DNA of 64,000 nucleotides from Octopus vulgaris. Its lineage: Eukaryota. Position numbers and translations under genes: made by a program. The stretch spans positions 216,442,001 through 216,506,000 of the forward strand of contig OX597814.1 of NCBI GenBank assembly GCA_951406725.2, given 5' to 3'. The notes beneath the pieces were generated by a model, which was given only the letters and a program-made list of their open reading frames with translations, made no database searches and was not told the origin of the DNA. Shown here piece by piece: positions 1-64,000 of the stretch (position 1 is the stretch's first letter; each line of letters starts with the position of its first letter).

Positions 1-3000
1 CTAGGAGAAAGCAACTTGGATAACTGGGATAGCTCCAACATAAAACCTGCGGCTGAGTGGTTACTGATGATGTTGACTTGTTCTTTTTTTCGGGTCATGG
101 CTGCTGTTGCTTAGTGAGTGAGATTGACTCAGTGCACAGCCTTTCCTCACTTTAAAAAAAAATCTTCTTGCACAGGCATTGCATGATAACAACATTGATG
201 ATTGTTGAAAGTGCTGTGAGTCTCAACTGAATGGCTGGCTGTAGCCTTAAAAAGTAAACAATCAATGATGTACCAAAACAATATAAAAATAAATGGCAGT
301 AAGGACTCTGGAACCACATCAGATGAAAGAGCCTGGCACAGCTGGGGCTCCAGAGCATCACAGTCTGAACCCAGCCATCATCGTGCTACTATGATAGAAC
401 CAAAGAAAATATTGAATATTGGCTGTTGGAATGTACGGACACTGCTTGACCACAAGTCCTCAGAATGTCCTGAATGAAGGACTGCTCTTGTTGCGAAGGA
501 GCTTCAATGCTATGATCTTGACATCGTTGCTTTATCTGAGATGAGATTAGCTGGAGATGGTCATCTTACAGAATCTTGTGGAAAATATACAATCTTTTGG
601 AAAGGGAGGAATGAAGAGTTTAGAGGAGAAGCTGGAGTGGCATTTGCTGTTAAGACTACTCTTGTGGACAAGTTGGAAGAATTCCCACTCAGAATTAACG
701 AGTGTCTTAAGTCCATAGCTTACACCTAGTATGGACCTAAGACACTTGTTAATCCCAACTGGAAATTCTTCCAACTTGTCCACAAGAGTAGCCTTAACAG
801 CAAATGCCACTTCTTTGGTTAAAGGAAATGATGTGACCTTGGTGAGTGTGTATGCGCCAACTATATGCTATACTGATGACGAAAAACTTTCTCTCTACCA
901 TGCTTTGAAGTGTATTATAAGAAATATCCCTCGGGCAGACGAAGTCATTGTACTGGGTGACTTTAATGCTAGAGTGGGTAGGGATTTTAACACATGGACT
1001 GTAACTGGAAAGCATGGGGTGGGAAAGTGTAATAGTAATGGCATGCTTTTGCTGCAGATGTGTGAGGAGCTGCGTCTGTGTGTTACCAATACCATGTTTC
1101 AACAAAAGAATAAGTTTAAGATGCATCCTGCATCTAAAGAATGGCATATTCTGGATTACATCCTTGTTAGGGTGCATGACAGACAGGATGTGCAGTGTGT
1201 TCGTGTTCTTCGTGGAGCTGAGTGTTGGACTGACCACTGCCTAGTACGTGCAAAAGTGAAATTAGTCACAAAACATAAAATCCGAGCTGCAGGGATTATC
1301 CTGCCTAAAAGACTGAATGTTGATTGTCTTAGGTGTAATAGTGTGAAGAGAACTTTACGATATTGGGAAGGATTGATCGACAGCTTAAAAAGTCAGTTTA
1401 TGATATAGGCACGAAAGTTCTGGGATTGATACAAAGAAAGCATCAAGATTGGTTTAAAGAAAATGATGAACATATAGATGATTTATTGGTTGACAAAATA
1501 TGTACTTTGTCACGCTATTTGTCAGCAAAGCCACAGGAAAGGGAAGTGTTGCATAGGGAACTCAAGGATGTGAAATCACGTGTGAGGCAGAGGTTCTCTC
1601 AGGTGAGGGATACGTGGTGGAGTAAGAAGGCTGATGAGATACAGGCATCTTCGGATTCCAATAACACAAAGCTGTTGTATGGTCTTTTGCAAGAAGTTTA
1701 TGGACCAACTTCTCTAATGACACCACTTCGAAGCAGGAATGGTAAACAACTTCTTTGTGATTCACAAGGAATTCTGTGAAAGTGGCAAGAACACTTTGAT
1801 GAACTTTTGAATCAGCAGTCCATAGTTAATGACGATGTTCTCAATCTCATCCATGGATTACCTGTGAAGGCGGCTCTCGCAGAACCACCAAAGTTGGAAG
1901 AAGTTGTGGAAGCTGTCTCAAGGATGAATAATGGGAGATCTCCAGGTATGGATGGAATACACGCAGAGTTGATACAGCATGTTGGTGAGAAAATTCTGCA
2001 GCAACTTCACTCTTTGTTTGGCAGGATATGGGCTAATGAATCTGTACCTGAGGACTGGAGAGATACAGTAATGATGGTCTTCTATAAGGGAAAGAGCAAC
2101 AGGAATGATTGTGGTAACTATAGGGGAATATCATTGCTTTCTGTCATAGGAAAGGTTTTATGCAGGGTACTTCTGGATCATCTGCTGAAACACATTGCAC
2201 ATTGTGTTCTTCCAGAAAGTCAATCTGGCTTTCGTGTGGGACGTGGCAGTGCTGATATGATCTTTTCAGCTGGACAGCTTCAGGAGAAGTGTGTGGATTT
2301 ATATCAGGTTTTTGTCGATCTGACAAAAGCCTTTGATACTGTCAATAGAAAAGGATTGTGGAGAGTTCTCCAGAAACTTGGGTGTCCTGAAAAGTTCCTT
2401 GCTTTGGTTAGGTCTTTTCATGAAGACATGAATGGTAGGGTGAATGTTAGAGGGAAAATGTCGGAGCCCATTTCAATACAAAATGGAGTGAAACAGGGAA
2501 ATATTCTGGAAATATGTATTTGCCATATATTTTGCAATGGTTTTTCTGTATTGCATTCAGAAACTGCAGATATGGTGTTTACATCCATTATCAAACCTCT
2601 GGCAGCATATTTAATATCAGGCGCTTTGCTGCAAAAACAAAGGATTTACCTCTATCATAAGAGACCCTTTGTATGCAGATGATTGTGATCTAGTAGTGCA
2701 CACAGAGATTGATATGCAATACATTTTGAATGCATTCTCTGATGCTTGTAGTGCCTTAGGATTGACAGTCAATCTCAAGAAAACAGTTGTCCTGTACCAA
2801 CCTGCCCCTGGTAAGCAGTATAGTGTACCAAATATCTATGTGTATGGTAAACGACTTGATGTACTTGATCAGTTTGTCTACGTGGGAAGCACTATTAATA
2901 GATATAGCAATTTGGATGATGAAATTCCATATAGGTTTAGGAAAGCAAGTGTTGCTTTCGAAAGGCTAGAAAAGCGCCTCTGGAGTCGGCGAGACATATG

Positions 3001-3135
3001 CAGAAAGACAAAGATAAAGGTGTACAAGGCATGTGTGCTCCCTTCTCTTCTCTATGCCGGTGAGACATGGGTCACATATCGATACCACCTTAAACAACTG
3101 GAACGTTTCCATCAGATGTGTCTCAGACGGATCTA
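1..3135 (+). mobile_element. RTE-clade LINE (APE endonuclease + RT), frameshifted, 3'-truncated
   Basis: ORF fragments carry IGCWNVRTL, VSVYAPT, VLGDFNARVG, LDYILV, TDHCLV (APE) and SPGMDG, NYRGISLLS, FVDLTKAFD, GVKQG, YADD, QFVYVGS (RT). Multiple stops and frameshifts; coding sequence stops abruptly near 3135. Confidence 0.9.
636..811. repeat. Imperfect inverted repeat (~82-bp arms, 12-nt loop) inside the RTE endonuclease region
   Basis: 636-717 (agtggcatttgctgttaag...gtccata) is the near reverse complement of 730-811 (tatggac...cttaacagcaaatgccact). The ORF track shows AFAVK.TLVDKLEEFP on both strands. Confidence 0.9.
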
Positions 3136-3152
3136 TTTTTTGTTGCCACATG

Positions 3153-3210
3153 TATCACTGAAGAAGAGAGGGCTCTTAGTAGCTAACTCTGAAATCGGTC
3201 CGATATGGTA
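3153..3210 (+). ncRNA. Type I hammerhead ribozyme motif (Penelope-like pLTR remnant)
   Basis: tatca-CTGAAGA-agag...ctct-GAAA-tcgg-t-ccga-TA-tggta: conserved core, stem I tatca/tggta, stem II agag/ctct, near-palindromic stem III, AUA triplet. Confidence 0.75.
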
Positions 3211-3461
3211 ATAATGGAATTTTTTAGAAATTTCTGTCGGCCTTTTTTCGAGTAGCGTGCGTATTGTGAAAAAATTACATGGTTAATGGACAATATGTCC
3301 AATTTTTCGGCATATTTGGCATTAGAAATCTTTTCCTTTGCCCTCATTTATGAATTGTTTATAAATTTAACCGTTAAAGGTATTTTTTAATATGCTGGCC
3401 ATTGATAAAATTTTTTTCGAGAAATATATTTTTTTCGAAAAGAATTTTATCCTTACATTTG

Positions 3462-3493
<32 letters not shown>

Positions 3494-3780
3494 TATATGC
3501 GTGTGTGTGTGCGTGTAGGTATATACATGTGTGTGTGTGTGTTAATGAAGATATAAATAAGTGGTTATGCAACCATCTAAGGGATAGCCGTTTCCATTGG
3601 CACTCCTGGTGCCAATACCTTACTACGTATAATCCTAGCTGTAAGGTATACGGTAGCAGAAAACCTTGGTTTAATATATATGTGTGCGTGTACTTGGACA
3701 CACCAATTGAAGGTTTGTAGACGAACGCACCAACTTATGGCTAACATTGGAAAAAACCAGATAAATTCTGTGGTGACTGA

Positions 3781-4546
3781 CAAAAGTGAAAGTGAAGTCT
3801 CTCGAGGTGTCAAAAATGAAAGTGAAGTCTCTCGAGGTGTCAAAAATGAAAGTGAAGTCTCTCAAGGTGTCAAAAATGAAAGTGAAGTCTCTCCAGGCGT
3901 CAAAAATGAAAGTGAAGTCTCTCCAGGCGTCAAAAATGAAAGTGAAGTCTCTCGAGGTGTCAAAAATGAAAGTGAAGTCTCTCCAGGCGTCAAAAATGAA
4001 AGTGAAGTCTCTCCAGGCGTCAAAAATGAAAGTGAAGTCTCTCGAGGTGTCAAAAATGAAAGTGAAGTCTCTCCAGGCGTCAAAAATGAAAGTGAAGTCT
4101 CTCCAGGCGTCAAAAATGAAAGTGAAGTCTCTCCAGGCGTCAAAAATGAAAGTGAAGTCTCTCGAGGTGTCAAAAATGAAAGTGAAGTCTCTCGAGGTGT
4201 CAAAAATGAAAGTGAAGTCTCTCGAGGTGTCAAAAATGAAAGTGAAGTCTCTCCAGGCGTCAAAAATGAAAGTGAAGTCTCTCCAGGCGTCAAAAATGAA
4301 AGTGAAGTCTCTCGAGGTGTCAAAAATGAAAGTGAAGTCTCTCCAGGCGTCAAAAATGAAAGTGAAGTCTCTCCAGGCGTCAAAAATGAAAGTGAAGTCT
4401 CTCCAGGCGTCAAAAATGAAAGTGAAGTCTCTCGAGGTGTCAAAAATGAAAGTGAAGTCTCTCGAGGTGTCAAAAATGAAAGTGAAGTCTCTCGAGGTGT
4501 CAAAAATGAAAGTGAAGTCTCTCCAGGCGTCAAAAATGAAAGTGAA
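3781..4546. repeat. 30-bp minisatellite, ~25.5 copies, two main variants
   Basis: Unit caaaaatgaaagtgaagtctct+(cgaggtgt|ccaggcgt) in perfect 30-nt register from 3781 to 4546. Confidence 0.99.
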
Positions 4547-4722
4547 TTCTTCTCTTAACCTACATTCGACTTCATTTCCTATAAAAAAAACTATTTCAGG
4601 TTTTTTCTTCTTTTGAAAAGTTTTCTTTATGTCGTGTGTTGAAAATAATAACAATAAACTTTTGTCACAAAGTTTTCTTGCAAAATAAATCGTATAGAAG
4701 AGGGCAGAGGGGAAGCGGTTTT

Positions 4723-4731
4723 TTCTGGGAA
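4723..4731 (+). promoter_or_regulatory. Candidate STAT (GAS) site TTCTGGGAA
   Basis: Exact TTCN3GAA match ~100 bp upstream of the splice donor at 4831. Confidence 0.4.
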
Positions 4732-4739
4732 AAACACTG

Positions 4740-4830
4740 ATGTCATACAAAGTTATTGTTAAACCAATCAACAGCTTAAAAACGATCAAATAAAGATTCA
4801 AGTTTCAGTTTTACTCAGAGTTGTTACGAG
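4740..4830 (+). other. Putative non-coding first exon of the PARP14-like gene (start approximate)
   Basis: Consensus donor GAG|GTAAGT at 4830/4831 in unique sequence next to IRF/STAT-like motifs. The start-codon exon at 13283 has an acceptor and so needs an upstream exon. Confidence 0.5.
4801..4812 (+). promoter_or_regulatory. ISRE-like site AGTTTCAGTTTT
   Basis: One mismatch from AGTTTCNNTTTC. Further IRF-like motifs nearby (agttttcgtttt ~4834, cactttcaatt ~4910). Confidence 0.35.
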
Positions 4831-5994
4831 GTAAGTTTTCGTTTTACATCTTCCTAATTTAATTTCTTTAATCCTGTCTCTCCATTGCTTTACAAGTACT
4901 TTACAAAATCACTTTCAATTCTTTTCACTACATTATAACTATATGGATTTGTTTCCTGTCAATTTTAAGAATGTGTGTGTGCGCGTGTGTACGTATTTTC
5001 AAGTTTTGTGGTTATATGTGATGTGTGTCATTATGTATGTCTGCAAAGCCATCGATATATTCCCCCATCATTGGAACCTCTTGAAGCTATTTCTAGTAAA
5101 TTTCATTCAAGAACATCAACTTTTCTGAAAGTTACGAACAAACAAAATCGATGGATGGGGCACCTGTGTAAGGTATGCCATGTTTTCCTGGTCATTTAAA
5201 GTAAGACCTGTAATAAAGTCACAAATAATTTATGTCCCCCTAGGACAAAATTCCCTCGGACAATCCCCTTCCTCTGGACAAAAATCCCATAGTTTTCCTG
5301 TTAATTTTTGTTGTTACCTGGATTCCATAAAATTATGTTGAAAGTTTTAACGTACGTGAAGCTAGAAATGGCAGCCAAATCTCCTCATATAGGCCACACC
5401 CTAGAAGAAGACAATTGTTTCACTATCAGGGATACTAACACGTCAGTTTCATGTTGATATTTAAGACGACGGGGGCATTTCTGGCAAATGACCGCCGTCC
5501 CAGTAGAATGAAAATATAGCAAATGCGGGCTAGGATTGAAACAGGGGTTGTAGTGAGAAGCAACCGAAGAGGTATGTGGAAACTTGTTTGGATTTGGTTT
5601 GAGAGAATCTCTGAATAAACAGATTTACTTTTTTTTCGGTTCTTTATTAATTGATATAATACACCATACATACATACAGATATAGTATACATTTCATACA
5701 TATACACACACATATACAATACCTGTATACATTGATAAATGCAGGGTGGGAGGGACAGATTCAGAGTTTGAAATGCCGTGTGGTTTTTAGCGAAATCAGA
5801 ATAATTTGTTATCATCGAAAACATGGGAATTATTTATCCAAGATTTCCCAACAGGTTTCCTATGAAATGAAGCCGCTTTAGTAAAAGGTTACTCTGTAAT
5901 GTTTGTTGATCACGGAAATATATTTACACGTTACTTCACCTTTTTTACTGCGATTCATTTTCAGTCTTAATTTTATTGCTTTTATTTTGATTTC

Positions 5995-6114
5995 TTGGGT
6001 GCGGCGTTAAAAGGCCGTAACATGACACATGGGTTTTTGTTTAGATGTTTTCTTTCTCTCTTTCTCTCTTTCCTTCTTTCTTTCTCTCTTTTTCCTTTCT
6101 TTCCTTCCTCCTCC

Positions 6115-6152
<38 letters not shown>

Positions 6153-9100
6153 ATCTCATCGGTCGTGTTATTCTTTGCTCCGCAGTGAAAGATTGTTTTT
6201 GTGTCGAAAATTGTGAAAATTTACTGTTTTGGTCGTCGAGACCACTTCTTTTCTGCTGTTGCAGCAAAGTTTTACTGTTGTTTCCCCCTTGTTTCAAGGG
6301 GGAAACGGCAAAAAACATGAATTTGCCACCAATTTCTTCCAAGTCCGAGGAAAACTTTGAAAATTTGTTTGAAGGCAGAGAGAAGAAAATGTGGGAGGAG
6401 GAAGGTAAAAGTATAGAGGCGTCTCACGCGCGCGTTACAAAAGCAGACGACAATATGTCGAGCGAGGCTAAACAAGAGGAAAAGTCGAAAATAAATTTTG
6501 CGAGTGCAGCAACTCGCCCCTGCGAAAATATAGTTATTAACAAAGAAGAATTAAAGAAATTTCAAGGACTTCTCAAAAAAGAAGGTGAAAATGTGAAGTT
6601 GCTCCGTCCCAGTGAATTAATTAACGCGACGGAGAGAAAAACTTTGATATATAAGACGTACCATGTGAAAAATAGGAAAATTGACTTCGTGCCGAGGGAA
6701 GCGATAGAAAAATGCTTGAGGCCGATATGGCAACAAACAAGTTATATAACGAGAGATAGTCGCTTCGGCACTGTAGAGGTGCGTTTCCCTAGCAAAGAAA
6801 AAGCCAGGGAACATTCAACAATGACATTGAAGTCGGAAGAAGTAGTTTTCCCGCCGATTTACTTAAGAAGAACCTAAAAAATCAGGGTCAGTGATACACC
6901 ATCCGAAATAGATGTGGCCTGGGTGGTAGCCGCTATTCTCATGGGCAAAGAGGAAGAAATTACAATTCTTCAAAGAGATATCACCACATGAACTAGTTTG
7001 GACAAGATTTAGAGCTTGTCATTCAAGCAAACCCCTTAGATTTAGAAAAAATGCCCAGTTCACTTATAATTGGGGAAAATACCAGCCTGATGGTGGTAGT
7101 TGTGGGGAGAAAGCCCAGGTGTTACAAATGTGGCGAGAAAGGCCACATAAGGTTGAACTGTAAGAAGAAGTCAGCCAAAGAAAACGCAGCAGAAGAGGCA
7201 AGCACGACACCAAAGACAACGACCACACCGCTAGAAATAGCAGCCACGTCGCGCACACATATTGCTGAAGTACAGCCGACAGCAGGAGAAAACAACAACA
7301 ACCAGGAGTGGGTCACCGTGGAACCTTCAAAAAGAAGATGGAAACGAAAATACCCACCCTCTTTGGATACACAGGACTATGCTCCGAGACAGACAAGCAC
7401 ACCCTCACCCACAAATACAGTCGCAAACACACACGTAGCCAAAAAAACACACAGACACATACCACAAGCACACACACACCTACAAACACCGACGCGTCTA
7501 CAAGCACACACACACCCCTCCACAATCGCCTAATATAAAAAAGAGAAACACCTTCACGGCGATAAACGAAAATAATAAACTCTTAAGAGACGAAATTGGT
7601 TTAATGAAATCGGCGAAAAAATATATCGCAACAGATTTAGATAGTATAATTCTCGAAAATGTCGAGTTTTATACCATAGACAACACAGACTATTTCGAAC
7701 TAAAAAAATCGTTTGCAGAGGACATCGGCCTGTTACAGTTGAACTTTTCAAGCCATCTGTACAGGCAATTCGCGAAAAAAATGATGTCGCAAACCACAAC
7801 ACTCACAGACAAAAAAGAGGAGGAGGAAACTACACCCTCTCTCCCGTTAAAACAGTAAGTTTTAAACTCAGTTGTTTAAATATTTGCGACCTCCTTAACG
7901 CTATCTCCTTAACGACCTTGGGTCACATCGTTTGGACATAATTGTAACTACCAAATCCAGACTGAGTGGGCTGCAGGCTTTTTTGCCCCTTCTAAATGGC
8001 TATGGGAAATACATTTCTCCCTGTCGACCAGGAGGGGGCGGAGGAGCAGCAGTGCTGGTCAGGAAAAACCTGTATTTAGAGATTAGAACTGTCTTTATAG
8101 ATCCGGAAGGCAGGTTGATCATTTTTGATGGGATGCACAGCAGTGGTAAAGTGTTCAGGCTGGTCGCTGTCTATGCTCCCTGCGAAGGAAAAGCTGAGCA
8201 GAAAGATTACTTCAAAAGCCTAGAGAATTTTCTCAGCACGTCGAACATGTTAGTATTGCTAGGTGACTTCAACACAATTTGCGATGCACGCGTAGATTAT
8301 GTTGGCTCAAGAAAGAATAGGAAGGAATTACCTCACCTCAATGATCTGCTAAGTCATTTCGAGTTGGCAGATCGATTCAGACTGGACCACCCACATGTTC
8401 CAGCATGGACCTGGGCAAGAAATGAGGAGTCGTCCAGATCTTACATAGATAGAATCATTACTAGAAGGAAAGATTAGAAAATATTTAGCTGTCCACAACA
8501 CCATATCGTCAGCTACAGTGATCACAAATTAGTGACCTGTACGTTTGACCTAGATAGTATGTGTAGACAAGGAATCAGTTACTGGAAGCTAAACAAGTCA
8601 CTATTGGACTGTGAAGCCTACAGGAAGCAGATTAGACAGTTAGTAATGAGGGCATTAACCGGCCCTATTATCAACAACAAACGGTGGTACGCCCTGAAAA
8701 GAGCCATCAAATTTGAGTCAATTAGGTTTAGCAAAGAATTAGCTAGTTCTAGAAACAAATTAGAAAAGGAACTAGTTAAGGCAGTAGATGAGGCAATGAG
8801 GTCAGGCAATGCATCGAAAGTGTTAGCGGCGAGGTTGACACTCGACCAGTATCTCCAAGCTCAACATGAAAGGTGCATTGTCAGGGCTAAGATCTGTACA
8901 ATGAGACAAGAAGGGATCAATGCAGCCGGATAGGCCCGGGTGGTAGAGGGTCAGCATGGCAACAACTCAACCATTCGATCTTTGACAGACCCAAATGGTC
9001 GATCAGTAAACGAACCTGTGGAGATATGCAAGGTGTTTCACGATCTTTTCGCCCAGCTATCTGGGAGAAGCGGTGGACTGGAGCACGGGGAGAAACTCGC

Positions 9101-11200
9101 AGACTTCCTGGCCAGTTCACTGCATCTATCGAGGCCAGATGTGGAATCTTGTGAAGCGCTGATCACAGCCTAAGAAGTTGAGGATGTGTTGGCAGACTGC
9201 GGCGGGGACAAATTGCCAGGACTCGATGGTCTGCCTTATGAACTCTATAGTAGCATGCCAGACTTGTTTGGGCACCTACTTGCATGCGTGTACACCAACT
9301 GGCAGCAGAACGGGAGAATTCCTAAGTCTGTGAGCCGAGGGGTGGTAGCGCTGTTAACAAAGGACCCAAACAAAGGGAATTTAATTGATAATTTTCAGCC
9401 CATCACTCTGCTTAACGCAGAGTTGAAGATTTTGGCCAAGGTCTTAGCAATAAGGCGCAGGTCGTGGGTGAACTTGTTGGCAAGGCACAACCTTGCGCCA
9501 TCCCTGGAAGGACCATCCACGACAATCTCCACTTTCTATGCTATGCCTTAGGGTAAATAGGATTCCTGGCAAGGGTGGGGCTATGGTCCATTTGGACCAA
9601 TCAAAAGCATTCGATAGGGTAGATCATCAGTATCTGGCGGTGGCTGGCTTTGGCCCGAACTTCGACAGATGGATCAATGCTTTATACAGCAACAGCAAAT
9701 CGGTAGTTTGGGTGAACAGTTTCTTTTCGGAGCCGTTTCGTTTTGAACGTTCAGTACGTCAAGGGTGCCCTCTCTCCCTGCTTCTCTACGTTTTGGCCCT
9801 CGAGCCATTGCTGAGGAGGTTGGAAACTATGAGGGGTGCTCCACAAGATCTAGGGTGCGGAAAGTCAGCTTCAGCGTATGCGGACGACATCACCGTCATC
9901 AGATCCCGGGTCGAGCACCTACAGTGGGCGGGTGAGGCCTTAAGAGATTACGAAGCGGTGGCAGGAGCGAAAGTCAACCGGGATAAATCGGTCAGCTTGC
10001 AACTTGTAGGACGTTGGACGGAAGGGCCCATGAAAATGCTTGGTATCTGGTTAGGTCCAGATCTCCAGATAGAGAAGAATTGGAGCGAGATGGCAAGAAA
10101 GGCGGCTCTCCTAACTCAGACCTGGTCTGAGTGGAAGCTATCCTTGAAAGGGGGAGACGGAGGTTGCAGAGGTGTTTATCGCCTGACTGCCATGCTTTGC
10201 CCCGATTTGTGGCTGAACAAGCAGGAACGCATGCTCTTTCGCTTTTTGTGGAGGGGCAGCAGACCTCTTGTAAGGCACTCTATCTGCTGTCAAAAGCTGC
10301 TGAGGGGTGGGTTAGGGATGCCGTGGAAAAAAATGCACAGACATGTGCTCAGGCTTAGGCCCCTCTGGCTTTACCTGGACGGTGAGCTGGTGTGGTCTCC
10401 GTTTGTCAAGCTGTTATTTCCAGTTCACATCGTTTACCAAACTGAACCCATGGATCAAGTGTAGACCGAGGTTGGGCATATGGCATGCAGAGTGCGATCA
10501 GGCACTCGTGCTTCTCTCCCAGTCAGGCAACGCCGGTGGCGGGGGTACTACCTTGTTCTTCTATAGAGGGTTAGTAGAGTTTAAGCGTGACGACGTCCTG
10601 GGAGAAACCCTAGGCTTCAACAGAGATCAACTGGCCAGCCTGTTCCAAAGAACATTCGGACCGGGGCCTATGGATAATTACCAAAAGTCCCTGGCCTGGC
10701 AATGTTACAGAGGAGCTTTACCCATTCGAGATAAGCTCTTTAGACATGGGTGTGCACCTTCACCGGCTTGTGCAAGATACGAGCGGGACAGTGAAACTGT
10801 CCTGCACGCGATTGTGCAATGCTCCAGGGTGACTGAGCTCTGAGCTTATGTTGAACACCTGCTGTTGCATTCGAGAAGAGTACAACTGCTGAGCGAATCT
10901 GTAATTAAGATTGTTCCGCTGACCTCCCTGAACAGGCAGGAGCGAGCCTGTTTTCTCTCGGTAGTTGCTGTTGTGAAAGAGGTAGAATGGAAGACGAGAG
11001 TGAAAGGAATTGCAACAGGCAATGTTGAAAGGGAGAAAAAAGCAGTTCAACTCCAATTGAAATCAATTTTTTTCTTGTAACATTGCGTCTGCTTAATGTT
11101 TGTCATAGAAAGGGCTCCGCTCATTTTCACTTAGACATGCGACTCTTGAAAAAGGAGCAGACAGTCTTTCGGAATAGCTACAAATAAAGGTCAAGTCTTT
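5995..11200 (+). mobile_element. Tx1/L1-like LINE, near full length, degenerate (ORF1 with CCHC knuckle; ORF2 APE+RT)
   Basis: ORF1 ~6317-7858 with RCYKCGEKGHIRLNC. ORF2 ~7860-11080 with LVAVYAP, LLGDFN, SYIDRI, YWKLN, PGLDGLPYE, PITLLNAELKILAK, LDQSKAFDRVDH, SVRQGCPLS, AYADD and a C-terminal C..ETVLHAIVQC zinc motif. Confidence 0.88.
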
Positions 11201-11539
11201 TTTTTTTTTGATAGGTTTTTTTTCTTTAATTATCTGCTAATGAATTTGGAAATAATGTTTTGGAAAAATTTATCTATTGAACTGCTCAAATAAATAAATT
11301 TTTGTAGATTTAATAAATGGAATTTTGTAAAATTTCAGTATGACTTATAAAATTACAGCTCAACTTCAATTGAAATTTTCTATTTTTTTTTTATGTTGCA
11401 ATTTGTATTTGTGATATGAGTGTATTTAGAAACTTTATCTTCCCCTCATTATTTTTTACCAGAATTTCTTCAGGTTCCTGTCTTCCATAAAGGAAATTAG
11501 GATTCTCTCTCTCTTTCTCTCTCTCTCCCTTCCCTTCTT

Positions 11540-11890
11540 CTCCCTTTTTAAAAATGATGATTACCACTCTGACCTGCCATTGCTTTGGTGTCTTTCCAGA
11601 GTTCCAAGCCATTTGGAATACATGAGACAACCAAAGAATACCTTCTCTACTTAAGTCCTTTAACATCTTGGGCTCAGTTTCATCCTCCCCTTGTGCCACT
11701 TGTCCACATTTTAGCAATTTAGTCACATCTGTGTTTTTAGCCTCCGTAAGATTAGTCTTCATCCCTAGATGCACCTCCTGTCCACCGGAAGATTTTATTG
11801 TAACTAGATTTAAGAGTTGAGCAAACAATTTTCTTTCATTTTCCAAATGAAATACAATTGGTGAAATTGAAACCAGAACTTTTGGCATTG
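11540..11890 (-). mobile_element. RTE-like LINE RT fragment
   Basis: QGEDETEPKMLKDL..GILWLSHVFQMAWNSGKTPKQWQ..VIIIFKKG matches the N-terminal RT region (APG.D...W..G.P.DW....PIFKKG). Confidence 0.65.
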
Positions 11891-12883
11891 TACAACAGAA
11901 AGAACACCTATTTTTCAGTAAGTTGTAAGATAGTTGTTTTTACAAAATATGTAAAACATCTGAATGAGGTTTATCAAGTGTATGCACAGGAAAATAAGTT
12001 GTCTAAATCTAATTTCAATGTAAATGTTTGTCTTTAATAATATGTTGCCTTTTAGAGTTTCATTAAGAGAGAGAGGGGGAGGGTGGAGAGAGACACTGTG
12101 TGTGTGTGTGTGTGTGTGTGTTGTAAGTTGGTCAATCAAAGCAGTAAGAGAGAATGTCTATCCATGTTATATGCACAAAGATTGGTAAAACAACCTCAAG
12201 CACAGTCAACTTACTCCTAATTATATTCAACTTTGAAGATTCTTTATGTAATGCATTGGTAAGGCATCCAAGTATGGCTTGTTGAGAATTTGCTGAGCCT
12301 TGTTGATTGGCCAGTTGTAACCCAAAAGTTGCACATTAATCTGTTAAAAAACGAAACGCAGCAGATTTTGGTTTCTTTGCTTTCCACATTTTAGCTGGAG
12401 TCACGGTGACTGGCATTGTGACAGGAGTACCACAACCCCAACGAAGCAATTGACCAATCACCATTGCCGCATTATGTGGTTAAAGACCAATGTGTTGTTT
12501 GCAGAAAACACACTGGGAAAATACTGTCCAACTGTTGCACATCTTTCTCTGAACCTACTGCACACATATGCAGACTTCACTTGCTGATGGTACACACACT
12601 GCAGATTCACTTGCATTTTGAGCAAAATCATACAGAGCCCCTTGTTTGCACCTTCCATGACAATACCTCTTACCAGCTTAAAAAATGTACAGTGTTTTTG
12701 CTTGCTGTCAACCATTGTCAACTGGTAAACATTTTGATTTTATAAACACAGGCATTTGTGCATTCATTTTCTATCACACGTTTGACTAACAAGTTATTCA
12801 GCTGACTTTGTTAAATGTGAAAATATCTTTTGTACATTCTCACAAACACATGTAAACCTTATTACCTTGCACAATGTTGTCAA

Positions 12884-13106
12884 TTAACCTTTTAGCGTTT
12901 AAACTGGCCATATCTGGCCCAAACATATAACATGTTTTATATTTAAACTGGCAAGATCCATCCTCTGTAACACCGGCCCTACAATGTCATGCTAAAAAAA
13001 TAATCACATTATCACAATGTTTAAGCTATGAGATAATGGCATCGATTCAAAACAATGTGAATAGACAAACATTGCATTTGGCTGAGGAATCTGAATGGTA
13101 AAGGGT
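12884..13106. mobile_element. TTAA-type MITE
   Basis: Termini ttaaccttttagcgttt ... aatggtaaagggt are inverted repeats. A related copy occurs in opposite orientation at 35019-35733. Confidence 0.6.
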
Positions 13107-13282
13107 GGAGATGGATTCCTGTCTGAGTCCTGCCCAGTTGTTCTGATCTCTCTCTTAACTGTAATTATATGGGAGAAAGAGAAGTGATAGGAGAGAGAGA
13201 GAGAGAGAATTTACTTTGACAACAAATGATGTATTTAATAACTTAACAATGTTTTTCCTAATTATTTTCTTTTCATTTGCAG

Positions 13283-13317
13283 AGCAAAATTACATGTTGA
13301 AATCATGGCGGAGAAAG
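13283..13317 (+). CDS. PARP14-like exon 2 (35-nt micro-exon; ATG at 13305, MAEK-G)
   Basis: Polypyrimidine tract + ttgcAG acceptor, strong-context atcATGg, donor AAG|GTATTT. Phase 1 joins in frame to 31867 (MAEKGISASSMEGED...). Confidence 0.7.
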
Positions 13318-13533
13318 GTATTTATTTATTTTTTAATCATAGTTTTGTAAAATTTTCTCTTTTTGACTTAAATTTTCAAAAATACTACTTGTGAAAATTT
13401 ACAGAAATAAAACAATAAAACCTTTACCCATCATCATCAGCAGCAGCATCATCATTATCATCAGCTTCATAATTATAAACTTACCATCAACATCACCGTC
13501 ATCACTATGATAATCACCATCATCATCACCATC

Positions 13534-13567
<34 letters not shown>

Positions 13568-14790
13568 GCATCGAGCATCATCATCATCATAAACATCATG
13601 GTCATGATGTCCATTATGATGATGCATAGACAGCAACTAGCCTGAAAGTATGTCCTTCACAGTCTTTCACGTCCAAAACCACCAACCTACCTTCCGGATC
13701 CAGGAAGATCATCTGTATTGCAAGATCCAGATTTTTCTGAACCATCACGGTAACTCCACCTCCCACTCCCAGATGACTTCCCAAGATGCATACACCTACT
13801 TAATACAAAGAAATTTCAAATTCCAAAATATTAACTTAAATTGAAAATAACTGAATTTGTGATGAATCCTAGAAATGCTGACTGCCATGGGTGAATGATA
13901 TATTTTGAGAGACAAACTTTGAAGTACCAAGTGAGGTGATATATTTGCAGAAAATAAAACAAACCTGAATATAGAATTGTTGTGAAAACAGCTTAGCAGA
14001 TGAGGTAAATACCTTTGAAAGACACATAAAAAGAAGAGTGGCCTCGCAAGCCACTACAGAGAATCAAAGCGTGTACCTCTTTAATTTCAGTTAAGCTGTA
14101 CCATTAAGTAAGCCCTGACATCACCTACCATCTTCTATAATGCTAAATATCTTAAAATTACAGAAATATTTTAATTTGTTAAAAATAATCACCTTTTGTT
14201 TTTGTCACTTGTTTTATAGCTAATATTTATTGACAAGGCTTTCACTGTAACATTCCTATCATAGAGCACTTTCACTCTGACACAACTTTTGTATAATTTC
14301 CTTTTAAAATAATTCACATATTTTGATTTAAAATCAATTGGGGTGGGGTGGGGGGGGTAGGTTACTTAACATATTTTTGGGTCATTTAAAGCCACACCAC
14401 TGTTTTGTGGCTAATATCTTTTAATGAGTTTCTCACAAAAAATTCATCTCATTGAGCACATTCTTTTAAAGTCAATTTCTTTCAAAATTATTGAAATATT
14501 TTCATTCAAAATCAGTTTTTCACTTGACTTTCTCATTTTCACCTCAAATATTTTGACCTAACTTTTTTTCTAATGAACGATGATGATGATGATGATGAAA
14601 TTTCAATTATTTATATCCAAATGTAGCTTTGGATGGACCATTATTGCTAAAAAAAACTGAATTGAATTTGGTTTGGAACTGACTTAGCGATGGAGGCGAG
14701 AAGTACTTATGAGTGATTCAAATTTGACCTTAAGAATATATTAACCACTATTATAGATTAATCATATGTATATCTATCTATCTATCTGTT

Positions 14791-14846
<56 letters not shown>

Positions 14847-14930
14847 CTTTGATACTTTGATAGGTTTCGGCCATTATTGGCCCAGGCCATGTCTAACTTA
14901 ATAGCACCACCTGCGTATATATATATATAT

Positions 14931-16720
14931 ATCATCATTATCGTTTAACGTCCATTTTCTATGCTAGCATGGGTTGGACAATTTAACTGGGGACTGGCAA
15001 GCCAAGAGGCTGCACTAGGCTCCAATCTGACCTGACAAAGTTTCTATAGCTAGATGCCCTTCCTAACACCAACCACTCTGAGAGTATAGTGGGTGATTTT
15101 TGCATGCCACTGGCACAGGGAGCTAGTCAGGTGGCACTGACATCGATCCACACTTGAATGGTGCTTATTACGTGCCACCAGCACAAGTGCCAGTCAGGTG
15201 GCACTGGCATTGCTCACAACTACAATTTCCATTTCCATTTTGATTTCAATCTTGATTTGCTTTTGGTTTCTGATTTTTGATTTTGATTTTACTCGATTTA
15301 ATATGTCCTCTCAAGCATTGCACATCACATGGGGATTCAAAGGTACTTTTAAAGGGCTGGTTATGCGACATTGGTGTAGTCTATGGCTGTGGTCTCACTT
15401 TGCTTGCTGGGTCTTCTCAGTCACAGCATATCTCTAAAAGTCTCGGTCTCTTGTCATTGCTTCTGTGAAGCCCAATGTTCAAAGGTCGTGCTTCACCACC
15501 TCATCCCATGTCTTCCTGGGTCTCCCTCTTCCATGGGTTCCTTCCACTGTTAGGGTATGACACTTCTTCACTCAGCTCTCTTCATCCATATACAGCAAGG
15601 TCATCTCTCTTGTACACCACATCTGATGCTTCTAATGTCCAATATTTCTTTCCAGATGCTTACACTCTGCCATACATGCACACTGACATTAGACATCCAG
15701 CAGATCATACTAGCTTCATTTCTTTTAACCCTACGTATATCCTCAACAGTCATGGCCCGTGTTTCACAGCTGAGTAGCATGGCTGTTCACACATGTGCAT
15801 CATACAATCTACCTTTCACTCTGAGTGAGCGGCACTTCGTTACCAGCAGAGGTAGGAGCCCTCTGAACTTTGCCCAACCTATTCTTATTCTAGTGGCAAC
15901 GTTTTCAGAGCAATCACCCACACTACAGACTCGGTTGCCTAGGGAGCAGAACCTATCAACTACTTCTAGTTTCATCCCTTGGCATGTGATGGAATCTGTT
16001 TTCTGAACATCTTCAGTGTTTATTGCACCTGTGCATCAGCTGCACACAAAAACTATCATCCTGGTTAACTTTCCTTTGATATTGCTGCACCTCTTATGTG
16101 TCCATAGCTTACTCTGGGTACATCTTATGGAGTTTCTACCAATGCTTTTTCTACAGATCGGGCAGGGCCATCTACCTGAAAGGGGTTTGTGATTTATTTG
16201 CTTTCCTACTTACTAGGACTTTGGTTTTTACTACATTGACTCTAAGGCCCTTCAATTCTAGAACTTGCTTCCACACCTGGAACTTCATTTCTAGTTCTGG
16301 CAGTGGCTCAACAATTAGAGCAAGATCATCAGCATAGAGAAGCTCCCAGGAGAAGCCTGTCTTGAATTCCTCTGTTATTGCCTGGAGGACTATAATGAAT
16401 AAGAGGGGGCTGAGCACTGGTCCTTGGTGAACCCCTACTTCTACCTGGAATTCTTCACTATACTCGTTGTTGCCAACCTTCACCTTATTGACAGCATCCC
16501 TATACAAGGTCTGTACAGCTCTTACTAACCACTTGTCGATCCTTAGTTTTTGCATTGCCCAACAGATAAGGAATCAGGGGACCCTGTCAAAGGCTTTCTC
16601 CAAGTCAACAAAAGCCAAGTACAGATGTTTTTCTTTGGCTATGTATTTCTCCTGCAGTTGCCTTACCAGAAATATAGCATCAGGGGTGTTTTTCCCTGGC
16701 ACAAAACCAAACTGCGTCTC
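14931..16720 (-). mobile_element. RTE LINE, 5'-truncated, with (ATG)n tail
   Basis: VGVHQGPVLSPLLF, ELLYADDL, RIRIGWAKFRGLLPLL on the minus strand; 3' UTR and catcat tail at the low-coordinate end. Confidence 0.9.
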
Positions 16721-16734
16721 ATATACAAAATAAT

Positions 16735-17060
16735 CATCATCATCATCATCATCATTTAGCGTCCGTTCTCCATGCTAGCATGGGTTGGACGGTTCAACTG
16801 GGGTCTGTGAAGCTGGAAGGCTTCATCAGGCCCAGTCAGATCTGGCAGTGTTTCTACGGCTGGATGCCCTTCCTAACGCCAACCACTCCGTGAGTGTAGT
16901 GGGTGCTTTTTACGTGCCACCCGCACAGGTGCCAGACAGAGCTGGCAAACGGCCACGAACGGATGGTGCTTTTACGTGTCACCGGCACGGGGCCAGGCGA
17001 GGCTGGCAATGGACACGAACGGATGGTGCTTTTACGTGCCACCAACACGGGACATAATAT
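16735..17060 (-). mobile_element. RTE 3'-end insertion with 14-bp target-site duplication
   Basis: atatacaaaataat at 16721-16734 and 17061-17074 flanks a (cat)n-tailed RTE 3' UTR. Confidence 0.85.
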
Positions 17061-17063
17061 ATA

Positions 17064-20000
17064 TACAAAATAATTGGACAAAATAATGGAAACACCTTAC
17101 AGTTTCAAACAAATTTATTTTAATATGGGGCAGGACAGCCTTTGCCAGTAATTACAGCTTGAATTCTATGAGGTATGGACTCATACAAAGTTTGAATTTT
17201 CTCCAAAGGTATTTTTGTCCATTCTTCAGCTAAAACAGTCTCCAGTTCCTGATGGTGGAGGATATCGACTCCTTACATGTTTTTCTAAAATGCATCAAAA
17301 ATGTTCAATAATATTGAGATCTGAGGACTAAAGTGGCCAGATAAGATGTTCAACTTCACTAGAATGTTCCTTGTGCCATTCAGTAACAACTTTAGCTGTG
17401 TGAATTGGTGCATTATCATCCTGAAGGATTTCTTTTCACTCCACAAACAGTTCTGCAACCATAGGATGAATTTGATCAGATGAAATGCTTAAATAGTCTT
17501 GACTATTAATTCTGCCATGAAGGGAAACCATTGAGCTGGTGCATCTCCAAAATATAGGCCCTTTCCCTCCGATCATGTTTAGAAGTTGGAAGAAGGCAGT
17601 CTTGGTTAAATGCTTCTTTTGGCTGTCTCCACACTGGTGGTCAGAAATAAGGTAAAGGATGACTTGGTCAGAAATAAGGTAAAGGATGACTTGTCTAAGA
17701 AAATAACATTCTTCCACTGCTCTAGTGACCAATTCTGTAGGTTTTTACTCCACTCTGAATGCTTTGCAATGTTTGTTTTTGAAAGTAGTGGTTTTCTGAT
17801 TCCAGCCCTCCTGTAATATCCAGCTTTGTGTGGCTCCTGGTGAACAGCTTTTGTGGAAACTGGATTCTCGAGGTGCTTATTAAGCTCTCCAGTATTTTTG
17901 GGAGTTGTACTTTTGTGATTCTTTCTAACAATTCACATAAGAGTCTTACAGTCCCTATCTGAAAGTTTTGCTTTTCTTCCAGAGTTTTCTTTCGAGGAGG
18001 TTTTTCCCTCTTCTTCTAAGGGTATCATTACTTTTGAGGCAGTACTTCTTGATTTGCCAAGCATTTTGGCTGTTTGTTATGCTAGTGCCTGCGATAAGGG
18101 CACCAATAATTTGTCCTCTTTGAAAGTCCGATAGATCTGTCATTTTAATGAATTTTAATTCCGTTTTTCAGATGATATCTGAAAAGAAACAGCAATTTTG
18201 TCAAAACATATTAAGCAACACTAATAATAAATCAAAAAACATAAAAATAGACAAGCTGTAACAGGTTTTATAGATCACCATCATCATCATCGTTTAGATT
18301 CCACTTTCCATGCTAGCATGGGTTGGATGGTTCAACTGGGGTCTGGGAAGCCAGAAGGCTGCACCAGGCCCAGTCTGATCCAGCAATGTTTCTATGGCTG
18401 GATGCCCTTCCTAACTCCAACCACTCTGTGAGTGTAGTGGGTGCTTTTTACGTGCCACCGGCACAGGTGTCAGTCGGGCCTGCCAAACGGCCACGATTGG
18501 ATGGGGCTTTTTATGTACCACTGGCACGGAGGCCAGTTGGGGCGTCACTGGTGTTCAAATGGTTCTCTTACGTGCCACTGGCATCACAGCTACAATTTCC
18601 ATTGATGTTAATCGATTTCGATTTTGATTTTGATTTTCACTTGCCTCAGCAGGTCTCCACAAGTAGAGTTTTGTGTCCCAAGAAGGAAAGGTATGCATAA
18701 GTGGACTGGCTACATCCCAGATAGAGGCTACAGGTTATGGCCTCACTTGTCCTGCCGGGTCTTCTCACGCACAGCATACTTCCAAAGGTCTAGTTAGTCA
18801 TTTCCTTGGTGAGACCTAAAGTTCGAAGGTCGTGGTTCACCACCTCGTCCCAGGTTTTCCTGAGTCTACCTCTTCCACAGGTTCCCTCAACTGCTAGGTT
18901 GTGGCATTTTTTCACACAGCTATCCACATCCATTCTCGCCTCATGACCATACCAGCGCAAACGTCTCTCTTGCACGCCACAACTGATACTTCTTAGGTCC
19001 AACTTTTCTCTCAAGGTACTTACACTCTGTCGAGTATGAACACTGACATTACAAATCCATCGGAGCATACTGGCTTCATTCCTTGTGAGCTTACGCATAT
19101 CCTCAGCAGTCACAGCCCATGTTTCACTGCCATGTAGCATGGCTGTTCATACACATGCATCATACAGTCTATCTTTTACTCTGAGCGAGAGGCTTTTTGT
19201 CATGAGCAGAGGTAAGAGCTCTCTGAACTTTGCCCAGGCTATTCTTACTCTAGCAGTTACACTTTCAGCACACCCACCCCCGCTACTGACTTGGTCACCT
19301 AGGTAGCGGAAGCTATCAACTACTTCTAGTTTTTCTCCCTGGAATGTGGCGGAAGTTGGTCTCTGCGCATTCTCAGTGTTTATTGCTCCTGAGCATCTGC
19401 CACATACAAAAACTATCTTCCTAGTTAGCCTTCCTTTGACATTGCTGCAACTCTTATGTGTCCATAGCTTACACTTGGTGCATCTTATAGAGTTTCTACC
19501 TATGCCTCTACTACAGTTCGAGCAGGGCCATCTACCTGAAGGCGTTTGTGGTTTGTCTACCTTCCTACTTATTAGGATTTGGTTTTAGCTAGGTTGACTC
19601 TAAGCCCCTTCGATTCTAATCCTTACTTCCACACCTGAAACTTCTCCTCCAGTTCTGATAGTAACTCAGCAATTAGAGCAAGGTCATCAGCATAGAGGAG
19701 CTACCAGGTTCATCCTGTCTTGAATTCTTCCGTTATTGCCTGGAGGACTATGATAAATAGGAGGGGGCTGATGACTGAACCTTGGTGGGCCCCTACCTCC
19801 ACCTGGAATTCTTCACTGTACTCGTTGCCAACCTTCACCTTACTAGCAGTGCCCCTGTACATGGCTCGCACAGCTCTCACTAACCATTCATCTATCCCTA
19901 GTTTCCTCATTGACCACCAGACAAGGGATCGGGAGACCCTATCGAATGCTTTCTCCATGTCAACGAAAGCCAAGTACAGGGGCTTATCTTTGGCTAGGTA

Positions 20001-20253
20001 TTTCTCCTGCAGCTGTCTTACCAGAAATATAGCATCATTGGTGCTTTTTCCTGGCACGAACCCAAACTGCATCTCATCTAAACTAACTCTCTCTCTAATT
20101 AGTTGGGCTATGACCCTCTCCATAACCTTCATTACCTGATCCAACAGCTTGATACTTCTGTAATTATTTGTATCTAGAGCATCACCTTTACCTTTGTAGC
20201 AGTTGACTATTATATGATGCTCGGTGTTTCCATTATTTTGTCCAACCCCTGTA
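17064..20253 (-). mobile_element. Tc1/mariner DNA transposon, degenerate, interrupted by an RTE
   Basis: TIRs ttggacaaaataatggaaacacc (17074-17096) and ggtgtttccattattttgtccaacccctg+TA (20223-20253). Transposase start MTDLSDFQRGQIIGA at 18143(-) and QDDNAPIH-type motif near 17410-17425(-). Confidence 0.88.
18275..20208 (-). mobile_element. RTE LINE nested in Tc1
   Basis: QFGFVPGKSTNDAIF, FVDMEKAFDRV, HQGSVISP, LHGSETW, RRLRWYGH, GRGRLRKTW; (cat)n tail. Confidence 0.92.
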
Positions 20254-20255
20254 TG

Positions 20256-20308
<53 letters not shown>

Positions 20309-20720
20309 ATATGTATAGAAAAATGTAACAGAAAATGTAGATGGGAATAGAAATAGAAATAAAAACAAAATTAATAACAATCATAATAATTATAATAGAG
20401 AAACACATTGGAATTTTATAGAATACAAGGAGCATATAAAAACATTAAAAAATATAAATAGAATGAAGAATAAAATTAAAAATAGAAATATAAGGAAATA
20501 TATAAGATTAAATGATAGGCAAAAATTAGATCCAATTATAAATAATAAAGATAACAATAACAATAATAGCATAAATAAGGATACGAGAAATAATAATATA
20601 AACATAGATAAAAATAAAATAATTTGGTTGATAGTCCCTTATGGGATCCAGATTAAAGATAATATTATAAAAGAAATCACTAAAACAATAGAATCATTTA
20701 TTATAGAAAATAAAATCATC

Positions 20721-21760
20721 GGCAATCTGGCTCTTGCGGGCAACAAAAACCTGAACCATCTCCAAACTGCTTCCTTCGATTGGAAGAGAGCAGATTGGAA
20801 CCTGTACCACACTGAACTACAGCACCCAAACTGGCGTGAATTCTACAACTCTGGAGATGTGAATACTATACTCCAGAGTATCCTGGACTCAATATGGGCA
20901 GCATGTGCAGCATCAGTGCCATGTAAACAGAAAAAGAACCGCCCCAAAAGTGCAATTTGGGAAACTTCAGCAGTCCGATTTGCCAGGAAGGAACGTCGAA
21001 CTGCTGAACGGGATTACAAGTTGCATAAATCAGACACCAACAGGAAGAAGCGGAATAAATCTTCCAACCATCTCAAGCAAGTGGTGGATGTTGTCTACCT
21101 TGACTTTGCTAAGGCTTTCAACTCTGTGTCACACAAAAGGCTTATGGTGAAACTCTCTGCAATGGGTGTGAGGGATGACCTTTTTAACTGGTTGAAGTCC
21201 TTCATTCTCAACCGAAAGGAGGTGCTGTACCTTGAAATCAAGAGGACAGATCCTGTTGTCTACAGCTCTTTTTTGCAATCAGACCTGGACACAATGCAGC
21301 AATGGATCACAGACTGGCAACTGAAACTGGCTGTGGACAAGTGTACCACCATGCATTTTGGGAGAAAAAACCCTGCGTCCACATACTCCCTTTGACCTCC
21401 TGGAATCTGTTCAGAGACGTGCAACCAAATGCATACCCTCCATCAGACACCTACCATATTCTGAGCGCCTTGTTTCCCTGGGCATGGATTCACTGAAGCT
21501 CCGGCATCTGGCGACGGACTTGGTAAACACCCACAAATTTGTCAACCACCTCACCAATAACAACACTCTTTACACTCAGAGTTGCTGAAGCATGGAATAA
21601 ACTGCCTGCATCAGTTGTTGACTACCATGACACTGCATCCTTTAAGGCCCTCATGCTTTCCGAAATCCGTCGAAACTACACCTGATTATATATACACTTT
21701 CGATGAGTTGTAGTGCACCTGAGCACTGTACACAATGTTTATTATTATTATATTATTATA
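20721..21760 (+). mobile_element. CR1-clade LINE remnant with several internal deletions and (TTA)n tail
   Basis: FDWKRADW, DVVYLDFAKAFNSVSH, LQSDLD..W..WQLKL..KC, LESVQRRATK, Y.ERL..L, AWNKLP; QGSVLGP and YADD are absent. Confidence 0.85.
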
Positions 21761-22467
21761 CAAAATATACAGAAACATATTTTCAAAAAATAATATAGGA
21801 GTAGGATACTCTACTACTAATAATGTAAGGAATATTATTTCATCACTAAATAAATATTAGTTGAATGAATATTGCTATAATAAATTAAATAATTATCCCA
21901 ATAATAATGGTAGAGAATAAAAAAAGTGCAATTGTAGGGACAAAAATTAATTTTAACTTAAAAACAAAAGTAACTTAATGGATGTAGTATATAAATGTAT
22001 GGTTTCTTTAAATGAAGATAGGAATGACCAAAGCAAAATAAATAATAGAAATATTGAAGTAAGCTCAGACAGGACATACATAGGTTCAACATCGAATAAA
22101 ATTAAACAAAGAATAGCGCAGCATTTGCTCTCATTTAAAAATAAGAAATTAATGAACTCGACAGGCTTACATTTGGAGCCTAAAATTTAAAGAAATTAAG
22201 TATGAACTAAAGTGGGAGATAATAAGGAAAACTAAATCATATAGAATAGGGAATAAGTTCTGTCTGTTGTGTACTCACGAATTTATGCAGATTTTATGGG
22301 CTAAAACAACATTGCTCAATGCCCAGGATGAAAGAAAAATTAAATGCAAACGTAAGCTGAAATGTTTAATTAATAAGTTCTGATTCTCAAATAAATAAAC
22401 AAAAATTAATTGTAGGAAATTAAAACTTAGTTATATCCTTTGGATCAAAATTACTATTATATACCAT

Positions 22468-24690
22468 TCATCTTCATCATCATCATCGTTTAAAGTCCAT
22501 TTTCCGTGCTAGCACGGGTTGGACGGTTCGACTGGGGTCTGGGAAGCCAGGAGACTGCACCAGGCTCCAGTCTGATCTGGCAGTGTTTCTACAGCTGCTT
22601 GCCCTTCCTAACGTCAACCACTCCGTGAGTGTAGTGGGTGCTTTTTACGTGCCACCAGCACAGGTGTCAGGGGAGGCTGGCAGTGGCCATGATCAGTTGG
22701 TGCTTATTACGTGCCACCAGCACAGAAGCCAATCAAGGTGGCGCTGGCATCAGCCACGTTCAGATGGTGCCTTTTACGTGCCACCGGCACAGGTATCACA
22801 AATACAATTTCCATTTGATATTTATTTTGATGTTGATGTACTTGACTCAATAGGTCTCCTCAAGTACAGCAGGTCATGTGCCGTCGGCACAGAAGCCAGA
22901 CGAGGCGGCGCTGGCATTGGCCACGGTCAGATGGTGCTTTTTACGTGCCGTCGGCACAGGTATCATAACTACAATTTCCATTTGATATTAATTTTGTTGT
23001 TGATGTTGATGTACTTGACTCAATAGGTCTCCTCAAGCACACCAGGTCACCCTATGATCCAAGGTGAGCACAGCAGGTCGTTCTGCAATCCAAGGTACTT
23101 TGGATGGGCTGGGGCTATGCAAAACTGGTGCAGGAAGCATGGCAGTTCACACACATGCATTGTACAATCTACCTTTCACTCTGAGCAAGAGAGCCTTTGT
23201 CACTAGTAGGGGTAGGAGCTTTCTAAACTTTGCCCAGACTATTCATATTCTAGTGGTGACCCTCTCTGAGCATCCACCTCAACTACTAACTTGGTCACCT
23301 AGGTAGTGGAAACTATAAACTACTTCTAGTTTCTGCCCCTGGTGTGTGATGAAATCTGTTTTCTGAGTATCTGTGGTGTCTATTGCTCCTGTGATCTGAC
23401 ACACATGAAAGCTATTTTCTCGGTTAATTTTCATTTGATGTTGTTGCACCTCTTATGCGTCCATAGCTTACACTGGGTACATCTTATGGAGTTTCTAACT
23501 ACAATTTTTCTACAGATCGAGCAGGGCCACCTGCCTGAGGGTGTGTGTGATGAGTTCGCCTTTCTGCTTACTATAAATTTAGTCTTTGCTACATTTACTC
23601 TAAGGCCGTTTGATTCTAAACCTAGCTTCCACACCCGAAATTGCTTTTCTAGTTCTGGTAGTGATTCTGCTATGAGGGCCAGGTCATCAGCATAGAGGAG
23701 CTACCAGGGGCAACCCATCTTGAATTCCTCTGTTATTGCCTGGAGGACTATGATGAATAGAAAGGGACTAAGGGCTGAACCTTGGTGGACCCTACTTCTA
23801 CCCGGAATTCTTCACTATACTTGTTGCTAATCCTGACCTTACTAATGGCCTCTCTGTATAGGGCCTGTACAGCCCTTATCAACCATTCGTCAATCTCCAG
23901 TTTCCGCATTGCCCATCCGATAAGGGATTGGGAGGACCCTGTCAAAGGCTTTCTCCAAGTCCACAAAAGCTAAGTAGAGGGGTTTATCTTTAGCTAGGTA
24001 TTTCTCCTGCAGTTGTCAAACCAGGAATATGCCATCAGTGGTGCTTCTACCCAGAACAAAACCAAACTCTATCTCATCTAAGCAGACTCTCTCCCTAATG
24101 AGATGGACTATGACCCTCTCTGTGAACTTCATCACCTGATCCAGCAGTTTAATATCCCTGTAGTTATTCCTATCTAGAGCATCACCTTTACTCTTGTAGC
24201 AGTTGACTATATGGTGCTGCTACGCTAGTCATTGGGTATAACTCTGTTATGTACTACCTGGTTTACAATGCGGGTGACTAAGCCATAGCCCACACCACCA
24301 GATGCTTTAAGCATCTCAGCAGTGATTCCTGATGGCCCAGGGGCTTTTCCTAGCTTCATATCCTTAATTGCTTTAACTACTAGGGAGCTGTCTATTTGGA
24401 TAGCTGGTCCCTCTACTGGGTCAACATTTGGCAGGCTCTCCTCCTCCCATTCATTCTCAACATTCAGCAGTCTTTCATAATGGCTTCTCCAAGCCTCTTT
24501 CTTTTCAGAATCACTAAAAGCAAGTGCACCATTATCCATTCGAACACATTTCTCTCCTGTGACATCACAATTTTCTGTCACACACTGTCTTGCAATCCGA
24601 AATATCTGTTCTTTGGTCCTCACGTCTCTGGACATTGGCAAACTTATTCTTTTCCGCTTCACTTTTGGCTGTGTATACCTGTCTTGGCTA
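22468..24690 (-). mobile_element. RTE LINE, 5'-truncated, internally deleted near 23137
   Basis: KAPGPSGITAEML, NYRDIKLLD region, LLYADD, WPCSICRK; (cat)n tail. Confidence 0.9.
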
Positions 24691-25554
24691 TAGCCACATT
24701 AAAATATAACATATTATTTGGATAATTTCAGTTATGATAAATTTAATTACATTTGTAGCTGTACGTCACACAAGATTAGTTTGGAAATTTATAAATTTTA
24801 ATTCAGAAATGGAGTTTAAATTTTCAAGAATGATAGGAGAAATATAGTTATTAAACAATATTGAATTTATATAATTACATAAACACATAATAAATGAAAT
24901 TTCTATGAATCATAAAATATCTGAATCATGAGTATAAAGAAAAAACTTATTACTTGAATATCAGGAAAGATAGATGTTCGATCGTGAGACTGGGAGGAGG
25001 AATAAAAAAATTTTTAAATGAGGGAAAAGATAGATTATTCCCATAATACATTTACTTCCGGTTCCCCTGACAGTATTATGCTAATTATTGGGTAGTTTTA
25101 TTGTGTACCATTAATACATGGCAAGTATATATAAGAATAAATACTTTCTAAGAACCTTATAATATAAATTAAAATCAACTCAAATAACTTAGGAATTTTT
25201 AAGAATGGATTGAACGGTTTTGACAAGATGGAGACATATATTAATTTTGATGGGCGTAAATTGAAAAACATAAGTTAACACTCAATTTGTTCATAATTTT
25301 TACTTTTTACATTCTATTTTTAATTTTATTATATTAATTTATTAATTTTTATTCATATTCTTCTTGTAATTTTTATCCTGATTTATTCACATATTTTTTT
25401 TCATTCATATTTTTTCATTCGTATATTTTTTTAGTCGTATTTCATATCCATTTTTATTCCTTAAATTGCTTATATCTTAAATTTATAAGGTTTATGAATA
25501 GTTGTATTTTAACTAACGTAGTGATATATATATACTTATTAATGTGGGGAAAGT

Positions 25555-25652
25555 AGACCTGACGATTGGGGTTGCGTAAACATAATGAGTTCTTGAAAGA
25601 GACTGTGTGTCTTGATAACACCAAACGCACACTCATGAAATACGTGTAGTCT
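25555..25652 (+). ncRNA. Hammerhead-like motif with long stem II
   Basis: agac-CTGACGA-(71 nt including tgcgt/acgca and aagagac/gtctt pairings)-GAAA-tacgtg-TA-gtct. Confidence 0.5.
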
Positions 25653-26046
25653 CTAATATGGAAAATTTTCGAATTATGAATAGAAATATTAAGTATAATG
25701 TATAATATTCTATGGCATGGTTGAGTGAATAACTTTTGGAGTTGATGAAATTGTGGGTGTTTCTATCTGTAACGCTATTTTGATATATATATACGACTAA
25801 GGAAAGAAAACTCTGAATGACCCATCCTTGTTTTTCTTATCCCTTTTTTCTGTCATCTGTCTGAATGTTTTGTGTTCTTGTCCCATTTTTTGTATTCCTT
25901 TTTACATACATTTGGTGGTGTACGTTTACGTACACTTTAGCATCTTATATGTAAGAACTCGACTGAGGAAAGAAAACTTCAAATTACCCGTCCTTGTTCT
26001 TTCTTTCCTTTTTTTGTACCACCTAACATTTTTGTATTCCTTTTTT

Positions 26047-26083
<37 letters not shown>

Positions 26084-26887
26084 TTGCCCGGCAATGCTTG
26101 GGGCTGAATTGCTTGAAAGTACTGTTAATGATTGCACTGAATTATGATGATTATTCAGGCAAATATTGATATAAGTTTATGGTGAATGAATGTATTTGTA
26201 AGTGTATAGAAAGCCGTGTAAAGGTGTTCCTAACCCTTCGTAGAATGGTGTAAGAATTGAATGCGAGGTTGCCTTGAAAAGAGCCATGTTATTGTTCTCA
26301 TAATTGTAAGAATTTGATAGTCGTGGAAGGCGATGTAAAATGTTCGCAGGTGAATAGGGTCTCTTCGTTTTCCATGAACGGCAGCGGATGTGCTGTTACA
26401 AAACTTCATGCTGTGTTAAAAGAGAATGAATGCCCTATGTAGGCAAGAAGGGAATGAAGCATGGGTAAGTAAATATGGGTAATTTATAAAATATAGAACA
26501 ATAACATCTACTCACCATATGTCAAACCGGCAAGACTGTAGTGGTGCTGAATAGATGAATCACAACACAGTGGAGATGTTTTCATTGATGGGCGTTATGA
26601 TTAAATTTGTTGTTGTATAAAATGATCTATTGCTTAGTTTCCAAAGTGTATGTTGCGATCGTGTTGTCGCTTATGTAAACTTTAACAGTGAGAGTGTAGA
26701 TGTAGGGGGTAGATGTGTCATGTACGTTGGATATAGAAGATGAGGCTGGTGGTTTGATGATGAATGGATAGAAATAGAGGTGAGCGAAGGACAGGTGTTG
26801 GTTAAGTGTGAATTAATGTCATGAAATGCCTAAAAATGTAAATGCCATCATAAAAGAGAGTCGTATGTAAGTGAAATACTAACGTGT

Positions 26888-28335
26888 TCAAAAATGATGA
26901 AACGTAGTAATCCTATAAAGCCTTCTTGTACACAATGCTTTTTGTTTTTCGTTGTGGAACGAATGCGAGCAGGCAACATAAAGCTGACCATGAGAGAAAC
27001 ATGGCTCTCCCAAATGTATTCCTGCTACAGACAGTGTTTGACCCTGCGCTTTGTTAATTGACAAAGCGCAGGGAAATTTGATATTAATTTCCATTGTGAA
27101 ACATGGCCTTACTGGGAACTGGGACCTCTGAAATATGAAAGGTAGGTCTGCTCCTGATGGGAAAAGATGCATCCTAGGTATGAGCACAACGTTGCCTTGA
27201 CCGCACCCTGTGATAATGGTGGCCTCAATCAGATTGGGAGATAAGGACTTAACGATGAAACGTGTGCCATTGCATTGTTTTGGGGGAACCAAATTTCTAA
27301 TGAGCATTATAGGAGCACCAACTTTAAGTTTGAGAATGTGTGGTGGTAGTCCAGGGGGCTCAAAGGAATTGAGTACCTCTATTGGATAGTTGATGACATC
27401 CTCTGGGTCAGGAGTTGTATCGATAGACTTATATACATAGACATCCCCAGGAATGAGTTTTAGCATTTCATCATTAATATGGTGAACAGTTTTATTCCTC
27501 GGGGCCAGAATAGCCCTTTGGCCAATCCAATCCATATTCTGATAATTAGCTTGTAGATCTGGGAATGCTGCATCTCTGAGATCAGAAGGCGTTTTAACAA
27601 TAGTACAAATAGAATCGATGGCAATATTACCATTTTCATCCCCTGGTATTTTGCCTTCACCAAGTGCAAGGAGGGTGTGAGAAAATGCTGCTGATGTGAT
27701 ATCACGTTGCATATGAGCACGCATATTGGTGTGAAGTTTGAGAGTCTTCACCAGTGGCCACAATGTGGATGACTTAAGACACGCACTTACTGCATCAGCT
27801 GTAGTCCCTTTGGGAAGTGTTTGTCGGAAGTCCCCTGAAAGAAGAAGTGTTATGCCTCCCATGGGAGCTGAAGAGTGTTTGATGTCTCTGAGAGATCTAT
27901 GTAGTGCCTCAAGAGCATGTCTGTGGGCCATCGTGCATTCATCCCAAACGATAAGCTTGCATCGTCTGAAGACTTCTGCCTGATCGGAGCTGTTACTGAC
28001 GTTGCAAGTTGGTGTCTCAGTCTTCGCTAAATCAAGCGGGAGCTTGAAAGTGGAGTGAGCTGTCCTGCTGCCTGGCAACAAAGTAGCTGCAATTCCAGAT
28101 GATGCCACAGCTAGGGCAATGCCTTGTGTTCGCCTAATCTCAGCCAATATTAATTTGTCGACAAAAGTTTTCTTAGTGCCCCCAGGAGCATCCAGGAAAA
28201 AAATCCCCCCAGCTTTGGCCCAGACTGAATTAACAACAGAGTTGTAAGCGAACTTGTGTTCTGGAAGGAGCTTTGGCTCATTGTCGGCTATGTACTCGGC
28301 AAGCTCGTCAACATTAAAACATGTCTCACGCAGCA
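26888..28335 (-). pseudogene. Helitron PIF1-like helicase fragment
   Basis: FLDAPGGTKKTF (Walker A G>K), VASSGIAATLL, IVWDECTM, SGDFRQTLP, ILAPRN, CNGTR, SINKAQGQTL, FSHGQLYVACS. The ORF-track start (28405) lies in a SINE. Confidence 0.9.
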
Positions 28336-28344
28336 AATGTGAAG

Positions 28345-28450
28345 ACAGAGTGTTTGTGCCTACACATGCCAAGTCACCACACAGTGGGACTGAACCCAGG
28401 ACCATGTGTTTGGAACGTAGTTTGTTACCACACAGCCACGCCTGCCCCTA
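28345..28450 (-). mobile_element. tRNA-derived SINE head
   Basis: cagtgggactgaacccaggaccatgtg...ccacacagccacgcctg (rc of A/B-box head). Related copies at ~34190-34340, 38040-38195 and 51360-51515. Confidence 0.7.
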
Positions 28451-30399
28451 TGTATGTGTGTGTGTGTGCGTATGTGTGTATGGGTAGATATATTATGCAT
28501 GTATATATGTGTATATATACATGTGTACATATTACATGTACATCTATATATATACATCTACACATAAAATACAAAATACTAAGTTATATCTTGATATCGG
28601 TAGTGATAACATTACTCAAAATATATAACAGACTGGAATTGTAGGCCCGTCTCTTGCAATTTCGATCAATTGGATCTTGTCCTCCCTCTTGTATAGAAGT
28701 GTACGGCTGCAGCAAAATTCATTTTTGGACTTTCTTCTATCGAAAGCATTTTAACAAAAATGCTTCCGTAAAGACGGTGAAAATATTGTCAATTTCCCCA
28801 AACAGGGACACAATTCAATTTTTAAACAATAACCAAAGCCCCTTCTCTGAAAGGGGGAGGGTTACGGTTTACAATTATTTAACAAATGCAACACAACAGC
28901 GTTTCCCTGACGAGGAACTAACAAACGTGATTACAATAGTCAAACAGTGATAATAATAACAACAAACCTTTTTAATTTATCCCCTTTTATGTGAAACCAC
29001 TTATTCAAGTTCAAGTCATTGATGCAATTTTATACAATGCTAATACACACACACACGCATAATAAGGGTGAAAAATTGAATATTAATTTGATTAATATGA
29101 ATTGAAAACCAGTGGTGTAGCATATAAGACCATAGCGGATCTTCTTCTAGCAAAAAGGATGACCAGTATTAATGGCTCATCCCTGTTATATAAATACTTT
29201 CACTTTAATTGTTGCACACTTGCAAAGAGAAAGTAGGAGAAAGTGTGGTGGTAATGGAAGGAGTGAAGCACTTGAAATGAGAGAGGCAAATCGTAAAATA
29301 TTGAGTTTTCTCGAATTTTTACTTAATTGGGGGTCAAATTGAAAAAACTTTACATGCCATGACCCAATTGAATCTACTTGGAAAAATCATAGGTAAATTC
29401 CAATAGAAGAAATTCTATATTGTAGAATTGTATTAAAAAGAAACATGGGAACAGGCAGAGAAAATCTGCCTTTTATCATAAGAGATATATATATATATAT
29501 CATCATCATCATCGTTTTACGTCCATTTTCTGTGCTGGCATGGTTTGGATGGTTCGACTGGGGTCTGGGAAGCCAAGAACCTGCACCAGGCTCCAGTCTG
29601 ATTTGGCAGAATTTCTACAGCTGGATGCCCTTCCTATCGCCAACCACTCCGAGAGTGTAGTGGGTGCTTTTTATGTGCCACTGGCACAGGTATCACAACT
29701 ACAATTTCCATTTGATATTTTATACATACATACATATATATATATATAAAATTGAATATGGATCAACAAGAAGGGTTACAGTTTGACAGTTATTTTCTAA
29801 TCACTAAACATGTTTCCATACAACATAACTCTTCACATATACAAGTATGCATCAGTTTACCTATATAATAGAATCCAGTTGTATTTTCTCAGGTGATATT
29901 CAATTGCTGTCTCTGTTAAAAAACCTTCCACTTCAATGCTAACACATCCAACTCCCTTGTTTGAATTTAGTTGATACTGGCAGTCTCCTTCTGCTTGCTG
30001 TTAACATGCTTCTGTATGCCTGCCATGAGTAATATCGGATGTATTGGGTGTCTATGTTGCTACTGTCTGATTTTCAATCTCTTCCTCTTGTTAGGGGCTG
30101 TACATGTGGAATTTTATTATCTGCCCTTCAGTATTCAGTGGTCCAGAAATATACAAAGCCTCCCCCACATATATTCATATATAGATACCCATATATACAC
30201 ACATATACACTCACAGATACCTTCATGCATACACAATCACTTACGTATATATTCATACATATACATCTCTAGGCAGTCCATACACACACACACACATACA
30301 TTCATTTACATATATGTATGTACATAGATATATTTTTAGCCACTCCAATATATATATATATACACATGAGAAGATAAAGCTGGTAGGGATGGGGTTGGA

Positions 30400-31410
30400 T
30401 CAGGTAATGAAAGTCACAGCCCAACTAATTAGGGAGAGAGTTGTTTAGAGAAGATGCAGTTTGGGTTTGTGCCAGGGAGAAGCACCACTGATGCTATATT
30501 TCTGGTAAGACAGCTGCAGGAGAAATACCTAGCCAAAGCTAAACCTCTGTGGCGTTTGCTGACATGTAGAAAGCCTTTGACAGGGTCCCCCAATCCCTTA
30601 TCTGGTGGTCAATGAGGAAACTAGGGATAGATGAGGAGTTGTTGAGAGCCATACAAGCCCTGTACAGGGATGCTGTCAGTAAAGTGAGGGTTGGCAACAA
30701 GCGAAGAATTCAGGATAGAAGCAAGGATTCACCAAGTCCTCAGCTCTCTCTTATTCATCATAGTCTTCTGGGCAATGACAGGCTGCACCCAGGAGCTCCT
30801 CCTATGCTGATGACCTTGTTCTAATAGCTGAGTCAATATCTGAACTAGAGAAAAAGTTTCAGATGTGAAAGCAAGGTCTTAAAATGAAAGGCCTTAGAGT
30901 CAACCTAGCAAAAACCAAAGTAAGTAGGAAGGTAGACATATCACAAATCCCTTCAGGTAGATGACCCTGCTCAATCTGTAGAAAAGGCATAGGTAGAAAC
31001 TCCATAAGATGTACCGAGTGTAAGCTATGGACATATAAGAGGTGCAGCAATATCAAGGGAAGATAGTTTTTGTGTGTGGAAGATGCACAAGTGCAATAAA
31101 CACTGAAGATGTACAGAAAACAAATTCTGTCACATGCCAGGATGAAAAACTAGAAGTAGTTATAGCTTCCATTACAAATCAGTGGTTGGGGTGAATGCTC
31201 TAAGAGTGTAGCGGTTAAAATAAGAATAGCCTGGCTAACAAAGGTCCTCTCACTCAGGGTGAAAGGTAGACTGAATAATGCCTGTGTTTGAACAGCCATG
31301 TGACATGGCAGTGAAACATGGCTCGTGACTGCTGAAGACATGCATAACCTTGCAAGAAAGGAAGCTAGTATGATCCGCAGGATGTGTAATGTCAGTGTGC
31401 ATAGAAGAAA
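30400..31410 (+). mobile_element. RTE LINE RT fragment
   Basis: MQFGFVPGRSTTDAIFLVRQLQEKY, MRKLGIDE, degenerate YADD, HGSETW. Confidence 0.88.
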
Positions 31411-31866
31411 GAATTGTTTGGAAAATGTGTATTTAGGTGAAGTTTGTCATACTAAATGGCATCATTTGGTGGCATTTGTGTGGCTGTTTTATTGAAAAAC
31501 ATCTTTTTAAAGATTTTAAAGCTGAGAGGTATGACTTTCAGATTTCATGGACATATGTTAGAACTCTGGTTTCTGTGAGTGAAATTAGCATTGTTCAATC
31601 AGGAATGCCATAACTTCTTTGCAGATATTCTCAAGACAAAACGATTTTAGCAAGTGTATTTGTCTATTTTAAAAATAACTGGGTGAACTTTTGAAAAACT
31701 TTGACTGTTACTTCTCGCATACCTGGACTGTTTGAAGGCTATATGTATTTCAGGTTTACATCAGGCATGTAAAGTGGATGTTTATGATGTGGATAGCATT
31801 AAATTGTTACATGGATGGTGAGTAACTTGTATTTGTCTAGCATTAAATCTTGGTTTTATTTTGCAG

Positions 31867-32064
31867 GAATATCTGCCTCGAGTATGGAAGGAGAAGATGA
31901 GGGCAGAACGATATTGGTGTCAGGAATCCCAACTGATTTCCGTTTGGAAGCCATTCAGTCTTATTTTGAGAACAAGAGTAGATCAAGTGGAGGACCTATT
32001 AAAGGAAAGCCAGAACGGATCCAAGATTCTGAGGAAGTTATTATCACTTTTGAATCGGAAAAAG
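31867..32064 (+). CDS. PARP14-like exon 3 (RRM-like repeat)
   Basis: ttttgcAG/GTtaga, phase 1-1, 198 nt: GISASSMEGEDEGRTILVSGIPTDFRLEAIQSYFENKSRSSGGPIKG...VIITFESEK. Confidence 0.88.
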
Positions 32065-32738
32065 GTTAGAAGAAATATTCTTTATTTCATGAAATCATTT
32101 ACAGACATCATCATTGTCATCATTTAATATCTGTTGTCCATGCTTGCATAGGTTGGACAATTTGCACGTAATTACTGTGAACACATTAGATTAATATAAA
32201 GCAATGTTAAAAATCATCATCATCGTCATTTAACATTCATTTTCCATATTTGCTTGCATTGAATAGTTTGACAGGATCTGGTGAGCAGCATTGACCTCTA
32301 GGGTCAGCTTTGACATGGTTTCTATTGCTCGGTGCCCTTCCTAATGCCAACCACTTTACAGAGTGGACTGGGGGCAATTTTCCTGCCATCATTACGATTG
32401 AGGTTGCCAAGTAATGTCCAAGACAGGAAAAAAAAAAAAGGAAAAACACTCCTTCTACTAAATGGAGTGAGGAACCGAAAGGGTTATGTAGGGGTTATGC
32501 TAGGTATTGAAAGGCTAAAGTGCGATCAAGGAGGTACAATAGAGAAACTGTAGAGCAGTGTTCTATTCCAAGTTGTCACACCATTCTGTATCCGCTCATT
32601 AAAATTCTTTAGTCATCAACAATCTGGCAGTCATGGGTAGGCTTTTATAATGAAGAGGTCTCAAAACTGAAACATGCTTGGAGTTGTCTCTCTGCTGCTA
32701 AATTCATTCCTTCACCTTAACCTGAAGGAATATCAAAT

Positions 32739-32802
<64 letters not shown>

Positions 32803-33632
32803 CTGATCACGTGACCGACCAGGCTATCAGATGCTGCTACAAATCGCTGGTTACAATGCGCTTCGCATTGTTTTAGCCTTCAAATGACGCCACCCCGCTG
32901 GCTAAGTGAGCAGGCCAATATATATAAATATATATATATATAAATATTTTTTTTTATTTATAAAAATTTAAATTTCAAGGTTATGTTCCTCTCGTCTCTT
33001 GACATGAGTCTGTCACGAAGATAATGAGTCTCTCTTTTCATTAAGGGACTAATTTTAATTGAAATTTTGCAGTGCACTTCATTAAGTGTTTTAACATATT
33101 CTGATATTCAAATATTCTACTCTTTATTTGGAAAATAGGTTTACATATTGGTCTGCTCAGGATAAAGCTTTTTATTGGCAATTGTCTTTGTGAATGACTA
33201 CTGTTTCCTCTAAGTACTGTATGTGCGTATACACATAAGTGTGTATATGTTTATCTGATCACACACACACACATCCTATGATGGCCACAGTTTCTCTCTT
33301 CCAAATATCAGTCACAAGGCTCTGGTCATCTTGAGGCTGTGGTAGAAGATACTTGCTCAAGGTGCTGTTGAACTAGAGCCAGTTAATTGTACAGGGAACC
33401 TCATAATCCTCTCAGCTATCGAACAAAGGGGCCTCTAAGTGATGACTTGATCTGCTAGAAAAGGCAGTTAAATCTTCTTCATGTACCACCTAACATCATA
33501 AACAAGGAAGGACACTTGGACATGTTTATGGCCAGAAAGTGTCTGACCTGGTTCTACACCAACACAACCATGCCCTCCACTCATTAATAATGACATTATA
33601 TTCTCAATTTCTTCTGCTATTTTGATTTTCAG

Positions 33633-33869
33633 ATGCAGAAAATGTTGTCCAAAGGAAGGTCCATAATGTAAGCAAACATAAACTTCATGTGGACTGGTAT
33701 AAAAATCTAGTCTGGCAAGAAGATGCAATGGTTGTGTCAAATGGCCCCAAAGACATGTCGGAAAAAATGTTAATTGATTTTTTGGAAAAGACAGGAAAAT
33801 TAGATATTGTATATGTTTCCCCTGGAAGAAAAGCTGGAACTTTTCTTGTGTATTGCCAAAATGAAATTG
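33633..33869 (+). CDS. PARP14-like exon 4
   Basis: ttttcAG/GTAAGT, phase 1-1, 237 nt: DAENVVQRKVHNVSKHKLHVDWY...GTFLVYCQNEI. Confidence 0.85.
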
Positions 33870-35018
33870 GTAAGTTTCTTCAAGTTTAATTTGTTTTGAA
33901 AAAGATTTCTTGAATTTTGTTTTGTTAATAGGATTGGTATATCTTTTGTGTTTTAATTGTTTTAGTCTAATGACTCAGGCCATGCTGGGGCACCACCTTG
34001 AAGATCTTTTTTAGTTAAATGAATCGACCCTAGTGGTTCTTACTTTTTAAAACCTAGATACTTATTTTATCACTCCATTTTGCAGATCTGTTAAGTTACA
34101 GGAACATAAACACATTGACACCAGTCATCAAGCAGTGGCGGGTAACAAATAGACACAAAGACACACACACACACACATACTGGGCTTCTTTCAGTTTCCA
34201 TCTACCAAATTCACTCACAATGCCTTGGTTGAACTGAGGCTACAGTAGAAGATTCTCACCCAAGGTGCCATGCAGTGGGACTGAACCCAGAACCATGTGG
34301 TTGGGAAGCAAACTTCTTAGCACACAGCCCTGTCTGCACCTATTTATATCTTTTATTTCTTCCCAGATTTTGCTTTTTGGTTTCTCACATTTATCAGGAA
34401 AAGGAAGAAATTTGTCAGGAATGACGGTTATCAGGCAGGAAATCAGAAATATTAGAGATGATGTTTTATCAGTGAAACTGATTCCAGTATTTGACCATTC
34501 CTTCAGTTTCTAAACATTGGAAAGAGGGAAAGTAAATGGAATATTTTACCATCTTTGTTTGATTGATAGAGGGAACTTGTTACAAATGTAATTTCTATCT
34601 AAAACGAAATGGAAAGAAAACTGAGTCTTTACCTTGTAAATGCATATTGCAGAATAATAAAACAAATATATAGTTTAATTACAAAACAAAATATATTTTG
34701 TGAGTCTTGGGAGGGTCATTGTGCCAATGATAAACACATGCACAGGTCTGCCTGTCTTTTACTTTTAATTATAGTTTCAATATAAAACGAATATGTTGAG
34801 TAATGATACTCTCATAATATTGAACACATCAAACTAAAATTTTCAAATCAATAAAATTCTTCAAAGGACTTTCCACACAGGATTATATATTCGGTTGATG
34901 TGATTTTTTCTTTTGTCTGTTGTTTCACCTCTCCATTTTATTTACCATTTCTCACTACAGACTCTGAAACATTTCTTCTTTCTTCTAGCACTTTCATCTT
35001 TATAATTCAGAGCATTCC

Positions 35019-35733
35019 TTAACTCTTTAGCATTCAGATTAATCTGTCAAGCTTTCTGCTTATTTATTCACATCATTTCGTATTAATCATGCATTATCTC
35101 ATAGCTTTGAAATTTTGACGAGGTAATTGTTAATTTTTAGAATGATATTGTATGGTTGGTGTAAGAGGCCAGATATCATCATCATCATCATCATCATTGT
35201 TTAAAGTCCGCTTTCCATGCTGGTATGGGTTGGACGATTTTGACTGAAGGCTGGCAAACCAGATGGCTGCACCAGGCTCCAATCTTGATCTGGCAGAGTT
35301 TCTACAGCTGGATGCCCTTCCTAATGCCAGCCACTCCGATAGTGTAGTGGGTGCTTTTACGTGCCACCGGCACAGGGGCCAGTTAGGCAGTACTGGCAAC
35401 CTCGCACAAATTTTTTTATACATGCCACCGGCACAGGTGCCAGTAAGGTCACGTTGGTAACGATCACGCTCGAATGGTGCCCTTTGACGTGCCACCAGCA
35501 CAGAAGCCAGTTGGCTGCTCTGGCAACGATCACACTCGGATGGTGCTCTTGGCACCCTACTAGCACGGGCGCAAGTGCCAGTAAGGTGAAGCTGGTAACG
35601 ATCACACTCGAATGGTGCCTTTTATGTGCCACTGTCATGGAAGCCGGTTAGCCGCTCTGTCAATGATCACGCTCATATGGTGCTCTTTGCACCCTGCTAG
35701 TAGATATGGCCTGTTTAAATTTTCAGGGGTTAA
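35019..35733. mobile_element. TTAA-type MITE split by an RTE 3'-end insertion
   Basis: ttaactctttagcatt...ggggttaa termini. The RTE tail (35177-35701) is flanked by agatat (35171-35176, 35702-35707). Confidence 0.7.
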
Positions 35734-36221
35734 ACATTCTGCATTCTCATTTCTTTGCATTTCTTAACATCTTCTGGAGTCTTTATATTCTTCATCCTTA
35801 CCCTGACTCATCTCAGTTCTCTGCACACCTTCTTTCTACCTGTGTTTCTATGCTGCTGTGTGTGCATGTGTGTGTTGTCCATTGCCTTACACCCTGTTGA
35901 TGCTGTTAAAGTATTGTTTTGAACTGATGAACAGGGAGATGAGGCAAGGATTGCAGAGGACCAGTGTTCAAAGGAGAAAGAATCTGGTATAATTGAGGGG
36001 ATGGAGGTGACATGAGATGGAACAATGAGTGGATCAAAGAGCCTGAATGGCAATGGTATAAAATCAACCAGAGAGACGAAACAGGGGCCCTCATAGCAGT
36101 GATAGAAAAGACAGTAGAATAGATCCTGGAGTTTATTTAGAGAGACAAGAGTTTAGTTACTTTATTTGCCATTTGCTTTCGAAGCTCCCTTTGCTAGTTT
36201 TGGCTTGCTGCTGCTGCTGCT

Positions 36222-36252
<31 letters not shown>

Positions 36253-38358
36253 ATGATGATGATGATAATGATGGCGATGATGACGACGATGATAACAATG
36301 ATGATGATGATGATATTGTTAAAATAGACATTTTGTTGTGATGATGTAGAAGAATGACAAACAGGTAAAACATCAAAATTTGTTGTTTTTTTTAAATGGC
36401 TCAGTGAAGAAGAAGAGAGGGCAATTGGTCGATATATTGTGAGGTAAAAGGGTCAACAGCCTTGACCTTTTGAGGGTCAAACTCCTTCATTGATGAGATT
36501 AATCTGGTTGTATTAGTCAAGGGTCTGCAGGAAAAAAAGCAAATTTTGGAGAATTGCCAATCGTTGATGTTTGGATACAGTGGTCATTAGAAAGAGGGGT
36601 CAGTATGGGGTGGTGGTGGTGGTGGTGAGGAGATACTTTGTAAGGTTTATGAGAAGAGAGGAGACAGCTGTGTTTGTGTTGAGTATACCTGGTGCTAATA
36701 TAAGTCATTAATTAAGAACTATAGTGATTGTTGTTGTGATGATGGGATGAGCGGGGAGAACATGTTAGCATGCTGGACAAAATGCTTAGCAGCATTTCAT
36801 CTGTCTTCATGCTCTGTATTCAAATTCTGAAGAGAATAACTTTGCCTTTCATCCTTTCAGGGTTCAAGAAATAAGTACTGGTGGAATACTAGGGTCGATG
36901 CAATCAACTAACCCTTCCCTCCAAATTGCTGGCCTTGTGTCACAATTTGAAAGCAAGAGACATTTGGGGATGTGCTGTGCTTGAGAGGATCCGTCAAGCC
37001 AAGTGCACCACAGCTGGTGGCACATAAAGAGCATCTTTTGAATGTTGGGCCTCACGGAGGCAAAGTGGCTGAGTTCTTTTCGAGTGTTGGGCCTCACAGA
37101 GGCAATGACCAAGATTTTTGGTATTATGTCATGTTTTGGAAGATCCATCAAGGCATGTAAAGGGACCAATTACACTCTCGGAGTGGTTGGCATTAGGAAG
37201 GGCATTCAGCCAAAGAAAACCATGTCAAATCAGACTGGAGTCTGATGCAGCCTTCCAGCATGCCAGCCCAGTCAAACCGTCCAACCCATGCCAGCATGGA
37301 CAACAGAACTTAAATATCCAATGATGATCTATCTTTAGAAATGGTTGGGTAGTTATATGTATTTTTAGTGAAATAGTTTGTTTTTGTTTGTTTTTTTTTT
37401 GTCTAAATAACTTCATCTCTAACTTGTCTCTGATATTGTCATGTCTTTAACCAAAGTACAATATTCTAGAATACAAAAATGAGCCCAGACGAGAAATGTT
37501 GAAATTCCCATCTCTACCTTAAAATACACACTTTTAATGATCTGAAGACCTTTACACAGTTGCTCAGGCTGATAGAAATAGCAGGAAAGTATCCCTCCCA
37601 TTACATTCTGCCTTCTTCAAAACAGAAGCTACCATTCTAGATATTGGAATGGTCGTGGTTGGATTGTCTTTCATCATAAATCTGCTCAATCAAATTTTGT
37701 TTCTTATGTTTTACACTTAACTTCTCCCTAAATAGAAATACCTTTTACATTTAAGGATGAGTAAACATTAACTAAAGGACCCATGATCATCATCATCACT
37801 GTTTTAACGTCCGCTTTTCCATGCTTGCATGGGTTGGACAAAATTTGATGATGAGTTGGATTTTCTGCAGCTGGATGCCCTTCATGTTGCCAACCTTCAC
37901 CTATTTCCAAGTAAGGTAATGTTTCCCAGTGACCAGACATGTTTTAAGGAAGATTGGAAATGAAGGACACTGCTTGTATGACAGGGACACTCGTTTACAA
38001 CAAGCAAGGAGACAGTAACATACAGACAGACAAATGGCTTCTTTCAGTCTTCGTCTACCAAATCCACTCATAAGGCTTTGGTCAACCCAAGGCTATAGTA
38101 GAATACATTTTTTCCAAGTGTTACACAGTGGGACTGAACCCAAAACCATATGGCTGGGAAGCAACCATCTTACCATACAGCCACACCTGTGCCTATATGG
38201 AGTTGTTAAATAATTGGAACTGCATTTTAATGGTAAAATCTCCAAATTTGCAGAATTCTCAAAATCATTTCAATCTAGAATGTGTTAAAACATCAGTAAA
38301 TTGACTTCAATTTGATTCTTTTACCAAAATGTATTTCCATTCCTTGTATTTATTGCAG

Positions 38359-38590
38359 ATTTTGAGTATGTTCAGAGGATGTGCCAAAAAAAACCCTTAA
38401 AAGGAAATCAACTGAAAGTGGATAGAATTAAGGAAATAAACAGTGTTCAAGTGAAAAACGTTTCTTCAAATGTCAGCTCTGACAGTCTTCAAAGATATTT
38501 TGGAAACAGAAAAAAGTTCTGGTGGAGATATTTCTTCAGTTCAACAACAAACCTCTGATACTTACATTATAAGTTTTAAAGAGGCATGTG
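38359..38590 (+). CDS. PARP14-like exon 5 (RRM-like repeat; +1 frameshift as assembled)
   Basis: ttgcAG/GTAAGT, 232 nt: DFEYVQRMCQKKPLKGNQLKV...DSLQRYFGNRK. Removing one base near the A6 run (38510-38515) restores SSGGDISSVQ...YIISFKEAC. Confidence 0.82.
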
Positions 38591-38699
38591 GTAAGTAATT
38601 TTTTTCTCCTCTCTTTGTCTAGTCTACCTATCAGAGTCAGTTATTAGCATTCTTTTAATTCAGGTTTTGTTGGAACTCCTGGAGGCTTGCTATCCACAG

Positions 38700-39240
38700 C
38701 CTACGGTACCATGCTATGTGTTCTGTTCAGCCATGTAATATTTTCTTGATGATAATGGCTGTGACAAGGAGGCAGACTTTTGGTAACAGCTCTACTCGGC
38801 GCTCTGTCCTCATTTCCTCTTAATATCTTCTGATACTGTCCCCAGGGCCCCAATAATAATTAGTATTATCTCCATCTTTCACAGTCAAGCACATTTAAGA
38901 GAATTGTCTACTTGTTCACCAAACTAATTGTGGGTCAAAGGCGTATGCAACATCAGTTATAGAGCACTTGTGGTTCACCTTGTCCACAACGACTAGACCT
39001 GGCTTGTTGTACTCAAGCACTTGGCCCTTTCTGCATTCAAAAATCCCACAATATTTTACAGGTCTCTGACTGTGATTCTCTGTGGTTTCTGTTTGTACCA
39101 TGTTTTGCTTCTCTCTAACCCCAACTTTCCTTATACTTTCCAATGCAGCACTTTTGCAACCTCATCATGTCACCACAACTCATATTGGTTTGGGGCAAGT
39201 TGAGAGCATTCATTCACAGTAAGGGCAATGGCTTCATCAA
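38700..39240 (-). mobile_element. R4/Dong-like LINE C-terminal (RLE nuclease) fragment
   Basis: HDEVAKVLHWK, KILWDF, NKPGLVVVDK..KCSITDVAYAFD, IIIGALG remnants on the minus strand. Confidence 0.7.
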
Positions 39241-39257
39241 ATTATTATTATTGTTAT

Positions 39258-40295
39258 TGAGTGAGAGAGTAGTGCATGCCATCAAAGTGATACTGGGGTA
39301 AAATATATGAAGCCCAGTATACCCATCATGACTACCCATCTGATAAGGGTACACCAGGCACATGCATCACAACCATATGGGCGCGACATGGTGATCTCAT
39401 ATCAAGATAAACAACGCATAACCTTGCATGTGGAGCCCAGTTAGAATTTTCTTCTGGTCGAATAACCCATCCTGCTCAAAAGGTCCCCAAATAAGAGTTG
39501 TTTAAGGATGTTGAACGAAACACCCATGTTTCCAGAGGTGAATTATTCAAACCCCAAAGAATCCCTCACAACACATGGTTATGATGCTCCCCCACTACTT
39601 CTGCTCATGATCAGAGATGCACATATCGTCAGCCACTAAGAGACATGCTCAACTGGTTACGGTCAAACAACTGACAAGCAAACCCGTGGTATTGAGCAGA
39701 ATATTTGCTATAACCCATCTTTTATAGCAAGACAAAATAAGGTACATGATATCACTTCCAATCAGTTAAGATCAGAAGGCACGAGAGCCACTGCCTGATA
39801 CTGCATCAGGGCATATTATTATTATTGTTGTTGTTGTTATTGAAAGAACAGTGCATGCCATCAAAGTGACACTGGTGTAAAATATACAAAGGTACACCAG
39901 GCACATGCATCACAACTATATGTGCACAACATGGTGATCTCATATCAAGACAAACAAGGCATGATCTTGCAGGTGAGGCCTAATTACAATTTTCTTGAGG
40001 TCGTGTAGCTCATCCCACTCAAAAGGTCAGAGGTGAATTATCCAAACCCCAAAGAATTTTTCTCAACACATGGTTATAATGCTCCTCCACTACTTCTGTT
40101 CATGAGAGATGCACATATTGGCAGCCATCAAGGGACATGCTCAACTGGTTAAGGACAAGCAAATCTGTGGTATGAGCAGAATATTTGCTGTAGCCCATCT
40201 TTTCATACCAAGACAAAACAATGTGGATGATAACACTTCCCTATCATTTAAGATCAAATGCCAAGAGAGCAACTGTCTGGTACGGCATCACATTA
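39258..40295. repeat. Two tandem diverged copies of a ~550-bp interspersed element separated by (TTA)/(TTG) runs
   Basis: gtgcatgccatcaaagtga...ggcacatgcatcacaac...tgagcagaatatttgct...gcatca occurs at ~39258-39815 and, with deletions, at ~39840-40295. Confidence 0.8.
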
Positions 40296-41159
40296 TTATC
40301 AGTATCAATAACATTAATATGCTTAGTTTTGTTTGTTTTTGTATGTATGTACGCGTGGCATGTGTCACACTTATTGCAAAGAAGTGAGTGGTAAAGCGAG
40401 AGAGAGGAGGACAGAGAGGAAGAAAGAGAGAGAGAGAATAAGAGAGAGAGAGAGTGAAAGAGAGAGAGAGAGAGAAAGAGAGGCAGTGATTGGTGTTGAT
40501 GTTTGTATTGTGTTTTGAATGTTGATATGTTACATACACACATTGTTAAATCAAAAGCAGGAGAGGGGAGGGACGCAGAGGAAGTGAGAGAGAAAGTGAT
40601 AGAAACAGTAGATACATAGATCCAAAGAAAAGTTGATACATAGACACGTAATTAAATCAAAGCAAATAACTGCAGCAAATATTGGATGTCACTTTCGCGT
40701 TTCATTACCACACGAGGATAAAATTAACTCGCAAGTCGCTGAGTACTCCACGGACTTGCATATCATTATCTCAGCCTCACACAGAAATTGACAAGGCTTG
40801 CTCCTTTGAATTACAGCTAGAATTCATTTTGGCCAGCTGAGTGAACTGGAGCAAGACAGACCTTCAAGTGATTGGAAGAAAACAAATAAAGATCTTATAT
40901 AGGGGCAGGAAAATCATTTTAATCTTTAGGATCAATATGGATGTTAATCCAATCATAACAGTGGCATTTGTGGGCCTCACAGATCAGGAGGCAAAGCCCC
41001 CAGATCACAGGCTGTTGTTATCAAACTGAGTGTGAGTTGAGGGTGAATACACGACGGAATAGCAATAATTTCGTCTTAGCTTTCATTGATAATGCTAAAC
41101 ACACATTTTTGACTTACGATTTGGAGCATTTCCTTTTCTTTCACTCTTTTTAAAAAATG

Positions 41160-41465
41160 GCACTCCATTGGTTATGATGATGAGGTTCCTGTTTATCTGA
41201 TCAACAAAACAGTTTGCTCATAAAATTAACATGCAAGTGGCTGAATACTCCACAGACATGCATACCATAAGTTAGTTCTCAGGGAGATTCAGCCTCACAC
41301 AGAATGTTACAGGGCTGACCCCTTTGAATTACAGCGACAACTCACTTTTGCAAGCTGAGTACACTGCAGCAAAGTGAAGTAGAGTACCTTGCTCAAAAAC
41401 ACAGTGCACCTCAGGGAATCATTCTCATGATTTTACGATCATGGGCCGAATACACCTAAGCACCT
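41160..41465 (-). mobile_element. tRNA-derived SINE (second family); partial copy at ~40715-40855
   Basis: Shared aaattaac.tgcaagtggctga.tactccac...cctttgaattacag...gctgagt; tRNA-like head at the high-coordinate end. Confidence 0.6.
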
Positions 41466-42024
41466 TCACTCTCTTAACCATAGAGAAAAGGAATGAACTG
41501 AGAGAGACAGAGAAAGGAAAGCCTCAGTCATTTAAAATGACAATTAGACTGGAATACGATCGATCTTTCCTTGCTTCTTTACTCTTAACAATGAAGAAGA
41601 GGGAAAGTCTTTCATTCTGGCAGTTCTAGAACAATCCACTGTTACTTCTCTCTTCTTTCCTCCCATCTCCAGTACTTATTCACCTCCTTTCATAGTTCTT
41701 CATGTCTTTTAGTTGGGGGGAAAGACTACGTTTTTATTTTCAGGCATGTTTAATGTTTTCTCCACAAACTACAATCAAGCCCCCACTCTGTTCTTTTTCT
41801 TTTCATACAAAAACTAATCCAAATTTCGAACAGGGTACAGCTGTGAAAAGAGCCCAGAAAATGAGTAATACCCCCTACAAAATGGGTGGGGGAGAAAAGT
41901 TGCCAACAGGTGGCTACATGAAGTTCAACTCTATACTTTAAAGAGTGTCTTCTACTAAAGAGTGTCTACTGACCAAAGCCTCATGTGTGAATTTGGTAGA
42001 TGGAAACTGAAAGAAGCCTTTCAC

Positions 42025-42062
<38 letters not shown>

Positions 42063-42284
42063 AATAATATAAAAATAACAGGAACCAAGAGGTGGAACGA
42101 AACGACGAATCGGAACGAACCTGACGCGGGGCGCTGTCAGACAATAATGTGATAAATAAAAATATATGCATACATACAAACATATATGTACGTACCTACA
42201 TCTACATGTATATATACATGCATATATAAATAATTATACGTGAGTACATATATATATGTATATATATATATCTATATATCTATA

Positions 42285-42376
<92 letters not shown>

Positions 42377-42560
42377 TGAGGAATGGTGAATGGGGAAAGC
42401 TTGGTCTGCAATGTTTGCAGCCATGTATGCTTGTCAAGAACAGGCCTCATCACTCACCAACAGAGCCACAAATGCAAAATATAAGTTAGTCCCAGAGTGC
42501 ACAATGTTCCTGAAGGTCAGCAATGGTCTTCCTTGGTCACGAGTGGACGACCATCATATA

Positions 42561-42594
<34 letters not shown>

Positions 42595-42731
42595 AATATG
42601 TAATATTTTTTTGTTTATCGCTCGAAGATTGACCGTTATTTGTAAAGGGCCAATCAAACAAGTCCATTTTTTTTTAAAGGTGTAGCGTTTGTAAGAGTCT
42701 GGATTGAATTGATATATCGGTTCCATTCTAG

Positions 42732-42781
42732 CAAAAACTGTCTGATGAACGGCAACGAGAAACTCAGAGTAACAGATTTTG
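42732..42781 (+). ncRNA. Minimal type I hammerhead ribozyme in 5' pLTR
   Basis: caaaaactgt-CTGATGA-acg-gcaa-cga-GAAA-ctc-a-gag-TA-acagattttg; predicted cleavage after GUA at 42771. Confidence 0.85.
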
Positions 42782-42947
42782 TTGAATTTTCTGCTGCTTT
42801 AAATAAAGCATATTACTCTACCACTGGTATTTGAGTACTCTTTTTTTCCGCCTTGTTTCACATTTATGTGTTTACTCTGGTGTAACCCGCTCCTTATAAA
42901 AGTTTGAGCGACTCTGCACAAGAAGGAAGAACAATCAGCTGAAAAAG

Positions 42948-45083
42948 ATGGAACTTTACCCGCTGGATTTTTCTCAGAAAAATATACCTATCCCTGCACG
43001 GAAGCAATATCTCAAAGGTCTTATAGAGAAAACGGAAGAGTTTATTCGAAGATTGAGATGGAAAGCCTTCTTCTTTGATACTAAACAGAAAACAGACAGA
43101 AACAAACGTGGATTTAAATCTCCCAGAAACCCGCCACCTATTCCGGAATTAGAAGCCTTCGAGAAAGACCTTTTCGAACTCATTAGGAAAATTAAATTCC
43201 ACAAATATAGCAACCAATTACAGAGAAATATGAGAGAAAAAATTAAGGAGATTAACAACTCAAATAAGATCTTCGTTAATTCTGATAAGACAAGGAACTT
43301 ATATGCACTTGATAAGGATGTTTACAAGCATCTAATTTCGAATAGTGTCACAAATACATACAAAAAAGATAACACGAATATATACAAAGAGGTGAACTTA
43401 GAAGCAAGAGGAATAGCTAACGATCTTAAAATTAGCGATAGGATTGAATATCTTTCACCACGACCAGCTTTTATTACTCTAAAAGACCATAAAGCCAATT
43501 TTAATAGAAACCCCAAATGTAGATTGATAAATCCGACTAAAACTGAGATAGGAATTATTAGCAAAAATATTTTGGACCGTATTTTAGCTAAGTTAGATAG
43601 TGAAGTTGACTTGAAAATTTGGAAGAATAGTAAGTCAGTCATAGAGTGGTTTAAAGGTATTAGCTATAAGAATAACTGTAGTTTCACACAATTCGACATT
43701 ATTGACTTTTACCCGTCAATATCTAGGACGTTGCTCCTAAGGGCATTGGACTTCGCCAAGCAGTATGTCAGCATCGATAGCTCGGAAATTGATATTATTA
43801 TGCATGCGAGGAAATCGCTTCTTTTTTTCGAGGATTCCACCTGGATTAAGAAGACTGAGGATTCTCTTTTCGATGTACCGATGGGGGCATACGACGGGGC
43901 TGAGTTATGTATGCTCATAGGAGCCTTTATTCTTCATAATCTAAAAATAGAATTCCCATTTATAGATGCAGGTTTATATAGGGATGACAGCCTTATAGCC
44001 ACGCATAATCTAAACGGCCATGAATCAGATAGACTTAGGAAGGACCTTATTGCTTTCTTTCAAAGGATGGGCTTACGGGTTACAATAGATGCTAACCTAA
44101 ATAGTGTAGATTTTTTAGACGTAAATTTTAATGTAAGGTCGGATAGATTTAAACCTTTCCGTAAGCCCAATGAAAAGCTATCGTATATTAGCAAAGATTC
44201 GAACCATCCACCAGTTATCCTTAGGAACTTAGTCAGCAATGTAGGTAGAAGAATATCTTCAATTTCTTCGGACGAGGCAGCATTCCATAATGCTGCACCT
44301 TATTACGATAGCGCATTAAAGAATAGTGGATTCTCTGAGAAGATCCAATACAGCCAGCTTAATGCTGATAATAATGCTGCACGAAGAACTAGGACCAGGA
44401 AAGTTTTGTGGGTCAACCCGGCTTTTAATTTGGTCGTAAAGACTAATATAGGTAAGGAATTTTTGAGATTAGTCTCTAAGCATTTTAAGCATGGCCATAA
44501 ATTCTATAGGATATTTAATAGAAGAACCCTGAAGGTTAGCTATTCTTGTTGCAGAAATTTCGCCTCTTACATTAGCCAACATAATAGGAATCTGATTGAG
44601 ATTAGACATGGTGCCGAGCCCATTAAGAAATGCAATTGCAAAAACGAAAACTCCTGTCCATTAGAAGGGAAATGTCTAGTGAAAGGAGTAGTTTATAGAG
44701 CCAAGGTGCAAATAGAAGGCTCATCGGAATACAAGACATATACAGGGGCTTCAGAAAATTCATTTAAAACACGATTTTATTCGCATAAAAATTCATTTAG
44801 ATACCCAGAGAATAGGAAGAGGACCAGCCTAGCAAAATATGTCTGGGAACTAAAAGAAAAGGAAACCCCACCTTTCAACATGACATGTAGCATTCTGGAC
44901 AGAGCGGCACCATACAGGCATGGAGCGCACAGGAATAATTTTAAATGCAAGCTTTGTCTATTAGAGAAACTGTATATTTTATTCAAAGACAATAATTCTT
45001 TGAATCAAAGAAGTGAGCTAATGAACTTATGTAGACACGCAACCAAATTTAAAATGTCAAATATAAATATACCATATGGTTAG
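42948..45083 (+). CDS. Penelope-like RT + GIY-YIG endonuclease polyprotein, 711 aa
   Basis: FSQKNIPIP, RRLRWKA, SDKTRNLY, FITLKDHK, CRLINP, FDIIDFYPSI, DVPMGAYDGAE, GLYRDD, VDFLDV, SNHPP; CNC..CPLEGKC, VVY..YTG, FKTRFYSH, CKLCLLEK, CRH. No stops. Confidence 0.95.
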   Translation: MELYPLDFSQKNIPIPARKQYLKGLIEKTEEFIRRLRWKAFFFDTKQKTDRNKRGFKSPRNPPPIPELEAFEKDLFELIRKIKFHKYSNQLQRNMREKIKEINNSNKIFVNSDKTRNLYALDKDVYKHLISNSVTNTYKKDNTNIYKEVNLEARGIANDLKISDRIEYLSPRPAFITLKDHKANFNRNPKCRLINPTKTEIGIISKNILDRILAKLDSEVDLKIWKNSKSVIEWFKGISYKNNCSFTQFDIIDFYPSISRTLLLRALDFAKQYVSIDSSEIDIIMHARKSLLFFEDSTWIKKTEDSLFDVPMGAYDGAELCMLIGAFILHNLKIEFPFIDAGLYRDDSLIATHNLNGHESDRLRKDLIAFFQRMGLRVTIDANLNSVDFLDVNFNVRSDRFKPFRKPNEKLSYISKDSNHPPVILRNLVSNVGRRISSISSDEAAFHNAAPYYDSALKNSGFSEKIQYSQLNADNNAARRTRTRKVLWVNPAFNLVVKTNIGKEFLRLVSKHFKHGHKFYRIFNRRTLKVSYSCCRNFASYISQHNRNLIEIRHGAEPIKKCNCKNENSCPLEGKCLVKGVVYRAKVQIEGSSEYKTYTGASENSFKTRFYSHKNSFRYPENRKRTSLAKYVWELKEKETPPFNMTCSILDRAAPYRHGAHRNNFKCKLCLLEKLYILFKDNNSLNQRSELMNLCRHATKFKMSNINIPYG

Positions 45084-46226
45084 AGTGTATATTTTGTATT
45101 TTTGATTTTTGAAATTTTGATTTTGACTCTTGGACTAGTATGTAAACGCGACGATGGATTTGTTTCGCGCTATGCAGATTTCATTCCGTATAGCAAAGTC
45201 TCATGCATATATTTTGTTTATATTTCTACATATACATTAGGAAAAACCTTCGGCTTTGTTTATTTCATGTTATTGTATTGTATGGGATTACCTTGATTTT
45301 TAATTTATAGATGATCCAAAATAGGGTGTTATATTTTATGTCTTTCGTATATTTTTCATTATTGCACTCACCTTTTTGTAAAAAGCAATGTTGTCAAAAA
45401 TTAGAATTTTGATGTAAATATGTGTATAGCCATGGATATGTATTTGTAAGCATGCGTCTCTGTGTATGTGTAAGTGAGCGTATGTTTGTGCTTAAGCACA
45501 CACATAGACGACTGTATGTGTATGTATCCATTCGAACTTGTGTATTTGTATACTTGTCTCCATATATGTCAATAACGTGGTTATACAGCTTGTATACATA
45601 ATTTTTCTTATTTCGTTTTTTTCCCCAACCCTCCTTTTTCTTTTTTCCTTCCCCCTTCTTCGTTCCTTTTTCTCTCTCTTCCTTTCTTTCGTTTTTTCTC
45701 TAACTGATACTGGTGCATACAACTTTACGTCTCCCTCACTTAAGCTTTACTCCGTAAATAAGAAACGCTACATTAGCATCAATGATTTTAACTTGCGTGC
45801 AAGATAGATTGCGTACATATATGTATGCATGCATTTGTGTGTATATTTTATATTTATATTTATACGTCTGTATATGTATGGCGTTTGCACGCATCCTTCT
45901 GTGTATGTTGATATATATATGTACACTTTAATATGAATATGTATTGCAGTGTAATATTTACAATGCGTTTTAATTTCCATGCATTAATTATATTTCCTTC
46001 ATTAACGTCAATATGTATTTTATTCAATGTAAGGTTTTTTCCTCAAATTTTATAATTTTTATAATTTTTTTATATATATATACATATATTTTTAAGCTCA
46101 TTTTTTTTGTTTATCGCTCGAAGATTGACCGTTATTTGTAAAGGGCCAATCAAACAAGTCCATTTTTTTTAAAGGTGTAGCATTTGTAAGAGTCTGGATT
46201 GAATTGATATATCGGTTCCATTCTAG

Positions 46227-46276
46227 CAAAAACTGTCTGATGAACGGCAACGAGAAACTCAGAGTAACAGATTTTG
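46227..46276 (+). ncRNA. Minimal type I hammerhead ribozyme in 3' pLTR
   Basis: Identical to the 42732-42781 copy; GUA at 46264-46266. Confidence 0.85.
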
Positions 46277-46714
46277 TTGAATTTTCTGCTGCTTTAAATA
46301 AAGTATATATATATATATGTTGGATGGTTTGGAGATGATGTACAGGTATTATATATTAGAAGAAATGAGGTACTCAGAAAATCGGATGGTTTACATTTAC
46401 AGATATTTATTTGTATATTACATTTTTTATATATATATCATATCAGTTAGATCATTAGCGCTTTCTCCCATTCTAGTGGGGTTTTCAAATCAAACTAAGT
46501 TCCTGTGTGAGGAGTTTTGACCATTTTATAGTGGTATTGAGTTTGTAGTGGTGGGGAGGAATATAAGACAGTACAAGAGGGTGATGGATGAGGAGAAAGT
46601 GAGAGAGAGAACATGTGTGGGTGTGTGTGTGTGTTTTTGAATTTGGGATGTGTGCTAAAGAAAAAGAGGGGAAGGGAGAGGGAAGAAGAAGAAAAGAATT
46701 TTTTTGGTCTGCTG

Positions 46715-47580
46715 GACCAGCGCCACCTCCACTGGCTTCCGTGCCGGTGGCACATAAAATACACCAATCCGACCGTACAACAGGCACCCATGCCAACCCC
46801 CTTTGCTTGCGAAGACATGTTGGGGCAAGCGAAATCGGAATCAAATTGAACCAGCCAGGATCCCTGGTCTGGTGGTACGTAAAAAGCACTATCCGACTCG
46901 TGGCCGATGCCAGCGCCGCCTCGACTGGCTTCCGTGCCAGTGGCACATAAAATACACCAATCCAACCGTGGCCGTTGCCAGCCTCGCCTGGCACCTGTGC
47001 AGGTGGCACGTAAAAGCACCCACTACACTCATGGAGTGGTTGGCGTTAGGAAGGGCATCCAGCTGTAGAAACATTGCCAGATAAGACTGGAGCCTGGTGC
47101 AGCCTTCTGGCTTCCCAGATCCCCGGTCGAACCGTCCAACCCATGCTAGCATGGAGAACGGACGTTAAACTATGATGATGATGATGATGAATGTGTGTGT
47201 GTGTGTATCATCATCATCATCGTTTAACGTCCATTTTCCATGATAGCATGGGTTGGACGATTTTGACTGAGGGCTGGCAAACTAGATGGCTGCACCAGGC
47301 TCCAATCTTGATTTGGCAGAGTTTCTACAGCTGGATGCCCTCCCTAACACCAACCACTCTAAGAGTGTAGTGGGTGCTATTTACGTGCCACCGGCATGGG
47401 GGCCAGTCAGGCGGTACTGGCACCGACCTTGCTCGAATCTTTGTACACATGCAGACAGCACAGGTGCAAGTAAGGCGATGTCGGTAACGAACATGCTCGG
47501 ATGGTACTCTTGGCCCCCTACTAGCACGAGGCTCAAGTGCCAGTAAGGCAACGCTGGTAACAATCACACTTGAATGGTTC
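46715..47580. mobile_element. Two RTE 3' ends in tail-to-tail inverted orientation
   Basis: 46715-47190 (+, ends in (atg)n) and 47207-47580 (-, begins (cat)n), separated by a short (tg)n. Confidence 0.85.
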
Positions 47581-47612
47581 CTTTTATATATATATGGATA
47601 TATGTACATATG

Positions 47613-47662
<50 letters not shown>

Positions 47663-48178
47663 AGGTCACTTATGAGATTTTCTTAAGTGCTACTGGTAAC
47701 ATGGAATCCAGTAAAACATGTTGCATGGTTGGGTATGTCGGCGACTAAACTGGCACACCCACCAGAATATCCTGGTGAGGAGGGTTGCTAGAAACCCAGC
47801 AAGATTACAAACAAGACCTGCTGAAAAGTCGGATGAACCTAATGCAATAGACCGCATATGCAGAATTTCCGGGATGGTGTCTGGCGTGCTGACAAACCAC
47901 TGGGAGTGAGGTGCCCCTCAGCTTCTGTTGAAGCATGTCTCTAGAAGAAGGTCATTCTGATATAAAACCAGATATGCAGGGAATGGCATTGGACATTTTG
48001 AGGATATTTGGTTTGTGCTAGAGATCATAGCATTCGCACATCCTCGAGCCTGTGGTGCATATTGGGATCAGACATATTGCTCCAGCTTGTCTCTGGATAA
48101 TGTCAATAAAGTGGACTACAGCTCTGGACAGGCATTGCTGACCTCTGTTCGATGTGTGCTGATTTTTCCCCCAATATC

Positions 48179-48234
<56 letters not shown>

Positions 48235-48334
48235 TTTATTTATTTATTTTATTTTCAGTATATATGTATCTTTATTCTTAGTATATATTTATATATGTAT
48301 TCATTTTTAGTATATTTTTATTTTATTTTTATTC

Positions 48335-50062
48335 GGAAGTCCTACAGTGAGGGCAAGGTGGTGAAGCAAGCAGACCTTACAGGTTGGAAGCATGTAGTCA
48401 GCGACCTGCATGTAGGCGGCCCATGCGAGATATAAAATCGTCTCCTTGCCGCCCAAGACATTGGAAAAATTCAGTTGCTGCATGGGTGTCTGACCAGTTC
48501 CATTTGGAGAGGGCACCACTCACCTGGAGGACCTGGGAGGTTGTAGAAAAGGTGAACCAAAAATTGCCTGTCTTTCTATATCTGGTCAGATTAGCATGAC
48601 TGAAACAAAATCTATGCTATTTTAGTCCAGAGGCTGCTTGTACACAAAAGCAAATTGAATGCTGGATCAGGAATGAACCCAACAGAAGGGGATTCTGACA
48701 ATGAATGAGAGCCAAATGGAATGAGATAGGACTCTTCAAAACAAGTGAGCAATTGTTAGCCGACCAGGCAAGAGCAATTAGAGAAAAAAGGTGGTTAACG
48801 GACATGGAAATTGAAGAGATAAAAAGAAAAGTAGAAAGGAGAAATAATCCTTCACCAACAGATAATGTGCCCAGTGAGAACAGAGAAATAAATAAGGGCA
48901 GTGAAGATGTAGAGCAAAGTGTAAACGTAAATGCATTCTCCACAAATTAAGCAGAAGTAATAGGAAGAGCTGTATCCCAATAATACGGTGATGCCCAACA
49001 AGACGTAGAGAGGATATATTTGAGAAGACCAGGATCAAGACCCTTCCCCCCATAATCTGAGGTACATTGACCAATGCAAGATCAAGGTTGAAACCATAAA
49101 GATAGATTCAGTTCTTGGGCTGTTCCATACGAGAAATATCACTGAAACTCACAAGATTATTTGGGGTGCAGCAACTGTTGCTGCAGATAGAATTGGATAG
49201 AAAAGGAAAGTACAAACAGAACGTAAAGAACCGTTCTGATGTAGAGGAATTTGTAAGGAACAAAGACATTTAGGACAAGTTGATAGATTGAGAAGGGGGG
49301 AATTGCAGAATGAAAGTATAAGAATTATGCTGGAAAGGACAGATGGAATAAGAGATAAATTGTATGATGAGATATTGGAAGACATGAAACAAAGAGTTGG
49401 AGCAATCAAAGCAAAACAGGAAAGATATGACAATAGAAGAAAATAATTCAAGCAGAACAGATTGTTAGAAGCATATCAGAAGTAACTGTTTCAGGAACTG
49501 GATGGGCAATTACACATAACAATGATACCAGAAGCAGAGAGGAAAGTAGGGCATTTTGGAGAGAGATCTGGTACCAATCTGCAGATGATAATAATGAAGC
49601 AGAGTGGCTGCATGAAATCCAAGATAGGTTAAGAAATATAGAAGGCAAAAAAGACATAAAAATAACTACAGAAATGATAAAAAAAAGCAGTTAAGAAAAT
49701 TCCCAAATTGGAAAAGCCCAGGACTGGATGGGGTCCCAGATTATTGGATGAAGAAGCTGAGAGGGATCCATCAAAGGAGAGTGCAACAGCTAGATGAGTG
49801 CTTGCAGGAAGGTGCAGTACCCAGCTGGAAGACAAAGGGAAAGACATTGTTATGTGCCAAGGATCCTGGAAAGGGAAATGTTGCATCCAACTTTAGAACA
49901 ATAAAATACTTTCTGCTCACATGGAAACTAATGTCAGGTCATTTGGCTGCTGAACTGTACAGATGCTTGGGAAAAAGTGGGCTGCGACCCATTAAACAGA
50001 AAAGGTACAGTAAAAGGAGCAAGGAAACGAAGGATCAGCTCTTGATTACTAATCTAATTATC
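48335..50062 (+). mobile_element. R4/Dong-like LINE, 5' half
   Basis: SEQLLADQARAIREKRWLTDMEIEEIK (N-terminal Myb-like), IPNWKSPGLDG, KGKTLLCAKDP..NFR, ending at RSKETKDQLLITNLII. Confidence 0.85.
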
Positions 50063-50290
50063 AATAAAATAAATACCAGTTGAGCACTGGGGTTAATGTA
50101 ATTGACTTAGCCACACACTTGAAATTGCTGGCCTTGTGCCATAATTTGAAACGAAAATTTCAGTGATGTTTATGGTCAATAAAATAAGTACCAGTTGAGC
50201 ACTGGGGTTGATGTAATTGACTTAGCCACTCTCCTGAAATTGCTGGCCTTGTGCCAAAATTTGAAACCAAAATTCCAGTGATGTTTATGG
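50061..50290 (+). repeat. 115-bp tandem duplication of a SINE tail plus flank
   Basis: tcaataaaataa.taccagttgagcactgggg...cagtgatgtttatgg at 50061-50175 and 50176-50290. Confidence 0.9.
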
Positions 50291-50327
50291 TAAATATTCA
50301 TGAAAGACGTATTCTATCTGGTCTCAG

Positions 50328-51319
50328 ATTTTTTAAGCAGGCAGAAAGACAATCTGAAGATCTACAAGTCAGAATTCATGGTAACAAAGTTATTTTTGAA
50401 GGCCAGTATTCCGAATTAGCTACTTGTCTCAAGAATATGTATAAAATTCTTCAGTCAATTGTTAAATCCAAAGTGCGTTTGCCTTTAAATACTGGAATGA
50501 TCATAAATAAAAAACCAGTGAAAGAATATCTTGATGAAGAACTGAGAAACAAGAAATGTATTGGTTCATGGGAAACGGGTGATGGTGATTCAGTATTATT
50601 TTATGCAAGTGATAAAACACATCTTTCACTTTTGGAAGAAATTATGAAAGAAACTTTTGTTGCCAACACACTGGATTTTGTAGACAAAATTTAGGATTCT
50701 CCAAATTATGGAAAGTGGCTGACATTTGTTGAAAGTCTAAAAGAAGAGTTTCCAGATTCCCATTTTATTGGAGAAAATTCTATTGTTGCTATTGATGCTG
50801 TAGTTGATGTTATAAAACACAAAATTGATAACTTTAAGCAATCTTTAACGTATGAATCTTATATATCGATGAATCATGCACATTTCCTCTCTTTTACAGA
50901 GTTCAAAGAACAGAAAATCAATGATTTTAGTGAAGAAAATAAAATTAAGAATGTGGGTCTCAAACATAATAAGTTACACCTGAAAGGAACACAAGAGCAA
51001 ATTAGGAAAATGGAAACATGTTTAGAAAATTTAAGAAAAGATATCATCTCAAAAGTTGGAACATTTAGATCTCAAGAAACCCAGAAAAGTGAAGAAGGAA
51101 AAAATTTCTTATGGGAAAAGCAGAAGAAATCTGAGAGTATAAAATTAAATTCAGATTTAGAAAGTGAAACAGAAGAAATACTTAATTTTGTGTATAAGAA
51201 CTGTGAAATCGTGTTGAGGGAAGGTGACATCACGACTCTGGACACAGATGCTATTGTTAATGCTGCAAATGGTAGATTGGAACATATGGGAGGTGTTGCA
51301 GCAGCCATTGTGCAGAAAG
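50328..51319 (+). pseudogene. PARP14-like large exon (KH-like region to macrodomain N-terminus) with internal TAG
   Basis: ORFs 50251-50694 and 50869-51324 are in the same frame, separated only by TAG 50692-50694. Ends EGDITTLDTDAIVNAANGRLEHMGGVAAAIVQK G|GTTAGT. Candidate acceptor AG 50326-50327 (phase 2). Confidence 0.85.
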
Positions 51320-51699
51320 GTTAGTAATACCATTTTTTATAGTTAATGTTTCTTTTTAGATCCAAGTGTGGTTGAGAAGCTAACTTCCTGATCACGTGGT
51401 TTCAGGTTCAATTCCACTCACAGCATTTTGGACAAGTGTCTTCTGTTATAGGTCAGTGGTTGGCCAAAGCCTTGGGAGTGGATTTCGTTGAAAGAAACTG
51501 AAAGAAGATCATCATGTATGTATGCATGAACATGTTAACTTTCTTTTAAAAACCGTTACTTGTGCAGATGCATTTTCTTTTTATAATTATTATTTTTATC
51601 TTATTTGTGTGCATGTGTGTGTTAATATATTTGAAAAACAACATAACCATTAGATTTATATAGACAATGCTTTCAATACAGTTAGCGGTAAGTAAATTA

Positions 51700-52150
51700 A
51701 TCTATTCTTAAAATTTCATTATTACTAGTGAGAGTATGATATGCTAATATGTTTATGTGTAGAAGTTAAAATTTGAAAAATTTTATCAATACAAAAATTG
51801 CAATGAGAATATCCAGTTTTATAGGATTTCGCATATCTTATGATTTCCCACTTTAGGTTATGATTTTTATTATTATCCTTTAATTCCCAAATAGACTTCT
51901 TTAGACTAGTATAAGATAATTTACTTCTGTTTATAATTGTGCACCCATGGTTTGTAATATACATTTTTATGTAATTTTCCATAGATCCCATGCTTAAATT
52001 TGCAGTCACAATACATATTTTTATTTGCTCTTATAGACTTGCTTTCAGTCTTATCATTGCTCAAAGCTTTAGTATTCTGGTTACAGTAGGATACAACATT
52101 CATTGTTTCCCTTCATATTTTAGAAGATTTCTTTTTTTGTATATTCACTA
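51700..52150 (-). mobile_element. Naiad-type PLE GIY-YIG fragment
   Basis: CDCK, TSLKKSIWELKD..LKWEIIRYAKSYKTG..CNFC on the minus strand. Confidence 0.7.
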
Positions 52151-53416
52151 TAATCAGTATTATTTTTGTTGTCAAGTAATAAATCATTACTAAATCTAAC
52201 TGTACTGTTATAGAAATGAGTTAACTGTTTATTGTTATGTGAAAATATAATCTGAGAAACCTTGGTCGAGACATAATATCCAACACAGAGCCTGCTGGGG
52301 TTAATTATGTCGTAATACTTTATTTCTTTAGAAAAGTGATTTGTAAATAGTTTATAAAGAGATTTAACTAAATTTTAACCATCGCAGGTCAGATCATCAC
52401 CACGCATTAAATACCCCTGCAAATTTTCAGCTCGATCCTAGCATGTCTAGTGCCATTGAATCCTTACCAAAGCCAAAGTGTGCAAGCTTTTTCCCTCTTT
52501 TATATAAGTAGATTATATATATTCCTAGGCTTGTCCACGTGTACAGTAATACCATCCTTTCTCTTAAGTTCCAAGATTATTATTTTAATATTTCTCAAAT
52601 GCGTATCTCCTCTGTGGGGTGTATTTTTAAGATTTAACATTTTTTAGTATTTTCCACGACTCATATTCAAAGTTTGCTTGGTGAATATTTGGTGGTGAGT
52701 ATCTCTTTGTTGTAAACTGATACAACAGTGGTATTCCTTTGTCACTTTTGGTCCTTCACTGCTTTCCCATTTTCTTGTCAATAAGTCTAGGGGTGAACTC
52801 TATTGTCCTTTTTTTCTAAATCAAATCCTTGATTCGAATAAATTGATCTACTTACCACTAACTGTAGCGAAAGCATTGATTATACAAATCTAATGGTTAT
52901 GTTGTTTTGCAGTTATATTAACACACACATGCACTTAATCATCATCATCATCATTTAACGTCCGCTTTCCATGCTAGCATGGGTTGGACGGTTCAACTGG
53001 GGTCTGGGGAGCCCGAAAGCTGCACCAGTCCAGTCAGATCTGGCAGTGTTTCTACAGCTGGATGCCCTTCCTAACGCCAACCACTCCGAGAGTGTAGTGG
53101 GTGATTTTATGTGCCACCGACACAGGTGCCAGACGAGGCTGGCAGACGGCCACGCTCGGATGGTGTTTTTTATGTGCCACCGACACAGGTGCAAGACGAG
53201 GCTGGCAGACGGCCACGCTCGGATGGTGTTTTTATGTGCCACCGACACAGGTGCCAGACGAGGCTGGCAGACGGCCCTTAAATAAGATAATAATAACAAC
53301 AACAACAACAATAATAATAAAAACAATGCATCAACACAAGTAAGGGTTTATTTAAAAAACATTGCCACGTGCATAACTGAGGGATGGTATATACATACAC
53401 ACACATATATATATAC

Positions 53417-53447
<31 letters not shown>

Positions 53448-54560
53448 GGTGAGAAGCCAGGTCTTGACAACACACATTGGTTGTAAATGAACATAAAAAT
53501 CACTCAAGTGATGTCCAAAATGATTCTGAATGTTTCAATTGAAAAACATATCTGAATGTGTTAGACAGTTTTTGAGGAAATTCTAACTTAACAAGAAATA
53601 TAGGAAGAGAAAGTTGTGTTTATTTACACCACGCGACACATTATCGCGCACACACAGATACACACTTACATTGATATGTGTGTGTGTGTGTGTATTTTAG
53701 TTTTTGTTTACTTATATACATCAACAAATGAACCAATTGAATAACTATGTGGTTGTTCAATTTGCTAGAAATAACAGCCAAATCTCTCTCATACTATAAG
53801 GAAAAAATAGAATATTATTGAACTTCTTCGGCTCCATGATTTTAATTTTATTTTTAAAGGCTTACTTGATAGCAAAAGAAAAAAAAATTAGGAACATCTT
53901 GATTAAAACAGAAATTCTAACTTAACAAAAAATATAGAAAGAGAAACAAAAGTTTGTATGTGAAAGCCAAAAGATGTTTTTTAGCTGAGGTGTAATTTTA
54001 TGGTTAAAACAAATTCAAAATTTAAATCTTGGAACATAAGACTTACCATGTCATCTGGTGTATGGCCGAATTCAAATGGGTAGAAGACCTAAAAGACATG
54101 TGTGTGTGTGAGCTTGGGTATTTAATAGCCAGGGGTCAATTTCAGTTTAATCCTAGAAAGGAATTCAAATAATCAGCAACTCTGAAAAGACAGCTTCATG
54201 CTGTCATCTCTCTCTACCCCTCTCTCTTTTTCACTCTCTTTCTCTCTCACTTTCTCTCTCCCTTATGTGACACCCAGTATTAAATTTAAGTATCTTAATT
54301 TTCTCATTAAGACCGTTGTTGCTTCAGTAGCCCAGAAGACATGGGCATTGAGAAGTAGTAATACAAAACATAGGTGGTGGTTTCAAATCTCTCCCAGAAA
54401 TTACAAGAGACCTACTTAAAAAATTTTATTTAAGCAACAAAACTTCTTTCAACAATTTCTTTCTCTTAAGTGTTGCACACGTGTCAGGTGTGGCATATTA
54501 ATATTATTGATATATATTAACATATATGAACATGTATTAAGAAAGCAAATATCTTTGCAG

Positions 54561-54809
54561 GTGGGTTTGGAATTCAAGCTGAATCTAACAGAATTATGAA
54601 AGAAAGAAAGAGTGAACTGAAACCTGGAGAAGTAGTGTCAACTAAAGCTGGTAAACTAAAATGCAAGGCTATCATTCATGCTGTTGGACCCGTTTGGAAT
54701 AATGGAAGGATTCAGGAAATGGATTACCTTTCAAGAGCCGTTCAAAATTGTTTGGCAGTTCTTGAAGAAAAGTCTTATACATCAATTGCAATTCCTGCCA
54801 TCAGTACAG
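54561..54809 (+). CDS. PARP14-like macrodomain exon
   Basis: ttgcAG/GTAAG, phase 1-1, 249 nt: GGFGIQAES...GEVVSTKAGKLKCKAIIHAVGPVW...SIAIPAIST. Confidence 0.92.
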
Positions 54810-55982
54810 GTAAGAATTTACCATTTTAATTCTGTTCAAATTATTTGGTATAGAAATAAGAATTACAATATTCAAATATCTTCAGTTTGTTTCATCACTA
54901 CTCTCTGTCCATGCTGGAGCAGCACTGCCTTGAAAAATTTTTAGTCAAGTGAATCAATCTTAGTGTCCTTTGGCCTGCGCTAGGGAGTTTTAAGGTGAAG
55001 TGCAGTGCATGCAAACTGGCCCCACCCTTTAAGCACAAGCTTCATCTACCATGGCCTAGCGAGCTGGGACAGTGACAGCAAGATCCTCAGGCCATAGGTT
55101 TAAAGTCGGAGTTATCCTCTCCTACGAGGGTTGCCAACAATGGCTAATGAGCCCCTCCTGCCTGTGCCATCCAAACCTAGGTGAAAGAGAGAAAAGGATT
55201 CATGGTTTTCAGTAGGCATACCTGGTTGCCTAGGCCGGAGTAGGGGGTTAGCTAAGGAGACCCCCCACCTGGAGCCTTTGACTAAAAAGTATATCTACAA
55301 GGCAGCAAAGCGAGATCAGGGAGTCACACCGATTGATAGATGATGATGAGTAGACTAGTTCATACGCCTTTGCTTGGTCATTAACCAAACCGGAGTCCTA
55401 ATGATCAGGAAATTCCATTTGAGCCATTGACCAAATGGTTCTTCCGCCTCTTCTGGGATACAATGCCTCGGCTGAGACAAGGGACAGTGGCAATACAATA
55501 TGTACATTTTATATACACACACAGAGTTTAAAATGCAATATATACACCATATACAGTGTTTAAAATGTTTTTTTTTAAAAATGCAATACATACAATACAC
55601 ACACACAGACACACATGCACAAAGCACTCCGCACACACATGTTGTTGGATGGCTATTGACTATGCTGTAGTTCTTCCGCCCTTTGAAAAGTCTTATATTT
55701 TGTGCTGCAGGGTGTCCAACAAACACCCGCCTCACCAAGCAAGCCTGGTGGGGTTGCCAGTTTAGTTGCCAAAGACCCGACCATGTAACAGGTTATACTG
55801 GACTACATGCTACCAGTAGCAATCAAGTGACCTTAGTACATATTGTTTTAAAGTATGGTACTTATTCTATCAATCTCTCTTGCTGAACCACTAAGTTACA
55901 TGGACATAAACACACCAACACCAGTTATCAAGTAGTAGTGGGAACAAACACATGCATATATATGTATATATATATATATATA

Positions 55983-57580
55983 TCATTTAACGTCTGTTGT
56001 CCATGCTGGCATGGGTTGGACAATTTGTGAGGAGGTGTCACGCTGGAAGATTGCACCAGGATCCAGTCTGATTTGGTATAGTTCGCTATGGTTGGATGCC
56101 CTTCCTAATGCCAACCACTCCAAGAGTGTAATGGGTATTTTTACGGGCCACTAGCACCATTTGCATGACACCAGTATCTGCCATGACTGCGATTGTGCTC
56201 CGCTTGATGCGTCTTCTTCTCAAGAATGACATAATGCCAAAGGTCTTGGTCATTGCCTCCGTGAAGCCCAAAACTCGAAAGTAACTCAGCCACTTTGTCG
56301 CCATGGAACCAATGCTCAAAAGGAACTCAGCCACCTTGATTCTGTGAGGCCCAACACTCGAAAGGAACTCAACCACTTTGTCTCTGTGAGGCCCAATATT
56401 CAAGGTTGATTTTCTTTTGTGCCACCAGTATGGGTGCAGTTGACTTGAGTCCTCTTAAGCAGAGCACATCGTCAAAGGTCTTTGTCTACAGTCATTGCTT
56501 TTGTGAGGTTCAAGTTTCAGAAATCATACTGGCTTCATTTCTCTCAAGCCTACACATGTCCTCGGCTGTTATAGCCCATGTTACGCTGCCATGCTGAATT
56601 GATATTCACACACAGGCAGCAAACAGCCTGCCTTTCACTCTGAGAGAGAAGCCCTTTGTTGCCAGCAGGGGTTGCAGCTCTCTGAACTTTGCCCAAACTA
56701 ATCTTATTCTCACAGCAATGCTCTTGGAACAACCACCTCCACTACTGACCTGGTTGCCTAGATACCAGAAGCTATCTACTACCTCTTTCTGTTGACTACC
56801 TGGCAGTCGACGAAGTCTATTTTCCACACACATTCAGCATTTATTACGCCTGTACAACTCCTACATACAAAGGATAGTTTCTCTGTTAACATTCCTTTGA
56901 TGTTGCTGCACCTTTTGTGTATCCAAAGCTTGCACTGGGTGCATCTTGTGAAGTTTCTACCTACACCTTTTCTACAGACTGAGCAGGGCCATCTACCTGA
57001 AGGGATTTGTGATTTGTCTGCCTTCCTACTTACTATGACTTTGTTTTTGCTAGGTTAACTCTAGACCTTGTTTCCATCACTTCCTCTCTAGTGCAGGTAG
57101 TGATTCAGCTATGACAGCAAGGTCATCAGCATAGAGGAGCTCCCAGGGGGCTGCCTGTCTTGAATTCCTTTGTTATTGCCTTGAGAACTATGATGAACAA
57201 GAGAGGAATGAGCACCGATCCTTGGTGAAACCCTACTTGCATCCTGCATTCTTCGTTGTACTCGTTGCCCAACCTCACCTTACTGGTAGCATCCCTGTAG
57301 AAGGCTCGTACAGCTCTCACCAACCACTCGTCTATTCGTAGTTGCTATGTTGACCACCAGATAAGGGATTGGGCACTCTGTCAAAGACTTTCTCCAAGTC
57401 AACAAATGCCATGTACAGGGGCTTATCTTTGATAGGAATTTCTCCTGCAGCTGTCTTACCAGAAATATAGCATCAGTGGTGCTTCTCCCTGGAACAAATC
57501 CAAACTGCATCTCATCTAGATTCTCTCCCAGATTAGTTGGGCTATGACTCTCTCTGCAAATTTTGTCACCTGATCCACGA
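55983..57580 (-). mobile_element. RTE LINE, 5'-truncated, degenerate
   Basis: MQFGFVPGRSTTDAIF, HQGSVL, YADD, YLG, RIRLVWAKFREL; RTE 3' UTR. Confidence 0.88.
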
Positions 57581-57699
57581 GAGGTTTCAGTTTCTGTCTA
57601 CCAAATCCACTCACAGGGCTTTGGTCAGACCAAGGTTATAGTAACATAATTACTATCAAATAGGAATGAAATCCAAAAAAGTCCAATTTCAAATGAAAG

Positions 57700-58380
57700 C
57701 ATACACTTGCTCCAATGTTCATTGATTCCATAGAAAATAATATGCATGGAGAGTGTCAATCTTGAGTATTCAAGTACTCCTGTTTGATTATTTCTGTCTA
57801 ACCTTATTTTCTGGGGAAGTTAGTTTGGTGCAGAACCTGTATGAGTTAATTATGTATAGTAGTGGTCATAACTTGTTGAATTTCAAAGAGTGTTGCATGC
57901 ATATTGTCTCTGCTTCTCTTTCAAGCATTTAGTTTTGGTGAGAATTTTTCATAAACAACCATTGTACAGATATGTCATGCCAAACTGTATGGCATGTTCC
58001 ATTTGATGTATGAATGACAATAAAAGTAGAAGTTCAAGCATTAATGTGTGACTGATTCTATTTCCGTAGTAAAATATATCTGTTGTGACTGTGGAGTTGC
58101 ATATTTTTATGTGAATCACTGGGATTGGTAAGTCATTATAGTTGGTTTCTGTTTTGAATTTGATAGATGGCTGAAGAATGTTGAGGATGTTATTAAATAT
58201 TCATAGATCGTTATTTGATCTATTCTAAAAACTGAAGCAGTCATCGAGGAAGGGGCTCCACGTTTCAATGGCATCTTTCTTGAAATTTTGGTCAAAAGCC
58301 TTTTCTACTTACTTGTATAGTTTTCCTTGTAAGAAATCCATAATGAGGTTAGCATATAAGGGTGCAAATTTCGTCCCCAT
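57700..58380 (-). mobile_element. Penelope/Neptune-like PLE RT fragment
   Basis: Reverse complement reads MGTKFAPLYANLIMDFL and NMPYSLA..ICT. Confidence 0.65.
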
Positions 58381-58549
58381 TAAGAATATAAATGATGAGT
58401 CAGCATTTAGAAATAAATCTTACTTCACCCCTTACATGTAGGGGGTGTGACAAACATTTAGATACGTATATAGACACAAATTTCCAAATTCACTCTCAGA
58501 GCCTGTAAATGCAAACAGAACATTTGCTAAGAAGCAAAGGAAGCTTCAC

Positions 58550-58800
58550 TAACACTAACTGAAGAATGCCAATTGAATCATTGTCAAAGATGCCAATAAG
58601 GATGGGGTGATAGTGATTATAGAGAGGGACGATTACAAAGACAAAATATTGGAATATCTAACCAACCAAAACTACTATAAGAAAGACAGAACATTAATTG
58701 ACCAATACCCAGACTTCTTCACAGGTAAGGAAATTTACTTATGTAAATCAGAAACTTAAGACTGTAATTTTTACAGATTACTCAAGATCCACAGAAACTT
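58550..58800 (+). mobile_element. Penelope/Neptune-like PLE N-terminal RT fragment
   Basis: IIVKDANKDGVIVIIERDDYKDKILEYL..YY and FYRLLKIH resemble ADKG..VV.D...Y and FY.LPKIHK. Confidence 0.6.
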
Positions 58801-59461
58801 TTGTTTGAAATCTCAATTTTCATAGAATTCCCATTTTTGTGAGGAGCCTCATTCTTGTTAGAAGACCCAATTTGGTATTATTCCGGGGGAAAGAAAATGA
58901 TGTAAAACAATGTGATATTCTCAGCAGGGGAAAGAGAGGAACAAAACACATTTTAACTGAATGTAAATACTGCGTATATGATGAAGGAAACACTGGCAAG
59001 TTACTTTTTCTTTTTTAAATCGTTAATAGGTTTAATGTCAAAGGTGATTTAGAGAAAGAGAAGGAGGAGAAAGAAAGAAATTAGCAGAAAACTAAGAGAA
59101 ATATAGTGTGATAGGTGAATGGGAATAAAACTTAAAGGCATGGAAATAGATATATGTAGTGGAAATGAAATGTAAGAAGACAGAGGTTGTATTTTATGGA
59201 TTGGTAGTAATTACTTATAGGAACTAAAGGTATGTTTTTGCCAATGTTTGCAATGCTAAATACGTTCTGTAGACATATTTACAAGAGAATTCTCCAAGAA
59301 CAGAATGAGATATAGTTCTTCGTTACAGAGCGGAATACAAAATTAGAGACAAATGACTGTGTGATAAACTTTCATAGATGAATGTATGAATATGTTGCAG
59401 TTAAGAAAATGTGTGAGCTAAGGTTATCTTAGGCAACAACATCGTTCAATTTCCATGATTA

Positions 59462-59495
<34 letters not shown>

Positions 59496-59805
59496 ACTGA
59501 ACGAACAACAAAGAAAAGAAAATGTGTTCAACATGAGAGAGAGGGAGACAAACTTATATCTTATTAAATACCATTGTAAATTAATGGGGACTAAAGACCC
59601 TCCCCCTCAGTCATGAATGGCCATGGTATTGCACCTAGAAATTTCCCCCCTGTCTATTAAAGAATATTCTTCTAAATGATGGAATTGTATTGTTTCTTGG
59701 CATTGCAGCTGATAAATTACTGAAATTATATCACAGGTTAATTATATATATTTTGAGTAAGAACAATTGTTGGATTAAGTATGTTGTATACTTTATTTAT
59801 TACAG

Positions 59806-59985
59806 GTATTTATGGTATACCCATAGAAAAGGGAACCAAATGTACAGTAACAGCTATAAAGGAATATCTTGATACTCACTCGAATTCTAAAATAAAACAT
59901 ATTTGTTTGATTGATATACGGAAGGAAGTAATCAGAGCTTTTAAGCTTCATCTAGAAATGGTGTTTGGAATCAGTAAAAGCAGAG
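59806..59985 (+). CDS. PARP14-like macrodomain C-terminal exon
   Basis: ttacAG/GTAGG, phase 1-1, 180 nt: GIYGIPIEKGTKCTVTAIKEYL...IKHICLIDIRKEVIRAF. Confidence 0.9.
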
Positions 59986-60149
59986 GTAGGACTTGTTATT
60001 TATTTGATATTTTAGTGAAAATTTAAATGATTTATTTCAGGTGTTAATTAAGATTTTTCCTCCTTCAGTCAACTTTTATCTGATTCCTATTATGTATTAT
60101 GGGCAGAGTCATGGATTTGTGGTTAAAAAGCTTCATTTCGAACCATGTT

Positions 60150-62280
60150 GAATCTCTAAAGGTTCAACCCCTCCTCAAAGCGGTAGGGTGGTGTAAAAGG
60201 GCAGTGTCAGAGCTATGCTGTCGGGAACTTTGGTTCCTGGTGGATTGGTCTGGCACCGAGCGGTATTAGGGCCGCAGACTGGCAAACGGAACTCTGGTGA
60301 AAATTCCAAGAGGCGTCTGATCGGCAACTGGTCGCTTTGAGGTCGTTCGGTCCCTGCATCTGTGGAGACTCCACAGCAAATAATGCATCCCGTCTCTCAG
60401 GATATGCATGCAGGATATCGGGGACCACTTGTGAATTCAATATTCCCACGAAACTTCTTCTATGAATCCTACTACTACCATGGCAATAAATACGAATACG
60501 AATTATCTACCTATGCAAACAATCAACAAACCTCAAACTGCTATGGCCATTCAAACTACTCCTGGAGTATTCCTGCTCTTTAAATGTAGGACAGAACTGA
60601 AGGTACCGTGCAGGAATATCAGAACTCTTCGCGACAACGGTGTCCAGTCGCTAACAATGAAGGCTTTGCACAAGTATTATGTGAATGTTGCTTGCCTTTC
60701 AGAGGTCCAACTCGCTGATGTTGGCCATCTTCCTATTAAGGTGCTGTGCGAGGATGTCAGTTATCACCTATATTATAGTGGCGTGACCGACAACAGTGGT
60801 TTTCATAGGGTTGCTGTGGCGCTCAGCCCTGACGTGCAAGCGGCTCTGCTGGCATGGCAACCGATCTCACACCGACTTGCGCTGGTTCGATTGAGGTGTC
60901 AAATCGCCAATGTCGTGAGATTGCTGTCTACATGCCCACTCTCTGTGCAGACGATGCGGACAAGGTGCAGTTCTATACTGATCTCCAGGCTGCCGTGGAT
61001 GGTGTCCCATCCAGTGATGTTCTCATTGTTGCCGGGGACTGGAATGTATGAACAGGGCGGGCTGATGATACAATGCGACATTTTCTGGGACGCCATGCCA
61101 CTGTGACAATGGTGAACGGCTCATATCCTTCGCAGATGCCAATTGTCTCATTGTTACTAATACCCGGTTCCAACATCCTCTGCGCCATCTCGTCACTTGG
61201 CGGTTCAATGATGGGAGAACAACCAATGAGATCGACTACATACTGGTCAGGTCCGGCTCGGCTGGCTCAGTGTTGGACGCTCGTGCATATCGCGGGGCTG
61301 ATACGAGCAGCGAGCATGGGTCTGACCATACTCTTGTTCGGGCAACCCTTCGTTTGCAGATGCAGGAAAAACCTCCTCCGAACCATAAGAAGAGAATTGA
61401 CATCTTGCAACTCAAACTCAATGCTGGCAATGGTTTCCAGTTGGAGTTGTGGAGCGAATTCCAGTTGCTTGGTGACGTGGTGGAACAGCAGCTGGAGGAG
61501 GAGTGGCACGCGCTGAAGGAGGTGAGGTGACAGTTGAGGTGGCCTGAAAACACCTCTGGCCTACTCGCCGCCGTCATAGGGACTGTATCTCCGGCGACAC
61601 TCTTGAACTCGTGGAGAGGGCTAGGGTGGCTCGGCGTGAGGGGGCACTAAATCTACGAGATCTCCAACGTCAAGCCTCTCGGGCCATCTGGACCAATCGA
61701 AATGCAGACTAGCATGCATAACCGGGTTAGATGGAGAGAGCAGCCGCATGCGACCATGAAAGCTTTACAGACTAGTGAAGCAGGCCAGCTGTAGCAATCT
61801 GGGTGTCAGTGAGACGATCTGTGATCGGAACAGTGTGGTCATTACCAACCTCAATGAATGGCTGCGCCACCTGCCTCCATCTACGACAACCGACGCGCAG
61901 CCGCCTGGAGAAGAGTACGGGTGCAACTCTGCCCCTTCAATCGCTGAGGAGATGCGCGGTATCCTGAAAAATCTCCGGAACAACAAGGCCCTTGGTGAGG
62001 ACGGTGTCCCAGCTGAGATCTACTAGGCCAAGCCTGATGTCTTTGCAGCCTGGCTCCATCGTGTCTTCTGTGCCGTGTGGGTGATGGAGGGTTTTCCTGA
62101 TGACTGGAGTGAGGCAACTCCTTTACCTTTCTTCAAAAAAGGTGATAGAAAGCTGCCTCCAACTATAGAGGCATCAGCTTGATCGATGTGGCTGCCAACA
62201 TGTTTGCAATTCTTCTTCTAAAGAGGATCCAGGCCATCCGTAATGTCTGTACTCGTCCTTCTCAGGGTGGCTTCCATCAG
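60150..62280 (+). mobile_element. GC-rich RTE-clade LINE (5' UTR, APE, start of RT), degenerate
   Basis: NIRTL, VACLSE, AVYMPT, VAGDWN, EIDYILV, GSDHTLV, KALGEDGVPAE, PFFKKGD, NYRGISL. Confidence 0.85.
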
Positions 62281-62723
62281 TTTCAGTCAAACCGTCCAAC
62301 CCATGCCAGCATGGAAAGTGGATGTTAAATGACGATGATTATGATGATGATTTACATTTTCTACTAATCATTCTTTAAAGAGAAATTTCTTGAAATAAGT
62401 GTTTTATTTTCTTACGTCCAATAATGTTGAACCAAGAGTTATAGCGTTGTCTGACTCTAAAGTATTTACGAGAGGCCATTTAGCTCTGGAAGCCTTCTTC
62501 AACTGAATAACCAAGTTTCTTTCCTTGAACAGGTTACCCTGTTAGAAATTACTTCTCACATGACCATCAGCCTGAGTCATGTGATGTGGTAAGCAGGTAA
62601 ATTGTGTGAAGCAGACAACACTGCCATATGATTAATATATACATGAAAGAAAAATTACAAGGAAAGTTTGAAAATGCACCATATATACATACATACATAC
62701 ATATATATATATATGTATATATA

Positions 62724-62754
<31 letters not shown>

Positions 62755-63071
62755 GAAGATATATATGTGTATATATATATATATGTGTGTGTGTGTATAT
62801 ATATATATATGTGTGTGTGTATATATATCTATATATGTGTGTGTGTATATATATCTATATATATATATATACACATATCCTTGACTAAAATTTTAAAGAC
62901 TACATGTTTATTATGGACTTCTGGTCACACATGTGCAATGATATATAGTAACTAGCCTGAACATTACCTGCACCATGCCTATACATGTGTGTTGCAACGT
63001 ATTTCTTTCCTTAAAATTTAAACAAGACTCGAGGAACACACAATCTATTATATAGAAACAAAGCGTTTCCA

Positions 63072-64000
63072 AATGAAGTAAAAGCTAGAAAGGAAAATCT
63101 AAGAACAGCATGGATAGATTATAGGAAAGCCTATGACATGATCCCACACTCATGGCTAAGTGGATGTTTGAGTATATTCAGTAATTGCAGACAACAAAAG
63201 AGAATTAATTAGCTTTAGCGTGAAGGAATGGAAAGTAGATCTCTGCTCAAGTGACACACTCTTAGGAAAAGTTAATATCAAAAGAGGAATTTTCCAGAGG
63301 GAGTCGTTGTCCCCTTTAATATTTTGTCTTATGTTTGATCCCTCCCCAGTTTAGTATTAAAGAAGGCAGAGGCCAGGTATCAGTTCAGAAATAGTAAGGG
63401 AAAAATTAACCATTTGTTCTACATGGATGATGAGAAGCTTTTTAGTAAGAATGAAAAAGAGATAGATCCCTTAATACAGAATCTAAGATTCTTGAGCAAA
63501 GATACAGGCATGGAATTTGGCATAGATAAGGGTGCAATATTAGTCATGATGAAAAGGGACAGGTAGTCAACAGCGAAGGCATCCAATTGGCCAGACATTG
63601 AAATCATTGAAAGGAGGACAGAGTTATAAGTATCTAGGAGTATTAGAATCTGACAGGGAACTAACTATAGAAATGAAAAGGAAAATTGAAAAGGAGTACA
63701 TCAAAAGGGTGAGAGGAAGTTAATGAAGTCAAAGCTAACTGGTCTGAATCTAGTGAAGGCTGTAAATACTTGGGCAGTATCCTTATTTAGATACTCAGCA
63801 GCTTTTGTAGATTGGACAAAAACTGAATTAGTAAAGCTAAGCAGAAGAAGTAGGAAGGAATTCAATATGAATGGAGGACTCCATCCAAGGCAGGAGTAGC
63901 AAGATTATGCTTACCTAGAAAAGAAGGTGAGAAGTAGGTTAATATCAGTAGAAGACTTCTTGGAGATAGCTAGAGTAGATATAGACTCCTATGTAGATAA
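63072..64000 (+). mobile_element. R4/Dong-like LINE, 3' continuation (RT core)
   Basis: NEVKARKENLRTAWIDYRKAYDMIPHSW, IKRGIFQ.ESLSPLIF, INHLFYMDD, GMEFGIDK, YKYLG, AVNTWAV, GLHP; runs off the window end. Confidence 0.9.

Follow-up and report, generated by a model that had tools for sequence, protein, structure and literature searches.

A locus-specific minisatellite of IRF-type motifs on the likely IRF/STAT promoter of a damaged PARP14-like gene copy in octopus

How antiviral genes are switched on in invertebrates that lack classical interferon is an open question to which the locus described here is relevant. The human PARP14 gene has a functional composite promoter of GAS and ISRE elements (PMC10287828). 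In molluscs, ISRE binding has been reported for IRFs of oyster and scallop, and the existence of an interferon-like protein in oyster has been put forward (PMC13524488, PMC8218723). The affinity of IRF1 grows with the number of AAGTGA repeats (PMC7819612), and IRF dimers can make use of one strong and one weak half-site (PMC5861432). Nothing on octopus PARP14 promoters occurs in the available portions of PMC9712504, PMC8195618, PMC8218723, PMC8476169 and bioRxiv 2026.04.23.720386, and a literature search with subscription journals and supplements outside its range returned no paper dealing with the expansion of PARP14 in octopus or with the promoters of that family, and none describing a minisatellite of IRF sites in nature.

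The stretch of Octopus vulgaris DNA that was analysed (the window) is 64,000 nt in length, and the features of the locus are listed in Table 1. Near its beginning is a minisatellite of IRF-type motifs that is real and specific to this locus, and the sequence comparisons indicate that it sits on what is likely an IRF/STAT promoter. The array, the GAS site (TTCTGGGAA at 4723), the ISRE-like motif (AGTTTCAGTTTT at 4801) and the splice donor (GAG|GTAAGT at 4828-4836, 280 bp past the array) are all found where the original prediction had placed them.

Table 1. Features of the array, the promoter cassette and the PARP14-like gene, in window positions
Feature	Position	Strand	Remarks
30-bp minisatellite	3781..4550	+	25.7 units in two interspersed variants; one AANNGAAA IRF half-site per unit, then GT-GAAG
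Native IRF-E site of the cassette family	4533..4547	+	GAAT end in the window, GAAA in the usual paralog form
Upstream GAS, degenerate	4675..4683	+	TTCTTGCAA; intact TTCNNNGAA in 10/27 copies
TATA-like box, degenerate	4693..4700	+	TATAGAAG; several paralogs TATAAAAG
GAS (STAT-type) site	4723..4731	+	TTCNNNGAA kept in 25/27 copies, variable centre
Non-coding exon 1	4742..4830	+	5' end uncertain; at least 4778-4830 present in spliced contigs of paralogs
ISRE-like motif in exon 1	4801..4812	+	TTTCNNTTT kept in 21/27 copies; full AGTTTCAGTTTC in L038
Exon 1 5' splice donor	4828..4836	+	cut after 4830
Exon 2	13283..13317	+	start codon 13305 (MAEK); 14 genome copies; paralog protein P0015 contains RAKLHVEIMAEK
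Exon 3, PARP14-type RRM	31867..32064	+	
Exon 4	33633..33869	+	77-82% to paralog proteins
Exon 5 (RRM), 232 nt	38359..38590	+	A-run frameshift in this assembly, near 38510
Large central exon remnant	50290..51321	+	first ~170 codons absent, in-frame TAG at 50692
First macrodomain exon	54561..54810	+	Pfam Macro E 4e-22
Next exon after macrodomain 1	59807..59986	+	

The cassette family and its first exon

The window gene has RRM and macrodomain exons, and the proteins closest to it are annotated Octopus PARP14-like proteins; full paralogs encode RRM, macro and PARP domains. There are about two dozen PARP14-like genes in octopus, and the expansion on contig C1 includes partial and internally duplicated copies. 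The C1 clusters are four in number and occupy both ends of the contig (5.3-5.8, 7.5-9.5, 206.0-207.2 and 215.8-216.6 Mb).

The last array unit with its right flank has 22 further matches in the genome. Together with nt 4551-4960, this unit makes up a cassette that occurs about 29 times (a query with nt 4640-4960 gave 33 matches, corresponding to about 29 cassettes), every one of them on C1, where they share clusters with 20 full-length matches to the central exon of the PARP14-like gene. For each of the 14 genomic copies of exon 2 the nearest cassette lies upstream on the same strand, at a distance of 6-76 kb, while shuffling of strands gave a mean of 7.0 such pairs (P 5e-5). Contigs that join 4830 to exon 2 letters were present in two of the four presumed-RNA runs examined, under two organism labels; the runs examined were 4/9 presumed-RNA and 4/15 others, RNA status being a guess, and the contigs carry neither expression level nor condition. 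Their exon 2 letters fit four of the 14 copies and not the window's own. The donor of the proposed 4830>13283 junction is spliced to exon 2 of paralogs, while the exon 2 of the window itself was unmatched.

From the complete pairing with exon 2 and the spliced paralog contigs it follows that the cassette is the first exon of the PARP14-like family, as observed directly in paralogs, and likely its promoter as well, in agreement with what had been predicted for the window gene. The spliced paralog contigs include at least 53 nt of exon 1 and start upstream of the ISRE-like word, which, since at least 4778-4830 is held in them, lies in the 5' UTR. A contig of run X19 is identical to the window copy and begins at the first intron base, a weak hint that this copy is itself transcribed. 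In run X15, a contig joins the end of a paralog exon 1 to letters resembling those from 4970 (4969|4970 in the window), and this suggests that intron 1 has another acceptor 140 bp from its start.

Structure of the array and constraint on the promoter motifs

The tandem array has a period of 30, 25.7 copies, 96% matches and no indels (TRF). The half-site AANNGAAA is present in 26/26 units, and there are 27 AAGTGA hexamers across the array. The longer word AAATGAAAGTGAAGT, thought to be in all units but the first, requires a small correction: it occurs in 24 of 26, unit 1 indeed reading AAGTGAAAGTGAAGT and the last, partial unit AAATGAAAGTGAATT. The two-core form AANNGAAANNGAAA, in which GAAA cores are two bases apart, is found in none of the 26 units, because 25 continue after the half-site with GT-GAAG and the last with GT-GAAT. 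Two unit variants are interspersed at 13:10, in the order AAaBBABBABBBAAABBABBBAAAB, so that the array has the form of a candidate VNTR (units of 10-60 bp arranged head to tail, their variants interspersed) as well as of a homotypic tandem repeat, being a large cluster of 26 copies of a single motif. It has 24 CpGs, with an o/e of 0.76 vs 0.45 across the window. The 30-bp period had also been taken to bring the sites roughly into helical phase, and this could not be upheld: at 10.5 bp/turn there is a slip of 51 degrees per unit, so the sites are not phased on free DNA, and would be so only near 10.0 bp/turn.

A 19-mer taken from the unit has 27 exact matches in the 2.8 Gb genome, 24 of them in the array and three in paralogous cassettes, and the reversed 19-mer has none. 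The unit is therefore not a dispersed repeat, and is not scattered through the genome away from PARP14-like genes, a distribution that would have told against the original prediction. This distribution, the cassette family and the pairing with exon 2 together rule out a dispersed repeat or transposon end as the source of the array. Both unit variants were found in tandem context, in 55-nt contigs, in DNA run X2, which comes from a different study; a contig of run X17 matches 4500-4746 with zero substitutions, and in run X12 a contig of the array end continues into a further unit. Given these contigs the array is no assembly artefact, and the occurrence of both variants in an independent DNA run means that it is not private to one animal. 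The contigs of these three runs are collapsed and their depth gives no copy number, so no array length can be read from them. Runs X4 and X5 have the flank 3631-3759 with one difference and no array-type contig among those listed, and in X2 and X9 most of the same flank is without listed cover; holes of this kind prove nothing.

Most cassettes have one IRF unit, L002-L006 have two (the first being degenerate in L005-L006), and the sister copy L032 has lost the IRF site and has zero units. Paralogs thus range from 0 to 2, and 26 are found only in the window copy. A duplication of 30 bp, comprising the IRF-E and its left flank, would have produced the seed of two units, a form that is observed in L002-L006, and replication slippage or unequal exchange would then have raised two units to 26 and mixed the two variants. 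Every added unit reads GAAG because the duplicated 30 bases stop one letter before the second core. Tandem growth is common among these cassettes, both with and without motifs. An 82-84-bp GAS-TATA-GAS segment is doubled in L012 (1306-1474) and tripled in L016 (1222-1470), and cassette L005 is flanked by two 37-bp minisatellites of >21 copies that contain no IRF word (L005:1-905, 2315-3117; TRF).

Twenty-seven cassettes were compared, i.e. the 29 donor-anchor matches less one duplicate and one cut copy, with donor-less copies excluded. The GAS and ISRE-like motifs, first noticed in the window, recur family-wide (in 25/27 and 21/27 cassettes, respectively) and are situated close to the 5' end of a PARP14-like gene, as in a composite promoter; GAS sites number 0-5 per family promoter. 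A strict two-core IRF-E is present at the native site in 13 of 22 aligned cassettes. The combination of a strict IRF-E and a GAS within 330 bp was seen in 0/1013 local tiles and in 3/4000 shuffles of cassette L004, and all three motifs together in 0/4000 shuffles, although the ISRE-like pattern used in this last count had been derived from the very site under study.

The core of the ISRE-like motif shows one parsimony change vs 7.5 expected (p 0.014), its conservation being weaker when deletions are counted (p about 0.05). The GAS core shows three vs 6.4 expected (p 0.17-0.21), which is not significant alone, and the variable centre of this site is partly a CpG. In the upstream IRF-site core there are 10 changes vs 10.6 expected (p 0.51-0.59), i.e. 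conservation is at background level. Pooled motif cores have 14 changes over 23 columns, compared with 15 over the 9 columns of spacer (p 0.006), and fewer changes than background (p 0.03); a sliding-mask null that counts gaps gave p about 0.05, 0.08 and 0.26. Support for constraint on GAS and ISRE is moderate, and for constraint on the IRF unit it is absent. The cassettes were selected through a donor anchor near the ISRE, which may bias conservation. The family-wide GAS/ISRE cassette is a sturdier finding than the array.

Looser motif composites were dropped because common repeats contain ISRE-like words. ISRE-like motifs were encountered within two recurrent words (GGAAACTGAAAG; AAGTGAAATCGAAA type) at L068, L073, L075, L077, L081 and L083 and in the window at about 46,840 (-), and these words, lying in unrelated regions, are apparently interspersed repeats.

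The octopus genome has three IRF genes and one match to the STAT N-terminal domain. IRFs with GAAA-contacting residues are present, the RCALNS recognition helix being kept in two of the three (residues according to PMC7819612). Since IRF dimers tolerate one weak half-site (PMC5861432), binding of an octopus IRF to the GAAG array units is plausible on sequence grounds. When the upstream regions of 15 candidate genes were scanned, GAS or ISRE clusters were found at two of the three IRF genes, vs 0 in 334 kb of background, and none at STAT, the third IRF or 11 CARD regions. At the first of the two IRF genes (L071, C25 about 8,919,950-8,920,130, +), a stretch of 70 bp contains three GAS, of which two belong to what looks like a short duplication. 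This trio is about 100-170 bp before CAG|GTAAGT, no other consensus donor being present in 20 kb, and an exon for the IRF DNA-binding domain follows 15 kb downstream. The site resembles a STAT-driven IRF promoter. Upstream of the other (L070, C10, -), two ISRE share a stretch of 75 bp and two GAS one of 64 bp (about 37,561,650-37,561,720 and 37,559,750-37,559,810). Eleven CARD_2 matches are clustered within about 210 kb of C24 (38.85-39.06 Mb).

Damage to the window copy and interpretation of the array

Several exons of the window gene are damaged (Table 1), and neither a macrodomain-2/3 nor a catalytic exon, both of which paralogs have, was found in the 306 kb that begin with the window. The 52 matches to catalytic exons all lie at or before C1:216,381,691, and none is downstream of the window; a Pfam PARP search had missed the split catalytic exons of this family, which were recovered with a paralog protein query. 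The frameshift in exon 5 may be a sequencing error. Two intact copies of the central exon, each with a macrodomain-1 exon, follow at about 92 and 159 kb, counted from the first letter of the window, so a truncated protein could be made, and the product of the window gene is at best truncated and non-catalytic. The idea that the array tunes a working antiviral gene therefore finds no support, the copy being damaged and devoid of catalytic exons. Within the cassette, the TATA box and one GAS are lost, and of six window-private or near-private changes three fall in motif cores (last IRF core, upstream GAS and TATA; p 0.027, post hoc), a pattern that fits rewiring as well as decay.

Other elements were noted in and around the gene. 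The block of central exon and macrodomain has undergone a recent tandem duplication (50278-62274 vs C1 about 216,534,000-216,550,000; 95-97% identical). Intron 2 harbors a 519-aa open frame (26888-28447, -) with a PIF1 helicase match (E 2.5e-58) that is likely Helitron-type, and a 727-aa uninterrupted frame at 42900-45083 (+) has no Pfam match and, judged by eye, may be Penelope-like. Broken LINE remnants (+), with matches to reverse transcriptase, endonuclease and zinc-knuckle, lie upstream of the array (220-3211) and in intron 1 (6026-10843).

The reading we lean towards, at somewhat better than even chances, is a slippage expansion at a single locus of a likely IRF site within a shared and likely IRF/STAT promoter cassette, in a damaged copy and with little selected function. 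The array would then likely be a by-product rather than a tuning device. An octopus IRF, once active, would bind each AANNGAAA half-site, and any effect of the array would fall on a transcript unable to encode a catalytic PARP. In favour of a by-product are the background rate of change in the IRF core, the lack of two-core units, the loss of the site in L032, the motif-free arrays beside L005, and the lesions of a gene with no catalytic exon. Against this reading are the sharing of array variants with independent run X2, the presence of motifs in other larger cassette duplications too (L012, L016 and the GAS of the C25 IRF), the X19 contig, the intact downstream central exons, and a frameshift that is possibly a sequencing error. 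The GAS result that is not significant alone, the weaker ISRE result with deletions counted and the three of six private core changes also count against it.

It is possible, with a good deal less confidence, that the array functions as a homotypic enhancer, or as a sponge, for IRF, in which case the paralog or its cluster neighbours would have been rewired from TATA/STAT to IRF control, with a truncated RRM-macrodomain protein as product. The 26 half-sites and 27 AAGTGA hexamers speak for this, as do the dependence of IRF1 affinity on repeat number (PMC7819612), the pairing of strong with weak half-sites by IRF dimers (PMC5861432), the occurrence of the array in other samples, the repeated inclusion of motifs in paralog duplications, and the intact downstream exons. 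However, the IRF core is without constraint across paralogs, all full units have GAAG for their second core, the units are unphased, and the spliced contigs fit paralogs rather than a window copy that has no catalytic exon. A broader version, slightly more doubtful again, is that the natural 26-site multimer either brought a PARP14 paralog that is truncated and non-catalytic from TATA/STAT to IRF control or acts on the whole cluster, be it as an enhancer or as a sink for IRF. It would then be one case of repeated motif amplification (IRF x26, GAS segment x2 and x3) by which induction is diversified among the members of an expanded, ISG-like octopus family, with an IRF/STAT regulon common to this family and vertebrate PARP14.

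It is unlikely that the motifs have nothing to do with IRF and STAT, the ISRE-like word being an initiator-like element or the result of exon 1 constraint, and the rest chance occurrences in AT-rich DNA. The initiator-like consensus is TCANTT, and the invariant A and variable next base of TTTC-A-N-TTT do fit YYANWYY; the single-motif tests are weak, and the choice of a donor anchor near the ISRE may have biased conservation. Yet the 53 nt or more of exon 1 in the spliced contigs begin upstream of the ISRE-like word, the composite is in 0/1013 tiles, GAS/ISRE clusters occur at two of three IRF genes, and a functional GAS+ISRE site exists at human PARP14 (PMC10287828). Less probable still is a silencing role, by which the motif cluster would recruit MORC3-like repression, or an IRF2/PRDM1-type repressor, to the window copy. 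The motif of PRDM1-type repressors is similar to that of the array, which is rich in CpG relative to the window, and the TATA and one GAS are gone from this copy. In human cells, repression is known of clusters with 26-61 motifs (PMC13373173), but those are SPI/ETS, AP-1 and SP/KLF clusters rather than IRF. An assembly artefact is very improbable given the tandem-context variants in X2, and so is a coding repeat, even with four long stop-free frames running across the array, as the 325-aa frame that crosses it has no Pfam match and paralogs keep the flanks without the repeat.

The PARP14-like family amounts to a natural promoter series, in which IRF units number 0, 1, 2 or 26 and GAS sites 0-5, and since this series is on the octopus counterpart of the human GAS+ISRE gene, it makes an IRF/STAT regulon directly testable. 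Should the array work, the range of motif-cluster tandem-repeat enhancers would come to include IRF sites as well as invertebrates; should it not, it is an example of a striking motif array arising on a decaying paralog.

Comparison with known systems

By analogy, the family promoter is likely to answer to IRF and STAT as human PARP14 does. In both cases, a PARP14-type gene has GAS and ISRE/IRF sites at its 5' end, but in the human gene the GAS directly adjoins the ISRE and function has been shown (PMC10287828), whereas in octopus the two are about 70 bp apart and predicted from sequence. Unlike human PARP14, the octopus cassette has been copied about 29 times, and one copy has a 26-unit IRF array.

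The array itself may be likened, again putatively, to homotypic motif tandem repeats, for which the PU.1-rich IFNB1 enhancer is the model case (PMC13373173). IFNB1-MRE and TWIST2-MRE are, like the array, tandem repeats with one immune transcription factor motif per unit, in 26-45 copies, beside a gene that they possibly regulate. The motifs of the MREs are of the PU.1/SPI kind, and their activity as enhancers, which MORC3 represses, is proven (PMC13373173), while the octopus array consists of IRF half-sites, is about 170 bp from a GAS, and is private to one damaged paralog of an invertebrate. In its repeated AAGTGA and AANNGAAA words it also resembles the multimerised AAGTGA/IRF-E used to define IRF1 binding, but is natural, with a 30-bp period and one full core per unit (PMC7819612). 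Clustered duplications of RRM-macro-PARP genes are likewise seen in the PARP14-like clusters of lancelet and sponges, of which lancelet has four genes (PMC13224862); in octopus, the central exon has 20 full-length matches, spread over several clusters of a single contig, and many copies are partial.
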